Assembly: GCA_965216355.1 (NCBI GenBank) | Contig: CBDCFR010000012.1 | Coordinates: 1,017,065-1,081,064 of the forward strand | DNA from: Acidimicrobiales bacterium | GTDB lineage: Bacteria; Actinomycetota; Acidimicrobiia; Acidimicrobiales; SZUA-35 | DNA: 64,000 bases | Direction of reading: 5' to 3' | Shown here: one piece after another, positions 1-64,000 of the stretch | Position numbering within the stretch: position 1 is the stretch's first letter | How the letters are laid out: every line of letters starts with the position of its first letter | The notes under the pieces: generated by a model | The model's input: only the letters and a program-made list of their open reading frames with translations | The model's database searches: none | What the model was told of the DNA's origin: nothing | Translations under genes and position numbers: made by a program

Positions 1-900
1 GGCGTAGAGGCACTGAGCATAGCGATGAAGGGCATCGGCCAACGTCTCGACGTTGGATCCTGCCCGGGCGTTGACGACTGACTGGCGGGCATAGTCGACG
101 GCGTCACCCGTGAGCCCCGCCAGGCGATAGGCCTCGGCCAGATCATCACAGACTACGGCTATGCCCCGCGCCGAGCCATCGACCGATCTGAATGTGTCCA
201 AGGCCTGGCGATACGACGCGATGGCGGCCGGCAGGTCACCGAGACACATTCGGACGTAGGCCAGATTGTTGTCGATGGCCGCAACCATCAACAGCTGATC
301 GTGTTCGGCCGCCAATGCCGACGCCCGCCTGTACAGACGCTCAGCAGTGCGAACTTCACCGAGGAACAAGCAGCCAAGACCACGATTGGCAATCGCTCGA
401 GCCAATACCACCTGCTCGTCGGGCACGCCTTCAAGTTCCACAATGCTTTCATCCAGCAACGCGCATCCGTCATGTACTCGGCCTTCGTGAAGCCGGATCA
501 TGCCAAGCTGAGCCTTGGCCACCAACGCAATCATTGCCGATTCGCCGGAATCATCTGAGGTGCCCGCTTCGGCCGAAGGGGATATGCCGCCGTCGATCAG
601 AACGAGAAGCCGATCGACGGCATCGCTTAAGCGCCCGGAAGCGCTCTCGGCCGCGGCCAGGCTTATTGCTATTCGAGCGTTGAGCAAGTCGGAGCCAACC
701 GTGAGTGCCCGCTCAAGGTCGTCGATCGACTCGTCGTTGCGGCCAAGCTCATAAAGGGCCGCACCCCGGGCCCAGAGGCCGGCCGATACCCGATCGGGAT
801 CATTTGATTCACACCACTTTTGGGCCTCGGCCAACCCTTGCGCCGGATCGGCTTTGGCCCGGTCGACGAACCGTCGAGCCTCGGCAGCCAGACTGAGGTC
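1..900 (-). CDS. TPR-repeat protein, N-terminal ~300 aa (3' end lies outside the window)
   Basis: Absent from the ORF track because it runs off the window edge. Hand translation of the reverse strand (codon at 900-898 = D) is uninterrupted from nt 1 up to a stop at 1309-1311. It reads DLSLAAEARRFVDRAKADPAQGLAEAQKWCESNDPDRVSAGLWARGAALYELGRNDESIDDLERALTVGSDLL ... LAEAYRLAGLTGDAVDYARQSVVNARAGSNVETLADALHRYAQCLYA. The recurring helix-turn-helix pattern with A/L/Y/G spacing is typical of TPR. The start codon is unresolved: there is no ATG or GTG near 900, and the nearest candidates are TTG at 963 or 834. Confidence 0.6.
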
Positions 901-901
901 G

Positions 902-3001
902 CTAATTTTCGTTGACCACAGTTCCGAGACGAGGGATTCGACCGAGGACTGGACGGTCGACAAGCTCGTACACCGCCTGATCGAGCACGTGCTTTTGAGC
1001 CCGTCGCACGTCGGCCGCAGCGGCTATCGCGTTGCCCTCGTCATCGAACCGGGCCTGCCGATATTGCTCAGCCGCCCGCGCCGCAATGGCGCCCACGACA
1101 GCCGGCGTCGAGAACGACGTGCCGCTCCAAGTAACCCTGGACGGCTCCGTCGTTCCTCTCACGCCGGGAGCAAGGTCGGGCCGCTGATCCGGGAGAGCGG
1201 GATCGTCCGGGTTGAACCCGATGAACAGACTGTTGGGCGCCGGGAGTTCCGGCGGCGGATCACCATGGGGTGGTGGATAAAGGAAATCGATCCACCACTC
1301 CTGCGGATTCAGGGCGTCGGAAGCAGGATCGGACCGGATCGGATCGGCCGCTGCGGGCATCGATGCTTCGATATCGACCCCCGGGGCACAGGTGTCGACC
1401 CAACCCCCGTGATTTGAGAACCACGCCGGGCCTTGCGGCCCGATCGCACCGACGGAGATGGCTTGTCGCAACGCCGCCGGCCACATCGGACGGCAACTGG
1501 CGTCGTTGCCAGCTGAGGCGATGATGAGCCAGCCGGCGTCCCGCATCTTCTCCACCACCGCTTGGGTGGCGGGCGCCGGGTTGTTGTCGAAGGTATAGGC
1601 CCCGAGCGAGAGGTTGACGATGCCGACCCGGTCGTGGTCTTTCCAGGCTTCGAAGATCTGATGCAGGCGCACAGCAACTATTGGGTCGACGCTGGCACCG
1701 TAGTTGGTCATCACGGGAGCGCTGAAGATTTCGGCGTCGGGAGCGATCCGAGCGATGATGTCTTGGATGAAGTAGTGGTGGGCGAATGCCGGATCAATCT
1801 TCACGTTGGCGTTGAGATCGCTCTGGAAGCGGGGTGGGTTTTCCGGGTCGAGGCCAAAAAACCGGGGGTAACGTTTGCTTATCTCATTTTCGGCGAACGA
1901 CGCGAAGCCGTTAACCAATTCCTGGGTCCAGGTGTAGGTGTCGAGGATAAACACCGGGATCTGGTCTCTACCCGGATCGGCCCCAATCGGACCCCGCGGA
2001 CCGATCTGTTGCGCCAACTGAAGAGGTTGTGGCGGCTCCGGACTGTCGACCAGGCGGAAACTTGCCACTTCCGGCGGGTTAAACGATCGACCCTTGCCTC
2101 CAGCATGGTTTGCAGCGCATCCGCAGCAGCCCGACCCGGACATGGAACCTGTGGACGGGTTTGCAAACGAAAACGGGTTAGCGAAGGAGAACGGGTTGGC
2201 GAACGAAAACGGATTGGCAAAGGAGAAGGGGTTAGCAAACGAAAACGGATTGGCGAACGAAAACGGGCTAGCCGTACTCAGGCCGGTCTGTTCGATACCG
2301 CTGGTGGAGAAAAGTACATATGACACATCGGCGGTGAATCCGGCCCTGCGCAGCGCGTCCGCGAGTGAAATCTCCGGCTCGAAATCGCCATCGGCCACGT
2401 GTCGGTAAGCACCTATGTCGCCGTCGTAATAGCGCAGCGAGACCTGGGCGAAACCGCGCTCTTCGATGCGAGCCCGCAGTTCCTCGGATGTGGCGGCCAT
2501 CGCTTCGGCGCCGACCGCAGTGACTGCTTCCGAGCTCAACCAGGTTTCGGTGGCAGTCAGCAGTTGTTGAGCCTCCGCCAGTTCCTCCGCCGGATCGAGC
2601 GCAGCCGCTTCGGGTACCTCGGCGTACTGGTCCGGCGTTGGTTCGATCGGTTCAGCTTTGGAAATGCCGGTTTCCCCCGCCACGTCAATTTCATTCTGGA
2701 GTTCGGCGATTCGGCGGACAAGCCCATCACAACTCTCAAGAGCGGCTCGAACGGTGGACTCTCTCGGGTCGATCGACGGATAGCGATCTACGATCATGCC
2801 GAGCATCACGTCTTCGTCGGCTAGCTCGTAGCGCTGTTTGAGGAACGCGTTCAAGCGGTCCCATTGCTGTTCGAAGGAGTTGCCGGGTGTTGGTTCGTCG
2901 AACACGACGGTGACCGAGTCCTTCAAGTAGGCGGTTGGTCGTCCGTCCCGATCTTGGGTGAAAACAAAATCTTCCCAGCCGTCTCTGGTCCCTGTAGCCA
3001 T
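902..3001 (-). CDS. Cytoplasmic S8 (subtilisin-family) serine peptidase with an N-terminal unknown domain and a 6x FSFANP repeat
   Basis: ORF 902..3031 begins at TTG 3031. ATG 3001 has GGGGAG 6 nt upstream, so I prefer it as the start. Subtilase motifs in the C-terminal half: IPVFILDTY (Asp), HHYFIQDIIARIAPDAEI (His, compare HGTHVAGIIA..AP.A.I), IVNLSLGAY (oxyanion Asn), WSGTSFSTPAVVGAIA (Ser). The N-terminus (MATGTRDGWEDFVF) has no hydrophobic signal peptide or TM segment. Confidence 0.85.
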   Translation of the reverse strand: MATGTRDGWEDFVFTQDRDGRPTAYLKDSVTVVFDEPTPGNSFEQQWDRLNAFLKQRYELADEDVMLGMIVDRYPSIDPRESTVRAALESCDGLVRRIAELQNEIDVAGETGISKAEPIEPTPDQYAEVPEAAALDPAEELAEAQQLLTATETWLSSEAVTAVGAEAMAATSEELRARIEERGFAQVSLRYYDGDIGAYRHVADGDFEPEISLADALRRAGFTADVSYVLFSTSGIEQTGLSTASPFSFANPFSFANPFSFANPFSFANPFSFANPFSFANPSTGSMSGSGCCGCAANHAGGKGRSFNPPEVASFRLVDSPEPPQPLQLAQQIGPRGPIGADPGRDQIPVFILDTYTWTQELVNGFASFAENEISKRYPRFFGLDPENPPRFQSDLNANVKIDPAFAHHYFIQDIIARIAPDAEIFSAPVMTNYGASVDPIVAVRLHQIFEAWKDHDRVGIVNLSLGAYTFDNNPAPATQAVVEKMRDAGWLIIASAGNDASCRPMWPAALRQAISVGAIGPQGPAWFSNHGGWVDTCAPGVDIEASMPAAADPIRSDPASDALNPQEWWIDFLYPPPHGDPPPELPAPNSLFIGFNPDDPALPDQRPDLAPGVRGTTEPSRVTWSGTSFSTPAVVGAIAARAAEQYRQARFDDEGNAIAAAADVRRAQKHVLDQAVYELVDRPVLGRIPRLGTVVNEN
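2156..2263 (-). repeat. Six tandem 18-nt units encoding FSFANP x6 (in-frame, inside the S8 peptidase gene)
   Basis: Reverse-strand codons, unit by unit: ttt tcg ttc gcc aat ccg / ttt tcg ttt gct aac ccc / ttc tcc ttt gcc aat ccg / ttt tcg ttc gcc aac ccg / ttc tcc ttc gct aac ccg / ttt tcg ttt gca aac ccg. All differences between units are synonymous. Confidence 0.95.
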
Positions 3002-3276
3002 GGCAGGCTCCCCCAATTGTGTAGTGGTCAAACAAATCGGAACAGCGCTAACAAGTTCGCCGTCTGCCCATCAGACGCATATCGCCGGCATTTACGTACA
3101 AAAAACACCGAACCAAATCCAGCGTCGCTTGCTTGAGAAGCACTTCTACGCCCTCAGTGACGTAGATCGTTCCGCCCTGCATTCTCGCATGGCTTAGCGG
3201 CGGCGACCAACACCGTTATCGATTCGCCACCAAGCGACTGTGGTCGCGACGATAGGCTGCCCGTGCGTCGGAGGAA

Positions 3277-4344
3277 TCAGTAGCGGCTGGAGAAACGTCG
3301 CTGGTCGGCCTGGATCTCGTGGAACACCTCGGGGATCTGCTCCCGGTAGAGCGACCACGGGTAGATCGTGGGACGGTCGGCGATGCGTTCGAACACGTCG
3401 GTCATCATCTGCGATGTGCCGTGGCTGTCGGCGCTCACGGCTAAGGCGTAGGCGTTCAGCACATGTAGCGATTCGGTGGGTGCCGGGTTGGGGGTGGCGC
3501 GCAGGAACGACTCCAGGGCCGCCACCAACTCCTGCACCACCTCGCCATGATTCAGATAAGGCGCTAGGTTGGCGCCGCCGTCGTTGAGCAGACCCTGTTC
3601 AATGTGGGCCACCGGGAGTGTCACCCGAGCGGCCGAATCGGGTGGCGCCTCCTGTTCAACCCAACGGGCGAAGTCGAACGTTGCGTCCTGCGATCCGCCC
3701 CACTTCTCGGTGAGACCCTCGATGTATTCACGGCAGGCGTCGGGGCGGAACGGATGACGGCTGTGGGCGTTGTCGAAACGTTGTCGCAACTCCTCCAGAC
3801 GCACACCGAGACCGCGGCCGCTGATCAGCAGGAACACCCACGGATCCGACAGGCTGGGGCGCTCACGGACAATGTCGTACAGATCACGCTCGGCCTGCTT
3901 CAGCGCGTCCTGGTAGTCGGACACCACCATCTCGCCCTCACGGTCGAGCTGCTCCTGGGAGAGCCGGTTCAGGTTCTCGGCGTCGGCCACCTTGGATTCG
4001 TAGGCCGCCCTGGCCTCAAACGCGTCGCGGATCAGGACTGCGGCCTGGTAGGAGCGAGCCCGGGGCGAGCCGGCAACGTCGGCCCAGCGGGCAAACACGA
4101 TGGGCTCTATGCCGACCAACTGGCTGGTGATGATCGAAGAGAACAGCCACGCTTTCGGCGATGCGTCCAGGAAGGCCTCGATCCGTCGCCAGTCGCCGTC
4201 CATCAGATGACGGTAGGCGTTGCGCAGCTCGACGTCGGCCAGAAACGGGTCGAAACGGTCGGTACGTGTTGAGAGAACCGGACTCGCCGCATGACTGCCT
4301 CTGTGGCTGGCTGTATGACTGCCTGTATGACTATCCGCCACCAT
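3277..4344 (-). CDS. Hypothetical alpha-helical protein (no family recognised with confidence)
   Basis: 355-aa ORF with an ATG start and GGAGAGG immediately upstream. Composition is coding-like, and it is co-directional with the S8 and TPR genes. The N-terminus has a short GSHTASH-like repeat. I recognised no catalytic motifs. Confidence 0.7.
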   Translation of the reverse strand: MVADSHTGSHTASHRGSHAASPVLSTRTDRFDPFLADVELRNAYRHLMDGDWRRIEAFLDASPKAWLFSSIITSQLVGIEPIVFARWADVAGSPRARSYQAAVLIRDAFEARAAYESKVADAENLNRLSQEQLDREGEMVVSDYQDALKQAERDLYDIVRERPSLSDPWVFLLISGRGLGVRLEELRQRFDNAHSRHPFRPDACREYIEGLTEKWGGSQDATFDFARWVEQEAPPDSAARVTLPVAHIEQGLLNDGGANLAPYLNHGEVVQELVAALESFLRATPNPAPTESLHVLNAYALAVSADSHGTSQMMTDVFERIADRPTIYPWSLYREQIPEVFHEIQADQRRFSSRY

Positions 4345-4385
4345 CCTCTCCAGGGTATCGATCGCCGAGGCCGTACGCTGAAGAG

Positions 4386-6317
4386 ATGATGTCGATGCAC
4401 ATGCTTTGGCCCCGCGACGCCAAGTCGGTGGAGGGCGCCCGTATCGAGCGGGCCGCCGCAGCCCGGGTGTGGCGGTTCGCCCGGCCCTACCGCCGTCAAG
4501 TGATCGGATTCCTCTCCGCCGTGATCGTGCAGGCGGTGTTGGGCCTGGTGCCTCCCCTTCTCTTCGGCAGCATCATCGACCGGGCCATCCCCAACCAGGA
4601 CCGTCGACTGCTCGTTATCTTTGCTGCTGCGATCGTCGCCGCCGCTTTGTTTCAAGGGATCGTCGGACTCGGTGAACGCTACTGGTCGTCACGTATTGGC
4701 GAGGGCGTGATCTACGACCTGCGCGTCGCCTTATTCGACCACGTGCAACAGCTCCCGTTGGCCTTCTTCACCCGCACTCAAACCGGCACGCTCACCAATC
4801 GGCTGAACAACGACGTGATCGGCGCTCAGCGGGCGCTCACCACCACGCTCGGCACGGTGGTTTCCAATGTGATCACCCTGGTCACCACGCTGATCGCCAT
4901 GTTCATTCTCGAATGGCGGCTGACCCTCCTCGCCCTGATTCTCACCCCGTTCTTCGTGCTTCCCTATCGACGCATCGGCCAGGTCCAACAGACCATCACC
5001 CGTGAGGCCATGGACCTCAACGCCTCCATGAATTCCACGATGACCGAACGGTTCAACGTGGCCGGCGCCCTGCTCGTCAAGTTGTTCGGTCGAGGTGGCG
5101 ACGAGCTTTCGCTGTTCTCCGAGCGGGCCGCCGGCGTGCGCGACATCGGCGTGCGATCGGCCATCTTCACCCGTGGTTTCATGACCGTGCTGTCACTGCT
5201 CGGCGCCATCGGTACCGCGTTGGTCTACGGCCTCGGCGGGCTGTTCGCCATCAACGGCACGTTCTCGGTTGGTGAGTTGGCAGCGATGGGTTTGCTGGTG
5301 GGCCGTATCTACATGCCGCTCACCGGTTTGACCAACGCCCGCATCGATGTGCTTACCGCACTCGTCTCGTTCGACCGGGTGTTTGAGGTGCTCGACGCAG
5401 CCAGTCCTTTGGTGGATGCCGACGATGCTCGCCCGCTGCCGTCGCCCCAGGGGCGAATCGAGTTCCGAGACGTGACGTTCCGCTACCCCCGCTCCGACGA
5501 ACTGATCGTGCCCGGACTGGAGACGCCCGGAGCGGCTGAGGCCGGCGACGGCGAGGCCGACCTCGCCCCGATTCTCGACGGCGTGAGCTTCACGATCGAG
5601 CCCGGTCAACTGGTGGCGGTGGTGGGTCCGTCCGGGGCGGGCAAGACCACGCTCACGTCGCTGATTCCCCGACTCTATGACGTGACCGGCGGTGCGGTCC
5701 TCGTCGATGACAACGATGTGCGAGAGCTCACTCAGGAGTCCCTGCGTTCGGCGATCGGCGTGGTGGTACAGGACCCGCATCTGTTCCACGAGTCGATCGG
5801 CGACAACCTGCGCTACGCCAAACCCGACGCCACCGAGGCCGAGCTTGTGGAGGTGTGTCGGGCCGCCCAGATCTACGACGTGATCCAGGCGCTGCCCGCC
5901 GGGTTCGACACCGTGGTCGGCGAGCGCGGCTACCGCATGTCGGGTGGTGAGAAACAGCGGCTGTCGATCGCCCGCATGTTGTTGAAGGATCCGTCGATGG
6001 TCATCCTCGACGAGGCCACCAGCCACCTCGATTCTGAGAACGAAGCGCAGGTACAGGAGGCTTTGGCCCGGGCGCTTGAGGGACGCACGTCGGTGGTGAT
6101 CGCCCACCGCTTGTCCACCATCACCGAGGCCGACCAGATCCTGGTGCTCGACGACGGCCACCTCGTCGAGTGTGGTCGCCACGAAGACCTCTTGTCTCGG
6201 GGTGGTTTGTACGCCGACCTCTATCACCTGCTGGTGCGCGATGGCGCCGACGGCGGTGGCGGAGTGACCTCCAACGGCGGCGCGCCCGACGGCGACGTCG
6301 AACCGGCGTTGAACTAG
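4386..6317 (+). CDS. ABC transporter, fused permease/ATP-binding exporter (MsbA/type-I exporter family)
   Basis: Six-TM N-terminal half, then Walker A GPSGAGKTT, ABC signature MSGGEKQR and Walker B MVILDEATS. The ORF-track start at 4161 overlaps the divergent gene 3277..4344. The in-frame ATG at 4386 (MMSMHMLWPRD) removes that overlap. Confidence 0.9.
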   Translation: MMSMHMLWPRDAKSVEGARIERAAAARVWRFARPYRRQVIGFLSAVIVQAVLGLVPPLLFGSIIDRAIPNQDRRLLVIFAAAIVAAALFQGIVGLGERYWSSRIGEGVIYDLRVALFDHVQQLPLAFFTRTQTGTLTNRLNNDVIGAQRALTTTLGTVVSNVITLVTTLIAMFILEWRLTLLALILTPFFVLPYRRIGQVQQTITREAMDLNASMNSTMTERFNVAGALLVKLFGRGGDELSLFSERAAGVRDIGVRSAIFTRGFMTVLSLLGAIGTALVYGLGGLFAINGTFSVGELAAMGLLVGRIYMPLTGLTNARIDVLTALVSFDRVFEVLDAASPLVDADDARPLPSPQGRIEFRDVTFRYPRSDELIVPGLETPGAAEAGDGEADLAPILDGVSFTIEPGQLVAVVGPSGAGKTTLTSLIPRLYDVTGGAVLVDDNDVRELTQESLRSAIGVVVQDPHLFHESIGDNLRYAKPDATEAELVEVCRAAQIYDVIQALPAGFDTVVGERGYRMSGGEKQRLSIARMLLKDPSMVILDEATSHLDSENEAQVQEALARALEGRTSVVIAHRLSTITEADQILVLDDGHLVECGRHEDLLSRGGLYADLYHLLVRDGADGGGGVTSNGGAPDGDVEPALN

Positions 6318-6330
6318 GGAGGTTCGCCCG

Positions 6331-6816
6331 ATGGCTGGCGGCGTCCGTGTTGCAGTGGCCAACGACATCCAGTCGATGGTCGAGTTGTCGGCCGCCTTCC
6401 GAGAACGGCTCGAAGACTACGAACCCACCTTTTGGCGGCGCCATCCCGACGCCGACCAAGTCCAGTTCCAATGGTTCGGTCTGCTCCTCGACGACGAGTT
6501 ACATCGTGTCGTCGTGAGTGTTGGTGACGATGGCCGTATCGAGGGCTTCATAATCGCCCGGGCGATGGAGGCGCCACCGGTATACCAACCCGGAGGGCGC
6601 ACGTGTATGATCGACGACTTTGTGTGGTCGACCAGTGCTGTGGCAGAGGCGCTCGTCAGCGAGATTCAACGGTGGGCCGCCGACGCCGGCTGCTGCCAGA
6701 TGGTCATCGTCACACCAGCCGCTGACAGCGAGCGACGCACTCTTTTGGAACAGTTCGGCCTCCACCGAACTTCGGAGTGGTGGATGAGCCAGATATCTAC
6801 AGAAACTGCCAGATGA
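6331..6816 (+). CDS. GNAT-family N-acetyltransferase (probable)
   Basis: 161 aa. Size and pattern (..GFIIARA...MIDDFVW...ALVSEIQRWAADAGCCQMVIVTPAAD..R..L.E.FGL) fit the GNAT fold. It starts 14 nt after the ABC gene stop. Confidence 0.6.
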   Translation: MAGGVRVAVANDIQSMVELSAAFRERLEDYEPTFWRRHPDADQVQFQWFGLLLDDELHRVVVSVGDDGRIEGFIIARAMEAPPVYQPGGRTCMIDDFVWSTSAVAEALVSEIQRWAADAGCCQMVIVTPAADSERRTLLEQFGLHRTSEWWMSQISTETAR

Positions 6817-6820
6817 GCGT

Positions 6821-8029
6821 TTGAAATCGACATGCATGATCGGCGGTGATCGAGGCGGAGACCTGGTGCGGTTGAATGAAGCTCTACGCGATGTGCGTGA
6901 GGTGCCCTTGTCGTGTCTCAGCGCGGTTGAGCTAGCTGAACGTGCTGTCGTCTTGGAAGAGGCAGCGGCGCAGTTGGATGCTGCTCGTTGCGCCACCGTG
7001 GCTGCTGCGTCTGAAGCCGTCGAAGGTCCTGGAGCGTTTAAGGCACTGGGGTTTCGTCACGCCGTTGATTTCATTGTCGATGCGTTTGGGTCCGATGCCC
7101 GGGATATTCGCAAGCTGGATCGTGTCGGCCGGTGGCTATTAGACTTCCCGGTGTTCGCGGAGGCGTTTGGCGATGGGGTGTTGACGCATCGGCATATCAC
7201 GGAGTTGCGGAGCATCGACAAACCAAAGGTGCATCACCAGTTGATCGACTCGCAGGAAATGCTGGTCGACGCCGCCAGGGAGTTGGACTTCCGGGATTTC
7301 GTGAATGTGTGCGCCTATTGGCTGAACGCCGCCGACCCTGACGGTGATGAACCCGTCGAGCAGTCCGCCAAGTCCGGACTCACCTACAAAAAGAACTCTG
7401 ACGGGTCCGTATCAGGGAGGTTCCGGTTCGATGCGCTGACCGGGCAGGCGTTCCGCACCCTGTCGGATCAAGAGACCCAGCGGCTGTTCCGTCAAGACAC
7501 CGAAGACGGGGTGAAACGCTCCCAGGGCAGCCGTCAAGGCACAGCGTTGTTGAATCTGATGACTCGTGGTTCGGCCAAGGGTGGGAATTCACAGATCACG
7601 CCACTCGTTCATGTGGTGTTGGGTGCGGCGTTGGCTGAAAACCTGGCTGAACAACTGGCTGGTGAAACAACCGAGCAGGTTGAGCCGTCGTTTGATGACA
7701 TCAACAGGCGCTGCGAGTTGATTGACGGCACACCGATCCACCCGAAACAAGCCGCAGTAGCGATGGCAGCGGGGATGCTACGCCGGATCGTGTTCGACGA
7801 ACACTCCCATCCAATCGATGTCGCCGCCAAAGCCCGCGGCTTTCCCACATGGATGAAACAAACGCTACTCGTACGGGCAAGAGGGCGATGCCAGATACCA
7901 GGATGTGACGCGCCGTTCGCGTGGCTTCAAGCTGATCACGTCCAACCCCACTCAAAGGGTGGGCCAACCAAACTCGCCAACGGGCAGATCCTTTGCGATC
8001 CGCACAATAAGTGGAAGGAGGCGAGCTGA
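6821..8029 (+). CDS. DUF222-type HNH endonuclease (actinobacterial 13E12-repeat-like family)
   Basis: C-terminal HNH motif CQIPGCDAPFAWLQADHVQPHSKGGPTKLANGQILCDPHNKWKE. The long helical N-terminal region (LDAARCATVAAASEA..) is typical of DUF222. By eye it has somewhat lower GC than its neighbours. Confidence 0.8.
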   Translation: MKSTCMIGGDRGGDLVRLNEALRDVREVPLSCLSAVELAERAVVLEEAAAQLDAARCATVAAASEAVEGPGAFKALGFRHAVDFIVDAFGSDARDIRKLDRVGRWLLDFPVFAEAFGDGVLTHRHITELRSIDKPKVHHQLIDSQEMLVDAARELDFRDFVNVCAYWLNAADPDGDEPVEQSAKSGLTYKKNSDGSVSGRFRFDALTGQAFRTLSDQETQRLFRQDTEDGVKRSQGSRQGTALLNLMTRGSAKGGNSQITPLVHVVLGAALAENLAEQLAGETTEQVEPSFDDINRRCELIDGTPIHPKQAAVAMAAGMLRRIVFDEHSHPIDVAAKARGFPTWMKQTLLVRARGRCQIPGCDAPFAWLQADHVQPHSKGGPTKLANGQILCDPHNKWKEAS

Positions 8030-8033
8030 GGTA

Positions 8034-9443
8034 ATGTCTGTCGCCATGGGTAGTGAATCCGTTGAGCTATGTGATCTTCCGGCCACCAAGCAGGCGGCGA
8101 TTTTTCGCAACAAGGAAGCATCGGCCCGCGAATTGCTGGAGTCGCACCTCCGCCGGATCGAGCAGCGAAACCCCGAAATCAACGCCGTCGTGGCGCTCGA
8201 CGCCGACTTGGCCCAGGCCCGGGCGGCCGAGCTGGACGATGCGATCGCCGGTGGAGAGAGCCTCGGCGATCTCGCCGGCCTCGTCACGGCTCATAAAGAT
8301 CTTGCCGACACAGCGGACTTCCCCACCACCTACGGCTCAGCGGCCTTCGCCGATAACCGACCTACCAAAGATTCGCTCCTCGTCGAACGGATGAAACAAG
8401 CAGGAACCATCGCCGTCGGCAAAACCAACGTGCCCGAGTTTGGCACCGGGTCCCACACGTTCAATCCGGTCTACGGCACCACGGTCAACCCGTACGACTC
8501 ATCCCGATCGGCCGGCGGCTCCTCGGGTGGCGCCGCAGCGGCGTTGGCAACCGGGATGGTGGCGGTCGCCGATGGCAGCGACTTCGGGGGCTCGCTTCGC
8601 AACCCGGCGGCCTGGAACAACGTCGTCGGCTTCCGTCCCTCCATGGGTGTCGTCCCCACAGGCGGCGCCGGAAACGCATGGCATCCGATGCCGATCCACG
8701 GCCCGATGGCTCGCAACATCGACGACCTCGTGCTCCTACTCGGAGTGATGGCAGGAAGCGACAGCCGCGATCCCATCGGCTGGGGCCACGACCGGATTCC
8801 GCCCGCCATCGGCCCAGAGCCCAAGCCGCTCCGTGTGGCGTGGAGCAAGGACCTCGGCGGCTTGCCGTTTGACGGCGAGGTCACCGCAGCACTGGCCGGG
8901 CTGCCAGCGCTAATGGAAGGCATGGGCTGGACGGTCACCGAAGACGAGCCGAGCTTCGAGAGCGTCGACGAAACCTTCATCACCCTGCGAGCCTTCTCCT
9001 ACACCGGGCACGCCGACCGGCTACGGCCCCACTACGACGTGGTAAAGGCCACGGTGCAAGACGAGATCGAGCGCGGGCTCCAGTTATCGGCCCACGACGT
9101 GGCCAAGGCATTCGCCCAGCTCAACGTGCTGTGGCAGCGAGGCCACGCCTTCTTCGAGAACTACGACCTGCTCGTGGCCCCGGTCACCCAGGTGATGCCG
9201 TTCCCGGCCGATCAGGAATACCCATCCGAGGTCGGAGGGCGACCGTTGAAGACGTACATCGAGTGGATGATGTCATGTTGTCGGATCACCGCCTTCGGGC
9301 TGCCCGCGTTGTCGTTGCCGGCCGGGTTCTCCAACGGACTTCCCGTGGGTGTGCAACTCATCGGGCGGCCGCATGGCGACGTCGACCTGCTGCGTGCGGC
9401 CAAGGCCCTGGAAAGCGCGATTAGCATCGGAGGTGATGGCTAG
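8034..9443 (+). CDS. Amidase-signature family amidase
   Basis: Amidase signature GGSSGGAAAALATGMVAVADGSDFGGSLRNPA, with upstream K in TAHKDL. The ORF-track start at 7905 overlaps the HNH gene. The in-frame ATG at 8034 (MSVAMGSES) lies 4 nt after the HNH stop. Confidence 0.9.
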   Translation: MSVAMGSESVELCDLPATKQAAIFRNKEASARELLESHLRRIEQRNPEINAVVALDADLAQARAAELDDAIAGGESLGDLAGLVTAHKDLADTADFPTTYGSAAFADNRPTKDSLLVERMKQAGTIAVGKTNVPEFGTGSHTFNPVYGTTVNPYDSSRSAGGSSGGAAAALATGMVAVADGSDFGGSLRNPAAWNNVVGFRPSMGVVPTGGAGNAWHPMPIHGPMARNIDDLVLLLGVMAGSDSRDPIGWGHDRIPPAIGPEPKPLRVAWSKDLGGLPFDGEVTAALAGLPALMEGMGWTVTEDEPSFESVDETFITLRAFSYTGHADRLRPHYDVVKATVQDEIERGLQLSAHDVAKAFAQLNVLWQRGHAFFENYDLLVAPVTQVMPFPADQEYPSEVGGRPLKTYIEWMMSCCRITAFGLPALSLPAGFSNGLPVGVQLIGRPHGDVDLLRAAKALESAISIGGDG

Positions 9444-10356
9444 CGGCGACCTTCGAGTATGTGATCTGACCACCGGGTTCACCGGGCCGTCAGCCACGCG
9501 CTGGCTGGCCGCCTTCGGGGCGCAGGTGATCAAGGTCGAAGACATCCATACCCCCGACGTCACCCGGGGCACGATGGATTTCATCAACCTGAACGTAGGC
9601 AAGCTGAGCCTGGCGGTCGACCTGAACCGGAGCGGCGGTCGGAAGATCGTCACGCAACTCGCGGAGATCAGCGACGTAATCTGCGTCGACTATCCCGGCC
9701 TGGGATCCATCGGCATCGACATCAACCGTTTCGAGAGCGAACCACTACTGGTCGCCGGCCCTGAACACGACGGACAAGACCCGATGCAATGGCTCGAACT
9801 GACCGCGGCGGTATTGCACAGCCTCCTCGATCGCCAAGACAGCACCATCCTCACGCCCGACTATCAGGCACCAGCGCAAGAGAAAGCTGAAGACGTTTAC
9901 ACCTGCCAAGACGGACACGTAGCCATCGACTGCCGAGACGACGGTGACTGGGCCGCCCTGGCTGTCGCCCTCGACTTCGATGTGGAGGCGGCGTCAAAGG
10001 GAGAGGCGGCGCTGTCCGCCAAAGACATCGCCACCTGGTGCCGAAAGCGAAGCCGCTGGGAAGTCGAAACCGAGCTTCGCAGCGTTGGCGTACCGGTAGC
10101 GGCGTTGCGCAGCCCGGCCGAGCGCATCGACGCCGACATCGCCACCGGAGCTCGACACCTGTGGCCGATGGTCGACCACCCCGAGCTCGGGGGCATCAGA
10201 GTCGAAGGCGTGCCGGTCGAGATGTCCAAGACGCCGGGCTCAATTACCGAGCCGGCCCCACTCCTCGGCCAAGACAATCACTGGGTTCTGTCCAGCCTTC
10301 TGGGCAAAACCGAGTCCGAGATCGACCGGCTGGTTCGGATTGGAGTCGTCGGATGA
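9436..10356 (+). CDS. Family III CoA-transferase-like protein (CaiB/BaiF family, divergent middle region)
   Basis: The N-terminus LRVCDLTTGFTGPSATRWLAAFGAQVIKVE matches the family III Rossmann-like start, and the C-terminal ..GQDNHWVLSSLLGKTESEIDRLVRIGVV is a typical tail. ATG 9436 overlaps the amidase stop (ATGGCTAG). Confidence 0.7.
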   Translation: MASGDLRVCDLTTGFTGPSATRWLAAFGAQVIKVEDIHTPDVTRGTMDFINLNVGKLSLAVDLNRSGGRKIVTQLAEISDVICVDYPGLGSIGIDINRFESEPLLVAGPEHDGQDPMQWLELTAAVLHSLLDRQDSTILTPDYQAPAQEKAEDVYTCQDGHVAIDCRDDGDWAALAVALDFDVEAASKGEAALSAKDIATWCRKRSRWEVETELRSVGVPVAALRSPAERIDADIATGARHLWPMVDHPELGGIRVEGVPVEMSKTPGSITEPAPLLGQDNHWVLSSLLGKTESEIDRLVRIGVVG

Positions 10357-10946
10357 ATGGTGGCGTGATCGCCGACCTCACCGTGATCGAAGTCAGCGGA
10401 CCGGCCACCACCCGAGTAGGACGAATGCTGGCCGACTCCGGCGCCCACGTGATCCTGGTCGAACCCGACGAACTATCGACCGGCGCCGGGCGCCAAGACT
10501 TTCGGAAGCTAATCGAGGAAGCCGACATCCTCCTAGAAGGAGAACCTCCGGGAAGGCTGACCGAACTCGGCCTCGACTACACCGATCTCACCGGGAGCCA
10601 TGATCGCCCCGGCCCTCCCCCGATCAACGAACAACTCATCCACGTGTCGATCACCCCGTTCGGTCGCACCAGCAAGGGGCCGATGTCAACGACCAGCCGC
10701 CAACAGCCAATGACCGACCTCACGATCAAGGCTCGGGCCGGTTGGCTGGGCGACGACGGCCCACCCAGCGCCGGCGATCCAACCGCCATCGCCTGCCAAG
10801 TAGCGATGCTGGCGATACTCAAAGCACTCCTGGACCGAGAGCAAGTTGGCGGGCAGTTCATCGACGTTTCGATCGTGGCCGCCGCCAACGTCTGCGCCGC
10901 CAACATTGAATGGCTGAGCGGTCCGCACGTTACCATTCCTGCATGA
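10353..10946 (+). CDS. Family III CoA-transferase N-terminal-half protein (197 aa, truncated relative to the family)
   Basis: DLTVIEVSGPATTRVGRMLADSGAHVILVEP, followed by MTDLTIKARAGW, which matches the conserved YD...QA.SG segment carrying the catalytic Asp. Its start forms an ATGA overlap with the previous gene, and its stop overlaps the next gene's ATG. Confidence 0.65.
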   Translation: MNGGVIADLTVIEVSGPATTRVGRMLADSGAHVILVEPDELSTGAGRQDFRKLIEEADILLEGEPPGRLTELGLDYTDLTGSHDRPGPPPINEQLIHVSITPFGRTSKGPMSTTSRQQPMTDLTIKARAGWLGDDGPPSAGDPTAIACQVAMLAILKALLDREQVGGQFIDVSIVAAANVCAANIEWLSGPHVTIPA

Positions 10947-13237
10947 GTCTGCTTGGAACCCGAGTCGTACGTGTAGAAGACCCCGAACTCCTCACCGTCG
11001 GGGGCAAATACGTCGAAGACCTCGCTCCACCCGACGCCCTCTACGCCACCTTCGTGCGATCCACCGTGGCCCACGCCGCCATCACCGGTATCGACACCAG
11101 CCACGCCGCCGAAGCCGACGGCGTGGTGGCGGTCTACACCGCCACCGATCTCGGCATCGAAGAGCGCCCTCCCCGGTTCCCGATGCTCAACCCCGACATC
11201 AAGCAGGCGTGGCTGTCGACCGACAAGGTCCGCTACGTCGGTGAGCCGGTGGCCGTAGTTCTATCAACCACACGGGAGGCGGGGGTTGACGCCGCCGAAC
11301 TGGTCTACATCGACTACGACTTCCTGCCCGCGCTAACTGACCCGGCTGAGTCGATGAAAGATGAGCAGCTACTTTTCCCCGAGGCCGGCACCAATATCAA
11401 CTTCGCAATCCCATCGGCCCTCAACTCTCCGGAAGACGAGGCAGAATTCTTTGACGGTTGCGACGTCACCGTCTCCCTCCAGTTCCGCAACCAGCGACTC
11501 GCCCCGTGCCCTATTGAGGGGCGAGCAGCCATCGCCCAGTGGGGCACCACCGACGACGGTCGGGAACACCTCACCCAATGGTCAACCACCCAAGGAGCCC
11601 ACGGCACCCGCGACACACTCGCCGGCGCCCTCGGGCTCGAAACCGACCAGGTTCGTGTCATCTGCCCCGACGTTGGAGGCGGCTTCGGCGCCAAAAACGG
11701 TGGTTACCCGGAACACATCGTCACGGCCCTGGCCGCCCGCAAGCTTGGCCGCACCGTGCTGTGGTCGGAAACCCGAACCGACTCGATGCTCGGCCTCGTG
11801 CACGGTCGGGCCTGTGATTTCGACGCCACCATCGGCGGCACCAGCGACGGAAAAATCCTCGCCTACAAAGTGCACATGCTGCAAGACTCCGGGGGCTACC
11901 AGTCGATCGGAGGGCTGTTGCCGTTCATCACCAAGATGGTGGCGTCCGGTCCATACGACATTCCCAAGGTCGATTTCTCGGCCACATCGGTGATGACCAA
12001 CACGGTGCCTGTCGGGGCCTACCGAGGCGCCGGGCGACCTGAGGCCGCGGCGGCCGTCGACCGGATGGTCGATCTGTTCGCCCACAAGATCGGCAAGGAT
12101 CCGTTGGACGTCCGCCGCATCAACGCCGTCGCCGCCGACGACTTCCCCTACACCACCCCAACCGACGTCGAGATGGACACCGGCGAGTACCACAAGGCGA
12201 TGGACATGGTTGAGGAGTACGCCGACTACGCCGCCCTCCGGGCTCAGCAGGCCGAGTGGCGCAACGATCCGTCGAAGCCGCTCCTCGGATTGGGTTGGTG
12301 CCTCTACGTGGAGATCGCCAACCCACTGATGAACCAGGAGTTCGGTTCGATCCAGGTTCGGCCCGACGGATCGGCTGTTGTGCTCACCGGCTCATCGGCT
12401 CACGGCCAAGGGCATCACACTGCGTTCGCCCAGGTGGCCGCCGACCGCACCGGTATTCCGTTCGACAAGATCGAAGTCCGCCACGGCGACACCGACGAGG
12501 TGGAGCGGGGCGGTGGCACAGGCGGATCGAAGTCGCTTCAGCTGGGCGGAAGCGCGATCGCCAACGCCTCCGACGCGCTGGTGGCAAGGGCCAAGGATCT
12601 GGCCGCCGAGTTACTGGAGGCCAATCCGGCCGACATCGAGCTCGACACCACAACCGGCGCCTTTCACGTGGCCGGTACCCCCACCATCAGCACCGGGTGG
12701 GCCGAGGTTGCGGCCAAGGGCGAAGAGGAGGCCGGTGGCAACCCATTCCTCGAGACATCCGACTTCGTGCCGCCCGGGGCCACATTCCCGTTTGGGGTTC
12801 ACCTATCGGTGGTCGAGGTCGACCGGGAAACCGGCGAGGTGACGATCGCCCGCCACATCGCCCTCGACGATTGCGGCATCATGGCCAACCCGATGCTGGT
12901 GGAAGGCCAGGTCCATGGAGGCGTTGCGTCGGGTATCGCCCAGGCGCTGGTGGAGGAGTTCGCCTACGACGCCGACGGCAATCCGCTCACGTCGAACTTC
13001 CTCAACTACGGGCTCATCTCCACTGCCGAATTGCCGAGCTTCGAGCGCCTGGCCATGGAGACTCCCACACCTCGCAATCCGCTGGGAGCAAAAGGAATCG
13101 GCGAGTCGGGCACGATCGGGTCAACCCCGGCGGTACAGAATGCCGTGATCGACGCGCTTGCCCACATGGGCGTGACCCACGTCGACATTCCAGTCACGGC
13201 CGAACGGGTTTGGCGAGTGATCCAAGACCACAGCTAA
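10943..13237 (+). CDS. Molybdopterin-binding dehydrogenase large subunit, form-II CoxL-like (xanthine dehydrogenase family)
   Basis: Motifs VGGGFGAKNGG and the form-II signature VGAYRGAGRPEA. Length is 764 aa from ATG 10943. The N-terminus GTRVVRVEDPELLTVGGKYVEDL is typical of the family. Confidence 0.9.
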   Translation: MSLLGTRVVRVEDPELLTVGGKYVEDLAPPDALYATFVRSTVAHAAITGIDTSHAAEADGVVAVYTATDLGIEERPPRFPMLNPDIKQAWLSTDKVRYVGEPVAVVLSTTREAGVDAAELVYIDYDFLPALTDPAESMKDEQLLFPEAGTNINFAIPSALNSPEDEAEFFDGCDVTVSLQFRNQRLAPCPIEGRAAIAQWGTTDDGREHLTQWSTTQGAHGTRDTLAGALGLETDQVRVICPDVGGGFGAKNGGYPEHIVTALAARKLGRTVLWSETRTDSMLGLVHGRACDFDATIGGTSDGKILAYKVHMLQDSGGYQSIGGLLPFITKMVASGPYDIPKVDFSATSVMTNTVPVGAYRGAGRPEAAAAVDRMVDLFAHKIGKDPLDVRRINAVAADDFPYTTPTDVEMDTGEYHKAMDMVEEYADYAALRAQQAEWRNDPSKPLLGLGWCLYVEIANPLMNQEFGSIQVRPDGSAVVLTGSSAHGQGHHTAFAQVAADRTGIPFDKIEVRHGDTDEVERGGGTGGSKSLQLGGSAIANASDALVARAKDLAAELLEANPADIELDTTTGAFHVAGTPTISTGWAEVAAKGEEEAGGNPFLETSDFVPPGATFPFGVHLSVVEVDRETGEVTIARHIALDDCGIMANPMLVEGQVHGGVASGIAQALVEEFAYDADGNPLTSNFLNYGLISTAELPSFERLAMETPTPRNPLGAKGIGESGTIGSTPAVQNAVIDALAHMGVTHVDIPVTAERVWRVIQDHS

Positions 13238-13246
13238 TCCGTAGCG

Positions 13247-16200
13247 TCAGCCGTTCCAGGTTCCCTGCGACGACACCCGGCCCTGCAGCTCGGGCGGTGG
13301 GAAGGCACCCGGCGGATCCACGTCTTCAGTAGGTAGCGCGGCGCCGGGGCAAGCACCGATGGCGTCACCGGAAGCCGTACGTTCCCAACAGGCCGATAGG
13401 GAGTTGTCGGTACCTTCAACCAGCGAGATCGACTGGCCTGGCGCTGCACCGGCCAGTCGGGCCTCGGCCGACGGGTCCCAGATACCAAGAGCAGCCGGCG
13501 GTCGGCCGGCGATGTGGGCGTTGCCGGTGCCGTCGTCCCAGGCCACGAACGCCACCAGCAAACCGTCGGCGTCCCAGAACCAAAGGTCATCGCCACTGTT
13601 TTCGAGTGCCTCCCAGTTTGAGTTCGGCCCAGGAGGGAAGCCATAGTCGACGCCACGGAACCAGAGTGCATAGGGGATCGCCGGCCGCAGCGAACCGTCC
13701 TGCAGGAAATACTGCGTCCAGGATGGGCGGCGAATCGGGGCGGTGATGAACTGACCGGGACTGAACAGCGTCGGTTGCGTGAACGCCTGATTGATTCGCC
13801 CGGTATGTTCAGGCAGGTAGGGCGGAACACCAGTGTGGAAGGCGAAGTCGGTCTGCACCGAGGGATCCGGCGTGTCGGTGAGATAGAAGTTCTCGATGTC
13901 GAACGCCGCCGCGCCCACGTTGGAGAACTCGATGAACTCGTCCATCAGGTACGCAGCAAACGGTGCTGCCGTATCGTATGGATCTGATTCGGCGTATAAC
14001 ACCTCGGAGATCACGATGTTGCCGGCGTGGGGCGATAGGCCGATCGGGTCGATGGTCAACGTGAACGTGGTCGTTGTTGCTGCGCCCTGATCGTCGGTTA
14101 CCTGGACGAGGATGGGCCATACGGTGTCGAGTTCGGCCAACACCGGTGTGCCACTCAGCGTGGCCGTCCCGGCAAGGAAGTCGACATCGAGCGTCATGGA
14201 TCCCGGGAATATCCCGGCGGTCACGTCGACGACAAAGCCATCGACGTCGGAGAACGGGAACGTCATGGTAAAGGGAACGTTGACGTAGGCGGTTTGGTCG
14301 GGAATCGGGGACAGGATCGGCGGGTCGTTCGTCGGGTTGACCGTGACGTTGATGGTGCCGGTGGCCGTGTTGCCGGCGGTGTCGGATATCACGTACACGA
14401 TTGTGTCGGAGGTGGTTTCGCTACCGTCGTGAGTGTAGGTGGCCGTCGTGCCGTCGGTGGTGGTGGAAATCGAGTTCGCGCCCGGGTCGGAGATCAGCGT
14501 GATCGTCAAGGCGTCACCTTCAGGATCGGTGTGCAGCGCTGTCAGGTCGGCCGACGTGATCGATCCCCCCTCGTCGACGGTCAACGACGACGTGGCCGGC
14601 GCCGGAGCCTCGTTCACGTCGTTGACGTTGATCGTGATCGTTTCCGTGACGATGTGCACGCCGTCGGAGACCTCAACGGTCAACGTGTAGGTCGACGCGG
14701 CCTCAAAGTCGAGCGGCCCGGTAGTGGTGATCTCGCCGGTTGTCGGAGCGACGGTGAACTCGCCCAATGGATCGCCGGCAGTGACTGTGTACGACAGCGG
14801 TTGGCCCTCAGGGTCGGACGCCGTCACGAACACCACCGACTGACCGGCGACAAGACCTTCATCGACGGCGCCCGTGCTCGGAGAGGTAATCGGCGGATCG
14901 TTCACCGGGGTTACCGTGACGTTAATCGTTCCAACTGCGATGTTCCCGGCGATATCCGAGATCTCGTACGTGACCGTGTCCGTAGAGGTTTCGGAACCGT
15001 CGTGGGTGTAGGTGACCGTGGTGCCGTCGGTGGTGGCTGAGGTCGAGTTGGCGCCGGCCGACGTGATCGACGTGACCGTAAGGGCATCACCCTCGGGGTC
15101 GGTGTGCAACACGGTTAGATCGGCCGACGTGATCGATCCGCCCTCCGCCACCGCCAACGACGACGTGGCGGGGGCCGGCGCCTCGTTGGCGTCGAGTACT
15201 GAAATCGACACCGTCTGCGAAACCGTGTCCACCCCGTCGGAAACCGCAACGGTCAGGGTGTACGACGAGGTCACCTCAAAATCGAGTGGCGCCGTGGTGG
15301 TCACCTCACCCGTCGTGGCATCAATGGTGAACTCACCCAGCGGATCACCACCGGTGATCGCAAACGTCGGCGCACCACCATCAACATCGGTGACCGCCAC
15401 CGTGCCGATCACCTGACCGGCGGGCAAGTTCTCGGTCACCGAACCCGATAGCGGAGACACCACCGGTGGATCATTCACCGGCGTCACCGTCACATTGATC
15501 GTGCCGACCGCAGTGTTGCCGGCGGTGTCGGTGATGTTGTAGGTGACGGTGTCTGCGCTGGTCTCCGAACCATCGTGGCTATAGGTAACCGTGGCACCGT
15601 CGGTCGTCGTCGACACCGAGTTTGCACCGGGGCCGGTCACCAAGGTCACCGTAAGCGCGTCCCCTTCAGGGTCGGTGTGCAGCGCCGTGAGATCAGCGGA
15701 CGTGGCCGACCCACCCTCGGCCACCGTCAATGATGACGACGCCGGAGCCGGAGCCTCGTTGACATCAAGAACCGTGACGGTGACCGTCTCACCAACCGTG
15801 TTCACACCATCGGACACCTCAACCGTCAGCGTGTAGGTCGGCGTTGCCTCAAAATCAAGCGGCGCGGCGGTGGTGATCTCACCAGTCGTAGGAGCGACAT
15901 TGAACTCACCGAGAGGATCACCACCGGTGATCGCGAAAGACAGCGGCTGGCCCTCAGGATCAGACGCCGCCACAAACACAACCGACTGACCGGCAAGCAG
16001 ATTCTCATCAACCGAGCCTGCGACGGGCGACGTCAACGGCGGGTCGTTCACCGGAGTCACGACCACATTGATGGTGCCCACCGATGTGTTCCCCGCAATG
16101 TCGGAGATCTCATAGGTGACGGTGTCCGACGTCGTCTCGGTACCGTCGTGGGTGTAGGTGACAGTCGTGCCATCGGTAGTAGCGGAGAGCGAGTTGGCAC

Positions 16201-19200
16201 CGGCAGCCGTAACCGACGTGATCGTCAGCACGTCACCTTCCGGGTCGGAATGCAACACCGTCAGATCGGCCGACGTTATAGATCCGCCCTCCGCCACCGT
16301 CAACGACGACGTAGCCGGTCCCGGAGCCTCATTAGCGTCGACTACCGAGACCGACACCGTCTGCGAAACCGTGTCCACTCCATCAGAAACCGAGACGGTC
16401 AGGGTGTACGACGGCGTGGCTTCGAAATCGAGTGGCGCCGTGGTGGTCACCTCGCCTGTCGCCGCATCAATGGTGAACTCACCCAGCGGATCACCACCGG
16501 TGATCGCAAACGTCGGCGCACCACCGTCAACGTCCGACACCGCAACGGTGCCGACAACCTCACCGGCAGGCAGGTTCTCACCAACCGAGCCCGACAACGG
16601 CGACACCACCGGCGGATCGTTCACCGGCGTCACCGTCACATTGATCGTCCCGGTGGCACTATTCCCGGCGGTGTCGGTGATCACGTAGGAAAGCGAGTCG
16701 GATACCGTCTCCGAACCATCGTGGGTGTAGGTGACCGTGCTGCCGTCGGTTGTCGTCGATGCCGAGTTCACACCGACAAAGGAGATCGAGCTGACCGTCA
16801 GGGGATCTCCCTCCGGGTCGGTGTGGAGCGCAGTGAGATCGGCCGATGTGACCGAACCGCCCTCGGCCACCGTCAACGATGACGTGGCCGCAGCGGGAGG
16901 ATCGTTGACATCCAAAACGGTGACGGTAACCGTGTCGGTCACGACGTTCACGCCGTCGGAGATCTCAATTGTTAGCACGTACGACGGTGTGGTCTCGAAG
17001 TCCAACGCCGAAGCGGTTGTTATCTCACCGGCAGCACCCGTGACGGCCAACTGAGCGCCGAGCAGACCTCCAGGACCGGGTACGATGCTGAACTCACCGC
17101 CGGGGTCACCTCCCACGATCGAGAACGACAACGGCTGATCTTCAGGATCGGTGGCCGGCACCACTGTAACCGCGGCGCCGACGGTGTTCTCGGCAACCGT
17201 GGCGGAAATCGGAGTGGTGATCGGTGGATCGTTCACGGGGGTGACCGTGACGGCGATCGAGCCGATGGCCACGTTGCCTGCGCTGTCGGTGATCTCGTAC
17301 GAAATCGAATCGGAGGCGGTTTCCGAGCCGTCGTGCACGTAGGTTATCGCCGAGCCGTCGGTGGTAACCGAGGCCGAGTTGACGCCGGGGAACCGAACCG
17401 ACGAAACGGTGAGCGCATCCCCCTCAGGGTCGGTGTGCAATGCGGTGAGATCGGCCGATGTTATGGAGCCGCCCTCGGCCACGGTGAGCCTCGATGAGGC
17501 GGCTGATGGCGCTTCGTTGACGTCGGCGACCGTGATCGTCACCGTTTGGGACACGGTGTTGACACCGTCGAATACCTCGACGGTCAGGGTGTAGGTCGGG
17601 GTGGTCTCGAAGTCGAGAGGTCGGGTGATGGATATCACGCCCGTGCTGGGATCGATGGTGAAATCACCGCCAGGATCCCCGCCGACGATGGTGAACACCG
17701 GCGCCCCACCGTCGATGTCGGACACGGCCACCGCTCCAACGTCGGCACCGGCCGGCTGGGCCTCATCGGCGAGGCCGGTGAACACCGACAGCACAGGAGG
17801 GTCGTTGATCGGAGTGACGTCGACGGTGGCGGTGGCCGTCGATGTTGCGCCTCGGTCGTCGGTGACCACGTAGGTGAAGGTGTCGGTGCCCGAAAAGTTG
17901 GGAGCTGGGGTGTAGATGATCGTTGTGCGGTCGGCGCTGACCGTCACCGACCCGTTGGTCGGAGCCGATGCCGACGTGATGGTGAAACCGTCGCCGTCGG
18001 GGTCGCTGTCATTGGCCATGGCCCACAGGATCACGGCGGTGTCCTCGGCGGTGGCGATGAAATCGTTGGCCGCTACAGGCCTCAGGTTCCCAACCGTGGT
18101 TGGTGCCGCGGTAGTGGGAGCCACCGTCGTAGTCGTTGTTGTCGTAGTTGTGGTTGGCGGCTGAGTTGTTGTTGTCGTCACCACCACCGTTGTGGTCGTC
18201 GTTGTTGTAGAGGTTGTCGACTGGACCGGAATCGGCTCAGAAGTCACGGGCGTGGCGTCTTCGATGACGATCTCCGGAGTCTCGTCGACAAAGGCGAGAT
18301 CGGGGCTGGGCATGTTGTCATAACCGGCGAAGATTCCGGTGAACGACGCCACCACCGCCGACGTGACCGCAACCGCAGGACCCACGACCGGAGACGGAAC
18401 CGATCCGACGGAACCCGCCAACCAGGCCAGCGGTCCGGCAACCAGGCGAAGCTTTCCGATTCCGATCTGCAGGAAGGCCCTCACCACAGTCGGATCGAAT
18501 TGCGTACCGGCCCCGCGGGCAAGCTCCTGGCGCGCCAGTTCCGCCGACTTGGCCTTCTTATAACTCCGGATGCTGGTCATCACGTCGTAGGCGTCAGCCA
18601 CGGCCGCAATTCGACCGGCCAGCGTGATCTCCTCCCCAGCCCGGTTGTAGGGATAGCCCTTGCCATCCCAACGGCAGTGGTGTTCGTCGACTGCGCCGAG
18701 CCAATCCCCCAGCCACGGTCGGAGCGGTTCGACGTAGCCGTTGCCGGCGGCCGGATGGGTCTGAAGGATGGCCCACTCCTCATCGTTTGGCCGCTCCGGC
18801 TTGTTGAGGATCTCCGCCGGCACATCGAGCTTGCCCATGTCGTGGAGGAGTGCGCCCCACCGGAGGCGAACCCGGTCGTCGTCAGGGAGCTCAAGCTCCT
18901 CGGCAATCAGATCGCAGTAGGCCTGGACTCTTTCGGCGTGACCACGAGTTAGCCGATCATGATCACTCAGCGCATTGACGAGCAGGAGCAGGATCTCGGA
19001 GTGTTTGATCTCGTCGCTCCACTCCCCGCTCTGCCGTGCATCCTCGAGTCGTTGCAACGCCTTGCGACTGTTGGTGGATCGGAGCGACGTCTTGAACCGG
19101 CTGGGAGCCTGATCGGGAAAGATCAACGACAGCCGAAACAATGTGGCAATGGGCAGGTACCGGGTAAGAAATCGATCGGCCAACAGCAGATAGGTGTTGG

Positions 19201-19396
19201 CGACGGTGAACACCGAAATCCACCAGAGGATGGGGTTCATACCAAGACGCCAGGGCGGTGCGGTCCGGGAAATGAAATAGGCCAGGGCAAACGCGCTGAC
19301 TACCGGGGCCAGCAGCAGGAAAATGCGGATGGCAAAAGCGAGACGAGGCCGCGCCGGCCACTCGTTCTCGTTGATTGTTTGTGTAGGGCCGCCCAC
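13247..19396 (-). CDS. Giant membrane-anchored HD-GYP domain / cadherin-repeat / lamin-tail-domain protein (2049 aa)
   Basis: GTG start. Two N-terminal TM helices are followed by HD-GYP motifs (LLHDMGK at ~18835-18850, HHCRWDGKGYP at 18651-18686). Then come hydrophobic segment(s), a Thr-rich linker (~18090-18225), about 14 cadherin/Ig-like domains (DVDGGAP, LDFE, DVNEAP/VNDPP boundaries) and a C-terminal LTD-like motif ISEVLY...DEFIEFSNVGAAAFDIENFYLTD. Confidence 0.9.
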   Translation of the reverse strand: MGGPTQTINENEWPARPRLAFAIRIFLLLAPVVSAFALAYFISRTAPPWRLGMNPILWWISVFTVANTYLLLADRFLTRYLPIATLFRLSLIFPDQAPSRFKTSLRSTNSRKALQRLEDARQSGEWSDEIKHSEILLLLVNALSDHDRLTRGHAERVQAYCDLIAEELELPDDDRVRLRWGALLHDMGKLDVPAEILNKPERPNDEEWAILQTHPAAGNGYVEPLRPWLGDWLGAVDEHHCRWDGKGYPYNRAGEEITLAGRIAAVADAYDVMTSIRSYKKAKSAELARQELARGAGTQFDPTVVRAFLQIGIGKLRLVAGPLAWLAGSVGSVPSPVVGPAVAVTSAVVASFTGIFAGYDNMPSPDLAFVDETPEIVIEDATPVTSEPIPVQSTTSTTTTTTTVVVTTTTTQPPTTTTTTTTTTVAPTTAAPTTVGNLRPVAANDFIATAEDTAVILWAMANDSDPDGDGFTITSASAPTNGSVTVSADRTTIIYTPAPNFSGTDTFTYVVTDDRGATSTATATVDVTPINDPPVLSVFTGLADEAQPAGADVGAVAVSDIDGGAPVFTIVGGDPGGDFTIDPSTGVISITRPLDFETTPTYTLTVEVFDGVNTVSQTVTITVADVNEAPSAASSRLTVAEGGSITSADLTALHTDPEGDALTVSSVRFPGVNSASVTTDGSAITYVHDGSETASDSISYEITDSAGNVAIGSIAVTVTPVNDPPITTPISATVAENTVGAAVTVVPATDPEDQPLSFSIVGGDPGGEFSIVPGPGGLLGAQLAVTGAAGEITTASALDFETTPSYVLTIEISDGVNVVTDTVTVTVLDVNDPPAAATSSLTVAEGGSVTSADLTALHTDPEGDPLTVSSISFVGVNSASTTTDGSTVTYTHDGSETVSDSLSYVITDTAGNSATGTINVTVTPVNDPPVVSPLSGSVGENLPAGEVVGTVAVSDVDGGAPTFAITGGDPLGEFTIDAATGEVTTTAPLDFEATPSYTLTVSVSDGVDTVSQTVSVSVVDANEAPGPATSSLTVAEGGSITSADLTVLHSDPEGDVLTITSVTAAGANSLSATTDGTTVTYTHDGTETTSDTVTYEISDIAGNTSVGTINVVVTPVNDPPLTSPVAGSVDENLLAGQSVVFVAASDPEGQPLSFAITGGDPLGEFNVAPTTGEITTAAPLDFEATPTYTLTVEVSDGVNTVGETVTVTVLDVNEAPAPASSSLTVAEGGSATSADLTALHTDPEGDALTVTLVTGPGANSVSTTTDGATVTYSHDGSETSADTVTYNITDTAGNTAVGTINVTVTPVNDPPVVSPLSGSVTENLPAGQVIGTVAVTDVDGGAPTFAITGGDPLGEFTIDATTGEVTTTAPLDFEVTSSYTLTVAVSDGVDTVSQTVSISVLDANEAPAPATSSLAVAEGGSITSADLTVLHTDPEGDALTVTSITSAGANSTSATTDGTTVTYTHDGSETSTDTVTYEISDIAGNIAVGTINVTVTPVNDPPITSPSTGAVDEGLVAGQSVVFVTASDPEGQPLSYTVTAGDPLGEFTVAPTTGEITTTGPLDFEAASTYTLTVEVSDGVHIVTETITINVNDVNEAPAPATSSLTVDEGGSITSADLTALHTDPEGDALTITLISDPGANSISTTTDGTTATYTHDGSETTSDTIVYVISDTAGNTATGTINVTVNPTNDPPILSPIPDQTAYVNVPFTMTFPFSDVDGFVVDVTAGIFPGSMTLDVDFLAGTATLSGTPVLAELDTVWPILVQVTDDQGAATTTTFTLTIDPIGLSPHAGNIVISEVLYAESDPYDTAAPFAAYLMDEFIEFSNVGAAAFDIENFYLTDTPDPSVQTDFAFHTGVPPYLPEHTGRINQAFTQPTLFSPGQFITAPIRRPSWTQYFLQDGSLRPAIPYALWFRGVDYGFPPGPNSNWEALENSGDDLWFWDADGLLVAFVAWDDGTGNAHIAGRPPAALGIWDPSAEARLAGAAPGQSISLVEGTDNSLSACWERTASGDAIGACPGAALPTEDVDPPGAFPPPELQGRVSSQGTWNG
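14320..18090 (-). repeat. Intragenic tandem domain array: six ~570-610 bp two-domain units, equal to three ~1.15-1.2 kb four-domain super-repeats, plus one leading domain
   Basis: PVNDPP-type boundaries (ggcggatcgttcaccgg variants on the + strand) occur at ~17807, 17222, 16611, 16040, 15470, 14895 and 14320. Alternate units are very similar at the protein level, for example VVSPLSGSVGENLPAGEVVGTVAVSDVDGGAPTFAITGGDPLGEF versus VVSPLSGSVTENLPAGQVIGTVAVTDVDGGAPTFAITGGDPLGEF. Confidence 0.9.
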
Positions 19397-19496
19397 AGCG
19401 TCTTTTTTCGGCAGATTTGGAGCCGAGTGAAGAAACGATTCTTCGGTACAAAGAAGGCGCTCTATCTTCCTGGTTTAGGGCTATAGGTCGAATGGC

Positions 19497-20663
19497 CTAG
19501 GCATCAGACGCAGCGACCGGTTGCTCGATCCGGATCCAGTCCACCTGCAGCCGCACTTCGCCGGTCAGAACAGGTTGTTGACCGGGAAGGTCCGGGCTGT
19601 CGGACCCGTCGAGCTGAATGGCAAGATCAAGCCCTCCGTGTGGGATGTGGCTCACGTCTTCGGAGAGAATCACCGGCGATCCGCCATCAATCGAAACGGC
19701 GACGTATTCGTCGGTCCACAACATCTCATAGACATGCCATTCGGCGGCCGATACGTCGGCACCGGCTTCGCTGTGACTCATCGACGTCGATCCGTGACCG
19801 TCGGCGTCGACCCAGTGCAGGTCGGACCACACCGGACTGCGGTCATCCCGGTCGAGGCGGGTGGACATGATGTTGATCTCGCCCCCGGCCGGCCAGTTGT
19901 TGTCGACGGGCCATAGGTGGATTACGCCGGCCGTTACCTGATCGGCGTCGACATCGACCCTGGCCCGGAACGTGATCTTTCCTCCGGTGACGGTGTGGCC
20001 GGCGAGCTTCATTCCCCCAGATACGAGATGTCCGGCCTCGACTCCACTTCCCATCCTGGCCGTGATCTCAAGCACGTGATCACCGGCAGCACCAGCGGCA
20101 CCGTCGGCGGGCACCACGGCCACCGCCGAAGGCCGTCGCAATCCCCAACCCTCGTGGCCGACGCCGTTGTACACGATCCAATCCCCGGGAACGAGTTCAC
20201 CGGCCCGGAAGTCCTGGTAGTACGTCGTCTCCAGCGCTGGTACGTGAACAGTCGAGCTTGTCTTCTCACGAGTGGTGGTCGGCGAGCCGTCATTATCCGT
20301 GGTCGTCGTTGCCAGATCATCGGTGGTGGTCGGCCCCGTGGGGTCCGACTCGTCCAATGTCGTATCGGGAACGGTGGTGGTGGTCGTCGTGGTGGTCGTA
20401 GTCGTGGTGGTGGTTGTCGGCCGCAGCATGTTGCCACCGCCTTCGAGTCGCGGGGTGGCGTCGAGATCGGCGAAGGCCAACTGATCGGGAGCATCCCCGC
20501 CAGTCGGCTGCTCGCCGTCGACGGTTTCAACCCGGGTGCCGTCGGCCAATTGGGTCGAGCCGCTGGCCCGATCCCAGAGCATCACAACACTGACCACGAG
20601 GCCCGCCAACACCCAGAGCGCTAGTTGCCATCGCCGAACCATGCCTGAACCATCGGCAGCCAC
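19497..20663 (-). CDS. Secreted GH16/concanavalin-like jelly-roll protein with Thr-rich linker and degenerate catalytic motif
   Basis: Signal/TM segment MVRRWQLALWVLAGLVVSVVMLW and a poly-Thr linker. GH16-like blocks: GGKITFRARV, GVIHLWP, WPAGGEINIMST (in place of GEIDI.E) and EWHVYEMLWTDEYVAVSIDGG. Confidence 0.7.
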   Translation of the reverse strand: MAADGSGMVRRWQLALWVLAGLVVSVVMLWDRASGSTQLADGTRVETVDGEQPTGGDAPDQLAFADLDATPRLEGGGNMLRPTTTTTTTTTTTTTTTVPDTTLDESDPTGPTTTDDLATTTTDNDGSPTTTREKTSSTVHVPALETTYYQDFRAGELVPGDWIVYNGVGHEGWGLRRPSAVAVVPADGAAGAAGDHVLEITARMGSGVEAGHLVSGGMKLAGHTVTGGKITFRARVDVDADQVTAGVIHLWPVDNNWPAGGEINIMSTRLDRDDRSPVWSDLHWVDADGHGSTSMSHSEAGADVSAAEWHVYEMLWTDEYVAVSIDGGSPVILSEDVSHIPHGGLDLAIQLDGSDSPDLPGQQPVLTGEVRLQVDWIRIEQPVAASDA

Positions 20664-20752
20664 TTGAGCGTTCTTAGGCTTTATGACCTATGTCGAAGTG
20701 ACCGAATCATTCTTTGCCTTCCGCTAACCCGCAGGCCCGCTACGCTCAGGCC

Positions 20753-22054
20753 ATGGCCAGTACGCTCGGAGAGGGAGCGCGCAACCGGCTCGCCGCTTTG
20801 TGGGATTCAACCCCCACAGCAAAAATCGTCGGTCCGCTGTTCACCATTGCCATTGTCGCGGTCTTGGCCATGCTCGTTATGAACCGGCCCGACACCACGG
20901 TGGCCACCGGCCCGGCCGACAACGGGTCGGAGGTCGACAGTCCCGTCACCGCTCCAGCCCCTATCGAAGAGGAGCCGGAGTCGGTTGAGGATTCGAACCC
21001 GTTTCTGATCGTCGGAAACGAGATCGTCGACCCCGACGGCAACATCTTCGTGCCCCGCGGCGTTAACGGCGCCATCAAGATCACCGAGTTCCCGTACGTC
21101 TTCGAGGGTGGTAACGGCGGGCTCAACGGCCGTGTCGACTCGATCCTGGCCTGGGGTTGGAATACCGTGCGAGCCACTCTCAACTGTTACGGCACCGATG
21201 GTCAGCCCACCAGTCAGGACGTTATCGACGGCATCGCCGCCACCGTCGACGAGCTGACCCAGGCTCGCATCGTGGTGATCCTGGCCTGCCACGACGCCAC
21301 CGGATCGAATCTTGAGCTGGAGAGCGAGACCGAAATCAACGTCCGCCGGTTCTGGGATCAGATCGTCACCCGCTACAAGAACAATCCGTACGTCTGGTTC
21401 AACTTCTACAACGAACCTCAGGCCGTGTTCGACGGCGAGGCGTGGCTTGATCTCCACCGCTTTTACTACGACCGCTACCGCACTCAAGGCGTCGAGAACG
21501 TCATGGTGTTCGACCTCCCGATTTACGGGCAGGCCATCAACCTTCTCGCCGAGGATGAGGTTTTCGACGAGATGGGCGGCTGCAATGTGCTATTCGGGTG
21601 GCACGCTTGGGGTGCGTTGGACGGCCGTCAAGCCACCGATGACGAATACCTTGAGTACGCCCAAGCCGTGATCGACCGAGGTTTGGCCGTGGCCATCACC
21701 GAGGCCGGTGTGCCCCAGCCGCTGACCGCCGGCACCGCCGGCAACCCGGAATGGAACGAAAGCGGCTACTACGCCGCTCTCAAGGTGACGAAATCCTGGC
21801 CGATCGGATTGCTATGGTGGCACGGCACCGGCGACAACTCCAATGAGTTGTTCTATCCCCTCAAGACCGACAAAACGGGCTTCTGGACTGCCAACAACTC
21901 CGGAGCGTTGACCAGAGCCGGCGCCACATTCTGGGAATTCAGTCAGCGGGAGCGTGCGGTTGAAAAGTTCAGCGGAGAGGTCACCGACAGCGCTTGCCCG
22001 TCGTCGTTCGAGGTCGAGTATCCCGTCGACAACGACGACACCCTCGACGGGTAA
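20753..22054 (+). CDS. Glycoside hydrolase family 5 (cellulase/mannanase-type), membrane-anchored or secreted
   Basis: N-terminal TM IVGPLFTIAIVAVLAMLVM. The acid/base motif is WFNFYNEPQ (NEP) and the nucleophile motif is AVAITEAGV. The ORF opens at TTG 20714; the ATG at 20753 is used here, and the start is uncertain. Confidence 0.75.
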   Translation: MASTLGEGARNRLAALWDSTPTAKIVGPLFTIAIVAVLAMLVMNRPDTTVATGPADNGSEVDSPVTAPAPIEEEPESVEDSNPFLIVGNEIVDPDGNIFVPRGVNGAIKITEFPYVFEGGNGGLNGRVDSILAWGWNTVRATLNCYGTDGQPTSQDVIDGIAATVDELTQARIVVILACHDATGSNLELESETEINVRRFWDQIVTRYKNNPYVWFNFYNEPQAVFDGEAWLDLHRFYYDRYRTQGVENVMVFDLPIYGQAINLLAEDEVFDEMGGCNVLFGWHAWGALDGRQATDDEYLEYAQAVIDRGLAVAITEAGVPQPLTAGTAGNPEWNESGYYAALKVTKSWPIGLLWWHGTGDNSNELFYPLKTDKTGFWTANNSGALTRAGATFWEFSQRERAVEKFSGEVTDSACPSSFEVEYPVDNDDTLDG

Positions 22055-24947
22055 TCCCTGGCCGCTGCTTGTGGCGCTCGTCGTCGCGTCATCTCTTGTT
22101 GTATTGTCTCTTGTTGCCGCCGCCTGCACCGGTGAATCATCCGACGGGGCGTCCAATGGGCCCACCAATGAGGTGACACAAGAGGAGGCCGACGCCGGCT
22201 CATCCGGCGCGACTGACAGCCTCCCCGGGCTACCGGTGCCGGACGACACTCCGATCGAGGTGTCGGCCGATCTGACCATGGGCACACTCGACAACAGGCT
22301 CGACTACTACATCATGGCCAACGATTCGCCGGGGTCGCAGGCGGAACTGCTGCTTGTGGTCGATGCCGGGTCGGCCCAACAGAAGGTGCCCGACTCCGGT
22401 GGCGCCCACTTCCTCGAACACATGATGTTCAACGGCACCGAAGACTTCCCCGGAAACGAACTCGACACCGTGCTGCGCGGCCTCGGGGTGGAGATCGGCC
22501 CTGACTTGAACGCCTACACCTCGTTTGATGAGACCGTTTATCAGATGGGCATGCCGTCGGTGCGCTCCGACGACCTTGAACTGGGCCTTCGGGTGCTCGC
22601 TCAATGGGCCGGGGCCGCCACCATCGACCAGGCCGAGGTGGAAGCGGAACGGGGTGTGGTTCGCGAGGAGTTCCGGGTTCGTTCCGAGACCGGCTCGGCC
22701 GCCATCAACGAGCGACTGTTCGAGATCTACAGTGCCGACTCCGGCTACGAAGGCCACCTCCCGATCGGGTCCGACAGCAAGATCTTGGCCACCAACGCCG
22801 AGGAACTTCGCGAGTTCTACGACGACTGGTACCGGCCTGACAACATGGCCGTCATCGCCGTCGGCGACTTCGACATCGGCGAGATCGAGGCCATGATCAA
22901 GCAGGAGCTCGGCAACCTGACCGATCGTGGCTCCAGCCCGGAGCGGCTGCCGGTCGAGTCGGGCCTGTTGACCGAACCGATTGTCGAGGTCGTCACCGCC
23001 GAGGGCGGACCGGAACCCTCGATCTCGCTCGACTACCAGCTTCCGAACTGGGATCCGTCAACCATCGGCGGCCAGCGCATGCTGCTGGCCGACACACTCC
23101 TCGGTTTGATGCTGAGCACCTATCTCGATGAGTTGGCGGCCGATGGGGCGATCGACATCATCCGCCCGTTCGCCCAACCGTTTGAGTTCACTCGTAGCCG
23201 ACGGTTCCTCGGTATGAACGTGGCCGCGTCCGACTACGTCCAGGGTGCCACCGATTTGATGCGAGCCATGCGAACCGCACAGGAACGCGGGTTCACCCAG
23301 GATCACCTCGATCAGGCCCGGCAGGAGTACGAGGCGTTCATCGCCCAGACCGTGGCGTCATACGACACCAAACAGGATCGGGAACTGGCCGACGAGCTGG
23401 TGGCTCACGTGTTGAGTGGCCAGCCGATGGAGAGCATCGACCGGTGGGAGGAACGCACAACCGATCAGCTCAACTCCTTTGATCTCGACGAGCTGAACCA
23501 GCTGTTCAAGGCTGAGATCGGCCGCACCGCACCGCTGTTCACGCTGCTCGGTTCCGATCCGTCGGTGCTGCCTGGCGAGGACGAACTGGCCGCCGCCGTG
23601 GCCGCCGGAATGTCGGGCGAGTTGATCGATCAGCGGGAAGCAGTTGCGATCGACGAGCTGGTGGCCCGGCCCAACGGCCCTGAGCCGGTTGACGGCGGGG
23701 AGATCTGGGGTTTCACCGAAGACCGTTTCTGGAACTTCGACAACGGCATGACGGTGCTGTACTGGGACTCCGAGATAGCCGCCAATCAGGTCGACGTGTG
23801 GTTGTTGAGTCGATCGGGTCGTGAGGCCCTCACCGAGCGCCAGGGCCGATTGGCCGATATGGCCATTGCCGCGGTCACCAACTCCGGCGTCGCCGGGTAC
23901 GACCAGGTGAGCCTAGGCCGCTACCTGGCCGACAGCACTGCCGGCGTGGCGCCCTTCGTCGACACGAGATTCCAGGGCATCACCGGGAGCGCAGCGTCCG
24001 ACGATCTCGAAGATCTGTTCGAGCTGCTGAACGCCTATTTCACCGAAGCCCAGATCGACGGATCGGGAATGGCGGTGGCCACCAACAACATGGAATCGAC
24101 CCTCCAGGCCCTGTCGACCGAGCCGGGGTTCGACTCGTTCCGCAGCGAGCGAGAACTCCGCTTCGCCGACCAACCGAATCTGATCGGTATCCCCGACGCC
24201 GACTCGGTGGGTACCGCCACGGCCGACGAACTGCTCGAGATATTCGAGAGCCGCTTCTCCAATCCGGCCGAGCTGGTGGTGTTGGTGGTGGGTGATGTCG
24301 ACTCCGACACCGTGGTCGACCTGGCCGCCGACTACCTCGGGTCGATACCGGCGGCACCCGCCGACCCGGTTGCTCCCGATGTGGTTTATCCGGTTGGGCC
24401 GATCGACTTCTCGATCAGTGCGGGAGTCAATCGTTCGGGAGCCGGGTTCGACCGCTACTACCGCTTCGCCGGATCGTTAACCGAGCAGCAGTCGATCGAG
24501 GCCGATCTGTTGGCCGGCATCATCAACGACCGGTTGTTCGTGCGGGTTCGGGAGGAGTTGGGCGCCTCATACGGCGGAGGCAACGCCGCGGTAGCCAGCG
24601 GACCGCTGAACTCCTACGACACCACGTTCACCATCTCGGTCAACGGCGACCCGGATCGTCTAGACGAGATCATGGCCGTGGTCGACGAAGAACTTCAGAC
24701 GCTGCTCGTGGAGGGGCCGTCGGCGGAAGACCTGGCCGAGGCCAAGGCCGTGCTGATCAACGACGTCCAGTTGGTCAACAACTTCAACCTCATGACGTTC
24801 CTCTTGGACTTCCACAGCACAGGGGAAGCCGGCGAACTGTTCAACGAGGAAGAGATCATCAGGCGCACCACCGCCGGCGACATTCAAGGCATCGCAGACC
24901 GGCTAATGAACCCGGCCAACCTCATCGAGATCAGGCGCGACCGCTGA
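21954..24947 (+). CDS. M16 (pitrilysin/insulinase) family zinc peptidase, probable lipoprotein, two-half architecture
   Basis: HxxEH zinc motif in GGAHFLEHMMFNGTEDFPGNE. Lipobox-like segment LVVLSLVAAAC. The start is uncertain: GTG 21954 overlaps the GH5 gene by ~100 nt, and an alternative GTG sits at 22071. Confidence 0.85.
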   Translation: MRLKSSAERSPTALARRRSRSSIPSTTTTPSTGNPWPLLVALVVASSLVVLSLVAAACTGESSDGASNGPTNEVTQEEADAGSSGATDSLPGLPVPDDTPIEVSADLTMGTLDNRLDYYIMANDSPGSQAELLLVVDAGSAQQKVPDSGGAHFLEHMMFNGTEDFPGNELDTVLRGLGVEIGPDLNAYTSFDETVYQMGMPSVRSDDLELGLRVLAQWAGAATIDQAEVEAERGVVREEFRVRSETGSAAINERLFEIYSADSGYEGHLPIGSDSKILATNAEELREFYDDWYRPDNMAVIAVGDFDIGEIEAMIKQELGNLTDRGSSPERLPVESGLLTEPIVEVVTAEGGPEPSISLDYQLPNWDPSTIGGQRMLLADTLLGLMLSTYLDELAADGAIDIIRPFAQPFEFTRSRRFLGMNVAASDYVQGATDLMRAMRTAQERGFTQDHLDQARQEYEAFIAQTVASYDTKQDRELADELVAHVLSGQPMESIDRWEERTTDQLNSFDLDELNQLFKAEIGRTAPLFTLLGSDPSVLPGEDELAAAVAAGMSGELIDQREAVAIDELVARPNGPEPVDGGEIWGFTEDRFWNFDNGMTVLYWDSEIAANQVDVWLLSRSGREALTERQGRLADMAIAAVTNSGVAGYDQVSLGRYLADSTAGVAPFVDTRFQGITGSAASDDLEDLFELLNAYFTEAQIDGSGMAVATNNMESTLQALSTEPGFDSFRSERELRFADQPNLIGIPDADSVGTATADELLEIFESRFSNPAELVVLVVGDVDSDTVVDLAADYLGSIPAAPADPVAPDVVYPVGPIDFSISAGVNRSGAGFDRYYRFAGSLTEQQSIEADLLAGIINDRLFVRVREELGASYGGGNAAVASGPLNSYDTTFTISVNGDPDRLDEIMAVVDEELQTLLVEGPSAEDLAEAKAVLINDVQLVNNFNLMTFLLDFHSTGEAGELFNEEEIIRRTTAGDIQGIADRLMNPANLIEIRRDR

Positions 24948-24960
24948 TTCGGCGATCCAC

Positions 24961-25884
24961 CTAGTCTTCGATGTGGGAGCGGAGCGACTCCATCCACTGG
25001 TGGGCGTTGGCCCAGGCAGCTTCGGCTTCCTCCCGAGTCGCAGTTGAGCCGTTGCCTGCCGTGGGGTAGCTGCCGAGGAACTTCACGTCGGCGTGTTTGG
25101 CGAAGATGGAACGGAGACAGTCGGCGCTGAGTTCGTCGGCGATGTGGCCGTCGAAATCGATGATGAAACAGTAGTCACCGAGGCCACGTTTGACCGGCCG
25201 AGATGACAGCCGCGAGAGGTTGATGCTGCGAGCGGCGAACTGCTGGAGGATGGCCACCAGCGAACCCGGTTTATCTTCCCGCTGGGTCAACACCACGGTG
25301 GTCTTGTCATGTCCGGTGGGGGCGGGCACTCCTTCACGTCCCACGAGCACAAACCGGGTTTGGTTGCCGGCGTGGTCGGCGATGTCTCGAGCCAGGATCT
25401 CCAGCCCGTAGTTTTTAGCGGCGAGCGCTGGTCCGATTGCGGCGAGGCCGGGTTCCTCGGCGGCGCGGGCCGCGGCCTCCGCGGTGGCATTGGCCGCTTT
25501 GACCGGCGCGTCGGGAAGCTCCTTGTGTAGGAACTTGCGGCACTGGGCGTTGGCCACCGGGTGGGATGAGACCACGGTGACGTCGTTGAGGGTGGTCCCC
25601 GGACGGGCCATCAGGTTGAGTTCGATGTCGAGCACAACCTCGCGCTGGATCAGCAGGTCGTGATCGAAAGCCAGCGCGTCGAGGGTGACGTTGACCGTGC
25701 CCTCGATGGCGTTCTCGATGGCGACAAACCCGAAGTCGGTCTCGCCTGATGAGGTGGCGTCGAGCACGTCGACAAACCTGGGGTAGGGCACAAACTCCAT
25801 GGTGGCCAGATCGGCCTCACTGCGAAGAGCCTGTTCGGTGAAGGTCCCTGCCGGTCCCAGGTATGCGATTCGTTTCTTGCTCAC
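24961..25884 (-). CDS. pheA: Prephenate dehydratase
   Basis: N-terminus IAYLGPAGTFTEQA, the TRF motif (GNQTRFVLVG) and a C-terminal ACT domain with LSRLSSRPVK..DYCFIIDFDGH. Confidence 0.9.
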   Translation of the reverse strand: MSKKRIAYLGPAGTFTEQALRSEADLATMEFVPYPRFVDVLDATSSGETDFGFVAIENAIEGTVNVTLDALAFDHDLLIQREVVLDIELNLMARPGTTLNDVTVVSSHPVANAQCRKFLHKELPDAPVKAANATAEAAARAAEEPGLAAIGPALAAKNYGLEILARDIADHAGNQTRFVLVGREGVPAPTGHDKTTVVLTQREDKPGSLVAILQQFAARSINLSRLSSRPVKRGLGDYCFIIDFDGHIADELSADCLRSIFAKHADVKFLGSYPTAGNGSTATREEAEAAWANAHQWMESLRSHIED

Positions 25885-25921
25885 CTACCCAGGGTATAAG
25901 CGGTCTATATAGAGTGAGGGC

Positions 25922-26638
25922 ATGGACGACCGACTTTACTTCCGTCAGCTGTTGAGCGGGCGAGACTTCGCCACCGACAACATGATCGCCCAGCAGATGG
26001 TGAACTTCGCCTACATGATCGGTGACCGTGAGGCCGGTGAGGTGGTGCTGGTCGATCCGGCCTACAACGTCGACGATCTTCTGGCGCTGGCCGAGGCCGA
26101 CGGCATGACCGTCACCGGTGTGCTCGGCACCCACTATCACGCCGACCATGTGGGCGGAAACATGATGGGGCACAACATCATCGGGGTGGCCGATCTGTTG
26201 GAGAAGGTCGACGTGCCGATTCATTTGCAGGCTCCCGAGGTGGAGTTCGTCACCAAGACCACCGGCCTTGGTCCAGGCCAGTTGGTTGGCCACGCATCGG
26301 GCGATGTAGTGACGGTCGGGTCGATCGACATCGAGCTGATTCACACGCCGGGTCACACCCCCGGCTCGCAATGTTTCCTGGTGCAGGGCAATCTCGTGTC
26401 GGGCGACACGCTGTTCCTCGACGGATGTGGCCGCACCGATCTGCCGGGCGGTGATGCCGAGCAGCTCTACCATTCGCTCACCGATCGGCTGGCCAAGGTG
26501 CCCGACACGGCGTTGCTCTACCCCGGTCACCTTTACTCACCGCCCGAGACCCACCGCTCGATGGGCGACACCAGGGCCCGCAACGTGGTGTACAAACCGT
26601 CGTCGGTTGAGCAGTGGATGATGATGTTCGGTCACTAG
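25922..26638 (+). CDS. MBL-fold metallo-hydrolase (glyoxalase II-like)
   Basis: HxHxDH motif THYHADHVGG, a downstream TPGHTPGS, and D..F...CGR. Confidence 0.85.
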   Translation: MDDRLYFRQLLSGRDFATDNMIAQQMVNFAYMIGDREAGEVVLVDPAYNVDDLLALAEADGMTVTGVLGTHYHADHVGGNMMGHNIIGVADLLEKVDVPIHLQAPEVEFVTKTTGLGPGQLVGHASGDVVTVGSIDIELIHTPGHTPGSQCFLVQGNLVSGDTLFLDGCGRTDLPGGDAEQLYHSLTDRLAKVPDTALLYPGHLYSPPETHRSMGDTRARNVVYKPSSVEQWMMMFGH

Positions 26639-28710
26639 TCGGGAATCGGCACTCCCGGTCCAAGGTCTTCCTCGAACATCGGGATGCTGAATTCGCTTTC
26701 TCGATTTACGGGTTTAATCACCGAGGTCCAGACTTCCTCGTCGACAATCCGCAGCTCCTCCACAAACTCAAGCGAGACGTCGAATCCTGCTTCGCTCGAA
26801 ACCGACACCCGTAGTTCCGTGCTCTCGTCGTACCAAGACAGCCAACTGCCGTCTCGATGCACCAACCTCGGAATGTTTCCTGCGGTCTGGATCTTGTCGC
26901 CCATCACGATGTCGCTCAGCGCTACCCGTGCCGGTGGGGTTCCGATCATGCTAAGCCAGACACTGCCCACATCGCTGGTGAAGTGAACCGACGATCCGGC
27001 CAGAACCCCACCTTCCACTGGTTCGTCGTGTACCAGCGTGTAGCCGCTGTCTTTGGATACCTCGAACCCAATCAGAGGGTCCCCCTGGCGCGCCTCGAGA
27101 TGTTCGACGAAACGGACGAGCTCGTCGAAGCTCAACTCCGACGCCTGAACGGAAACATACCAGCCGTCACCGCGAGCCAAAAGCGTCGACGTGCCGTTCG
27201 GGCGATTCAAGCCACAAGACTCCGAGCTCAACGCCGACACCACAGCTTGGGCGCCATCATCACACAACATGAACGGAAAGTTGGTCTCAGAAGGAGCAGC
27301 GAGCACGGTCAGGCCGATCTCCGGCGGTTCATCGGCTGACAGCGCAGCAGGTCGGAACGTCTGAATCCATCTGTCGAGAACAGTGGCGGAGTTGGATCCG
27401 GCACTGATATCGAGAAGGTAGCCTCGCTGTTGTTCCTCACTCCAGAGAGACGGGTCGGTGGCGGTGAGAACCCGCCAATCCGACCCTGGCAGGAGTCGAG
27501 GAAACTTGGGCATGGCCGGTAGTTCGAACATCTCGAGCAGCTCGGTTCGCTCCCAGGTTTCGTCCCATTGCTGCTGATCAACCGCCTCCACCGTGGTGAG
27601 CAAGTCAATCACCGCCTCCGACGGCGCCACGCCCTGCACGGTGCTGACGTAGTCACCATGAACCGACATCGCGTAGATCTGATCACCATCAACGATGAAT
27701 CCAGGTTGATCGTCCGACGTTCTCAGCATCCGCACGACACCCGATGATGCGGCCTCATGCAGCGCCTGGTAGATCTCGGTCGGATCACCTTGGGTGATCG
27801 ACTGCCGAACCTGCTGAACGGTGTCGAGCCCGCCGTCGACCCTCAAGGCATAGCGAATCTCTACCTGTGGACCGCTGGACGGTTGCGTCGACTCTCGTCG
27901 GACCGAGTCGACAAACTCAGCCGACGGCAACACCCAATCGCCGCCGACCAACTGCCAAGCTTCGGCGATCTCCTTGACGTCGGCATCGCCAAGCGTCAGC
28001 TCTGACTGCCCGAGGGCAACAACCCATGACGACATCCGGTTTCCATCGGCCGACCACGAAACATCGGCCGAGTTACCACCAAATCGTGTGACAGGCGCCG
28101 CTGCGGCCGAGCTTACATCGCCGGCCTGGGCCTCGCCGATGTCGACTCTAAGCACCGCCAGCACGTCGTCGCGGCGATAGGCGACGAACTCCAGCGGCGG
28201 CTGCTCGATCGGCGATTCATCGGCGACGACGGAAAGATCCAACCACGACACCTGAACTGGGAGCCAACTGCTTGACTCAGACAGCAGGCGCATTGGTGAA
28301 GGGACCGACCCGGCATCACCATCCGGCGCTCCCTCGATCGGCGCCTGGGTGGTGGCGGGGGCTCTGGAAGAGCGGTCAGGAACGGTTGTGGTTGTGGTGC
28401 TGGTCACCTCGGGATTGTCGGCAATCACATTTGACTGCCGGCGGGACGTCAACATCGCCGTGACACCGAGCACCAAGGCCACGATCACCGCAGCGGCGAG
28501 GATCAACAACCCTCGCCGGGGCCGGTCATCGTCGCCTCGCGCCGTGAGGTCGGCGGAATCCGTGACGTCCTCATGGTGTTGAGGGGACGTCCCGTTGCGC
28601 CGTGGGTCGATCTCCGACCGATGCCGATAATCCGGGTCGAACGTCGTCTGGACAGCCTCACCATAGGCGGCGAGCTGGGCGGTGAGCTCGGAGAAATCGA
28701 GATCAGACAT
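26635..28710 (-). CDS. Membrane-anchored protein with large extracytoplasmic domain; putative anti-sigma factor of the upstream ECF sigma
   Basis: Its start overlaps the sigma gene by 8 nt. It has a short N-terminal cytoplasmic segment, a single TM (LLILAAAVIVALVLGVTAMLTS), a Thr-rich linker and a ~580-aa domain of unknown family. Confidence 0.6.
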   Translation of the reverse strand: MSDLDFSELTAQLAAYGEAVQTTFDPDYRHRSEIDPRRNGTSPQHHEDVTDSADLTARGDDDRPRRGLLILAAAVIVALVLGVTAMLTSRRQSNVIADNPEVTSTTTTTVPDRSSRAPATTQAPIEGAPDGDAGSVPSPMRLLSESSSWLPVQVSWLDLSVVADESPIEQPPLEFVAYRRDDVLAVLRVDIGEAQAGDVSSAAAAPVTRFGGNSADVSWSADGNRMSSWVVALGQSELTLGDADVKEIAEAWQLVGGDWVLPSAEFVDSVRRESTQPSSGPQVEIRYALRVDGGLDTVQQVRQSITQGDPTEIYQALHEAASSGVVRMLRTSDDQPGFIVDGDQIYAMSVHGDYVSTVQGVAPSEAVIDLLTTVEAVDQQQWDETWERTELLEMFELPAMPKFPRLLPGSDWRVLTATDPSLWSEEQQRGYLLDISAGSNSATVLDRWIQTFRPAALSADEPPEIGLTVLAAPSETNFPFMLCDDGAQAVVSALSSESCGLNRPNGTSTLLARGDGWYVSVQASELSFDELVRFVEHLEARQGDPLIGFEVSKDSGYTLVHDEPVEGGVLAGSSVHFTSDVGSVWLSMIGTPPARVALSDIVMGDKIQTAGNIPRLVHRDGSWLSWYDESTELRVSVSSEAGFDVSLEFVEELRIVDEEVWTSVIKPVNRESEFSIPMFEEDLGPGVPIPD

Positions 28711-29161
28711 CTTGTCCCACCTCCAGCTTGTTGCGTAAAGCCGTTAGGGCACGGGTGACATGCGTGCCAACCGTCGACCGGCCGATTCCCAGAGCGGCGG
28801 CCACGTCGGCGTACGGCCAGCCGCAAGCGTGAACCAGCCAGACCGCCGACCGCTGCAACTCCGACAGTTCGAGCAGCGCCGGGATCAGCTTCGGCTCAAC
28901 CTCGGGAATGCCGAGTTCAACGGGGTCCGGAAGATACTTGGGTGGTGGTCGCAAGGCGGAGCGGGTGAGGCCGACCCGGTAGAGGTACCCGACCGGGTTG
29001 CCGAGATTGAGAACCCGATCAGCATTCTCCCACCCCCAGGCCAAGGCCTCGGCAGTCGCCTCATCGGCACCGTCGGTCCCTCTCACCACGACAAAGGCTC
29101 GCCAAAGTCGTGGCCGCGCCTCGGCCAGAAGGGTGGTTATCGAGTCGGCCTCACCGCTCAC
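28703..29161 (-). CDS. ECF-type RNA polymerase sigma factor (short, 152 aa)
   Basis: Region 2-like NPVGYLYRVGLTRS and a region 4 HTH, LSELQRSAVWLVHACGWPYADVAAALGIGRSTVGTHVTRALTALRNKL. Confidence 0.8.
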   Translation of the reverse strand: MSGEADSITTLLAEARPRLWRAFVVVRGTDGADEATAEALAWGWENADRVLNLGNPVGYLYRVGLTRSALRPPPKYLPDPVELGIPEVEPKLIPALLELSELQRSAVWLVHACGWPYADVAAALGIGRSTVGTHVTRALTALRNKLEVGQDV

Positions 29162-29240
29162 ATCCCTTTAGACGGTGGAACACCGGTTTCGCGCTACATA
29201 GATCGGAGGAAAACTTTGCCAGGTCGAAATCAGGTCTAGA

Positions 29241-32200
29241 TCAGCATGGCAGCCGGACCACCTCGGTGCGGCGGGCCGGGGTGCGGGGGCCGGGGAGGAT
29301 GACGCCGGTGAGGTTGAGTGGGTCGGAGCCGGTGACTTCGACGTATCCCTTTCCGCCGGAGGCCTTCGATGCTCTGGTGCGGGTGATCTTGATCGCTTCG
29401 GCCGCTTCGGGGAGGACGAACTGTTCGCCACTGAAGCCGTTGACAAACCGACCGCCCTTCACCAGACCCCGATCTTCGAACCGACGCAGCGCCCACTGCA
29501 GATCACGCCAAGGCACAGCGAGCCCACCACGGGTGTTTTCGTAGGCCACAAGGTCGTAGAACAACACGCCCCATCGCTGGAGAAGCTGGTCGGCCAGAGC
29601 TTCGACCATGTCGTCGCGCTCGGCCGGATCGAGGTTGGTGGCCGGCGGAACGAGTGACCACCGACCGGCCCCCGACGCCCGACCTCCGCCCTGCCTAAGC
29701 CGTGAAAGAGAACGCATCCGCCGAGCCTCACGCCGCTGTTCCGCCGGCGGGGCCATCAGTGTGCGCACCGCCTCAAAACCGTCGGCCGTGAACAGCCCGA
29801 GCGCCACCCCCTCCCACAGCGCACCTTCGATGTCGGACGCCAGGCGCCCGGTATCAGCGGTCAACTCGGTGAGGAATCGGGGGCCGTGTTCGGTGAGCAC
29901 CTCGGCGATCTCGGCCACCGCTCCCATGGCCGGTGTGGCGGCCGTAGTCGACCCTCGATGGGCGGCCAGCAGCCATGGCAAGTCGTCGCGGAACAGCAGG
30001 CTGATCGGCGTGACCTTCGACAGTGATCCGCGACCGGATCCCGACCGGCCACGAGCGTTGCCGTCTTCTCGAATCACTCTGGGGCTTAGCCGCAGCCATT
30101 GCAGGTGGCCGTCGTGGCAAAGCTGATCGATCCACGGCCGCTGGTAACCCTTGATCCGAGTGGACAGAATCTCGGGTTCCCACGACGCAGCCGCCGCCTC
30201 CCAACCCTGTAGCTGGCCGAGCACCTTCTGCAACCCGGCGGGGCCGACGGCTTGGGTGCCGGGAGCAACGTGTTGCCAACGGGTGAGGAACTTGATGAAC
30301 AGCTCGGGACTGATCGGCTCGACCGCCCGCCGTCGGGTCTTGCGGGACCGGGCATGCATCCGGGCCAGCAGGCGGCGGGAACACCACTCAACGGGTGAGG
30401 ATGTGCCCGCCACCTGCTCTGCTGTTTGGTTTGTTCGTATGGCATTGGGTTTGGTGAACGAACCTTGGATGGCCGAGCCTTCAGCTTCCAGAGCGAGCAG
30501 CCCCACTGTGAGGAGCGTTTCGCTCAGTCCGGTGATGGATTCCAGCTGTGAAACCGTGACCGGAGAGTGCAGCTCCAGATAGCCCCGCAGCATCGTAGTT
30601 GCCACGTGCTCCGGGAACGTGTCTTTGCTCGCAATCCCTGTCAGCAACACCTCGACGTCGGCTGCCGCCTCGGCGGCATGCCATTGCTCGAACTCATCGA
30701 TTCGACGAACAGCTCTCCCCCGCTTGATCAGGTCCTCCATCAGCGACCCCCATCGAGCCCGTTCATCGTTACCGACCCGCAACAGCACCACATCTCGGAG
30801 CAGATCGTGCAGCTCATCGGCGGTGCGAGGATTGGGAGCCAGTTCGGCTCGTACTTCGGCAATCGCCTCAGGTACCAGGGTGGCGATGTCGGCGGGGTTG
30901 ACGGGCAGCCCCCGGCGCAACGGCGCAGCGTGAGTGCGACGCTCGGGCAGTTCACCGTCGTCGAGGAACGCATAGGGGCGGGCGGTGAGAATCTCGTGGG
31001 CGAGCATCGACGGTTCGGTGGTGTCGACACAGTGCATGGTCACGTCACCCCGCCCCAGCGCTGCCCACAGCTCGATCAGGCCGTCGACGTCCATCCCCTC
31101 GGTCAACGTGTCGTGAACGGTTTGCCGCACCAGCGGGTGGTTGGGTATCTCGGCCGGGCCGCTGACGTTCTCCTGGCAGGCGGCGGCATCGGGAAACAGG
31201 GCCGCCAGCAGATCGTCGGACTCCATGCGCTGAATCGGCGGCGGGTTTCGTTTGCCGTTGCGCATTCGGAGCACGATCAACGCCCGGTTGAGATTCCATC
31301 GCCACCGTGACTGGAACGCCGGTTGATCGAGCACTGCCTGGCTCAGCGTCTCCTTGATGATGTCGGGCTTGAGAAAATGCTGCACGTCGGTGAGCGGAAA
31401 CGAGTGGTGGGGCCCAAGGGAGATGACCACCGCATCATCGGAGGCCGCGGCCTGCAGCTCAAAGTTGAACCCCACACAGAACTTCTTGCGCAGCGCATAG
31501 CCCATGGCTCGGTTGATTCGCCCGCCGAGCGGTGAGTGGATCACGAGCTGCATCCCGTCGGCGTCGTCGAAGAAACGCTCCATCACCAGGTTGGTACCGG
31601 TGGGGATGAGCCCAAGGGCCGAGCGGGCGGTGGCGAGGTAGGCCACGATCAGTGCGGCGGCATCTCGGGGAATGCCCGACTCGGCAATCAACCAGTCGAC
31701 CGCTCCGGTGGCCTGATCATCGGCGAGCATCTGATCGACCGAACCCCGCAGCCTTGACACCTCCGCCGACAACTCAGCGGTGCGGGCCGGGGCCTCTCCC
31801 GTCCAGAACGGCACCGTCGGCGGGGCGTCACCAGCGTCTAGTACCCGAACCTGGCCACCCGTAACCTGACGGATCTTCCACGAGTGGGTGCCGAGCAGGA
31901 AGATGTCGCCGGCCATCGATTCCATGGCCCAGTCTTCGTTGACGGTGCCGATGAATAACTCGTCAGGTTCGGCAATCACCCGCATGTCGTAGATGTCGGG
32001 GATGGCGCCGCCGGAGCTGAGGGCCACGTAGCGGGCACCACGACGGCCTCGAAGCTCGGCGTTGACCTCATCGTGATGCACCCAGGCCGCTCGGCGGCCG
32101 CGACCAGTCATCACGCCTTCGCTCACCAGTTTGATGACCTCGTCGAAGGTCTCCCGATCGACATCGGCGAATGGTGACGCTCGGCGCACCAAATCGAAGA

Positions 32201-33641
32201 GCCCGTCGACCTTCCACTCCTCGGCTCCGGTTTCGGCCACGATCTGTTGGGCCAAGATGTCGAGCGGCGCCACCGGCGGATGGAGCACGTCGAGCCTTCC
32301 GGCCCGTACCGCCATCATCAACGCCGTGCATTCGATCAGCTCATCCCGAGTGAGCGGATAGAGACGACCACGGGGGGTGCCGTGGCGAGTGTGATTCGAC
32401 CGCCCCACCCGCTGCAGAAACGTGGCGATCGAGCGGGGTGACCCGATTTGGCAGACCAGCTCCACCGGCCCGACGTCGATCCCCAACTCCAACGACGCCG
32501 TGGCCACCAACGCCTTCAGCTCACCGGCCCGAAGCTTCCGCTCCACCCGATGACGGCGATCCTTCGACAGACTTCCATGGTGGGCGGCCACCAGATCCTG
32601 GGGGTCGACGTCGGCTTCCCCCTCGGTTTCGGCTCGCTCGGCCAACAGCTCACCAAGCTGATGGGCCAGGCGCTCGGCCAATCGACGAGTGTTCACAAAC
32701 ACCAGGGTGGTGCGATGTTCGGCCACGAGATCAGCGATCTGTTCGAGCACGTCGTCCATCTGGGCGTGGGAGGCGACGGCTTCGAGCTCGATGTCGGGTA
32801 GCTCAATCTGGAGATCGAGGGCACGCTGATGGCCGGTGTCGACCACCGAACAGTTGATGGCCCCATCCTCGGAAACGCGGGTGCCGACAAGTAGCCGAGC
32901 CACGGTCTCTATCGGACGCTGCGTGGCCGATAGCCCCACCCGAACCGGCGGACGGCGACAGACGTGGGCCAAGCGCTCCATGGTGAGTGCCAGGTGGGAG
33001 CCGCGTTTGTCGCGGGCCATGGCGTGGATCTCATCGACGATGATCGTGTCGACCGTGCGCAACGTCTCCCGGCTCTTCCCGGCCGTCACCAATAGATACA
33101 GCGACTCGGGCGTGGTGATCACAAACGTGCGAGGTTTGCGCACCATCGACTGCCGTTCGCTCTGCGGAGTGTCGCCGGTGCGCACCCCCATCGTGATTTC
33201 GGGCGCCGACAATCCCATCCGCTTCGCCACCTCGGCGATCTCGACCAGGGGACGTTCGAGATTCTCGGCGATGTCGACCGCCAGCGCCTTGAGCGGCGAA
33301 ACATACACCACCTGGGTGCCGTCGACCGGCAGACCGGAAGCGTGCTGAAGGTAGAGCCGGTTAATGCTCATCAAGAACCCGGCGAGGGTCTTACCCGAAC
33401 CGGTGGGGGCGGCAATCAGCGTGTGACGCCGAGCTGCGATGTGGGGCCAACCCTCGATCTGCGGAGGTGTTGGGCCAGACTCAAACCGCTCCTCAAACCA
33501 ACGGGCAACCGCCGGGTGGAAATCAACTCCCGGCACCAGATCGCTGCGGACGCCAACCGAGCGATCGACCGTCTCGACAAACCCGTGATCGAGCGCGCCA
33601 AAACTCAGCTGCTCAAGTGGGGAAGGCTCAAGGAGGGCCAC
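29241..33641 (-). CDS. lhr: Lhr-type large ATP-dependent DNA/RNA helicase
   Basis: 1466 aa. Motif I APTGSGKTL, motif II VDEIH, and later helicase motifs (VATASLELGID, QRVGRSNH). The long C-terminal extension is typical of Lhr. Confidence 0.9.
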   Translation of the reverse strand: MALLEPSPLEQLSFGALDHGFVETVDRSVGVRSDLVPGVDFHPAVARWFEERFESGPTPPQIEGWPHIAARRHTLIAAPTGSGKTLAGFLMSINRLYLQHASGLPVDGTQVVYVSPLKALAVDIAENLERPLVEIAEVAKRMGLSAPEITMGVRTGDTPQSERQSMVRKPRTFVITTPESLYLLVTAGKSRETLRTVDTIIVDEIHAMARDKRGSHLALTMERLAHVCRRPPVRVGLSATQRPIETVARLLVGTRVSEDGAINCSVVDTGHQRALDLQIELPDIELEAVASHAQMDDVLEQIADLVAEHRTTLVFVNTRRLAERLAHQLGELLAERAETEGEADVDPQDLVAAHHGSLSKDRRHRVERKLRAGELKALVATASLELGIDVGPVELVCQIGSPRSIATFLQRVGRSNHTRHGTPRGRLYPLTRDELIECTALMMAVRAGRLDVLHPPVAPLDILAQQIVAETGAEEWKVDGLFDLVRRASPFADVDRETFDEVIKLVSEGVMTGRGRRAAWVHHDEVNAELRGRRGARYVALSSGGAIPDIYDMRVIAEPDELFIGTVNEDWAMESMAGDIFLLGTHSWKIRQVTGGQVRVLDAGDAPPTVPFWTGEAPARTAELSAEVSRLRGSVDQMLADDQATGAVDWLIAESGIPRDAAALIVAYLATARSALGLIPTGTNLVMERFFDDADGMQLVIHSPLGGRINRAMGYALRKKFCVGFNFELQAAASDDAVVISLGPHHSFPLTDVQHFLKPDIIKETLSQAVLDQPAFQSRWRWNLNRALIVLRMRNGKRNPPPIQRMESDDLLAALFPDAAACQENVSGPAEIPNHPLVRQTVHDTLTEGMDVDGLIELWAALGRGDVTMHCVDTTEPSMLAHEILTARPYAFLDDGELPERRTHAAPLRRGLPVNPADIATLVPEAIAEVRAELAPNPRTADELHDLLRDVVLLRVGNDERARWGSLMEDLIKRGRAVRRIDEFEQWHAAEAAADVEVLLTGIASKDTFPEHVATTMLRGYLELHSPVTVSQLESITGLSETLLTVGLLALEAEGSAIQGSFTKPNAIRTNQTAEQVAGTSSPVEWCSRRLLARMHARSRKTRRRAVEPISPELFIKFLTRWQHVAPGTQAVGPAGLQKVLGQLQGWEAAAASWEPEILSTRIKGYQRPWIDQLCHDGHLQWLRLSPRVIREDGNARGRSGSGRGSLSKVTPISLLFRDDLPWLLAAHRGSTTAATPAMGAVAEIAEVLTEHGPRFLTELTADTGRLASDIEGALWEGVALGLFTADGFEAVRTLMAPPAEQRREARRMRSLSRLRQGGGRASGAGRWSLVPPATNLDPAERDDMVEALADQLLQRWGVLFYDLVAYENTRGGLAVPWRDLQWALRRFEDRGLVKGGRFVNGFSGEQFVLPEAAEAIKITRTRASKASGGKGYVEVTGSDPLNLTGVILPGPRTPARRTEVVRLPC

Positions 33642-33738
33642 AGTCGGACACTACCGACAGTGTGTGACAACCAGGGCCGCAGGGCTCGTGGTCGGAGGCA
33701 GGGACGAAGTCTCTGCCCTTGACAGATTCGTCCCCCGC

Positions 33739-33770
33739 CGAATATATTCACTTTGCAGCGAATATATTCG
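33739..33770. promoter_or_regulatory. Twin palindromic operator candidate: cGAATATATTCa (33739-33750) and CGAATATATTCG (33759-33770), centres 20 bp apart
   Basis: Read directly from the sequence: gccgaatatattcactttgcagcgaatatattcgtgg. The sites lie 41-72 bp upstream of ATG 33811 of the sugar ABC operon, in an AT-rich island. Each site contains a TATATT -10-like hexamer. Confidence 0.6.
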
Positions 33771-33810
33771 TGGTTACACGAAATAAAGTTCCGTGAATCC
33801 AAGGGGGAGA

Positions 33811-34896
33811 ATGGAGAGCAACTCGGTAAGAGCAGGATGGCGGTCAGGCGGCGCGGGCTGGCCCTTTATCGCGCCGTTCATGATCATCTACCTGCTCTTC
33901 GTTCTGTATCCGGTGGTACAGGCGATTCAGATGGGCTTCTACAAACGTGACCTTCTCACACTCGATCGTCGTGAATGGGCCGGTTTGGACAACTACCGCG
34001 AGATGTTCTGGGGCGACGGCCTCGTCTGGGAGGCCACCACGATGTGGCCGTGGAGGCTGGCGGGTCTCGCCACCATTGGTTTTGCTGTGCGGGCCTGGCA
34101 GCAGCGGCGACTCTCCACGTTAAGCACCATCGCTTGGATCGTGGGTTCAACTGCAATCTTCGCCGTTGCTATGGGCATCCACCCCGGACAGTCCGGGCGC
34201 TGGAGTGATTCGCAGTTCTGGCCGTCTTTCGGCAACACGTTGATCTTCGTGGTGCTGTCAACACCGGTGATAGTCGGTGTCGGGCTGGCCTTGGCGTTGG
34301 CCCTGAATCGATCAGGTCGGTTCGTCGGTGTGCTACGGACGATGTTCTTTGCGCCCTACGTACTCTCGGTGAGCGTACTGACGTTGATCTGGGCCTTCCT
34401 CCTGAACCCGCAACTCGGCCTTATCGGCGAATTCTGGGAAAAGCTCGGGCTGGATCGGGTGAGCTGGTTGACCGACCCCAACCTGGCGATGCCGACGATC
34501 GTTGCCGTCACACTGTGGTGGACGGTCGGCTTCAACATCGTGCTGTTCCTGGCCGGCCTTCAGGACATAGACCGATCGATGTACGAGGCTGCAGCGCTCG
34601 ACGGAGCCAACAGTCGTCAGGTCTTCTGGCACATAACCGTTCCGGGTTTGAGACGCACGATGCTCCTGATCACCGTCCTGCAAATCATTGCCTCGTTCCA
34701 GATTTTCGGTCAAGTCTTCATTCTCACAAGGGGCGGTCCAAACGGAGCGACGCGGGTCTCGATCCAACACATCTATGAGGCCGCGTTTCGTGACGCCGAA
34801 CTCGGCTACGCCTCGGCCATGTCGGTCTTTCTGTTCGTCGTGATGGTTCTGGTCTCGGCCCTTCAATTCAAGTTCATGGGGGCGGACAACTCATGA
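33811..34896 (+). CDS. Carbohydrate ABC transporter permease (MalF/UgpA-like) with enlarged extracytoplasmic loop
   Basis: EAA loop YEAAALDGANSRQVFWHITVPGLR and multiple TM segments. ATG 33811 is preceded by AAGGGGGAGA; the ORF opens at GTG 33793. Confidence 0.9.
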   Translation: MESNSVRAGWRSGGAGWPFIAPFMIIYLLFVLYPVVQAIQMGFYKRDLLTLDRREWAGLDNYREMFWGDGLVWEATTMWPWRLAGLATIGFAVRAWQQRRLSTLSTIAWIVGSTAIFAVAMGIHPGQSGRWSDSQFWPSFGNTLIFVVLSTPVIVGVGLALALALNRSGRFVGVLRTMFFAPYVLSVSVLTLIWAFLLNPQLGLIGEFWEKLGLDRVSWLTDPNLAMPTIVAVTLWWTVGFNIVLFLAGLQDIDRSMYEAAALDGANSRQVFWHITVPGLRRTMLLITVLQIIASFQIFGQVFILTRGGPNGATRVSIQHIYEAAFRDAELGYASAMSVFLFVVMVLVSALQFKFMGADNS

Positions 34897-35732
34897 CGAT
34901 CGCGAGCAACCGCAAGCTGGCAACCCGTATCGGTCATGGTGTTCTGGCCGCTCTGGCCGCGGTGTGGATTATTCCGCTGGTTTGGATGTTCTCGCTGTCG
35001 CTCAGTAACAACGAGGCTCTAACGAGAACGACCACGAGCCTCGCACCTGTCGACACCACCACCGACAACTTCGTCACCCTTCTTCAGAGCGGGCGGACTC
35101 CCGGGTGGCTGATGAACAGTGTGGTGGTCACCGTCGCCACCACGCTCCTGACCCTGGTTCTGGCTTCGATGGCAGGCTACGCGTTCGCTCGGATTCCCTT
35201 TCGCGGGAAGCGGGTTGCCTACCCGTTAGTACTAGCCGGGCTCATGGTGCCGAAGGAGGCGATGTTCATACCGCTATTCCTCATCTTCGCCGACGTGGAT
35301 CAGCACAACACCTATCAGGCATTGGTGTTGCCCCGCATTGCCGCTCCGCTGGGCGTTTTCATCATGACCCAGTTCTTCTCTGAAATCCCGGCTGAGCTGG
35401 AGGAGGCAGCCGTTATCGACGGCGCCTCCCGATGGACGATCTTTCGCCGAATCATGTTGCCGATGTCGGTACCGGCACTCACCGCCTTGGGCATCTTCAC
35501 GTTCGTGCAGACGTGGAACGACTTCCTGTGGCCCCTGGTATCGGCCACAGATCCCGACATGTTCACCATCACTACGGGTTTGGCATCGCGGCAAGGAAAC
35601 TTCGCTCAGGCGAGCGCCCTCGGAGACCTCATGGCGCAGGGTGTGTTCGCCAGTGCGCCCCTGCTCGTCCTGTTCTTCATCTTCCAACGCCAGGTCATTC
35701 GCGGCATCTCGATGGGAAGCGGCAACAAGTAA
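34893..35732 (+). CDS. Carbohydrate ABC transporter permease (MalG/UgpE-like)
   Basis: EAA loop EEAAVIDGASRWTIFRRIMLPMSVPAL. ATGA start/stop overlap with the previous permease gene. Confidence 0.9.
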   Translation: MTIASNRKLATRIGHGVLAALAAVWIIPLVWMFSLSLSNNEALTRTTTSLAPVDTTTDNFVTLLQSGRTPGWLMNSVVVTVATTLLTLVLASMAGYAFARIPFRGKRVAYPLVLAGLMVPKEAMFIPLFLIFADVDQHNTYQALVLPRIAAPLGVFIMTQFFSEIPAELEEAAVIDGASRWTIFRRIMLPMSVPALTALGIFTFVQTWNDFLWPLVSATDPDMFTITTGLASRQGNFAQASALGDLMAQGVFASAPLLVLFFIFQRQVIRGISMGSGNK

Positions 35733-35821
35733 CGAAAGGTCGCCGTTTCGGCCGACCGCAGATCCGTCCTCATATCAACCAACTACTCCTGAAACCGGTT
35801 CCTGGGAGGGACCTACCAACT

Positions 35822-37279
35822 ATGAGATACGAAACAAGCAACACAGAACGACTGAGCTCACGGCTTCGATTAAGAAAGCTGCTCATGCTGCTTGCAGCCT
35901 TTGCGCTTGTCGCGGCCGCCTGCGGCGATGCCGCCGACACGGATGAGGGAACGGTCGACGAGGCCACTGAAGCCGTTGACGAAGCGACCGGTGATGCAGA
36001 CGAAGCTTCCGACGCCGACGCTTCTAGTGAAGACGATAGTGAGGCCGCAGCATCGGCTGACGATGTGGTTCTTCGGTTTGCCCGCTTCTTTGGCGACTGC
36101 GAAGAAGACGTTGCTGGCGTCACTGATGTGAGCCAGGCGACCTCGGAGTGCGAGGTCATCCAGATCATCGAAAACGCTTTCAATGCTGAGGACAATGGCA
36201 TTTCGGTCGAAAAGATCGGTGGTCAGGCGTGGGGCGATTACTACACCCAGCTCAGTACTGCGTTTGCCGGCGGCGAAGTCCCGACCGTTGCTGTCATGCA
36301 TCAGCACCGCCTGCCCGACTTCGCCGGTCGTGACCTACTGATGCCCCTTGATGACGCCTTTTCCGCCAGCGACGTGATCGACTTCTCCGACTACACCGAA
36401 CCGGCTCAGGCCGCCGCCCAGCTCAACGGTACGACGTATGCCCTGCCGTTCGACCTTCACGCGTCGCTCTGGCATGTGAACGTTGACATCTATACCGAGG
36501 CAGGTCTGGTTGACGGCGATGGCAATCCGATCACCCCCACCTCGCCCGAGGAATTGATCGCGCAGTGCGAGGCGATTGAGGCCGCCGGCTATCAGTGCTT
36601 CGGTCATGACTGGTTCGAGTTCGGCGTTGGAGCTCGTCTGTTCCTCGCTTTGGTGCAACAGCAAGGCGGTGCCCTGACCGATGCCGGCGGTGCGGCCACC
36701 CCCGACTCGGCTGAGGGGCAGACAGCGCTGACTTTCCTCAACCAGCTGGCGGAATACTCCAATCCTCAACAGGGCTACACCGACTCCCAAGCGGCCTTCC
36801 TGAACGGCGAGATCGCCATCCTCCACAACGGAACGTGGGTTGTTGATCAATACAATCGCGAGGCGGGATTCACGTACCTGGCCACCGACGTGCCCAACTT
36901 GTACGGCACACCTTCGGCCTGGGGTGACGCCCACATGTGGGTGCTGCCTGCGTCGAGCAACGAGGACCCCGCCGTCAACGCTGCAGCAGTCGAGTTCCTT
37001 GAGTTCCTCTACGGCAATATCGAGAATTGGGCCAAGGGAACCGGCCACATCGCTCCTCGATCCTCGGTGTTGTCGGGCGATGCACTCGCGGATGCGCCAC
37101 AGCGGGCCAACTATGCCGGGACCGCATCATCGGCCGGTCTCGTTCCGGCTGTCGAGGGCTGGGCAGGAGCATGGGATGCGTTGGCCGAGGAGCTCAACGC
37201 GACCTGGGTCACCGGTAAGGACCCTGCCACCGCGCTGGCCGACGCCAATGCCAGGATGAACGACGCTCTGAGCGGCTGA
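35822..37279 (+). CDS. Extracellular sugar-binding lipoprotein of the ABC transporter
   Basis: Lipoprotein signal KLLMLLAAFALVAAACGD followed by an acidic D/E/A/S-rich linker. The body is typical of family-1 solute-binding proteins. The ORF-track start at 35432 overlaps the permease gene, so the in-frame ATG at 35822 is used. Confidence 0.85.
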   Translation: MRYETSNTERLSSRLRLRKLLMLLAAFALVAAACGDAADTDEGTVDEATEAVDEATGDADEASDADASSEDDSEAAASADDVVLRFARFFGDCEEDVAGVTDVSQATSECEVIQIIENAFNAEDNGISVEKIGGQAWGDYYTQLSTAFAGGEVPTVAVMHQHRLPDFAGRDLLMPLDDAFSASDVIDFSDYTEPAQAAAQLNGTTYALPFDLHASLWHVNVDIYTEAGLVDGDGNPITPTSPEELIAQCEAIEAAGYQCFGHDWFEFGVGARLFLALVQQQGGALTDAGGAATPDSAEGQTALTFLNQLAEYSNPQQGYTDSQAAFLNGEIAILHNGTWVVDQYNREAGFTYLATDVPNLYGTPSAWGDAHMWVLPASSNEDPAVNAAAVEFLEFLYGNIENWAKGTGHIAPRSSVLSGDALADAPQRANYAGTASSAGLVPAVEGWAGAWDALAEELNATWVTGKDPATALADANARMNDALSG

Positions 37280-37337
37280 TCACGCGATTGCCCGTTATCA
37301 GAAACGGCTGGTATCTCTCCCGCCAGTCACAGTAAAC

Positions 37338-37368
37338 GGTGGAGGCCGAGCCGGACTCGGCCTCCACC
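37338..37368 (+). terminator. Stem-loop terminator candidate after the binding-protein gene
   Basis: ggtggaggccgag-ccgga-ctcggcctccacc: a perfect 13-bp GC-rich stem with a 5-nt loop. There is no U-tract, which is common in high-GC actinobacteria. Confidence 0.6.
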
Positions 37369-37439
37369 GAAGTACGGCGTAAGAATTCCACGATCAACCA
37401 GGACGCACTCGGATCTCACTCCAACCGGGACGACACCGA

Positions 37440-40307
37440 TTGGAGGTGACTGCGAAATGTGTCCGCACCGAGGACGAGCCCTATCCAACCATGCGACTGC
37501 AACTACCGCTGTCTTCGGACTGGCGATTCTTTCCTGATTTCGACCGCCCAGCCACACTCGACCCGGCTGATCACGATCGACCAAACGGCGACGGGTCGCC
37601 GGTACTGGTTCCTGGATACTGGCAGCTGCAGTTTCCCACGCTGACAAGGGCCACCGGTGCCGTCTGGTATCGCGTCAGATTTGACCTCGACAGCCGCTGG
37701 TCGAAGTGTGACTCGACCCACGTCTGCTTCGGCGCCGCGGGGCACTACACCCAGGGTTGGCTCAACGGTGTTTACCTGGGCAGCCACGACGGTGCCCACA
37801 CCCCTTTTTCGTGGCCACTTGACGGCGCCGTGCGAATCGGGGCCAATGAGCTGTGGGTGCGCTGTGTAACACCCTCGTCTGACCGTTCCCGCTATCCCGA
37901 CTTTCCCTTCGATGAGACTCTGCACGGCAAACAGAGCTGGTATGGACCGAACGGCGGTATCTGGCAACCTGTTACGTTGGAGGGCCGCCATCGGCACGCG
38001 ATCGATCATCTTTCGGTCACGGCCAACCCGGCGGCCAGCGCGCTCGAACTTTCGATCGACTTCGATGAAACGCCAACTGAATCATCGGACGTGACGGCAC
38101 TGATAGAGGTCCGCGATCCAGCCGGGGAAACAGTCGTTGATGCCGTTGTCGACGCCGCTGACCTCACCCGACCGGCGGGAGTAGAGGTGAAACTCACGAC
38201 GGCTATGCAGATGTGGTCGCTAGCCGAGCCAAATCTGTACAACGTCTGCGCCACTGTGTACGTCGCCGGTGAACCGGTCGACCAGGTGAGCAAGACCACC
38301 GGCTTCCGGACGTTCGGGTCGGACAAGGAGGGACGATTCCTCCTCAACGGTCACCCGATACTCATGCGCGGAGTGCTCGACCAGGACTATCACGACGGCG
38401 CGGGCGTGCCTGCCTATCACCCGGTACCGGGAGGGTCGGGCTCTTCGATGACGACGGCGGGTTTGGCCGCCAACCGGCAACAGGCGAAACAGCAGCTGAT
38501 CGACCGGTTCTGCGAAGTCAAGGCAATGGGCTTCAACACCCTGCGGTGCCACATCAAGATTCCGGATCCGATCTATCTCGAAGCAGCCGACGAGGTCGGA
38601 CTCATCGTCTGGTGTGAACTTCCCAGTACTACCAGACTTAACGAGCACTCCCTCATCCGAATGACCGAGACCCTGGAGAAGGTGGTACGGCGCGACAACC
38701 ATCACCCCAGCCTGATGATCTGGAGCGTGATCAACGAATCGTGGGGATTCGATCTGACCGACAATCCGACTCACCGGCAAACATTGGTTGATCTGGTTCG
38801 ACGTCTACGGAAGCTTGACCCGCAACGGCTGGTGGTTGACAACTCGCCGTGTGAACCCAACTTCCACATCGAGACCGATATCGACGACTATCACTTCTAC
38901 GCTCTGATGCCGGAGATGCGTCACCGTTGGGATCAGTTCATCGATGCCTTCAGCGGCCGACCGGGCTTCACGTTCTCACCGCACGGAGACGGCCAACGAT
39001 CAGGCACCGAACCGCTTGTCGTCTCGGAATTCGGAACCTGGGGTTTACCTGAGCTGAGCTGGGTGGACCACGACAACGAACCGTGGTGGTTCGAAACCGG
39101 CCAGGAGTGGGCCGGAGGCGCGGCGTACGTGCACGGGTATCGGGAGAGATTCGCGCTCTGGCATCTGTCCGGCGTATTCAGAACATGGGCGAACTTGAGC
39201 CGTCAGACTCAGCGGCGTCAGTTCGACTCGATGCGCTATCAGGTTGATTCGATGCGACTGCGGCCAGCGCTTGCCGGTTACGTGCTGACCGAACTCACTG
39301 ATGTCCATTGGGAGGCAAACGGCCTGTTCGACATGCGGGGAGTACCCCGCCGCTTCGCCAATGAGCTCGCTAGCCTGAACAGCGCGATCAGGATCGTCGT
39401 TGGCCACGGCTTCTCGACGGCTCAGTCCGGCGAGCAGCTGTCTCTGCCCCTTGCTGTATCGTGTCACGACACAACCGCTGGCGACCTGGACGCGGAAATC
39501 AGGTGGAGCGACGGAAACGGCTCGGAGGGGCGGATCGATCTGGGCCCTCTTGTCTCAGGCGAGCTTTGCTCCGTCGAGCCACTCGAGATCAAGACACCAG
39601 AGGTTGACCGTCCGACAACGATGACGGTACGCGCCGATCTGATCGTCAGGTCGCCGGATGGTCGAGCCGGCAGCCTCAACACCGACGAGCGCACGATCCT
39701 GGTCATCCCGCGGAGTGGCCCTGAACCGGGCAACCGGGTGGTCGCAACCCGTAACGAGACACTTGCCGATCTCCTAACCGGGCTCGGTTACCGGCCCGAA
39801 CCGATCGGTACCAGCCACGACCAGCTACGAATCGTGGATCGGCTCACCGATGATGACCACCGATTCATACGTTCCGGTGGCCGGGCCCTTTTGCTGGCGG
39901 CCGATGAGGGCAGCCTCGGTCGTGGATTTGCTGACTTCCCGCGGATCAGCCTTCGGAAGTGGCAGGATGCCTTGTTCGACGGAGGCCACTGGGTTTCAGC
40001 CTTCCCGTGGTTGAAGCGAAGCGGTCGACTCGCCGCCCTCCCCGGTGATGCCATGATGGATATGGCCTTCGACGGTATCGCTCCGCAGCTTGTGATTTCT
40101 GGTGTGCCTCCGGCCCGGTATGAGTCGGCGGTGTATGCCGGGGTTTTTGTCGGCTGGATACATCAGATGGCGGCGCTGCTCGTTCGACATGATGTCGGAC
40201 TCGGGAGCGTACTGGTGAATACACTGGAGTTGACCGGCGAGAGGGCCAGGGAGCTCCCGATCTCCCGCTGGTTGCTGCATCAACTCATCGCCATGGCCCG
40301 GGAGTAG
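37440..40307 (+). CDS. Glycoside hydrolase family 2 (beta-galactosidase/beta-mannosidase-like)
   Basis: Acid/base motif MIWSVINESWGF and nucleophile motif EPLVVSEFGTWG. The N-terminal sugar-binding domain pattern is present (VWYRVRF..., NGVYLGSHDGAHTPF). The start is uncertain: TTG 37440, or ATG 37491 (MRLQLPLSSDW). Confidence 0.8.
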   Translation: MEVTAKCVRTEDEPYPTMRLQLPLSSDWRFFPDFDRPATLDPADHDRPNGDGSPVLVPGYWQLQFPTLTRATGAVWYRVRFDLDSRWSKCDSTHVCFGAAGHYTQGWLNGVYLGSHDGAHTPFSWPLDGAVRIGANELWVRCVTPSSDRSRYPDFPFDETLHGKQSWYGPNGGIWQPVTLEGRHRHAIDHLSVTANPAASALELSIDFDETPTESSDVTALIEVRDPAGETVVDAVVDAADLTRPAGVEVKLTTAMQMWSLAEPNLYNVCATVYVAGEPVDQVSKTTGFRTFGSDKEGRFLLNGHPILMRGVLDQDYHDGAGVPAYHPVPGGSGSSMTTAGLAANRQQAKQQLIDRFCEVKAMGFNTLRCHIKIPDPIYLEAADEVGLIVWCELPSTTRLNEHSLIRMTETLEKVVRRDNHHPSLMIWSVINESWGFDLTDNPTHRQTLVDLVRRLRKLDPQRLVVDNSPCEPNFHIETDIDDYHFYALMPEMRHRWDQFIDAFSGRPGFTFSPHGDGQRSGTEPLVVSEFGTWGLPELSWVDHDNEPWWFETGQEWAGGAAYVHGYRERFALWHLSGVFRTWANLSRQTQRRQFDSMRYQVDSMRLRPALAGYVLTELTDVHWEANGLFDMRGVPRRFANELASLNSAIRIVVGHGFSTAQSGEQLSLPLAVSCHDTTAGDLDAEIRWSDGNGSEGRIDLGPLVSGELCSVEPLEIKTPEVDRPTTMTVRADLIVRSPDGRAGSLNTDERTILVIPRSGPEPGNRVVATRNETLADLLTGLGYRPEPIGTSHDQLRIVDRLTDDDHRFIRSGGRALLLAADEGSLGRGFADFPRISLRKWQDALFDGGHWVSAFPWLKRSGRLAALPGDAMMDMAFDGIAPQLVISGVPPARYESAVYAGVFVGWIHQMAALLVRHDVGLGSVLVNTLELTGERARELPISRWLLHQLIAMARE

Positions 40308-40310
40308 CCC

Positions 40311-41282
40311 TTGACCCAGTTCATTCAGCCAGACCAAACCGGTCGCGTCGGAAAGACGTTGGAGGTCGAGTTGGGAAGTGAGCTGGGGGCCAAAGTTCTC
40401 CGGGCGTTAGCGTCGGAGAGTAGGGTGGCGATTCTCAACCTCCTGCAGTCAAGAACGCTGAACGTCAGTGAGATCGCCGAGGCGTTGGGAACCACGATGT
40501 CGGCGACCAGCGAACACATTAAGGTCTTGTCCGATGCCGGCCTCATCGTTACGGAGATGATTCCGGGAACCAGAGGACTGCAGAAGGCCTGTGGACGTGC
40601 CGTCGATTCCGTGTCCGTGATGATGCCGGAACCGATGTCACCGGCAGGGCGCCTGATTGAGGTTTCCATGCCGGTGGGGGCATTCGCCGATTTTGCCATC
40701 GAACCAACATGCGGCTTGCTCGGGCAGGACGGCACCATCGGGTTGTTCGATGATCCGGGGGCTTTCTACGAGCCCGAGCGGATAAAGGCCCAGCTGCTGT
40801 GGTTCCATCAGGGATTTGTCGAGTACCGGTTCCCCAACAGGCTCCAATCGGGCGACAACGTTGCGAGCCTGCAGCTGAGCATGGAGGTCTGCTCGGAAGC
40901 ACCGCTTCACAACGAAGACTGGCCGTCGGATGTTGTGGTTTCAATCAATGGTTGTGTGCTGGGAACCTGGACAAGCCCGGGCGACTTTGGCGATCAGCGG
41001 GGTGCCTACACACCGGAATGGTGGAGTACTGCTAACACCCAGTTTGGCCTGATGAAGGTGTGGCAGGTCACCGATTCAGGCTCCTTTGTCGATGGCGTGC
41101 GGTTGTCCGACGTTACGTTGTCCGACCTCAAGCTGAGCGCTGGAAAATTCGTTTCGGTCCGTGTTGAGGTTCCGGAAGATGCGGTCAACGTTGGAGGGAT
41201 CAACTTGTTTGGGGCAGGATTTGGGAACTACCCGCAAGACATAGTGTTGCGAATCCAGTGCACCGTCCCGTCGCAGAGTTAA
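40311..41282 (+). CDS. ArsR-type winged-helix transcriptional regulator with ~220-aa C-terminal domain of unknown function
   Basis: wHTH segment LRALASESRVAILNLLQSRTLNVSEIAEALGTTMSATSEHIKVLSDAGLIV. TTG start 3 nt after the GH2 stop. Confidence 0.75.
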   Translation: MTQFIQPDQTGRVGKTLEVELGSELGAKVLRALASESRVAILNLLQSRTLNVSEIAEALGTTMSATSEHIKVLSDAGLIVTEMIPGTRGLQKACGRAVDSVSVMMPEPMSPAGRLIEVSMPVGAFADFAIEPTCGLLGQDGTIGLFDDPGAFYEPERIKAQLLWFHQGFVEYRFPNRLQSGDNVASLQLSMEVCSEAPLHNEDWPSDVVVSINGCVLGTWTSPGDFGDQRGAYTPEWWSTANTQFGLMKVWQVTDSGSFVDGVRLSDVTLSDLKLSAGKFVSVRVEVPEDAVNVGGINLFGAGFGNYPQDIVLRIQCTVPSQS

Positions 41283-41389
41283 CACTGGGGAGTGACATCA
41301 ACGGGCAGTTGGCTCCACCCGCACCGCCACCGATCCCATCCCTCGGCAACGGCGAGCCAATCAACTGAATAACTGAATAGCTGCGAGGG

Positions 41390-42655
41390 TCAGCCGTCGC
41401 CCAGCACGGTGCGGCAGTCGGGAAGTGCCGTGCCGACCACCTGACCTCCACAGTTGTAGCCAACCGCCTCACTCTTTGAGCCCGGCGGTGAAATGGTGGC
41501 CACGAGATCGCAGGACGTGGCGTCACCGTCTCGGCATTCCTCAACGAGCTGCACAAATCCGGGTGAGGTGACCACCGCGAATTCGTCGGCGTCGAGCTCG
41601 ATATCGGGCGTACAGAGACCTGAAACCGAAGTTCCCCGTCCGGCGCAGTCAAAAGCCAACGCCGCATAGTCGCTGCCTTCGGAGGCATCGACCCAAAGCA
41701 GGTCACAGGTTCGGTTGTCGCCACCGGCACACTCGTCGTAGAGAGCGTCGAACGCCGGGTGGTCGCCGTAGGCCTGCGGTCCGGAACCCGGCTCCCGGTT
41801 GAGATAGGCCACGTCTTCGGCGTCGAAACACGTAACCATTCCTTGCCGCAGCGCCTCGAAGTCGCCGGCCTCTCCACCGACGGCGATTATCCGCGCGCCG
41901 TCTTCGTGGTTGTCGACGATGGATTGCGTGACGCAGCGGGCCTCAGCCGTGTCGACCTCGATGAAGACCAATGCGAGCTCAAGGTTGGCCCGAAGACCTT
42001 CGATGTAGGCCGAGGATCCGACCGGATCGGGATGGCAGGCGAAGTCGGCTTCGGCGAAGGCCAGGCTCGCGGCGTTGGACACCGGGATCGTGTACAGCTC
42101 TTCGAGGCTGGCGACCGGCGGTGGCAGGAAGTCTTCGTCGATGCTGGCCAGCACGCAGTCGAGGTCGTCCTCGGCGGGCGACACCGCTCGGCCGGTTTCG
42201 GAATCGCCGGCTTCGACGTCGCCGGACGCGCCGGTTGCACCCTCACCGTCCGCTTCGTCGCCTTCAGTGACCGACTGGATCGTTCCCGGTTCTGACGCGT
42301 CGCCCACCAACATTCGAACACCCAGAAACGCCACCACACAGGCCACCAACGCACCAACCACAATTCCGACTTTCAGTGCGCTACTGCCATCCGGGTTGGA
42401 AGGCGAAAGTGGCTGTTCAGCGTAGGTTTCAGGCGACGGATAGGGTTCGGGTGGCAGGTAGTTCTGTGGCGGAAGGTAATCCGCAGGCGGCGGAACGGAT
42501 TCTGGCTGACGGTGAGCAGGGGGCGGGGGACGTTCGGGAGGCGGATATCCGGTTAGCGGATCACCCTCAGGGGGTGGGCGGAACGGAGCGACCGGCGGCG
42601 GGTAGGTCGGGGGTTCGTTGTCGGATCCATCACTCATACATACCCGCCTAAACAT
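41390..42655 (-). CDS. Single-pass membrane protein: Pro-rich cytoplasmic N-terminus, Cys-rich extracytoplasmic domain (hypothetical)
   Basis: N-terminal segment PPTYPPPVAPFRPPPEGDP...PPADYLPPQNYLPPEPYPSPETY, a TM (VGIVVGALVACVVAFLGV), then an acidic domain with 12 or more Cys residues. Alternative ATG at 42637. Confidence 0.65.
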   Translation of the reverse strand: MFRRVCMSDGSDNEPPTYPPPVAPFRPPPEGDPLTGYPPPERPPPPAHRQPESVPPPADYLPPQNYLPPEPYPSPETYAEQPLSPSNPDGSSALKVGIVVGALVACVVAFLGVRMLVGDASEPGTIQSVTEGDEADGEGATGASGDVEAGDSETGRAVSPAEDDLDCVLASIDEDFLPPPVASLEELYTIPVSNAASLAFAEADFACHPDPVGSSAYIEGLRANLELALVFIEVDTAEARCVTQSIVDNHEDGARIIAVGGEAGDFEALRQGMVTCFDAEDVAYLNREPGSGPQAYGDHPAFDALYDECAGGDNRTCDLLWVDASEGSDYAALAFDCAGRGTSVSGLCTPDIELDADEFAVVTSPGFVQLVEECRDGDATSCDLVATISPPGSKSEAVGYNCGGQVVGTALPDCRTVLGDG

Positions 42656-42728
42656 GAACCGGGTCCCTCCATGGCCCCGGACAATCCCACGGTATCACCA
42701 GGCGAACATCTGGCTAGTGTTTGAGGTG

Positions 42729-43769
42729 ATGGCCTCGTCGCAAACCGATCCAGAAAGCAACCGGCACACTCGATCGCTTGGAGGGTCGTCGGTGGCGGTG
42801 ATCGGAGCGTCGGGCCATCTGGGAGCGAATCTCGTTCGTGTATTGCTGGGCGACGGCCTCCGGGTGGTTTCGGTTGACAAATCATGGCGCTCGACTCTCG
42901 ACGGTCTCGACGTCGAGCGCGTAACCGCCGACGTTCTCCAGCCCCACACACTCGATGCGGCCCTCGCTGATGTCGATGCCGTGATCAACCTGGCGGCGGT
43001 CATTTCGGTTAGTGGCGACCCGCATGGATTGGTGCGGGCGGTGAATGTCGACGGTGCCACCAACGTGGCTACAGCTTGCGGCGAGCGGAGCTTACCGCTG
43101 GTGCACTGCAGTTCGGTCCACGCTTTCGATCTGTCCGGTACCGGGCCCAGCGGAGTCCTTACCGAAGACTCACCGTTTGTCGGCGACGGCGGTGCCGCCT
43201 ACGACCGCTCAAAACGAGATGGCGCCATCGCCGTGCAACAGCTGGCCCACAGCGGACTCGACGTCGTGACCGTACACCCCACCGGATTCCTCGGTCCGTT
43301 CGACGCCGAACCGTCGCTGGCCGGACAGACGTTGCTTTCCATCGCTCGGGGGCGACTACCGTTCACCGGGCCCGGAGGGTTCGATTTCGTTGACGTGCGC
43401 GACGTGGCGCAGGGCGTGTTGCTGGCACTACGTCACGGCCTTCCCGGCGAGCGCTACCTACTATCCGGCGAGTGGTATGCGGTGGCCGAGATGAACAGCC
43501 GGGCCGCCGACATCGCCGGCGCTCGAGCCCCAATCGCCACGATGCCGATGGCCTTGGTCGAGGCGCTGGCTCCCTGGGCCGAGCGCGCCGCCCGCGTCAC
43601 CGGCGTGAGGCCGATCTTTACTCCGGAGTCGGTGGCAACAGTGCGAAATGGACCACGGGTCGACACCACCAAAGCCTCCCGCCACTTGGGTTATGAAGCC
43701 CGGCCGATCGACGACACACTCGCCGACACCTTCAGCTGGTTTCGACAGACCGGCATGCTCAAGCGATGA
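42729..43769 (+). CDS. NAD-dependent epimerase/dehydratase (extended SDR family)
   Basis: GxxGxxG motif VIGASGHLGANLV and YxxxK motif AAYDRSKRD. ATG 42729 is preceded by GAGGTG; the ORF opens at 42618. Confidence 0.8.
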   Translation: MASSQTDPESNRHTRSLGGSSVAVIGASGHLGANLVRVLLGDGLRVVSVDKSWRSTLDGLDVERVTADVLQPHTLDAALADVDAVINLAAVISVSGDPHGLVRAVNVDGATNVATACGERSLPLVHCSSVHAFDLSGTGPSGVLTEDSPFVGDGGAAYDRSKRDGAIAVQQLAHSGLDVVTVHPTGFLGPFDAEPSLAGQTLLSIARGRLPFTGPGGFDFVDVRDVAQGVLLALRHGLPGERYLLSGEWYAVAEMNSRAADIAGARAPIATMPMALVEALAPWAERAARVTGVRPIFTPESVATVRNGPRVDTTKASRHLGYEARPIDDTLADTFSWFRQTGMLKR

Positions 43770-46738
43770 CGGCAGTTGCTCCGGTCTCGGAACCTGAGCT
43801 GGCTCGGCTGTTAACCCGCCACCTCACGTTCGTGGAGGGCGATCCGGCCCGGCAGTCGTGGTTCGCATGCTGGGACCCCGAGGCGCCCGGCGGCCTCGGC
43901 GAGAGTCCCGTGTTCCCCACCGATTCGGTGAACCTGCGGATCCCCTCGACCAGGGGTACAAAGGTCACCACGATCAGCGCCCAACGTCTCGAATTGGTCG
44001 ATGCCATCGATCTTCTAGCACAGGTGCGGCACGATGATCCGGTGTCGGCCAGCGCCCGGGCGTGGGCCGCGATCGTACGGGCGGCCCTAAGTTTTGTGGC
44101 CGAGGGCCGGGTGCTGCCCTGGATCTCGCCCGACGGCTATGACACCTGGCGAGTCGACCCGCTCTCGTCACGGCAGCTGGCCCTGGTAACCGAGCTGGCC
44201 GCGGCGTTGCCTCCCGAGGCTCATGCGACGGTCGCCGGTTCCAGACTTATCAGCGATCCGGGCTACGCCGTGCGAGCGGCTTGTGACGCGGTGGCCGATC
44301 GGCTGTTGCGCACCCCGGCCGCCCACCGGGTTGGTTCGCTCACGCTTTTTGCCGACAACAGCGCAACCAAGGCGCAGCAACTTCGACCGTGGGTCCGCGA
44401 CCTGGCCGCTGCTCATTGCGCCAGCTCCCGATTGACCCTGCAGATCCATCCGCCGGAGCCGGAACCCGAGACCGGCGAGGGCTCTGAGTGGACCGTTCGC
44501 TTCCAACTACGATCGGTGGCCGACCCCTCGTTGGTGATCGACGCCGCCGACTACTGGACCGCACCGACCGAGGTGATGGCCCGACTCGGCGAACAGGCCG
44601 AAGTCACGCTCCTGGCCGGGTTACGTCGGCTAGGTCATCTTGTGCCGCCGCTGGAACCGGCGCTGGATCAGGTTGCTCCCACCGAGGCATTCCTCAACGA
44701 CGACGATCTCGACCTTCTACTCGACGCCCTCGACGAGTTGTTCGAACACGGCATCGATGTGCGCTGGCCTGCCGAGCTGGTGGCGCCCCGCATCGAGCGG
44801 CGGGTGGTGGCGTCAACCTCACCGGCGGCCCCGGCGGGGTCGCTGGCTCCGGTGCTCGACATGGAAAGCCTGCTCACCGTCGACTGGGAGTTCCTGCTCG
44901 ACGGGATGGCGCTAACGTCTGACGAGCTCAAGGTTCTGAGTGAGGCAAAACGCTCGGTCGTGCCGTTGAGAGGCCGTTGGGTTCGACTCGACCAAGCCGA
45001 CCGGGAGAGGCTCAAGGCCCGTCCTCCGAAGCTGACCGTCGGCGACCTCCTGGCTGCTGCGCTTTCGGACGATCAGCAGATCGAGCTCGAAGGTCTCGAC
45101 GAGTTCGAGCATCTCGACCCTGGCGATCGAGATGCCGACGACCTGGATGCCGACGATCGAGTGACGCTGCGACTCGACGGGTCGTTGTCGGATCTGGTCG
45201 ATCGGTTGGCGGCGCTGGCCGGGGGCCGGGAGCAACCGGAGCCAAAGGCGCTCAAGGCCGAGCTTCGTCCCTATCAGCGGCGAGGTTTGGCGTGGATGGC
45301 CGACCTTTGTGCTCTCGGAGTGGGTGGCTGCCTGGCCGACGACATGGGCCTCGGAAAGACGATTCAGGTGTTGGCCCTTCACGCTCACCGCCACGAGCAG
45401 GGGGAGCAGGACGAGGGAGAGCAGAAGGAGGGAGAGCACGAGCAGCCGGGCCCGACGCTGGTGGTCTGCCCCACGTCGCTCATCGGCAACTGGGAACGGG
45501 AAGCGGAGAAGTTCGTGCCCGACGTCCCGGTGCGGATCTATCACGGCGCCAGCCGTTCACTCGATGAGGTCAAACCCGATGAGATCGTGCTCACCAGCTA
45601 CGGGGTTGTTCGGGGAGATCACGAGCAGCTGGCCACAATCGACTGGGGTCTTGTGGCCGCCGACGAAGCTCAACAAGCCAAGAACCCCCGGTCGTCAACG
45701 GCTCGGGCGTTGCGGGCGATACCGGCCAAGTCCCGGCTGGCTCTCACCGGCACGCCGGTTGAAAACCGCCTAAGTGAGCTGTGGTCGATCTTCGACTGGG
45801 CCGTGCCCGGTCTGCTGGGCCCGTTGGCCACGTTTCGTCGAACCACAGCGGTGCCGATCGAACGTGACGCCGACCCGAAAGCCACCGCCAAACTGGCCGC
45901 CCTCCTCCGCCCGTTCCTGCTCCGTCGACACAAGACCGACCCCGGTATCGCCCCCGAACTGCCACCGAAGATCGAGCGAAACGTGGTGGTGCCGCTCTCT
46001 CCGGAACAGGCCACCCTGTATAAGGCCACAGTCGACGACACCTTGGCCGAAATCGCCGAGGCCGAGGGCATTCAGCGCAAGGGAATGGTGCTGGCGCTGT
46101 TGACCAAACTCAAACAGATCACCAACCATCCGGCCCAGTTCCTGGGCGAGACCGGGGAGCCCAACCGGCTTCCCGATCGCTCGGGCAAACTCGACGCCCT
46201 CGATGAGCTGCTGAACACCATCAAGGCCAACGGCGAATCAACCCTGATCTTCACCCAATACGTGGGTATGGGACGTCTGCTGGTGCAACATCTCCGGGAT
46301 CAGGGCACGGAGGTCGATCTGCTGCACGGTGGGCTATCGCGTCCCGCCCGGCAGCGGCTGGTCGACGGGTTCCAGGGTGGGGAAATGCCCGTGCTCGTGC
46401 TGTCGCTGAAGGCCGGGGGAACCGGGCTTAACCTCACTGCCGCCACCAACGTTGTGCACTACGACCGCTGGTGGAACCCGGCGGTGGAAGACCAGGCCAC
46501 CGACCGGGCCTACCGCATCGGCCAGGACCAGACCGTGACCGTGCACAGGCTGATCACCAGCGGAACGGTGGAAGACCGGGTGGCCGAGCTTCTCGAAACC
46601 AAACGAAAGCTGGCCTCCAAGGTGGTTGGGGCGGCAGGCAAAGGCTCTGAGGGTGAGGCCTGGATCGCCGAGCTGACCGACGAAGAGCTGAGCGCGTTGG
46701 TCGCCCTCGAAGAAACGGGAGGGGCGGCCGATGGCTAA
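43766..46738 (+). CDS. SNF2-family helicase/ATPase (HelZ-like)
   Basis: Motif I LADDMGLGKTIQ, motif II DEAQQAKN, motif III LTGTPVENRL, and the C-terminal helicase block GGTGLNLTAATNVVHYDRWWNPAVEDQATDRAYRIGQ. ATGA overlap with the SDR gene stop. Confidence 0.9.
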   Translation: MTAVAPVSEPELARLLTRHLTFVEGDPARQSWFACWDPEAPGGLGESPVFPTDSVNLRIPSTRGTKVTTISAQRLELVDAIDLLAQVRHDDPVSASARAWAAIVRAALSFVAEGRVLPWISPDGYDTWRVDPLSSRQLALVTELAAALPPEAHATVAGSRLISDPGYAVRAACDAVADRLLRTPAAHRVGSLTLFADNSATKAQQLRPWVRDLAAAHCASSRLTLQIHPPEPEPETGEGSEWTVRFQLRSVADPSLVIDAADYWTAPTEVMARLGEQAEVTLLAGLRRLGHLVPPLEPALDQVAPTEAFLNDDDLDLLLDALDELFEHGIDVRWPAELVAPRIERRVVASTSPAAPAGSLAPVLDMESLLTVDWEFLLDGMALTSDELKVLSEAKRSVVPLRGRWVRLDQADRERLKARPPKLTVGDLLAAALSDDQQIELEGLDEFEHLDPGDRDADDLDADDRVTLRLDGSLSDLVDRLAALAGGREQPEPKALKAELRPYQRRGLAWMADLCALGVGGCLADDMGLGKTIQVLALHAHRHEQGEQDEGEQKEGEHEQPGPTLVVCPTSLIGNWEREAEKFVPDVPVRIYHGASRSLDEVKPDEIVLTSYGVVRGDHEQLATIDWGLVAADEAQQAKNPRSSTARALRAIPAKSRLALTGTPVENRLSELWSIFDWAVPGLLGPLATFRRTTAVPIERDADPKATAKLAALLRPFLLRRHKTDPGIAPELPPKIERNVVVPLSPEQATLYKATVDDTLAEIAEAEGIQRKGMVLALLTKLKQITNHPAQFLGETGEPNRLPDRSGKLDALDELLNTIKANGESTLIFTQYVGMGRLLVQHLRDQGTEVDLLHGGLSRPARQRLVDGFQGGEMPVLVLSLKAGGTGLNLTAATNVVHYDRWWNPAVEDQATDRAYRIGQDQTVTVHRLITSGTVEDRVAELLETKRKLASKVVGAAGKGSEGEAWIAELTDEELSALVALEETGGAADG

Positions 46739-47909
46739 AGTCAAGCAATTCGGGAACACCTGGTGGGGCGAGGCCTGGCTTGATGCGTTGGAGAATCGAG
46801 CCCTCGTCGATCCCAATCGTCTGCCCCGAGGACGGACCTACGCCCGCAAGGGCCTGGTGCTGAACCCAGAAGTGGAGCCAGGGCTATTGGCGGCCGAGGT
46901 GGAAGGCACCGAGATCTACCGCACCTCGCTTGGCGTGCGGCGATTGTCGGACGAGGAGTGGGATGGGCTACTCGATCGGGTCACCGCTCAGGCGAAACTC
47001 GCGGCGGCGCTGCTGGCCGGCGAGGTTCCCCAGGAGCTCCAAGACCTCTTGCTGCCCGGGGCCGGCGATCTGAACCCCGACTGCTCGTGCCCCGACTGGG
47101 CCGAACCGTGCAAACACGCGGCCGCACTTTGTTACGTGGCCGCCGACGTGTTCGACGCCGATCCGTTTGCCCTGTTGCTACTACGGGGACGGGGCCGTGA
47201 TCAGGTGTTGACCGAGCTGAGGCGGCGTCGAGCGGCCGCCCTTGGGGTGGAGAATGCCGATGGGCAGGTGTCGCATCACCCCCGAGGCGCTGATTCCGGC
47301 GTGAACGCCGCCGATGCCTACCGACGATGGCGCACACTTACCGCCGCTGAATCGGCGCCCTTGCCGCCGTCGGTGGCCGTGCCCGGCCGGGCCCGCAACA
47401 TGGCACCGCTCGCCGTCGCTCCACCGGCCGATTCCGGCATCGACGAGCGTGAGCTACGAGCGTTGGTGGCCGACGGGGCCCGTCGAGCGGTGGCAATGCT
47501 GGCCGGGGAGGGGTCGAGCAGCCTTGCGCTGACCGTCGGGGCCGACGTTGCCCGGCGAGCCATCGACGGGGACGTCACGGCGATTGCTGCCGCCACCGGT
47601 CTGCCGGCCGATGAACTGGCGGCGGCCGCGTTGGCCTTTAAACACGGAGGCCCGGACGGTATGGCGGTGGCCAGGGGTCGCTGGAACCCATCGTCCGATC
47701 AGCTCGCCCGTGGCGTCGAGGCCATGAACGACTGGGCCACGCGCCAGCTGTCGGGGCTTCGGGTGGTGGCCCGAGCCAACACTGTCAGCGCCGGTGCCGT
47801 GCAGCTCCGTCTCGATGAACACGGCAACTGGTGGCGTTTCGCCAGCGACGACTCGCTCGGCTGGGTGGTGGCCGCTCCCCCGTCCAGCGACCCGGCCGAA
47901 CTGCTGTAA
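46731..47909 (+). CDS. SWIM zinc-finger protein (partner of the SNF2 helicase)
   Basis: CxCx(n)CxH motif CSCPDWAEPCKHAAALC. The N-terminus FGNTWWGEAWLDALE is typical of SWIM partners. Its start overlaps the SNF2 stop by 8 nt, with GGGAGG upstream. Confidence 0.85.
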   Translation: MAKVKQFGNTWWGEAWLDALENRALVDPNRLPRGRTYARKGLVLNPEVEPGLLAAEVEGTEIYRTSLGVRRLSDEEWDGLLDRVTAQAKLAAALLAGEVPQELQDLLLPGAGDLNPDCSCPDWAEPCKHAAALCYVAADVFDADPFALLLLRGRGRDQVLTELRRRRAAALGVENADGQVSHHPRGADSGVNAADAYRRWRTLTAAESAPLPPSVAVPGRARNMAPLAVAPPADSGIDERELRALVADGARRAVAMLAGEGSSSLALTVGADVARRAIDGDVTAIAAATGLPADELAAAALAFKHGGPDGMAVARGRWNPSSDQLARGVEAMNDWATRQLSGLRVVARANTVSAGAVQLRLDEHGNWWRFASDDSLGWVVAAPPSSDPAELL

Positions 47910-47934
47910 CCGCTGCGTACACGGCCAATAGGGG

Positions 47935-47960
47935 AATCCCCCAACGCGATTTGGGGGATT
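47935..47960 (+). terminator. Stem-loop terminator candidate after the SWIM gene
   Basis: aatcccccaa-cgcgat-ttgggggatt: a perfect 10-bp stem with a 6-nt loop, followed by t. Confidence 0.55.
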
Positions 47961-48002
47961 TCCAGGATTCGCCGCGGCCGGGCGGAAATCGATCATTGAA
48001 AC

Positions 48003-49760
48003 ATGACCGAACAACCTCCCACACAGCCTCCAGTTTCGCAGCCCGCTACTTCACAGATCCTTGCCGATCAACCACCTCCTCCGGATCCGGCAAGCCGACA
48101 ACTCAGTCCGCCACCACCTTCCAACCCGCCACCACCCAGCCCACCGCCACCCTCGGGCCCAGGGTCGGGTCCCGGTGAAGGGTTCGACGTACTGGCCGCA
48201 ATAATGCGGTGGGTCGGCCCCGCCTTCATCGTGCTCGGCATGATCTATGGTGCCGTCTACCTGGTGGAGACCGACATGTTCGGCCCACCTGAGCGGCTCG
48301 TGGCCGGCATCGTCGTGACCCTCGGTTTCGGCTGGCTGGGCCAGTACTTCATTCGCCGAGGCCAAAAGCTCCTGGGTGAGCTGGTGACCGGCACGTTCTT
48401 CGCCGGCGCATTTCTCTGTGCCTGGGCGGTACCGGCGGTGACCGGATGGGCGATCGGCACGTCGATCCTCCTATCGCTGATCGTCGGCCTCCTGGCGCTC
48501 GGCTACTCGTGGATGCGTAACGATTCCACCACGTTTGCCGTCGGCGTGGTCGGCCTGGCCGGCATCCCGATCTCCGGACCCCTCTACTCCGACTTCCGAT
48601 TCCTTCAGACGGTCGAAGACATCTACGGCGAACCACAGATGATCGCACCGTTGGCGCTCCTCGCGGTCGCCGCCCTCGGCCTCCGGCTGGCCAAAGGCTG
48701 GTTCATGCCGTGGGCACTCACCAACACCGCGTTGTTCCTGAGCTACGGCTACGTCATTGACGACGCGTCCGGTCGCACCGGGGCGGCTGTTCTCATGACC
48801 TCGATCATTGCCGCTTCGTCGCTGCTGGGTGTGGTGCGTGGTGACGTGGACGACGAGTCGGTGCTGCAACGTTACCTCGATCCGCTGTTCCGCTTGGTCG
48901 ACGCCGCCGCTCCGATACTGGCCTTGCTGCCGGTATGGCTCCTCGTCGACGATCTCGGGCTGAGCCGCATGGGCGAACGATTGAGCATGGTCGCCTGGGC
49001 CGCGCTTGCCGCCGGTTTGGCTCTGACCCTCTATCGCAGCCTGGACGGAGCCCGGGGACGTCAAGTCGGGGCCTTCATCTCGGCGTTCATCGCGCTGCTG
49101 ATCGCCATCGGCAACCTCAACTGGTACGTCTACGTGGTGCTGCTGGCCGCGGCCTTCGTCGTGTCGATTGCCGCCGGCAAAAGCCTGACCGACGACGGGA
49201 ACGAGGTGGAAACGGCGCCGGACGGCACGCCCGACACGGCTGCGACGTTCCTCAACCTGATCCAGATCATGCTCGGCTCGGCCACCGCCATCGGCTTGCT
49301 GATGATGATGGCCAACGGCCTCGACGGTCCACTGGCCGACGACATTCCCACGCTGCTCTCGGCCTGGGCCGCCGTCGCCCTGTTCGGCTTCGGCTTCTAC
49401 CTGCGACCCGAACTGCGGGACTCCTGGGGAGTGCCCTACACCATGGCGCTCGGCATGCTGGCCGCCAGCCTCGGTGGCGAACCGGTCACGCTGATGGTCA
49501 CGTCAGGCGGCTGGCTGCTCGCCGGGTATGCGGCGGTGAAGTTCGGCCTGACCCGCGGCAACCGCACCGCAGCGGTGATCGGGTTGTCGACGATCGGTAT
49601 CGCCATCGGCAAGTTCCTTCTGGTCGATACCCCGCAGTTCGACGGGAACCTGATGCGAGCCGTGTCGTTCCTGGTGGCCGGCCTGGTGATCGTGTTGGTC
49701 TCGGCCAATTCGACGGAGCTACGCAAGCTTGTGCTGACTCCAAGAACGTCGGCGTCATGA
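48003..49760 (+). CDS. Polytopic membrane protein (DUF2339-like), Pro-rich N-terminus
   Basis: 585 aa with more than 12 predicted hydrophobic helices. The N-terminal ~55 aa is Pro-rich (PPPPDPASRQLSPPPPSNPPPPSPPPPSGP). The family assignment is from memory of overall architecture only. Confidence 0.6.
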   Translation: MTEQPPTQPPVSQPATSQILADQPPPPDPASRQLSPPPPSNPPPPSPPPPSGPGSGPGEGFDVLAAIMRWVGPAFIVLGMIYGAVYLVETDMFGPPERLVAGIVVTLGFGWLGQYFIRRGQKLLGELVTGTFFAGAFLCAWAVPAVTGWAIGTSILLSLIVGLLALGYSWMRNDSTTFAVGVVGLAGIPISGPLYSDFRFLQTVEDIYGEPQMIAPLALLAVAALGLRLAKGWFMPWALTNTALFLSYGYVIDDASGRTGAAVLMTSIIAASSLLGVVRGDVDDESVLQRYLDPLFRLVDAAAPILALLPVWLLVDDLGLSRMGERLSMVAWAALAAGLALTLYRSLDGARGRQVGAFISAFIALLIAIGNLNWYVYVVLLAAAFVVSIAAGKSLTDDGNEVETAPDGTPDTAATFLNLIQIMLGSATAIGLLMMMANGLDGPLADDIPTLLSAWAAVALFGFGFYLRPELRDSWGVPYTMALGMLAASLGGEPVTLMVTSGGWLLAGYAAVKFGLTRGNRTAAVIGLSTIGIAIGKFLLVDTPQFDGNLMRAVSFLVAGLVIVLVSANSTELRKLVLTPRTSAS

Positions 49761-49792
49761 CAAATGGTTCGGTCATCTGACGCCGATTGACA

Positions 49793-49834
49793 AAGACCCC
49801 TGGGTTCGAGCCTGCACCTCGGCCCAGGGGTCTT
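49793..49834. terminator. Bidirectional stem-loop between convergent genes
   Basis: aagacccctggg-(18 nt)-cccaggggtctt: a perfect 12-bp stem, followed by ctgttt on the + strand. Confidence 0.6.
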
Positions 49835-49849
49835 CTGTTTGAATTGGGC

Positions 49850-51076
49850 CTAGATGGGCCTGGTCAGCACAACCGGCTCCAAACCGTTTTGGGGCCAAGC
49901 CAGAATCTGTGACGGGCCAGACGTCAACCCGAGAAGCGGCGCCGGCAGCACTGAGGGACCGGATTCAAGTGGTGTCAGCGTCTTGGCGTCGAACCAGGCC
50001 ACCTGGTCGCCGATGCCCATGGCCACGGCGCCGCCGGCGAGGGCGAGGTGCACGGCATCCAACGGCAGGACGGCATCGACGGCCATCCGCTTGTAGGCCT
50101 GGAGAAAGGGCACCGGGAGCTCGACCACGTCGGTAACGGTCAGGGAGGTGGTGGAGGCGTAGGCGATTTGTCCGCTCGTGCCGGCGTTGAGATCGAGCAC
50201 GGCGATGGTGGTCTCGGTCACCGCGAGGGCGGTGACGTCGAGAGAGCCGCTACCGAACGTGGGTGGCAGATCAAGACAGAACGCCCATTCCTCTCTCAGA
50301 TCCAGTACGTGCACGAAACCGCGGGCCGCTGCCTCACCACCGTCGGAATGGGTGTGGGCATGCGAGTCTTGGCGGGTGTACAGGGTGTAAAGCCGATCGT
50401 CGCCCAGACCCCAAACCTGCCGTCCGCCGATGCCGTTCATGTCTTCTTCGAGCGGCACTTTGGTCGGCCCGAGCATTTGGCCCATGACTCCGGTGGCCAG
50501 GTTGAGCGGCCGCACCCGGTACGTGCCGGGGGCGTGGCTGGCCCCGTGATCGATCACAAACAAGGTTTGGCCATCGGTGGAGAACGCTTCCGGTTCCACC
50601 AAGCGATCGAACTCGAACCGGTGTGGTTCCTCACCGTCGCGGTTGGCAACCAATACCTCGCTGGAGGCGCTGTCGGCTGCAACCTGCACGAGTGCGGCTT
50701 TGGTGCCGTCGGTCGACAACGCTCGCAGCTCGAACCCAGGAGAAAGCTTGGTCGGGTGGTCGCCGGGGTCGAACACCAATATGTTGTCGACAACGGTGGC
50801 CACGGCGGACGCGTCGTAGTTCGCCAGTGAGGTTGTCGAATCGAATCCCGAATTGGAGACTCCGGTCGGGAGTGGGGGTTGACCGGCGGCACTTGTGGGC
50901 CCGACGTACGCCACCTCGCCGACTTCTTGGTGGCCACCGACATTGACCGCCACAATCACCGCCAGGGCAAACCCGGCCGCCAGTATCGGAAGGAGGACTT
51001 GAGTGCGCCATCCACGCTGGACAACGTCATTGGTTGTGACTTCGGTGGATTCGAGAGTCTGAACAGTCAGGGTCAT
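49850..51076 (-). CDS. Membrane-anchored extracytoplasmic protein, beta-propeller-like (hypothetical)
   Basis: N-terminal TM VLLPILAAGFALAVIVAV. The body is rich in short beta-strand repeats (STDG..., LYTLY..). It is the last gene of the sigma/anti-sigma operon. Confidence 0.6.
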   Translation of the reverse strand: MTLTVQTLESTEVTTNDVVQRGWRTQVLLPILAAGFALAVIVAVNVGGHQEVGEVAYVGPTSAAGQPPLPTGVSNSGFDSTTSLANYDASAVATVVDNILVFDPGDHPTKLSPGFELRALSTDGTKAALVQVAADSASSEVLVANRDGEEPHRFEFDRLVEPEAFSTDGQTLFVIDHGASHAPGTYRVRPLNLATGVMGQMLGPTKVPLEEDMNGIGGRQVWGLGDDRLYTLYTRQDSHAHTHSDGGEAAARGFVHVLDLREEWAFCLDLPPTFGSGSLDVTALAVTETTIAVLDLNAGTSGQIAYASTTSLTVTDVVELPVPFLQAYKRMAVDAVLPLDAVHLALAGGAVAMGIGDQVAWFDAKTLTPLESGPSVLPAPLLGLTSGPSQILAWPQNGLEPVVLTRPI

Positions 51077-51084
51077 GCCCTGAA

Positions 51085-51882
51085 CTACTCCGCAGCCGCC
51101 AGCCTGGTTCCCTCAACCGTCTCGGCGGCCCATGTCAGGGCCTCGGCTTTGCCCGGTGCTCCCTCCAAGCGCAGCTCAACGTCATCGTCGACCCAGATCA
51201 GGACCGGCCCGGAGTCGACGGTCAGCTCAAGGTCCAACCCATCCACCGGGAATCGCAGCTCATGGGGTGCCCCAATCCAGACTCCCGGCAGCTGATCTTC
51301 ACTGGGTGATTGATGAGCGGGGGAAATCGTAACGAACTCCACGTCTTCGGCCGCGGCCAGCGATTTCACGCTGAGTATCGAACCGTCGGCGATGCGGGCG
51401 GAGAGGTGAACCTGGTTGCCGGCGCCGTCGTCCCAGATGTAGGTGCGACCACGCTGCGGATGATCGACCACATTGTCGGGGCGGCCTAGGGATTCGATGG
51501 GGGCGAAGTCGGGCAACGGCGCACCTGGTGCGGCTGCGAAGTCGTTGGTTCCGCCTTCACCGCTGTCGGTGCCGTCGGTGCGATCAGTGCCGCCGTCAAC
51601 CTCGAACCCCGTGGCTCCGATTCCGAACCAGTCGGCCACGGCCGGGCCGACCGGCGTGAACGCTGCGAGGCCCACGGCCAGTACCGCAGCGGCTGCTGCT
51701 GCCGTCAGGGTCAATCGCGGTAGGCATCGGCCAACGGGCTCGGTCGGCTGCGCCTCGTTGCCGTCATTGATGCGGCCCAGAACGTCAGCGACCATGTCGG
51801 TTTCGGGTAGATCCAGTCGACTCATCACGTCGACAAATCGGCTTTCAAGATCTGCGCTGTTCTCGTGTTGATCTTCGATCAT
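51085..51882 (-). CDS. Putative anti-sigma factor (single-pass membrane protein)
   Basis: Its start overlaps the sigma gene stop by 4 nt. It has a short N-terminal cytoplasmic segment, a TM (LTLTAAAAAAVLAVGLAAF) and a ~180-aa external domain. Confidence 0.55.
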   Translation of the reverse strand: MIEDQHENSADLESRFVDVMSRLDLPETDMVADVLGRINDGNEAQPTEPVGRCLPRLTLTAAAAAAVLAVGLAAFTPVGPAVADWFGIGATGFEVDGGTDRTDGTDSGEGGTNDFAAAPGAPLPDFAPIESLGRPDNVVDHPQRGRTYIWDDGAGNQVHLSARIADGSILSVKSLAAAEDVEFVTISPAHQSPSEDQLPGVWIGAPHELRFPVDGLDLELTVDSGPVLIWVDDDVELRLEGAPGKAEALTWAAETVEGTRLAAAE

Positions 51883-52475
51883 CGGTCGCTCGTCTCGCTC
51901 GTCTCGTTTTCAGCGCCTATCTCTCTGGTCATCTCGGCCCGCAGTCGACCCATCGCCCTACTGAGACGGGACTTCACGGTGCCAGGTGGGCAGTCGAGGG
52001 CTTCGGCCATTTCCGCCTCGGTCATCTGATCGAACCATCGGTACGTGAGGATGAGACGGTCGTCGGGACTCAGCTGGTTGATGGCCTCCACCACCTGCTG
52101 TCGGCGGTCGAGCAGAACCGCCACGTCGGCCGGGTCTTCGTCGGTCGCCGGCGCTTCGGGGCCGCTGCTTAGCGCCACTTTCATCCGCAGCTTGGCCCGG
52201 CGGGCTCCTGAACGTTGGCGGGTGCGGGCGGTGTTCACCACGATGCGGTAGAGCCATGGCTTGAAGGGAGCCGTGAGGTCGAATGTGGAAAGCGCATTGT
52301 GCACCTTGACGAAGGCGTCCTGGGCCACGTCGTCGGCGTCGGCTCCCGAACCCAATGCCATGGCGGCGATACGAACCGCATCGCGCTGATACCGGCCGAC
52401 GAGTCGACCGAACGACGCAGCGTCACCGGCGATGGCGGCCACGATCAGCTCATGATCCGATTCCATTGCAGACAT
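51879..52475 (-). CDS. ECF-type RNA polymerase sigma-70 family factor
   Basis: Region 2 DVAQDAFVKVHNALSTFDLTAPFKPWLYRIVVNTARTRQR and region 4 LSPDDRLILTYRWFDQMTEAEMAEALDCPPGTVKSRLSRAMGRLR. Confidence 0.9.
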   Translation of the reverse strand: MSAMESDHELIVAAIAGDAASFGRLVGRYQRDAVRIAAMALGSGADADDVAQDAFVKVHNALSTFDLTAPFKPWLYRIVVNTARTRQRSGARRAKLRMKVALSSGPEAPATDEDPADVAVLLDRRQQVVEAINQLSPDDRLILTYRWFDQMTEAEMAEALDCPPGTVKSRLSRAMGRLRAEMTREIGAENETSETSDR

Positions 52476-52525
52476 ATTTACATGTGTTGTACTCCACGGC
52501 GGGGTGATCGGTTCCCTAGGAGCCG

Positions 52526-53467
52526 CTAGGCGGAACCGATCTTCACTCGATTGGCCTCTTGGCGCAACGCTTCGGCCCGAGCCAGGGCATCCGGTTCAGC
52601 GGAGTAGACATCCTCGATGTGCTCCCAGCCGTCATCGGCGGAGGCCCGTATCCATCGGGCACGACGCTCGCTGATCAACCGCAACGACGTGCTTTCGAGC
52701 AGGGCATCGACATCACCGGCCGGGGGTTTCGAACCGCCGAGCTGAACGTATTCAAGGCAGTCCGATCCGGCCAGAACAGCGGTGCTCGCCAGCTTGCCCA
52801 TGTCGAGTTCGAAGGCCTTCAGGTTCGGCAGACCGGCGGCGGGCGATACATCGGCCACCCGATTGCAGTCGATGATCACGATCGACTCCAGCGCTTCGAC
52901 CTCAGCCAAGGCGCCGAGATCGGCCAACGGTGAACACGCTTCCAAGTGGAGTCGTTTCAGCCCGGATGCATGTTGGATTCCGTCGAGAGAGGCCAGCGAC
53001 CGAGAGTTGCTGATCGACAGGTCGGTCAGGCTCGGCACCCCGGCGAGACCGGCGAGATCCTTTTGCCTGTACCGACCGACCGAGATCCGCTGCAGAGTTT
53101 TGTGACCGTCGGCCCAGAGGCCGTCGAGTTGCCCCTTGTCGGGATCGATGGCCTCAAACCAAACGAGGTCGGGCAGTGCTCCAAGATCGAGTGAGCCCTT
53201 CCAACTGTCCAGCGACAGCCCCCGAAGCGACGTCATTTGATTGACGGCATCGGCCGCTGCCGGGGTGCTCACCACCACCAGATACTCGAGAGACAGGTCG
53301 GCCAGCTCACCTAGGTCGACCCCGTGGATCTCAAGTGCCTTGACCCGTCCGGCGGATACCTCCTGCCGGACGAGTTCAAGGTCGTCGGTTTGGTCCATGA
53401 CCCAAAGCCCACCGGCCTGCTCAATGCCTGGTCGCCGATCCGGGTGGTCTGCTTCTCGTCGCTGCAT
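52526..53467 (-). CDS. Leucine-rich-repeat protein; putative immunity protein for the RHS C-terminal nuclease
   Basis: ATG 53467 lies 7 nt after the RHS stop (TAA at 53476-53474); the ORF opens at TTG 53473. There is no signal peptide. About 22-aa LRR units: LTDLSISNSRSLASLDGIQHASGLKRLHLEACSPLADLGALAEVEALESIVIIDCNRVADVSPAAGLPNLKAFELD. Confidence 0.75.
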   Translation of the reverse strand: MQRREADHPDRRPGIEQAGGLWVMDQTDDLELVRQEVSAGRVKALEIHGVDLGELADLSLEYLVVVSTPAAADAVNQMTSLRGLSLDSWKGSLDLGALPDLVWFEAIDPDKGQLDGLWADGHKTLQRISVGRYRQKDLAGLAGVPSLTDLSISNSRSLASLDGIQHASGLKRLHLEACSPLADLGALAEVEALESIVIIDCNRVADVSPAAGLPNLKAFELDMGKLASTAVLAGSDCLEYVQLGGSKPPAGDVDALLESTSLRLISERRARWIRASADDGWEHIEDVYSAEPDALARAEALRQEANRVKIGSA

Positions 53468-53473
53468 GCTCAA

Positions 53474-56400
53474 TTACGCTAACAAGTCGAGCAACGTGGT
53501 CGCTAGCTCCTGCAATTGCTCCCGTCTCTTCTTGTTGACGGCATTGATCCGGTTGGTCAACTTGCCGGTGCCACCGCAGGCGTTCATCAACAACTGCTCG
53601 GCCACGTCGATCTGGTCGATCGCGTTGTCGGCCAGGCGGAAGAAGTAGGCCTTACTGCCCGGTACCGGGCGACCGTTGCGCAAGTGGGTCAACAAACGAT
53701 CGCGAAGCTTGATCGATCGACCGACGTACCAGCCACCACCACCTCGGGTGTCTTGATAGAGGTAGAGGCCCGGCGTGTTGGGCACTACGGCACCAAGGGC
53801 GGCGGTGAACACGAAGTCGGCCGCCACCTCGGCGAAGATCGTGGCCGTCAGCGAACCTTGGGTACATATGGCCGGGGCCGACTTAGTGCTGTTCTTCGTG
53901 GTGGCGCCATACTCGGCCGCAGCGGCCAGACCGGACGGATCGCTCAGAACCGTCGGGCTGTTGCTGGAGTAGACGTAGCCGTTGATAGCCGGGATCGGAT
54001 CCTCGCTGATGAATCGGCCGATGCTCGGGTCGTAACCTCGGGCGAACGACAGGCTAAGCCCGGCGTCACTGGCTTCGATGCCGTGCCAGAGATCGATCCC
54101 ATCTGGGGCGACAGTGCCGACCGACTCACCAAATACGGTGTGGCGATAGCGGTCGACCAGCGATCCGGCATCGTCGGTGGCGGCGATGACCGTGCCGGCC
54201 TGGTCGATGACCGGGAACACGGTGCCCGACGCATCGGTGAGGCTGAGCACGGCGCTCAGCTGCGGGGCCTGCACCAGACGGGCGTCAAGGGCGCCACCAC
54301 TGTCTTCGACGATGCGCTTGTTCAGGCCGTCATAGGTGATCCAGCGGCTGTTGCCGTTGACCTCCTCCGACACCCGGCGACCAAACGGGTCGTAGCCAAA
54401 CGTGGCCGACGTTCCGTCGGTTCCACTCACCGAGATCAGGTGACCGGCGGCATCCCAGCTGTAGGTGGTGACCACGCCCGACGCATCGTCGGTACGGCTG
54501 ATGAGCCGGCCCTCGTCGTCGTAGACGTACTGGGCGGCTCCGTCGGCCAACAAGCGGTTGGCATCATCGTAGGATGCATCACCGAGGGCCGTGCCGTCCC
54601 AACTGGTGCGGTTACCGGCATCGTCGTAGGTGAACGACTCGTCGGTGTAACCGACGCCGTCGGGATGATCGACGCCGGTGACCCGACCCACGGAATCGTA
54701 GGTGATGGTGTGGGCACCGTCGTCGTCGGTGATCACCGACGGCAATCCGGCGGCGTTGTAGGTGAAGCTCTGCGACGCCACACCCGGGGTGTTGAGCGAG
54801 GCGAGATTGTCGCCGTCGTAGACCGCCGTGGTGGTTACACCGTTCGGGCGATCGACGGTCTCCACCCGGTAGCCGTCATCGAAGCCGAACACGAACTGTC
54901 CGACCACGCTGTCGGCGATGGTCTCCACGTCGCCACGACCGTTGTACGTGTAGGTCGTGGTGCCGTAGGGATCGCTGACCGACTGCACCCGGCCGGCCGA
55001 GCTGACGTCGTAGGTCAACGTCGTGCCGCCGGTCGGGTCGGAAATCGGAGCAACCGTTTCGCTACTCAAGTTGCCTGCGGCATCCCAGGTGAGGGTGACG
55101 ATCGCCGTGTCGTTGGCCGCGGTCAAGACGTTGCCGAGCGAGTCGTAGGTGTAGGTGGTGACCACACCATCGGACCCGGTGCGGGTGAGCGGTTCGCCGT
55201 TGGCGTTGTAGGTGAACGACGTGGTCGCGCCGTCGCGGTCGGTGAACTGCTCGACTCGTCCGGCGTCGTCGTACACCAAGGTGCGGGTGCGACCCAACGG
55301 ATCGGTCATCGACGTCAACCGGTCGTAGTCGTCGTAGACCATCGTCGAGGCGTTGCCGAGCCCGTCGACCACCCTGGTCACGTTGCCGACATCGTCGTAG
55401 TCGTAGCCGACGGTGGAGCCGTCGGGCGTTGTGACCGAAAGGGTTCGACCGGCGGCGTCGTTGACGTACGTCGTGGTGCCGAGCGGGGTGGCTATCGAGT
55501 TGATGTAGCCGCCCGAGTCGTAACCGTAGGTGGCGGTGATGCCGTCGGTGTCGGTGGTGGAGGTGAGGAAACCGGACGTGTCGTAATCGAACGTGGCCCG
55601 CCCGCCGTCGGCGTAGTCGACCGCCGTGCGGTTGCCCGCCGTGTCGTACTCGTACTCCTCCTCCAGCACACCGTTGACCGAAACCGACGTCGGGAAGCCG
55701 AGGCTGTTGTAGGTCATCTCGGTGGTCACGCCGTCGGGATCGACGTGGAGAAGGATCTCACCCTTCGGCCCGTAGTCGACCTCGCTGCGACCACCGCTCG
55801 GGTCGATCGTTACCGTCCGCCGGTCGAGATCGTCGTACTCGTAGCGGTAGGTCCTGGTCTGACCATCGAAGATCTCATCGATCTTGATCGTGTTGCCACG
55901 ATCGTCGAACGTCTGGATCGTAGTGAGACCGGGATCGGGCCCGATGTAGGTTTCGGTGCGGGCATCAGGATCAATGTCGACCGAGACCGTGTTGCCTTCG
56001 CCATCGCTGATCGTTTCGAGACGACCGTCGGCGCCGTAGGTCATGGTCTGGATCGGCGGTGCTCCGGCCGCACCCCAGCCGGTTAGGAAATGGCCGGATG
56101 CATATGTGAGTTCGGCCACAACACCGTTGGGGTCGGTGACGTTTACAAGATCACCGGCTCCGTCGTAGTCGTAGGTGACCACGGCTCCGTCGGGGCCGGT
56201 GGCCGAGCTGATACGACCCTGGCCGTCGCGCACGAAGTCGAGACCAGGTCCCGTCGACGACTGGATGCCGTTGGCGGTGAAGGTAAGCGTGTTGCCGTTG
56301 CGGTCCTCCACCTTGGTCAGGCCGACGCCAACCTGAAGCGTGTACTTGATGCCCGCCTGATCGGTAAGCACGAAGACATTGGGGTCATAGAGGCCACCGC

Positions 56401-59400
56401 TGCCGAACAAGCCGCCGTAGAGGTTGCCATCGCCGGTGAAGAAGAGACCGTTGTCGGGGGCGATCAGCGTTGAGGTGGCGCCGGATCGACCGGTGAACTC
56501 GGCCTGGGTCAGGCCCGACAGGAATGTCGAACCCTCAGCCGGAGTGAGATCGAACGTCTCGACCCGTCCGTCGGGCCAGGTGACCGTGACAAAGTGCGGA
56601 CTCAGTGAGTCGAAACACAACGGCACGAAAATCAAGCCGCCGCCGCACTGGAACATGGTCCAGCCGCCTTCGCCGAGCGGCCCGTTTGTGGCCACCCGGA
56701 AGTCGGCGATGTCGACGTTCCAGCCGTGACCGAAGTCGCCCGATTGGAACCGCTCCAGGGAGTCGTAGGTGCGGAGGACCTGAACGTCGAATCCGGAGAT
56801 GTTGAAGTTGAGATCTTGGAAGGTGGTGCTAAACCGTCCGTACTTCAGCTGACCTTCGACGATCACCTCGGTTTCGGTGAACGACGTGCCGCCGCCGCTT
56901 GAGGTGGCTTCGATGCGGATGATCCATAGGCCGTTGCTCACGGAGGTGGGATCGAACTCGCCGAGGTCGGCTGGTGGTTCACCGGTGCCGGAGGCCACGA
57001 CGAGTCCTGCCGATGGATCGCCACCGTCGGGATAGGCGATGACCTGCCAGCTCTCGATGGTTTCACCGTCGGGAGGAGCGACCGAACCTGAGATGGTGAT
57101 GGGCTCCGACGCCACCGTGCCCGACTCGGGGGAAACGGCGTCGTAGGTGGGCGCTGGGCCGCCGCCTCCTCCACCGCCGCCCCCACCGGGGCCGGGGAAG
57201 ACCGGGATCGATGTCGGGTCGTTCTCCTCCGAGGAGCTCGGGTCGTCTGTCGGGACGGCAGTCAATCCGTCGACGGCAACGATGCCCTGGAGAACGATCG
57301 CCTCGACCCCCGCTGGGAATGGGGAGTCGATGACCACGTCGAAGGTCACCGTGGCTGTGGTGCTGGGAGCCAGCGTGCCCACGTCGACCGTGGCCATGCT
57401 GTCGCCGGCGGTGTTGCCACCGCTCACGGAGCCAACGTCGGTGGCCACGGATCCGATCACGAGGGCCGAGTTGCTGTCGGGAGTGTAGGACGCCGAGACG
57501 TTCTCGGCATCACCGCCACCCTCGTTGCTGATCTCGCTGGTGTAGGTGACGGTGTCGCCCGGGCTGGGCACGCCGTTACCGTCGGCGTCAACCGACAGCG
57601 ATCCGCTCAACGTGGCGTACACCACGGGGATCGGGAGGCTGACGGTGGTGACGGTGGGATCGCCGTTCCCCGGCACCGCCGGGTCGTCGGTGACGAGGTC
57701 GGGCAACTCGGCTGATGCGATTGTGCCCTGGGTGGTAAGCGTGTTACCGCCCTCGGGGAACGGATCGGCGATCACCACATCCCACTGAATGGTGGTGGTT
57801 GAGTTGCCGGCAACCGTTCCTACATCGACCGAAACAGGGGACTCCCCCGAAACCGAACCGTTTGAGGTTGTTACCGAACCGCCGACCACGGGTCCGTTGG
57901 CATCGACCGGGGCCTCGAAGGCAACCCCGGTGATAGCCTGGTCGCCGCTGTTGGTGATCGTGGCGGTGTAGCGGAGAGTGTCTCCCGGGGAGATCAGGCC
58001 GTCGCCATCGCTGTCAACCTGTAGCGAGTCGGTCAGTACTGCCGACACGTCGGCGGCCGTCGCCACATCGGTGACCACCGTTGAACCGAGCGGACCGTAA
58101 ACGTTTCCGTTGCCGTCCTGCCAGGTGGCCTCGGCACGATTGGTGAGGGGATCGCCATCGCTGTCGGACGGGATCAGATGGTCGACCGAGAGTTCCGAAA
58201 CGCCGGAGGCGGCCAGTGAAGTAGGTGCACCGTCAACCGTGAGGGCCACACCGTCGAGCTCATCGCTGACGGCCAGCGACTGGGCGGTCACCGAACCAAG
58301 GTTGTTGAGGGTGATGTCCCACTCCACCAGATCACCGGCATTCGCCGACGTCGGGCCGGATTTGTCCACCGACACCACGGGAAGCTGTTCGGTGGTGATC
58401 ACAAACATCTGGGGCGCCACCAGCTGGCCAACACCACCGGTGCCACGGGCGAATGCCGAGCTGGCGAGAGCGTCGCCGTCGGCAGCCAGCAACCTGGTGA
58501 GGTAGGCGGAGTCGGACTCACCGTCGGCTCGCTCCGCCACCACGGGCACGACCACGGCGTCGTTCAGCGTGATCGAGTCGCCCGGCTCAAGAATCGCTAG
58601 CCCGGCGTCGGTCGTCGAGTCGCGGAACGCCGGGTCGCCGACCGGCAAGGTCTGGGTGACGTTGAGGTCGGAGATGTCACCCGATAGAGCACGCAATCGG
58701 TCGATGAAGTCGGTACCGAACCGGAACGTGCGGCGAATCTGTACGTCCGACGGGGTCAACTCAAAGTCCACTCGGTTACGGATGCCGCCAACCTCTGCCG
58801 GATCGAGCAGCATGTCCACCTGGGCCGGGTCGAGATCCACCAGGGTCTGATAACCCCAGGTGGCGAAGCCGCCAGGATCGATCACGGTGCCGAGCAGGGC
58901 ATCACCGGTCGATGGGTACGACACCCCGGCAAACGGGTTCTGCTGGAAGGCAACGTCGGCCCCACCTACGGTGGGAAGCGGATCGATCGGGGTGTAACCG
59001 GACGCGGCGGCTGACGCCGACGCCAATGGCTCCCAGGCTCCAGTGGCGATTGAGAAGTATTCCAGTTGGTAGGCATACGACTGGACCGTTGCCGGTGACG
59101 AGTCGACGTTTTCGAGACCCACCACACCAGGCACTACCAGAAGGGCGCCGTCGTTGCTGATGGTCAGGTCGTAAGCGATGCCATCGCCGGGGAGGGCATT
59201 TTCCTTGTCGGCCAGCAACTCAAGGTTGAGTTCGGGGACAACCACCGGGTCGGCCACTGTGGACGTTGGCCGCCCGCAGTCAGCACCCCGAAGCTCCAAT
59301 CCGCTGCCCGACAGATCGATGGTGTCGCCGAGCACACCGCAGAAGAATCGATTGTCGGAACCCGAGATGGTGACCTCACCGTCGCCGGCAAAGATGACAC

Positions 59401-62032
59401 CGAGGAACTTGGAGTTCGAAGCCGAGATTTCGATGGCCTTCTTGCCATCGGCACCACTCAAGAACAGGAGACCGTCGTAGTACGGCTCGAATGCAGGGCG
59501 AGAGCCACCGACGCTGATCACGCCGGTGGCCACCAACGTGACGCGTCCGCCGATGTTTGACCCGTTCAGGTGCACATCACACGGGGCGTAGTACACCCCG
59601 TCGCCCAGTACTTCCTGGTTGAGGTGCCACTCGCCGCCGACGCAGTCGTTGGTGCGATCGAAGTAGCGGTCACCAACCTGTACGGCAATCGGACCACCCG
59701 GCTCGTAGTCGGCGACGTCGAACGTGATCGGGTAGTCCTCGACCGAAACCTGCGTGGCCGCCGGGTCGAAGGTGTGTTCACCTTCAAGTACCAGTGATCC
59801 TACGTATTCGGTGCCGCCAAGTATCGACTTGGGATCACCGGTGAGTCGGATGTCGTTATTGCTGTGGGCTCGACCCTCGATGATGCCGGAGCCTCCGGTC
59901 CAGTCGAGTGTCTTCTTGACCTTGTCGTTGTTGGCCCAGACCGCGACCGGCTCGGCCACCACCAGCGATCCGATGGTGTCGCTCGACTGACCGCCGTCGT
60001 CGTCGATGACTGTGACCACAACTTCGTAGGTGCCGGAGCTCTCGTAGATGTGGGAGCCGAAAATGGTGCCCCATCCGGCGCCGTTGGCGCTGACCGTGAC
60101 CGGGACGGCGCCGCTGCCGTCACCCCAATCGATGGTTGCCTCGTGCACGTCGAGCCAGCCGACGTCGGTGAAGTTGGCCGTGATCAGGGTTACACCTCGA
60201 GCGGAGGCTTCCTGTGAGTCGGCGACAACAATCGGGTCGACGTTCGTGACGGTAATCGTCACTTCGTCGCTGTCGGTGAGGCCGGTGACGCTCAGTACTT
60301 CGAGCTCGAAGGTGTATGTGCCGTCATCGATGGCCAGGAACGTCGGCATCTCGGCGGTGGCCGAAGACAGCACGATGGGTGGACCGACCGAGTTGATGAG
60401 AGTCCACCGGTAGCTCAGGTCGCCTTCGAGGTCGGTTACGAGTGAGCAGGTGGTGACCGACGACTCGCCGCCTTGATCGGATCCGGTCACCGTCAGGCAG
60501 ACCTCATGAACACCGGGGCCAAGCGGTGGGATCTCCACGGCCACATCGGCCGAGGCGGGGCCACCGGTAGGCAGCGGCGGATCGACCTGGTCGGAAATGT
60601 CGATTGGGTCGCCGCCATCAATGGTGAGAGAAGCCGAGAGGATCTGTGAGCCAACAAGCCCGGGCAGGATGTCGGGCAGCGAGCCGACATCGGGCACGTT
60701 GGTACAGGTGCCGCCCGATCCGTCGGCGATGTCTTGAAGCTTGGCGTTGGTGGCACCGGCGGTGCAGTTGGCACCAGCCCCGATAGCGAAGGTGTGGAAC
60801 GTGACCGGCGGGTCGCAGGGAAGCAGGCCGGTCACCGGTCCGCCGCGTGTGGCGACGCCGTCGGAGATGAACGCCGCCAACTTCGTGGGCGCGGTGCTTC
60901 CGGCCAGTAGGTTGCAGGCGGCGTTGACGGCGGCCGCGAAGTTCGTGGCACCAACCGGACGGAGTCGGCGTAGTTCTTGCTCGAAATCGAGAACGCCGTT
61001 GTCGTCGGCGTCAGCGTCAGGCGCGATTAGTGAGGCGAACCCGCTGGTGGGGTCGAGGTCGCGCGAGTTAGCGCCGGAGGCGAAGGTGACGAGGCCAACC
61101 TCAGCCACTGTTCCCGATTCCAGCACTTCGGCGTGAAGTTCGAGCGCGGCCGCGATCTCACAGTCGATAATGCGGTTGGCTCGACCATCGTTGTTTTGGT
61201 CGCCACCGCAGCCGCCCGTAAACCCGGCACTGCCGGAAAGATCCAGCACATAGGCCAGCGCTGTGTCGGGCTCCGACGCACCCTCGCCAACCGTGATTGA
61301 GCCGCCGAGCACGGGGGCTCCGCTCGATTGGTCCAAGGTGGAAAGCGCGGCAGTCAGATTGGTTCCGCCCGGAAGGTTGCCGGTTTCCTCGGACGGGATC
61401 AGTCCGAAGGCTCCGGGGTCGGATGATCCGGAAGCGTCCAGTTGAACGGTGCTTCCCTCGGGAACACTCTGGTCGGCGCCGGCTACGGCTATCGGCGGCT
61501 GGGCCCCGACAACGGGATCAGGGTCGGGATCGGGGTCGGGTGGCGGCTCCGGAGCCACTCCGCCGGTGAAACGGAAGACGTTGTCGTCGTAGTCTCGGTC
61601 GCCGCCACCAAACAGATCCTCGAACCCCACGATGGCCGTGTCATCGTCAATGAAGTCGACTTGGGCGTGGATCAGCCCATCGGGGTTTCTATCAGCCGGT
61701 CCGATTCGGAATTCGTTACCCCGCACCCGGATCCCGAAGATGAGTTCAGCTCCGACCGGGTACGGCCCGATCTCAACCACAGTGCCAACCTGGCGGTTTG
61801 TGGCGATGAACACTTCGGGCTCGGGTTCAAGCAGAAACAGCTCACTGGTAAGCCCGGCGGTGGCGGGAAGAACTTCGATCTGGATGGTGCCGCCGGTTGA
61901 ATACAGCTGCCCTCCGAGTATCGGTTCAGCCGCCGCCGGCGTGGGCGCGACCGCGATTGGGACGACTATGGACATCACCAAAGTCATCACTAACGCGACA
62001 AGAAGACGGACATTCGAGGTCGTCGATTTCAC
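53474..62032 (-). CDS. Secreted RHS/YD-repeat polymorphic toxin (DUF4114 - PKD/vWA - DUF11-like repeats - poly-Gly - RHS shell - GIY-YIG nuclease tip)
   Basis: The ORF opens at TTG 62095. GTG 62032 has AGAGGG upstream and gives the signal peptide VKSTTSNVRLLVALVMTLVMSIVVPIAVAPTPAAA. DUF4114 motif VGFEDLFGGGDRDYDDNVFRF; vWA MIDAS motif VLDLSGS; PKD-like WGDGSG...GTYEVVVTVIDDDG. Dozens of YD repeats (e.g. TYTYD..GN, YDDAGR..). The core ends at NSPTVLSDPSGL. Confidence 0.92.
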   Translation of the reverse strand: MKSTTSNVRLLVALVMTLVMSIVVPIAVAPTPAAAEPILGGQLYSTGGTIQIEVLPATAGLTSELFLLEPEPEVFIATNRQVGTVVEIGPYPVGAELIFGIRVRGNEFRIGPADRNPDGLIHAQVDFIDDDTAIVGFEDLFGGGDRDYDDNVFRFTGGVAPEPPPDPDPDPDPVVGAQPPIAVAGADQSVPEGSTVQLDASGSSDPGAFGLIPSEETGNLPGGTNLTAALSTLDQSSGAPVLGGSITVGEGASEPDTALAYVLDLSGSAGFTGGCGGDQNNDGRANRIIDCEIAAALELHAEVLESGTVAEVGLVTFASGANSRDLDPTSGFASLIAPDADADDNGVLDFEQELRRLRPVGATNFAAAVNAACNLLAGSTAPTKLAAFISDGVATRGGPVTGLLPCDPPVTFHTFAIGAGANCTAGATNAKLQDIADGSGGTCTNVPDVGSLPDILPGLVGSQILSASLTIDGGDPIDISDQVDPPLPTGGPASADVAVEIPPLGPGVHEVCLTVTGSDQGGESSVTTCSLVTDLEGDLSYRWTLINSVGPPIVLSSATAEMPTFLAIDDGTYTFELEVLSVTGLTDSDEVTITVTNVDPIVVADSQEASARGVTLITANFTDVGWLDVHEATIDWGDGSGAVPVTVSANGAGWGTIFGSHIYESSGTYEVVVTVIDDDGGQSSDTIGSLVVAEPVAVWANNDKVKKTLDWTGGSGIIEGRAHSNNDIRLTGDPKSILGGTEYVGSLVLEGEHTFDPAATQVSVEDYPITFDVADYEPGGPIAVQVGDRYFDRTNDCVGGEWHLNQEVLGDGVYYAPCDVHLNGSNIGGRVTLVATGVISVGGSRPAFEPYYDGLLFLSGADGKKAIEISASNSKFLGVIFAGDGEVTISGSDNRFFCGVLGDTIDLSGSGLELRGADCGRPTSTVADPVVVPELNLELLADKENALPGDGIAYDLTISNDGALLVVPGVVGLENVDSSPATVQSYAYQLEYFSIATGAWEPLASASAAASGYTPIDPLPTVGGADVAFQQNPFAGVSYPSTGDALLGTVIDPGGFATWGYQTLVDLDPAQVDMLLDPAEVGGIRNRVDFELTPSDVQIRRTFRFGTDFIDRLRALSGDISDLNVTQTLPVGDPAFRDSTTDAGLAILEPGDSITLNDAVVVPVVAERADGESDSAYLTRLLAADGDALASSAFARGTGGVGQLVAPQMFVITTEQLPVVSVDKSGPTSANAGDLVEWDITLNNLGSVTAQSLAVSDELDGVALTVDGAPTSLAASGVSELSVDHLIPSDSDGDPLTNRAEATWQDGNGNVYGPLGSTVVTDVATAADVSAVLTDSLQVDSDGDGLISPGDTLRYTATITNSGDQAITGVAFEAPVDANGPVVGGSVTTSNGSVSGESPVSVDVGTVAGNSTTTIQWDVVIADPFPEGGNTLTTQGTIASAELPDLVTDDPAVPGNGDPTVTTVSLPIPVVYATLSGSLSVDADGNGVPSPGDTVTYTSEISNEGGGDAENVSASYTPDSNSALVIGSVATDVGSVSGGNTAGDSMATVDVGTLAPSTTATVTFDVVIDSPFPAGVEAIVLQGIVAVDGLTAVPTDDPSSSEENDPTSIPVFPGPGGGGGGGGGGPAPTYDAVSPESGTVASEPITISGSVAPPDGETIESWQVIAYPDGGDPSAGLVVASGTGEPPADLGEFDPTSVSNGLWIIRIEATSSGGGTSFTETEVIVEGQLKYGRFSTTFQDLNFNISGFDVQVLRTYDSLERFQSGDFGHGWNVDIADFRVATNGPLGEGGWTMFQCGGGLIFVPLCFDSLSPHFVTVTWPDGRVETFDLTPAEGSTFLSGLTQAEFTGRSGATSTLIAPDNGLFFTGDGNLYGGLFGSGGLYDPNVFVLTDQAGIKYTLQVGVGLTKVEDRNGNTLTFTANGIQSSTGPGLDFVRDGQGRISSATGPDGAVVTYDYDGAGDLVNVTDPNGVVAELTYASGHFLTGWGAAGAPPIQTMTYGADGRLETISDGEGNTVSVDIDPDARTETYIGPDPGLTTIQTFDDRGNTIKIDEIFDGQTRTYRYEYDDLDRRTVTIDPSGGRSEVDYGPKGEILLHVDPDGVTTEMTYNSLGFPTSVSVNGVLEEEYEYDTAGNRTAVDYADGGRATFDYDTSGFLTSTTDTDGITATYGYDSGGYINSIATPLGTTTYVNDAAGRTLSVTTPDGSTVGYDYDDVGNVTRVVDGLGNASTMVYDDYDRLTSMTDPLGRTRTLVYDDAGRVEQFTDRDGATTSFTYNANGEPLTRTGSDGVVTTYTYDSLGNVLTAANDTAIVTLTWDAAGNLSSETVAPISDPTGGTTLTYDVSSAGRVQSVSDPYGTTTYTYNGRGDVETIADSVVGQFVFGFDDGYRVETVDRPNGVTTTAVYDGDNLASLNTPGVASQSFTYNAAGLPSVITDDDGAHTITYDSVGRVTGVDHPDGVGYTDESFTYDDAGNRTSWDGTALGDASYDDANRLLADGAAQYVYDDEGRLISRTDDASGVVTTYSWDAAGHLISVSGTDGTSATFGYDPFGRRVSEEVNGNSRWITYDGLNKRIVEDSGGALDARLVQAPQLSAVLSLTDASGTVFPVIDQAGTVIAATDDAGSLVDRYRHTVFGESVGTVAPDGIDLWHGIEASDAGLSLSFARGYDPSIGRFISEDPIPAINGYVYSSNSPTVLSDPSGLAAAAEYGATTKNSTKSAPAICTQGSLTATIFAEVAADFVFTAALGAVVPNTPGLYLYQDTRGGGGWYVGRSIKLRDRLLTHLRNGRPVPGSKAYFFRLADNAIDQIDVAEQLLMNACGGTGKLTNRINAVNKKRREQLQELATTLLDLLA
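53477..53926 (-). other. Variable C-terminal toxin module of the RHS protein: GIY-YIG (URI) nuclease domain (last 150 aa)
   Basis: After DPSGL comes PGLYLYQDTRGGGGWYVGRSIKLRDRLLTHL. This aligns residue for residue with the UvrC-type GIY-YIG pattern PGVY.m.D..G...YVGKa..L+.R..sy. Downstream are the conserved Glu and Asn (VAEQLLMNA...LTNRINA). Confidence 0.75.
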
Positions 62033-62215
62033 CGGAATCCCTCTGTGGTGGTTGCGGGGGCGATATGTCGGCCAACACCTTAATTGAAACGTCAAACAAC
62101 TACCAATTGATGCTGCAGGAAGGATCTATGAACAGACTCGCCAGACTCTAACCGCCATCCGTTCTTGCGGCTCAACCCCCCGAAATACCCGTTGAATCAC
62201 AACTACGATGGCGAT

Positions 62216-63304
62216 ATGGCGAATGAGCAACAGGTGCAGTTTCTGCTGGCCCAAGGGCCCGATGAATGGAACCGATGGCTCGACGAGAATCCGGATCCCA
62301 ACCTCGACTTGAGTGGGGCCGATCTGAGTGGGGCGACGCTCGCCGGAATCGATCTGATGGCGGGCAACCTTCGGGGCGCAAACCTCACCGGTGCTGACCT
62401 GCAGGGAGCCAACTTGGTTGGGGCTTCGCTGGCCGATGTCGACATGCCGCAAGTGAATCTGAGCGGGGCCGATCTCACCCAGGCCGACCTCTCGATAGCC
62501 GATCTGACCGCGGCCGACCTGCGGGGAACGAACCTGTCGGCGGCCGATCTGAACCTGGCCGACTTCACCGACGCCAACCTGGCCGGCGCTGATCTGCGCG
62601 ACGCCAATCTGGTTGAGGCCGATTTTGAACGGGCCGACCTACAGCAGGCGACCCTTCACGGAGCTGATCTGCGTCATGCGAAACTCACCGGTGCTCGCCT
62701 CGCCGGAGCACAACTGGGTTCAGTGGATTTGAGAGATGTCGATCTCGATTCGGTGGATCTCAGCGGTGCACACCTGCGGGGCGCGGATCTCTCCGAGGCC
62801 CAGGTTCCCGGTGTGGATCTGCGAAACGCCGACCTCAGCGGCGCGAACCTCGGTGGTGCTGATCTGCCACAGGCAAAACTCGACGGCGCCGCTCTGGTTG
62901 ATGGCGAGCTCCATCTGGTCAACTTGAGCGGCGCCGAACTCACGGCTGCCGATATGCGGCGGGCCGACCTGCGGCAGGCCGTGCTCGCCGAAGCAGACTT
63001 ATCGACGGCGAAGCTGGTGGACGCCAATCTAAGCCTCGCCGATCTGAGCGGTGCTGTATTGGATGGGGCGGATCTCAGCAACGCCTATCTGCGTGAGACC
63101 AACCTTCGGTCGGCGAGCCTCGTCGGAGCGAAGTTGAACGGCGCTTCGCTGTTTGGGGCCGATCTGCGAGGGGCGAACTTGGCCGGGGCCGACCTGGAGG
63201 AGGTCGGTTTGAAAGGTACCAACCTGGCCGGGGCCACCGCCAACCTCCGCACGCAGTGGCCGGCCGGCTTCGAACCAGCCGAAGCCGGCGTGTTGACCCG
63301 CTAA
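62216..63304 (+). CDS. Pentapeptide-repeat protein (~60 A(D/N)LxX units)
   Basis: Continuous repeats ADLSGATLAGIDLMAGNLRGANLTGADLQGANLVGASLADVDM... The N-terminal cap is EWNRWLDENPDPNLDLSGADL. ATG 62216; the ORF opens at TTG 62165. Confidence 0.9.
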   Translation: MANEQQVQFLLAQGPDEWNRWLDENPDPNLDLSGADLSGATLAGIDLMAGNLRGANLTGADLQGANLVGASLADVDMPQVNLSGADLTQADLSIADLTAADLRGTNLSAADLNLADFTDANLAGADLRDANLVEADFERADLQQATLHGADLRHAKLTGARLAGAQLGSVDLRDVDLDSVDLSGAHLRGADLSEAQVPGVDLRNADLSGANLGGADLPQAKLDGAALVDGELHLVNLSGAELTAADMRRADLRQAVLAEADLSTAKLVDANLSLADLSGAVLDGADLSNAYLRETNLRSASLVGAKLNGASLFGADLRGANLAGADLEEVGLKGTNLAGATANLRTQWPAGFEPAEAGVLTR

Positions 63305-63400
63305 ACCACAGTCAACCGGCGAGATGTGACTCGCGCCACATTGGTAAACCTTCCAGGGTCCCCCGCTTGTGTGATGGGTGTGTATGCGAGAATCGAGCCT

Positions 63401-63910
63401 ATGACTGACCCAATGGTCGGAACCACCATGGCCGTCGCCCACGACTTCGATGCCTTCTATCGCCGGGAACTTCCGGCGATGGTGGCGCTGGCCGGAGCCA
63501 TAACCGGTAGCAACATCGTGGCGGAGGACCTGGCCCAGGAGGCCTTGGTCCGCGCCTATAAGCAGTGGGACAAGATCGGCCACTACGACAAACCCGGCGC
63601 CTGGCTTCGTCGGGTCACCATCAACCTGGCCCTGTCGAACCGTAAGCGTCTCGGCGCTGAGTTAAGGGCCAAGCTGCGGCTGTCCGAGGCCCCGTCGACC
63701 CTCGCCACCGATACCCGGTTCGACGACGTGTGGGAGGCCGTGGCCAAGTTGCCCGGCAAACAACGAGCCGCCGTTGCCCTCCATTACCTGGAGGATCGCT
63801 CGGTGGCCGACATCGCCATCATGCTCGATTGCTCGGAATCAACCGCCAAAGTCCACCTCCACCGAGGCCGCACTCAACTGGCCTCGCTTCTTGAAGGGAG
63901 CCGGATATGA
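63401..63910 (+). CDS. ECF-type RNA polymerase sigma factor
   Basis: Region 2 DLAQEALVRAYKQWDKIGHYDKPGAWLRRVTINLALSNRKR and region 4 LPGKQRAAVALHYLEDRSVADIAIMLDCSESTAKVHLHRGRTQL. ATG 63401 (MTDPMVG); the ORF opens at 63326. Confidence 0.88.
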   Translation: MTDPMVGTTMAVAHDFDAFYRRELPAMVALAGAITGSNIVAEDLAQEALVRAYKQWDKIGHYDKPGAWLRRVTINLALSNRKRLGAELRAKLRLSEAPSTLATDTRFDDVWEAVAKLPGKQRAAVALHYLEDRSVADIAIMLDCSESTAKVHLHRGRTQLASLLEGSRI

Positions 63911-64000
63911 GCTCTGAGAACGCAACCGATATCAGTAATCATGAAGAACGAATCACCGAAGCATTTGGTGACCTCGCCCGTCGGGCCAACGCCGTCGACG
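63907..64000 (+). CDS. Partial ORF (5' end only), position suggests an anti-sigma factor
   Basis: ATGA overlap with the sigma gene stop. It reads MSSENATDISNHEERITEAFGDLARRANAVD and continues off the window. The call rests on position only. Confidence 0.4.
   Translation, partial: MSSENATDISNHEERITEAFGDLARRANAVD

Follow-up and report, generated by a model that had tools for sequence, protein, structure and literature searches.

A tandem array of identical short peptides in a family of actinobacterial S8 peptidases: a possible (pseudo)substrate element

The 64,000-nucleotide stretch of Acidimicrobiales DNA analysed here (the window) contains a gene for a subtilase that carries six consecutive copies of the hexapeptide FSFANP, and the question raised by this locus is what such an array does inside a protease. 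Subtilases and their pro-peptides are textbook enzymes, and we know of no subtilase with a pro-linker made of identical peptides that are maintained by selection. An earlier note on this DNA had favoured a protease fused to its own multi-core peptide substrate, whose units would be excised and perhaps macrocyclised in the manner of the cyanobactin protease PatG, and had kept two other roles in reserve, autoinhibition through a pseudosubstrate tether and docking of the TPR protein encoded next door.

The window protein, its array and the selection acting on it

The window protein (Table 1) is a member of the peptidase S8 (subtilase) superfamily, both by its match to Peptidase_S8 (Pfam PF00082; aa 416-641, 50.5 bits against a cut-off of 21.8, with 96.4 bits for the relative P0005) and by its catalytic residues. 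All four of these, D354, H408, N499 and S629, are invariant in a 126-sequence alignment (A3); a 133-sequence alignment (A2) shows no exception at D354 or H408 and a conservation of at least 90% at N499 and S629. The domain closes with a conserved tail ending in RIPRLGTVVN. The start at ATG 3001 is supported by the homologous N-terminus of the protein from locus L003. A crude test found no hydrophobic N-terminal segment in the window protein or in approximately 240 relatives, in agreement with the earlier claim that a signal peptide is absent, and the protein looks cytoplasmic from its sequence. No exact copies of it, or of the 355-aa protein encoded upstream, are on record in public assemblies. 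Its closest relative (P0159, 57% identity) is encoded on a contig that begins just past the array, so the arrays of the two S8 proteins cannot be compared, and the closest relatives are named by their sources only as 'S8 family peptidase' or 'hypothetical protein'.

The six FSFANP units are found exactly where they had been reported (aa 247-282), and in the register used across the family the array reads PFSFAN six times plus a final Pro. Tandem Repeats Finder recovers it with a period of 18 (6.3 copies, 77% matches) and a period of 36 (84% matches). The 18-nt units vary at third codon positions only (TTT/TTC, TCG/TCC, TTC/TTT, GCC/GCT/GCA, AAT/AAC, CCG/CCC), and all of the seven or more nucleotide differences are synonymous, as the earlier note had observed. 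The formal estimate that it had called for gives dN = 0 over 14 non-synonymous sites and puts the synonymous sites close to saturation, at a mean difference of 0.82 per site. For kappa values of 1-4, seven or more random substitutions would all be synonymous with a probability of 3e-5 to 1e-4. Saturated synonymous divergence with dN = 0 is likewise seen in L003 and in L011, where two to four codons are in use at every position of ANPLH x6, and across 43 arrays we counted 174 synonymous and 14 non-synonymous codon variants. The exact peptide is thus under purifying selection. By comparison, the amino-acid sequence of an ordinary Pro-rich linker in a kinase of L003 (DPP[VI]T...) has drifted. Arrays are also expanded by block duplication, the array of L015 being nearly uniform in DNA and that of L034 containing a two-unit higher-order repeat, and one whole array has switched from V to I.

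In AlphaFold2 (AF2) models the array falls below a pLDDT of 50 and its flanks reach 85-98; the segment is predicted to be disordered and not buried, and on this prediction we rejected a buried solenoid. A pentapeptide-repeat beta-helix (A[D/N]LXX, PF00805) was also rejected, given the missing Pfam match, the predicted disorder and the occurrence of 4- and 6-residue periods. The N-domain of typical members is modelled as beta-alpha-beta-beta-alpha-beta at a pLDDT of 89-97, and a long helical insert (approximately aa 43-181) is confined to the subclade of the window and L003 proteins. The longest Foldseek alignments of the P0005 model (440-494 columns) are to unprocessed pro-forms of classical pro-subtilases (3whi, 3vhq, 1r6v, 9ekq), and the predicted fold of the N-domain is pro-peptide-like; searches of eight N-domains against Pfam returned no match at E <= 10, to the I9 pro-peptide or otherwise. 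The end of this domain follows the consensus P-N-H-V-[FLVMY]-F-[AST]-[HDTN], and the logo of the array unit, P-[VFLMA]-[YFW]-[AGS]-[SNT], parallels its V-[FLM]-F-[AS]-[HTN] portion (V-Phi-F-A-H). In several proteins the array adjoins the pro-domain motif in register, as where YVMFAT is followed directly by PVYAN PVYAN.

The Cys cluster that had been noticed after the array is indeed present there. It succeeds the array in the hexapeptide subclade and precedes it in most members of the family, and 163 of 203 proteins have two or more Cys in the stretch that separates the pro-domain motif from the array. The two supposed degenerate echoes of the repeat did not survive alignment. RSFNPP aligns to the family-conserved G-x-R-x-S-S-A-x-P, which is unrelated to the repeat (G302, S306, S307, A308 and P310 are nearly invariant in A3, and the post-array segment of P0005 is modelled at a pLDDT of 84-95), and LFIGFNPDD, near the end of the window-specific insertion, aligns to a family-conserved FFxxFxG...DPD loop ahead of the catalytic Ser.

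Table 1. Features of the S8 gene and of the gene downstream of it, in window coordinates
Feature	Position	Strand	Basis or remark
TPR gene, 5' part, downstream of the S8 gene	1..963	-	Pfam TPR_12, TPR_1, TPR_2; runs off the window
Pro-subtilase (S8) gene, 699 aa, product probably cytoplasmic	902..3001	-	Start ATG 3001, stop 904..902; Pfam
S8 catalytic domain, ~aa 345-699	905..1969	-	Subtilisin fold matches, E ~1e-17
Catalytic D354	1940..1942	-	
Catalytic H408	1778..1780	-	
Oxyanion N499	1505..1507	-	
Catalytic S629	1115..1117	-	
Window-specific low-confidence insertion, ~aa 555-614	1160..1339	-	Before the catalytic Ser; alignment A1, pLDDT < 50
Post-array motif GKGRSFNPP, aa 302-310	2072..2098	-	Family consensus G-x-R-[RK]-S-S-A-R-P
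Cys/His cluster CCGCAANH, aa 292-299	2105..2128	-	Family feature
Tandem array PFSFAN x6 + P (FSFANP x6 = 2263..2156)	2156..2266	-	Tandem Repeats Finder, codon comparison, pLDDT ~30
N-terminal domain, pro-peptide-like by predicted fold, aa 1-240	2282..3001	-	AF2 beta-beta ... beta-alpha-beta; Foldseek to pro-subtilases
Pro-domain C-terminal motif DVSYVLFST, aa 225-233	2303..2329	-	V229, F231 invariant or nearly so; logo from 203 proteins

The family of array-bearing subtilases and its gene neighbours

The family is large and concentrated in Acidimicrobiia: there are 1,967 cluster representatives at E <= 1e-30, and clustering at 90% identity leaves 1,289 clusters or more. Family depth was reached by a search with P0005; a search of a word-indexed database with a 133-sequence profile gave only 11 matches, reflecting the pre-filtering of candidates. 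More than 1,000 uncharacterised actinobacterial relatives bear such arrays. Exact tandem pentapeptides, in 3-16 copies and most often 6-10, are present in 211 of 242 near-full-length relatives, and at least three exact copies are present in 100 of 131 full-length relatives (a smaller set). Nearly all of these arrays (206 of 211) obey a single consensus, [A/G][S/N/T]-P-[V/F/L/M]-[Y/F/W], with one invariant Pro per unit; periods of 4 and 6 residues also occur, the hexapeptide arrays marking the subclade that includes the window protein. The tabulation of homologues suggested earlier finds tandem short peptides at the same position, always after the N-domain and before the S8 domain; their sequence and copy number vary, and the flanks are conserved. 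Many relatives have been labelled Extensin_1 (Pfam PF02095), and these labels are spurious matches to the repeats. We found no curated NCBIfam or Pfam family for the distinctive parts of the protein and no paper describing the family, in a literature of which our coverage was partial, so that a prior description is possible.

The type of unit follows the S8 lineage rather than the type of gene partner: L025, with a TPR-CHAT partner, and L043, with a STAND partner, share the unit ASPMY and 60% identity in the catalytic domain. Mutual information between unit residues and columns of the S8 alignment is dominated by phylogeny. When covariation was assessed at the level of clusters for columns of the S1/S4 region, one S1-loop column gave an uncorrected and phylogeny-confounded p = 0.008 and another was not significant.

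In the window, the TPR gene probably starts at TTG 963, overlapping the 3' end of the S8 gene by 62 nt, and its product matches the N-terminus of the TPR-CHAT protein (912 aa) encoded at L003 with 41% identity; by this homology, it is probably a TPR-CHAT protease gene and the locus is of the TPR-CHAT type. Surroundings were readable for 79 related loci. In 47 of these the neighbour is a TPR-CHAT protease gene, usually together with a gene for an ECF sigma factor, in 22 a cyclase/SARP-STAND-TPR protein is encoded upstream, and overall a TPR-CHAT or STAND-TPR gene adjoins the S8 gene in 69, often overlapping it. Hexapeptides go mostly with TPR-CHAT partners and pentapeptides mostly with STAND-TPR partners. 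S8 relatives at a greater distance have a TPR-CHAT partner and a sigma factor but no array, which indicates that the array is an add-on and not the core of the partnership. The upstream 355-aa ORF (3277..4344) and an ABC exporter (4161..6317) were considered as further components and dismissed, as neither is conserved next to homologues, beside which we also found no conserved modifying enzyme, exporter or transporter. PADLOC identified no defined defence system, returning only weak generic 'subtilase', IetS-like and TPR matches.

Readings of the array

Our preferred reading, to which we assign a probability of roughly 40%, is that the array is a selection-maintained (pseudo)substrate element read by the protein's own S8 cleft, where it would gate or time a cytoplasmic signalling subtilase. 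The protein would be a zymogen in which a disordered linker joins a pro-peptide-like N-domain to an active S8 domain, and each of the 3-16 identical Pro-containing units in the linker would repeat the character of the pro-domain C-terminus (hydrophobic, aromatic, Ala/Gly, small polar, then Pro). Our inference is that the reader of the units is the active site of the same enzyme, to which they would serve either as non-cleavable pseudosubstrates with Pro at P1' or as iterated processing sites that are consumed upon activation, and under both options the array would gate or time the protease. The protease and the TPR protein encoded beside it would form one signalling module, in which the array, or the peptides released from it, may be bound by the TPR domain; by homology the partner here would be a TPR-CHAT protease, alongside an ECF sigma factor, and elsewhere it would be a cyclase/SARP-STAND-TPR protein.

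We favour gating by the array because the units are exact despite saturated synonymous divergence, are a family-wide trait and occupy a constant, disordered position; because the predicted N-domain fold is pro-peptide-like and the longest structural alignments are to unprocessed pro-subtilases; because the unit logo parallels the pro-domain end and abuts it in register in several proteins; and because the catalytic residues are intact, the unit type follows the S8 lineage and TPR genes adjoin the great majority of loci. In classical pro-subtilisins (subtilisin E/BPN', Tk-subtilisin, fervidolysin; I9-type), in which an alpha/beta pro-domain like the one predicted here precedes an S8 domain with Asp/His/Asn/Ser, the C-terminal segment of the pro-domain occupies the substrate cleft, and the pro-domain end of the present family, D/N-H-V-x-x-x-x, recalls the ...EEDHVAHAY of BPN'. 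The present family differs from them in its apparent cytoplasmic location, its lack of a signal peptide and of a sequence-level I9 match, its disordered linker of 60-100 residues with a Cys cluster and exact tandem peptides, and its pairing with TPR signalling genes. Intracellular subtilisins of Bacillus (ISP; PDB 2x8j, 2wv7), whose chains are among the PDB sequence matches (E ~1e-19), are likewise cytoplasmic and owe their regulation to a short N-terminal segment with a Pro: this LIPY/F extension covers the active site uncut and inhibits it, its Pro displacing the scissile bond. ISPs have one short extension with a different motif, however, and no pro-domain, tandem array or TPR partner. Several points count against gating. 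The placement of a unit in the cleft is one that we infer, the pro-peptide assignment comes from a predicted fold, covariation of unit residues with S1/S4-region columns is weak and confounded by phylogeny, and the distant array-less relatives still have a TPR-CHAT partner; moreover, one pseudosubstrate would suffice, and up to 16 exact copies are better explained by a released product or by multivalent binding.

A released product is the premise of the alternative in which, on activation, the S8 domain cuts its own array and frees n identical penta- or hexapeptides as ligands of a TPR sensor, either STAND-cyclase/SARP or TPR-CHAT, as a cell-internal counterpart of the Rap-Phr/RRNPP systems of Firmicutes; we regard this as rather unlikely. 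RRNPP-family TPR receptors bind peptides of 5-7 residues made by subtilisin-type proteases, so that peptide length, mode of production and TPR-domain reception would all be shared. Letter-perfect identity with variable copy number fits a multi-copy product, an aromatic residue followed by Ala/Gly makes a plausible subtilase P1-P1' site, and the adjacent, often overlapping TPR gene and the different partners of penta- and hexapeptides are further points in favour. Against these stand the occurrence of ASPMY with both partner types, the TPR-CHAT partners kept by array-less relatives, and the Pro at P3 and polar residue at P4, which make Y-A a mediocre subtilisin site. RRNPP peptides, moreover, leave the cell by export, are cut outside it and are then taken up again, and their precursors are small separate genes with one or few copies, whereas all components here appear cytoplasmic, protease and precursor form a single protein, and STAND or CHAT proteins serve as partners. 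An elaborated version is a self-contained, cell-internal signalling device in which a cytoplasmic zymogen that bears many copies of a ligand would cut its array into 3-16 identical penta- or hexapeptides, perhaps on a trigger sensed via the Cys/His cluster. The peptides would switch on the neighbouring TPR sensor, be it a regulator of the STAND adenylate cyclase/SARP kind or a TPR-CHAT protease freeing an ECF sigma factor; this we hold to be unlikely. Decidedly unlikely, in our estimation, is that the units stay uncleaved and dock onto the TPR domains of an oligomeric STAND or TPR-CHAT assembly, with avidity recruiting or activating the protease much as adaptor motifs recruit caspases to apoptosome-like platforms. 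The TPR neighbours and the disordered, accessible array suit such docking, identical units would be needed if each binds an identical TPR groove, and the usual copy numbers would lie within the range of STAND oligomers; yet the unit tracks the S8 lineage and not the partner type, array-less relatives still pair with TPR-CHAT proteins, and the likeness of the unit to the pro-domain C-terminus is left unexplained.

Cleavage by another protease, whether the partner CHAT or a foreign one such as that of a phage, would turn the array into a tripwire whose iterated sites make release of S8 from the pro-domain sensitive and hard to evade. The array does lie exactly at the junction of pro-domain and catalytic domain, a TPR-CHAT gene is often adjacent, and there is a precedent in the type III-E CRISPR Craspase (TPR-CHAT Csx29, Csx30, CASP-sigma), where a TPR-CHAT protease is likewise encoded with an ECF-type sigma factor and proteolysis of a partner protein relieves inhibition of that factor (PMC10028731). 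The present loci, however, contain no CRISPR genes and have as third component an S8 pro-protease with an array, not Csx30/Csx31; the 22 loci with only a cyclase/SARP-STAND-TPR protein have no CHAT protease, and PADLOC matched only generic models. We consider the tripwire very unlikely. The multi-core RiPP precursor put forward in the earlier note, from which a secreted or bioactive product would be excised and perhaps macrocyclised, fares very poorly. In its favour are tandem identical 'cores' of variable number between conserved flanks, the invariant Pro and the intact catalytic residues. PatA/PatG proteases likewise process tandem short cores (in the PatE precursor), and a Pro or heterocycle at the core end matters for PatG. 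The PatA/PatG model (NCBIfam TIGR03895), however, scores only 35.1 bits for the window protein and 45.5 bits for P0005 against a cut-off of 421; substrate and enzyme here form one polypeptide; the conserved neighbours are regulators, with no conserved modifying enzyme, exporter or immunity gene; and related loci show no separate precursor or recognition sequences, no follower, and no heterocyclase, oxidase or prenyltransferase neighbours. General RiPP precursors combine a hypervariable core with a conserved leader or follower and co-localised modifying enzymes, whereas the units of this family keep one consensus. Least probable of all is a flexible elastic spacer kept uniform by unequal crossing-over and read by nothing sequence-specific. 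Disorder and the evidence for block duplication would suit such a spacer, but saturated synonymous divergence at dN = 0 in three arrays, the family-wide excess of synonymous variants and the amino-acid drift of the ordinary Pro-rich linker in the L003 kinase speak against it. Of the earlier interpretation, then, the selection, the variable tandem repeats, the unburied segment and the cytoplasmic look have held up and the PatG/RiPP lead has not; both of its fallbacks fit better, the pseudosubstrate tether through the resemblance of the units to the pro-domain C-terminal motif, which they can abut in register, and TPR docking through the adjacent TPR partners.

Actinobacterial S8 domains are also found in the mycosins of type VII secretion. 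The mycosin model (TIGR03921) is the top NCBIfam match of P0005, at 104 bits against a cut-off of 278.75, and the second match of the window protein (38 bits) behind QhpE (41.5 bits); unlike mycosins, the present proteins have no signal peptide, C-terminal membrane anchor or nearby ESX genes.

Significance

The array-bearing subtilases form a large and poorly named family, concentrated in the abundant but little-studied environmental Acidimicrobiia and coupled by gene order to two classes of signalling proteins with largely uncharacterised inputs, namely the TPR-CHAT proteases found with an ECF sigma factor and the cyclase/SARP-STAND-TPR proteins. A single recombinant protein, compared with its Ser-to-Ala mutant, would allow a direct test of our reading. 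Were the self-contained device to prove correct, it would be the intracellular counterpart of RRNPP quorum sensing, amplified stoichiometrically by its own design and spread across Acidimicrobiia and other Actinomycetota. Should the array serve as a gate, timer or ligand store, it would represent a new mode of intracellular protease regulation, and it might show what is recognised by the TPR sensors of STAND and CHAT proteins in bacteria.

The protease gene of the window and its peptide array

The S8 protease ORF near the start of the window encodes a protein in which Peptidase_S8 (aa 416-641) is the sole Pfam domain recognised and whose N-terminus is free of a hydrophobic segment. Its six FSFANP copies lie exactly where the earlier note had placed them; in the register of the family, they read as PFSFAN ×6 plus a final P. 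Among the six 18-nt units, differences are confined to third codon positions, and Tandem Repeats Finder reported a period of 18 with 77% nucleotide matches, a period of 36 being slightly better. A Nei-Gojobori-style count gave dN = 0 and 0.82 synonymous differences per synonymous site, near saturation, and the array needs at least seven substitutions, the probability of all of them being synonymous lying between 3e-5 and 1e-4; the suggested selection on the exact peptide is thus upheld. Two segments that had been taken for degenerate echoes of the repeat, RSFNPP and LFIGFNPDD, proved to be conserved family motifs bearing no relation to it.

Coordinates of features in the window and in two related loci (L001 and L003, the latter that of the best relative)
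Feature	Sequence	Position	Strand	Remarks
S8 protease ORF	window	902..3001	-	699 aa; ATG start backed by homologous L003 N-terminus
FSFANP ×6	window	2263..2156	-	aa 247-282 of the S8 protein
Cys/His cluster CCGCAANH	window	2105..2128	-	after the array, as in the window's subclade
Conserved C-terminal tail	window	905..940	-	...P-x-L-x-R-I-P-x-L-G-T-V-V-N plus 1-2 residues to the end; family-wide
TPR gene 3' of the S8 gene	window	TTG start 963		TPR repeats; overlaps S8 3' end; runs off the window
HNH-like ORF	window	6821..8029	+	402 aa; end motif ...CQIPGCD...ADHVQPH...CDPHN
HD-domain ORF	window	13247..19396	-	2,049 aa; HD/HD_5 phosphohydrolase domain (aa 139-304), about ten cadherin-like/Big_9 domains
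RHS-repeat protein	window	53474..62095	-	2,873 aa; PKD, DUF11 and DUF7507 domains; polymorphic-toxin type
Ser/Thr kinase	L003	15979..19059	+	1,026 aa; two genes 3' of TPR-CHAT, after the sigma factor
TPR-CHAT gene beside P0003	L001	8376..11068	-	three ORFs, split by apparent frameshifts

Elsewhere in the window, the HD-domain ORF is odd in joining a cytoplasmic-type enzyme domain to extracellular adhesin repeats, and the HNH-like product resembles in its sequence a DUF222/HNH endonuclease, genes for which are common in actinobacteria.

Breadth of the family and turnover of the arrays

An initial homologue search returned ten matches only, six of which are built alike: the N-domain leads to a Cys cluster and then to exact tandem pentapeptides (ANPFS, ANPFF, ATPVH, ASPVY and GNPLY), and the S8 domain closes with ...LGTVVN. 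When 1.84 billion cluster representatives were searched with a profile, 1,967 proteins were recovered at E ≤ 1e-30, and at least three exact pentapeptides were present in 100 of 131 near-full-length proteins, mostly top matches of that search. A search seeded with P0005, a compact central member, recovered 1,289 clusters at E ≤ 1e-20, the best 120 of which carry just the source names 'S8 family peptidase', 'subtilase' or 'hypothetical protein'. Among all near-full-length proteins collected, exact pentapeptide arrays of 3-16 copies were found in 211 of 242; the homologues, which the earlier note had proposed checking for tandem peptides, do carry them in varying sequence and copy number, and the array is a family trait. 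The logo of the 211 arrays is [A167 G31 S7]-[S114 N63 T21]-P-[V127 F28 L20 A15 M11]-[Y149 F12 W8 R8 H7]. The window's closest relatives bear hexapeptides (ANPATF ×6 in L003, PHPASF ×5 in L004, FANPAT ×7 in L005, FPNPGA ×9 in L008, PVMSGN ×8 in L009).

Distinct variant codons in the 43 arrays with DNA comprised 174 synonymous vs 14 non-synonymous, the latter confined to units one residue off consensus, mostly at array edges. From the two-unit higher-order repeat of L034, the recently expanded appearance of the L015 array, the change of nearly the whole array from PVYAN to PIYAN between the orthologous L015 and L034, and the 2-4 different codons at every position of ANPLH ×6 in L011, it follows that arrays turn over by block duplication and that in old arrays just silent changes survive. 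The C-terminal end of the L003 kinase is an imperfect Pro-rich DPP[VI]T repeat that, unlike the exact arrays, drifts in amino acids, an ordinary linker that provides a contrast to them.

The 1.7-kb metagenomic contig of P0159 (L082), the closest relative at 57% identity, starts exactly at the Cys cluster, just past the expected array position; short-read assemblies may break at arrays, so that databases could list too few members and give those listed in truncated form. P0003 as called has ~420 spurious N-terminal residues from the opposite strand of its neighbouring split TPR-CHAT gene, and both are probably assembly or annotation artefacts.

Protein anatomy and genomic partners

The AlphaFold2 model of P0005 (120+ homologues; mean pLDDT 85, pTM 0.85) comprises a beta-alpha-beta-beta-alpha-beta N-domain (aa 47-127, pLDDT 89-97), an array lacking secondary structure (aa 147-178, pLDDT < 50), and a confidently modelled post-array segment and S8 domain. 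The array and flanks of the window protein (aa 236-313) behave likewise at pLDDT ~30; its N-domain carries a helical insert, and a second, disordered insertion precedes the catalytic Ser. Foldseek matched subtilisins at E ~1e-17, and the longest alignments were with proteins in their unprocessed pro-form, namely pro-subtilisin E (3whi), pro-Tk-subtilisin (3vhq), fervidolysin (1r6v) and CylA (9ekq). These matches fit an I9-like pro-domain, for which a Pfam I9 sequence match was not obtained. Catalytic Asp354, His408, Asn499 and Ser629 are invariant in a 126-sequence alignment; in one of 133 sequences, Asp and His again show no variation, with Asn and Ser conserved to 90% or more. The catalytic domain is that of an ordinary S8 member, and none of the curated subfamily thresholds was reached.

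The predicted pro-domain closes with a motif conserved strongly across members, P-N-H-V-[FLVMY]-F-[AST]-[HDTN], and a unit in the register P-[VFLMA]-[YFW]-[AGS]-[SNT] is of the same character; several proteins have the array directly after this motif and in register with it (YVMFAT|PVYAN..., YVLFAH|PVYAN..., YVYFAG|PSFFGN...). Between motif and array, 163 of 203 members have 2-7 clustered Cys residues (3-5 in most), often accompanied by His. The Cys/His cluster has the family-wide consensus H-C-x-x-C-C-C-G-P-H-P, accompanies the array in ~80% of members, and stands before or after it depending on subclade; it may serve in metal binding or redox chemistry. Conserved free C-terminal tails, such as the one tabulated, are a motif type bound by some TPR domains.

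The window TPR product shares 41% identity with the N-terminal part of a TPR-CHAT protein of 912 aa (CHAT being a protease domain), the gene for which comes after the L003 S8 gene and is followed by one for an ECF-type sigma factor. Scanning a single genome of each species gave 79 loci, mostly from Acidimicrobiia MAGs plus some other Actinomycetota. A TPR-CHAT gene lies within 5 kb in 47 of these, usually with a sigma factor; in 22, a STAND-type adenylate/guanylate-cyclase (or BTAD/SARP)-ATPase-TPR protein is encoded immediately upstream, often overlapping; and ten have neither partner, four of them on contigs of ~2-3 kb. Despite a bias of pentapeptides towards STAND and of hexapeptides towards TPR-CHAT partners, unit type tracks S8 lineage: L025 and L043, with a CHAT and a STAND partner respectively, both have ASPMY and are 60% identical in the catalytic domain. 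Arrays are missing from more distant S8 relatives that have a CHAT partner and sigma factor. PADLOC matched the window locus to no system, and the 355-aa ORF upstream of the S8 gene and the ABC exporter of the window were rejected as system parts, neither being a conserved neighbour.

How the array may be read

In classical pro-subtilisins, the pro-peptide tail sits in the substrate cleft, which is why we infer that the units could be read by the S8 domain's own cleft. Aligned as Φ(P4)-aromatic(P3)-Ala/Gly(P2)-Ser/Asn/Thr(P1)|Pro(P1'), a unit would fit the subtilisin S4 and S2 subsites and, since Pro falls at P1', would act as a non-cleavable pseudosubstrate, the same logic as that of the LIPY/F extension of Bacillus intracellular subtilisins. 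In the alternative register ...Pro-Φ-Tyr|Ala..., units could instead be cut and identical peptides released. The further reading of the protein as an intracellular generator of peptide signals that feed TPR sensors is, in our view, unlikely. Unit residues covaried weakly with the S1/S4-region columns of the S8 alignment, and the signal was entangled with phylogeny: one column gave p = 0.008, uncorrected, and another gave no significant association. Letter-perfect identity in up to 16 copies argues that each unit is read individually, which leaves room for two models that make the TPR partner a second reader: one in which it binds the released peptides as ligands and one in which it binds the units as a multivalent docking array. 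The lead idea of the earlier note, a RiPP/PatG-type multi-core precursor, is the least supported: the PatA/PatG model scores about a tenth of its cut-off, the units follow one consensus rather than being hypervariable, and the conserved neighbourhood is without peptide-modifying or exporting genes.

A characterised analogue of the TPR-CHAT and ECF sigma pairing is Craspase, in which Csx29 cuts Csx30 and relieves inhibition of CASP-sigma (PMC10028731). Work on bacterial conflict systems has also pointed out caspase-like proteases accompanied by ECF sigma and TPR genes (PMC8195603); peptide arrays in an S8 protein are mentioned in neither paper. Provisionally, given incomplete literature coverage, we found no prior description of a pro-linker with a tandem peptide array maintained by selection, of the accompanying Cys cluster, or of the fixed TPR-CHAT/sigma or STAND-TPR partnership. 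Taken together, these findings support a cytoplasmic zymogen that belongs to a protease-TPR signalling module and has, as its pro-linker, strongly selected tandem copies of the tail of its pro-domain.

Follow-up and report, generated by a model that had tools for sequence, protein, structure and literature searches.

An HD-GYP domain joined to a cadherin-repeat ectodomain: a putative receptor-type cyclic-dinucleotide phosphodiesterase in Acidimicrobiales

HD-GYP one-component receptors with extracytoplasmic sensors have been catalogued, among them dCache-HD-GYP, PBPb-HD-GYP and CHASE2-HD-GYP, none of which has been characterised experimentally (Galperin & Chou, 10.1101/2021.11.05.467447). Their sensor is N-terminal and lies between two transmembrane (TM) helices, their HD-GYP domain is C-terminal, and a signal from outside is predicted to control c-di-GMP hydrolysis. 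A different role is played by DvhD of Desulfovibrio vulgaris (dCache-TM-PAS-HD-GYP, PDB 9RBZ/9RC0), whose HD-GYP domain is a c-di-GMP-driven switch with stalk helices that splay upon binding (PMC13090378). DvhD is catalytically dead, having SQ for HD and MN for HH, and acts from the inside out on a separate protease and separate type I secretion system (T1SS) adhesins. In the Streptomyces HdgA type, an N-terminal MASE9 sensor domain of 6-8 TM helices precedes an HD-GYP domain at the C-terminus (PMC6205966; Galperin & Chou census), and known enzymes of the PA4781/V-cGAP3 type are soluble or have N-terminal sensor or receiver domains.

We analyzed a gene lying in a 64-kb stretch of Acidimicrobiales DNA (64,000 nucleotides, hereafter the window), in which an HD-GYP domain precedes a long array of cadherin-like repeats. 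No description of this arrangement, two TM helices, HD-GYP, one TM helix and a cadherin ectodomain, was found in the literature searched or in the main HD-GYP census.

Gene structure and membrane topology

The gene occupies positions 13247..19396 of the minus strand, on which all features below are also found, with a GTG start at 19396 and the stop codon at 13247-13249. It is one uninterrupted ORF of 2,049 aa, open throughout as the initial annotation had described it, and encodes a putative receptor-type HD-GYP protein, identical to library protein P0121, whose N-terminus (M-GGPTQ) agrees with the family consensus 'MxxxGPTQ'. From N- to C-terminus it comprises two TM helices, the HD-GYP domain, a third TM helix, a linker rich in Thr, 14 cadherin/Ig-like domains and, at the tip, a divergent lamin-tail-like domain. 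In each of two separately assembled runs of one sample, X1 (16496-19700) and X2 (16909-19667), a single Logan contig covers the junction between enzyme and repeats; both contigs cross the HD-GYP domain, the third TM helix, the linker and the first cadherins with zero differences, and the HD-GYP domain and the adhesin-like array do sit on one polypeptide, as first proposed. At the DNA level, identity between repeats is at most 85%. This layout recurs in relatives 1,393 to 2,576 aa long from unrelated assemblies, one of them a 1.35 Mb MAG contig. A search for RNA runs returned none.

TM segments were sought with a 19-residue window and an additive insertion-energy scale, and only three TM-grade segments were found in the whole protein: residues 25-43, 55-73 and 341-359. 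The first two correspond to the pair of N-terminal hydrophobic helices already annotated. TM1 (19268..19324; 0.05 kcal/mol) falls within an AF2 helix spanning residues 17-45 with pLDDT >90, and TM2 (19178..19234) is also indicated by family conservation and by the AF2 model. The tail ahead of TM1 is Arg-rich with an invariant Trp13, Pro31 within TM1 is invariant, and the short outside loop between the two helices carries a family-conserved L-P-R-P-x-G. TM2 is followed by a conserved cytoplasmic juxtamembrane segment (residues 74-107; 19076..19177), which reads DRxxRR and then LLPLAxLLxLSLVFPDxAPSRF, with P82, P94, D95 and P98 invariant. Neither this segment nor residues 1-140 gave a Pfam match; we regard the segment as a candidate coupling element.

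On the other side of the catalytic domain, a long C-terminal HD-GYP helix runs into an amphipathic GPLAWL segment (residues 302-329, the limits of the AF2 helix; 18410..18493), in which G321, P322 and W325 are conserved. Of the one or two further hydrophobic segments suggested by the initial annotation, one stands: TM3 (residues 341-359; 18320..18376), the sole helix between enzyme and ectodomain. A second one at residues 318-330, which includes GPLAWL, was rejected at about +10 kcal/mol across 172 relatives. TM3 is followed by a conserved outside motif, PxPxLAFxE; AF2 confidence is low for TM3 and the linker (pLDDT <50). Arg clusters are found before TM1, after TM2 (the DRxxRR) and before TM3. 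The number of TM helices between the HD-GYP domain and the repeats, a point that the annotation had singled out for checking, is odd (one, by the insertion-energy scan), and the predicted topology, with HD-GYP inside the cell and the cadherin array outside, is supported.

The catalytic domain and its HHC motif

The HD-GYP catalytic domain (Pfam HD_5) spans residues 139-304 (18485..18982; 1.2e-29, 103.6 bits, cut-off 27.2), with a further match to HD (5e-15). All the motifs from which it had been recognised, HDRLTRGHAERV, LLHDMGK, HHCRWDGKGYP and AVADAYDVMTS, were located. The AF2 model (pLDDT 80 overall, >90 across the domain) shows an HD-superfamily fold with the GYP-loop insertion and matches PA4781, DvhD, PmGH and V-cGAP3 (Foldseek E 1e-9 to 3e-4). 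Sequence homology to known active HD-GYP enzymes ranges from 4e-36 to 1e-23.

In PmGH eight residues are metal ligands (E185, H189, H221, D222, H250, H276, H277 and D305) and D183 and K225 form the catalytic Asp/Lys pair (PMC4159591). Alignment to the PmGH structure (4MCW) shows that the window protein has the ligands H153, H185/D186, H214, H239/H240 and D268, the catalytic pair D147 and K189, an intact GYP, and R277 and K280, the R..K guanine contacts that bind the substrate. Every one of the seven binuclear-subfamily ligands is thus retained, and ligands, catalytic pair, GYP and R..K contacts show no variation across 45 relatives or across 29 long relatives. Unlike trinuclear PmGH, the protein has Leu149 at the E185 position and does not belong to the trinuclear (E/D-T-G) subfamily; the eight residues most often found there in the family (L, M, R, F, A, K, I and S) include neither E nor D, and the family was thus placed in the binuclear group. 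The domain is apparently a catalytically competent member of that group. Because the seven ligands, the Asp/Lys pair and GYP are intact, an active enzyme is more likely than the dead sensor that the initial annotation had considered. The best PDB sequence match is 5z7c, a cGAMP-specific enzyme, and therefore the substrate may be other than c-di-GMP.

The suspicion of a sensor had come from the HHCRWDGKGYP motif (residues 239-249; 18650..18682), where Cys241 stands in place of the Glu of HHE and the full HHExh(D/N)GxGYP signature is consequently absent. The third motif position is E in 206, C in 22, L in 12, A in 4 and M in 1 of the 245 relatives in which the motif is present; HHC occurs in every one of the nearest relatives (P0122, P0123 and P0125-P0127) and, judging from these sequences, is a trait of the protein's clade. 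The proposal of a metal ligand altered by HHC fails, since the Glu of HHE is absent from the PmGH ligand list (PMC4159591) and all seven ligands are kept. HHC is a deviation from the signature and no sign of inactivity; the Cys could mean lowered or regulated activity.

Ectodomain, family and gene neighbourhood

The extracellular region begins with an acidic linker that is 41% Thr (residues 361-435; 18092..18316), followed by 14 cadherin/Ig-like domains (residues 436-1784; 14045..18091) of about 95 aa each, recognised through Pfam, NCBIfam and repeat analysis; linker and domain count agree with the initial annotation. Unit 1 is of Big_9 type, unit 14 (14045-14326) is He_PIG-like, and in units 2-13 cadherin and Big_9 domains alternate six times, forming three super-repeats of the order cadherin-Big_9-cadherin-Big_9 (16619-17806, 15473-16618 and 14327-15472). 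Cadherin (PF00028) matched six stretches with 286 bits (cut-off 28.8), Big_9/Cadherin_4 matched 12-13 stretches (PF17963, 371 bits) and the tandem-95 repeat NF012211 matched 13 stretches with 407.8 bits (cut-off 90). Units 2, 4, 6, 8, 10 and 12 carry xEN/xEG, SDxDG or SDPEG, LDFE and D[VA]N[DE][AP]P; with these Ca2+-binding motifs kept, Ca2+ binding is predicted for the cadherin units.

The tip (residues 1785-2049; 13250..14044) is, by profile comparison, probably a divergent beta-domain of lamin-tail-like type, extended at its C-terminus; its Cys pair (residues 2003 and 2016) and its terminal RVSSQG are conserved. The lamin-tail assignment is weaker than first claimed: the match to Pfam LTD (PF00932) scores 22-28.5 bits, below the cut-off of 34.3, and covers the first 60% of the profile only, but hhalign pairs the tip profile, at 97% probability, with an LTD that scores above threshold in a relative. 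The AF2 model of the tip is poor (pLDDT 47.7). The ectodomain contains no Lys, and its net charge is -203. In 199 of 210 relatives the number of ectodomain Cys residues is even, an indication of disulfides in the family. The protein has no C-terminal LPXTG, just an internal LAVTG at residue 783, and no Pfam match to an RTX/haemolysin-type or type-I secretion module, features that would mark a sortase-anchored or T1SS (RTX/LapA-like) adhesin.

The 365-aa core (2TM, HD-GYP, TM) marks a large family whose members come from Acidimicrobiia, other Actinomycetota and Dormibacterota, with core identities of 44-67% among relatives. Of the 150 best clusters (50% identity), 61 are 1,000 aa or longer, and a scan of 29 long relatives showed Big_9 in 28, Cadherin in 18 and LTD in 15. 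Across the family the ectodomains include Big_9/cadherin, LTD, FG-GAP, NHL, PKD, fn3, Big_13, C-type lectin, pentapeptide and CBM2 types, the last being a cellulose-binding module in member L042 from Acidothermaceae B102. Three relatives with unlike ectodomains list the same 4.37-Mb longest contig and are therefore probably paralogues in one genome. The initial annotation had taken the architecture to be undescribed, and for the family we found no published description, but the fusion is neither unique nor rare: it is already common in sequence databases, a circumstance that the annotation had named as one that would refute it.

Seven flanking ORFs were scanned with Pfam, and the neighbours include a Mo-hydroxylase subunit, a GH16-like protein, a GH5 enzyme and an M16 peptidase; no LapG/DvhG-type (BTLCP) protease or T1SS gene is among the seven. 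No gene neighbour is conserved across 51 family loci, and the unit is therefore self-contained. There is no diguanylate cyclase gene within the window; GGDEF genes are present at some family loci.

A receptor reading, its alternatives and known systems

With moderate confidence, we read the protein as a cyclic-dinucleotide phosphodiesterase of receptor type whose domain order is reversed and which signals outside-in. We infer this direction from the architecture only, and the ligand and substrate are likewise putative. The N-terminus would be cytoplasmic, with TM1 and TM2 forming a hairpin from which the juxtamembrane segment leads to the HD-GYP domain; the last HD-GYP helix would return to the membrane, which TM3 would cross, leaving the remaining 1,689 residues outside. 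After the Thr-rich linker would come a Ca2+-stiffened rod of 14 domains with the lamin-tail-like tip at its end; at about 4.5 nm per domain such a rod would measure roughly 60 nm, exceeding the Gram-positive wall. Binding or pulling of the ectodomain by a surface, a polymer or a neighbouring cell could shift TM3 relative to the TM1/TM2 hairpin, or change dimerisation, and the GPLAWL helix and juxtamembrane segment could relay this to the HD-GYP domain, altering its activity and the local c-di-GMP level. The receptor reading is favoured over the LapD/LapG-style adhesin display of the initial annotation, which fits less well, because the 2TM-HD-GYP-TM core is conserved while the ectodomain is freely swapped. 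Against it, the signal would have to pass a flexible 75-residue linker.

That same long Thr-rich linker, a poor conductor of conformational signals, speaks for a less probable reading, in which a constitutive enzyme is tethered to wall, matrix or cell pole as a local c-di-GMP sink or, conversely, a three-TM enzyme merely anchors a surface adhesin in the membrane; lacking a C-terminal sortase motif and a Pfam-detectable RTX/type-I module, the adhesin-like part needs another anchor. A passive anchor, however, would not need the strong conservation of the residues linking membrane and catalytic domain (P82, P94, D95, P98 and R100; G321, P322 and W325) and of the two short outside segments, and the family includes ectodomains of ligand-sensing type, such as CBM2 and C-type lectin.

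Inside-out control as in LapD/DvhD is somewhat more doubtful still. Here the HD-GYP domain would mainly be a c-di-GMP sensor setting adhesiveness directly, with nucleotide binding altering the cadherin adhesin in its conformation, its clustering or its release by proteolysis. DvhD, among the best structural matches, is a precedent for such a switch (PMC13090378), the protein's clade has the non-canonical HHC, and PxPxLAFxE outside TM3 could serve as a processing or contact site. DvhD, however, has lost the HD and HH ligands, whereas this family keeps every ligand and the catalytic pair; no LapG/DvhG-type protease was seen among the flanking ORFs, and an ectodomain that can be exchanged is more in keeping with an input module than with a regulated output.

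An assembly artefact, either a chimeric join of an HD-GYP gene to a repeat-protein gene or a hidden frameshift, is effectively refuted: the source is metagenomic with low depth (2-9x), contigs end within repeats and one X3 contig omits 1,146 nt, but this omission is in frame (382 aa, one super-repeat) and alters copy number, not the fusion, whose junction X1 and X2 bridge and whose layout is common to dozens of independent relatives, including proteins of 2,024 aa (67% identity) and 1,742 aa (62%).

The receptor reading can be set against the systems described at the outset. With PA4781 (4R8Z) and V-cGAP3 (5Z7C) the protein shares fold, HD, HH, GYP, catalytic D/K and R..K residues, but its HD-GYP domain lies between TM helices, is followed by the long extracellular region and has HHC for HHE. 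As in the dCache-, PBPb- and CHASE2-HD-GYP receptors, an outside domain is coupled to a cytoplasmic HD-GYP domain, here in reversed order and with a C-terminal cadherin/Ig module after a single TM helix instead of a small-ligand-binding fold. Like DvhD (HD-GYP) and LapD (EAL), it is a membrane protein that would tie c-di-GMP to a large repeat adhesin; it differs from systems of that type, which have a degenerate nucleotide-binding domain and a periplasmic output domain between two TM helices, in its intact catalytic site, in an adhesin-like ectodomain carried C-terminally on the same chain after one TM helix, and in having no partner protease or T1SS among the flanking ORFs. It is not a MASE9-HD-GYP protein, just two TM helices preceding the HD-GYP domain.

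Functional analogues lie further afield. Eukaryotic receptor-type protein tyrosine phosphatases and cadherins provide tandem Ig/cadherin ectodomains, one TM helix and an intracellular hydrolase. The likeness, an adhesion-type ectodomain joined through one TM helix to a hydrolase degrading a signalling species, is a functional analogy only and implies no family membership, since the catalytic domain is unrelated, the chain polarity opposite and the origin bacterial. In PknB-type Ser/Thr kinases (PASTA) and RsgI anti-sigma factors (CBM), the cytoplasmic effector is N-terminal, one TM helix follows and the sensor lies outside at the C-terminus. The present family differs from them in hydrolysing, as predicted, cyclic dinucleotides, in its extra N-terminal TM hairpin and in lacking homology beyond shared ectodomain types; like them, it joins a constant cytoplasmic module to swappable C-terminal ectodomains, carbohydrate-binding modules included, as the CBM2 member illustrates.

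Reading frame, repeat array and tip

The gene coding for the window protein occupies 13247..19396 on the minus strand as an unbroken frame of 2,049 codons. Its GTG start is credible because the protein begins M-GGPTQ, in agreement with the N-terminal consensus of its relatives; promoter and terminator scans gave no signal above shuffle expectation. Pfam identifies an HD_5 domain at residues 139-304 (1.2e-29) and HD, together with 12-13 Big_9/Cadherin_4 stretches, six stretches of canonical Cadherin (PF00028) and weak matches to He_PIG and to the lamin tail domain (LTD). With the NCBIfam tandem-95 repeat model the protein reaches 408 bits (cut-off 90).

The period limit of Tandem Repeats Finder (500 nt) misses a super-repeat of 1,146 nt, and the repeats were analysed by pairwise alignment. 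Residues 436-1784 are composed of 14 domains of ~95 aa each: unit 1 is of Big_9 type, units 2-13 are six successive cadherin-Big_9 pairs that form three four-domain super-repeats (A1-B-A2-B), and unit 14 is He_PIG-like. Identity between copies reaches at most 89% in protein and 85% in DNA, and motif reading indicates that the cadherin units keep the Ca2+-binding residues between domains (xEN, DxD, LDFE and DxN[DE]xP). The ectodomain (residues 361-2049, window 13250-18316) contains no Lys in 1,689 residues, with 15 Arg and 218 Asp+Glu for a net charge of -203; in relatives Lys makes up 0.6% of the outer part against 2.8% of the cytoplasmic part. Protease avoidance, Ca2+ binding and codon bias are possible reasons for this scarcity. 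Lys is also scarce in other secreted proteins of the window, such as an RHS protein (0.9%).

The last 265 residues form a tip with only four homologues, which have in common a Cys pair and an RVSSQG end. The tip scores 28.5 bits with Pfam LTD, below the cut-off of 34.3, and its profile aligns with 97% probability to the above-threshold LTD of the relative at locus L004; its AF2 model (pLDDT 47.7) is too poor for a fold search.

The sequence is present in four metagenome runs at a depth of 2-9x; a query for RNA brought up just these four, whose library type is unrecorded. In two separately assembled runs from one sample, X1 and X2, single Logan contigs (16496-19700 and 16909-19667, respectively) run with zero differences from the HD-GYP domain through the third membrane segment (TM3) and the linker into the first cadherin domains. 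One contig of a further run, X3, joins 15317 to 16464 through 62 shared bases, omitting 1,146 nt (382 codons), that is, exactly one super-repeat. Since the omitted piece also exists in X3 as a separate contig, the jump reflects either ambiguity of the assembly path or copy-number variation of stalk length; the frame stays open in both arrangements. Many independent relatives share this layout; they and the unbroken X1 and X2 contigs over the HD-GYP-to-cadherin stretch effectively exclude an assembly artefact. The fusion of HD-GYP domain and repeats in one uninterrupted frame, as proposed in the initial annotation, is therefore real.

Catalytic site and membrane topology

Published residues of the trinuclear enzyme PmGH (4MCW; PMC4159591) were transferred onto the window protein by alignment. 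The metal ligands H189, H221/D222 (the HD pair), H250, H276/H277 (the HH pair) and D305 of PmGH correspond to H153, H185/D186, H214, H239/H240 and D268; the catalytic pair D183 and K225 corresponds to D147 and K189, and the base contacts R314 and K317 to R277 and K280. All these positions are invariant or nearly so across the family. The eighth PmGH ligand, E185, is replaced by Leu in the window protein, and none of the eight commonest family residues at this position is acidic, which places the family in the binuclear group, whose members usually stop at pGpG (10.1101/2021.11.05.467447).

The motif HHC had been suspected of carrying an altered metal ligand. Cys does replace the Glu of the HHE signature, but this Glu is absent from the published ligand list (PMC4159591) and the suspicion falls. 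Of 245 relatives with the motif, 206 have E at the third position, 22 have C, 12 have L, 4 have A and 1 has M; HHC is enriched in long-ectodomain forms (14/60 versus 8/185 short forms), and Cys241 (window 18674-18676) is kept in the nearest relatives P0122, P0123 and P0125-P0127. With a thiol next to the two metal-binding His residues, the domain might be sensitive to redox state or to metals. Because ligands and catalytic residues are intact and the Glu missing from HHC is not a ligand, the domain is, judging from its sequence, probably an enzyme. Its best sequence match is the cGAMP-specific V-cGAP3 (5Z7C), of the binuclear subfamily, so its substrate may be other than c-di-GMP. GGDEF genes occur in some family loci and none is found in the 64-kb window.

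The whole protein was scanned with an additive 19-residue insertion-energy scale, which gives approximate numbers here. Only three segments are of transmembrane grade: residues 25-43, 55-73 and 341-359. A conserved hydrophobic GPLAWL patch before TM3 (residues 318-330) is not a transmembrane helix because its insertion energy is about +10 kcal/mol across 172 relatives; of the "one or two" hydrophobic segments first assigned after the HD-GYP domain, the one at 341-359 stands and the second is discarded. A single membrane segment thus separates HD-GYP domain and repeats. Arg clusters are found family-wide before TM1, after TM2 (DRxxRR) and before TM3, the region after TM3 is acidic, and 199 of 210 relatives have an even number of Cys in the ectodomain. 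These features, together with the absence of Lys from the acidic ectodomain and the cadherin Ca2+-binding motifs, fit a path running in, out, in and out from the N-terminus, with the HD-GYP domain inside and everything past residue 360 outside. Besides the HD-GYP domain, the AF2 model (pLDDT 80) shows helices at 17-45 and 55-88 and a long one at 302-329; a further helix, at 343-360, is modelled with low confidence.

A conserved core with swappable ectodomains

The N-terminal 393 aa of the window protein match at least 2,427 proteins, of which the best 120 are all below 1e-93, with 44-58% identity and typically 550-680 aa, and derive mostly from Acidimicrobiia and Ilumatobacteraceae MAGs; by hand count, their ectodomains include about 40 of Big_9/cadherin-like type, 7 C-type lectins and 7 pentapeptide repeats. 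An exhaustive phmmer search of 1.84 billion representatives with the first 365 aa gave 5,588 matches at 1e-30 or better, a total that may take in ordinary HD-GYP proteins. The best 150 all span residues ~10-350; 61 of them reach at least 1,000 aa, 28 at least 1,500 aa and 8 at least 2,000 aa. The nearest relatives measure 2,024 aa (67% identity) and 1,742 aa (62%). When 29 long relatives were scanned with Pfam, Big_9 was found in 28, Cadherin_4 in 27, Cadherin in 18, LTD in 15, He_PIG in 8 and FG-GAP in 7. The architecture is therefore common in databases and less unusual than first supposed; no description of a 2TM-HD-GYP-TM family with a C-terminal ectodomain was found in the literature.

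In GTDB genomes the full core is present in Acidimicrobiia, Microthrix, Kineococcus, Cellulomonas, Acidothermaceae, a Mycobacteriales MAG, Thermoleophilia, Gaiellaceae, Egibacteraceae and Dormibacterota. The ectodomains at these family loci are of many kinds: Big_9/cadherin with FG-GAP (L001, 1,393 aa), Big_9, LTD, PKD and NHL (L004, 1,819 aa), Big_13 arrays (L003 and L038, 1,302 and 1,108 aa), fn3 (L008, 871 aa), pentapeptide repeats (L020 and L034, 718 and 599 aa) and a CBM2 cellulose-binding domain (60 bits) in a 637-aa protein of Acidothermaceae bacterium B102 (L042:7971-9881, AP028633.1). The latter lends itself to testing whether a ligand controls HD-GYP activity; its gene sits in a complete genome, and the organism is taken to be cultured. 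At L002:7956-12796, the end of a 765-aa family gene overlaps a 1,045-aa ORF that lies in a different frame and is full of cadherin-like repeats, probably through a frameshift error or a pseudogene splitting an originally much longer protein.

A tblastn comparison of nine neighbours from the window with 80 loci revealed no conserved operon partner, and when 347 flanking ORFs of 51 family loci were clustered the most widely shared cluster, a generic ABC ATPase, occurred at 7. Given this lack of a conserved neighbourhood and the variety of ectodomains, what is conserved is the 2TM-HD-GYP-TM core, to which interchangeable ectodomain modules are joined. A query with just the first 134 aa, aimed at the 2TM module with other outputs, matched only two short fragments and is uninformative.

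Directly upstream in the window, on the same strand after a 100-bp gap, a 388-aa ORF (19497-20663, minus) combines a signal-anchor helix at the N-terminus with a poly-Thr linker and a weakly matching beta-jelly-roll of GH16-like type (Pfam E 0.029), whose motif GEINIMS looks degenerate against the GH16 consensus; the ORF is not conserved beside other family members. Divergent from it lies a GH5 cellulase-family gene (20714-22054, plus), which with the CBM2-bearing Acidothermaceae protein hints at a polysaccharide context, maybe by coincidence. The RHS-repeat protein (53474-62095, minus; 2,873 aa with PKD, DUF11 and DUF7507), followed by small ORFs on the same strand, is likely a polymorphic toxin or surface protein. 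Two overlapping plus-strand ORFs in different frames (9349-10356 and 10038-10946) match the CoA-transferase family III profile, one in its C-terminal part and one in its N-terminal part; a frameshift, or two neighbouring genes whose starts were set wrongly, could account for this. An Lhr-type large helicase (29241-33641, minus; 1,466 aa) and a SNF2/DUF3670 helicase (43766-46738, plus; 990 aa) are ordinary actinobacterial genes.

A proposed receptor with reversed domain order and its known counterparts

A central unsolved question is how bacteria turn contact with a surface into changes of c-di-GMP; nearly all work on it has been done in proteobacteria, on relays of several proteins. The best-supported reading of the window protein is a receptor-type phosphodiesterase with reversed domain order. 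When the variable C-terminal ectodomain touches an external polymer, a surface or a cell, a signal would pass through TM3 and conserved juxtamembrane elements to the cytoplasmic HD-GYP domain; in the window protein this ectodomain is a cadherin rod, estimated at roughly 60 nm, that ends in an LTD-like tip. The layout, the topology parity, the intact catalytic site and the make-up of the family are established, and the signalling direction, the ligand and the substrate are inferred. Taken further, members with giant stalks may be adhesion or contact (possibly force) receptors, in which a Ca2+-rigid cadherin rod holds a binding tip beyond the wall and engagement of a surface, polymer or sister cell switches the c-di-GMP phosphodiesterase of the same chain through a single membrane helix; this joint reading is tentative and rather improbable as a whole. 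In this reading, the clade-specific Cys beside the two metal-binding His residues might bring redox control as well. That the ectodomain is a passive anchor or localiser is likewise doubtful.

If the reading of giant-stalk members as contact receptors is true, they would be a prokaryotic counterpart of receptor-type phosphatases and the first case of attachment acting on second-messenger turnover with no intermediary between the two. The family is large, with thousands of sequences in Acidimicrobiia, other Actinomycetota and Dormibacterota, and its members are single-protein systems whose input modules can be recognised (cellulose-binding, lectin and cadherin domains among others); the question is testable because some members are in cultured strains (Kineococcus and, probably, Acidothermaceae B102).

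According to a census of HD-GYP proteins (10.1101/2021.11.05.467447), the domain is typically C-terminal behind N-terminal sensors, the membrane inputs are dCache, PBPb, CHASE2 and MASE9-12, and none of the types with extracytoplasmic sensors has been characterised; neither cadherin nor C-terminal ectodomains are mentioned in it. Titles and abstract openings of literature naming both HD-GYP and cadherin contain no fusion. Streptomyces HdgA/HdgB were considered as relatives and rejected, since they are 6TM-HD-GYP proteins of different architecture. In DvhD, a receptor of dCache-PAS-HD-GYP architecture, the active site is dead and an adhesin protease is controlled inside-out; inside-out control by the window protein is quite unlikely. 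The topology of the window protein is comparable to that of PknB and RsgI, and the family indicates that c-di-GMP enzymes, too, can adopt the "effector first, sensor last" arrangement known from these two proteins, which domain-architecture surveys centred on N-terminal sensors have missed.
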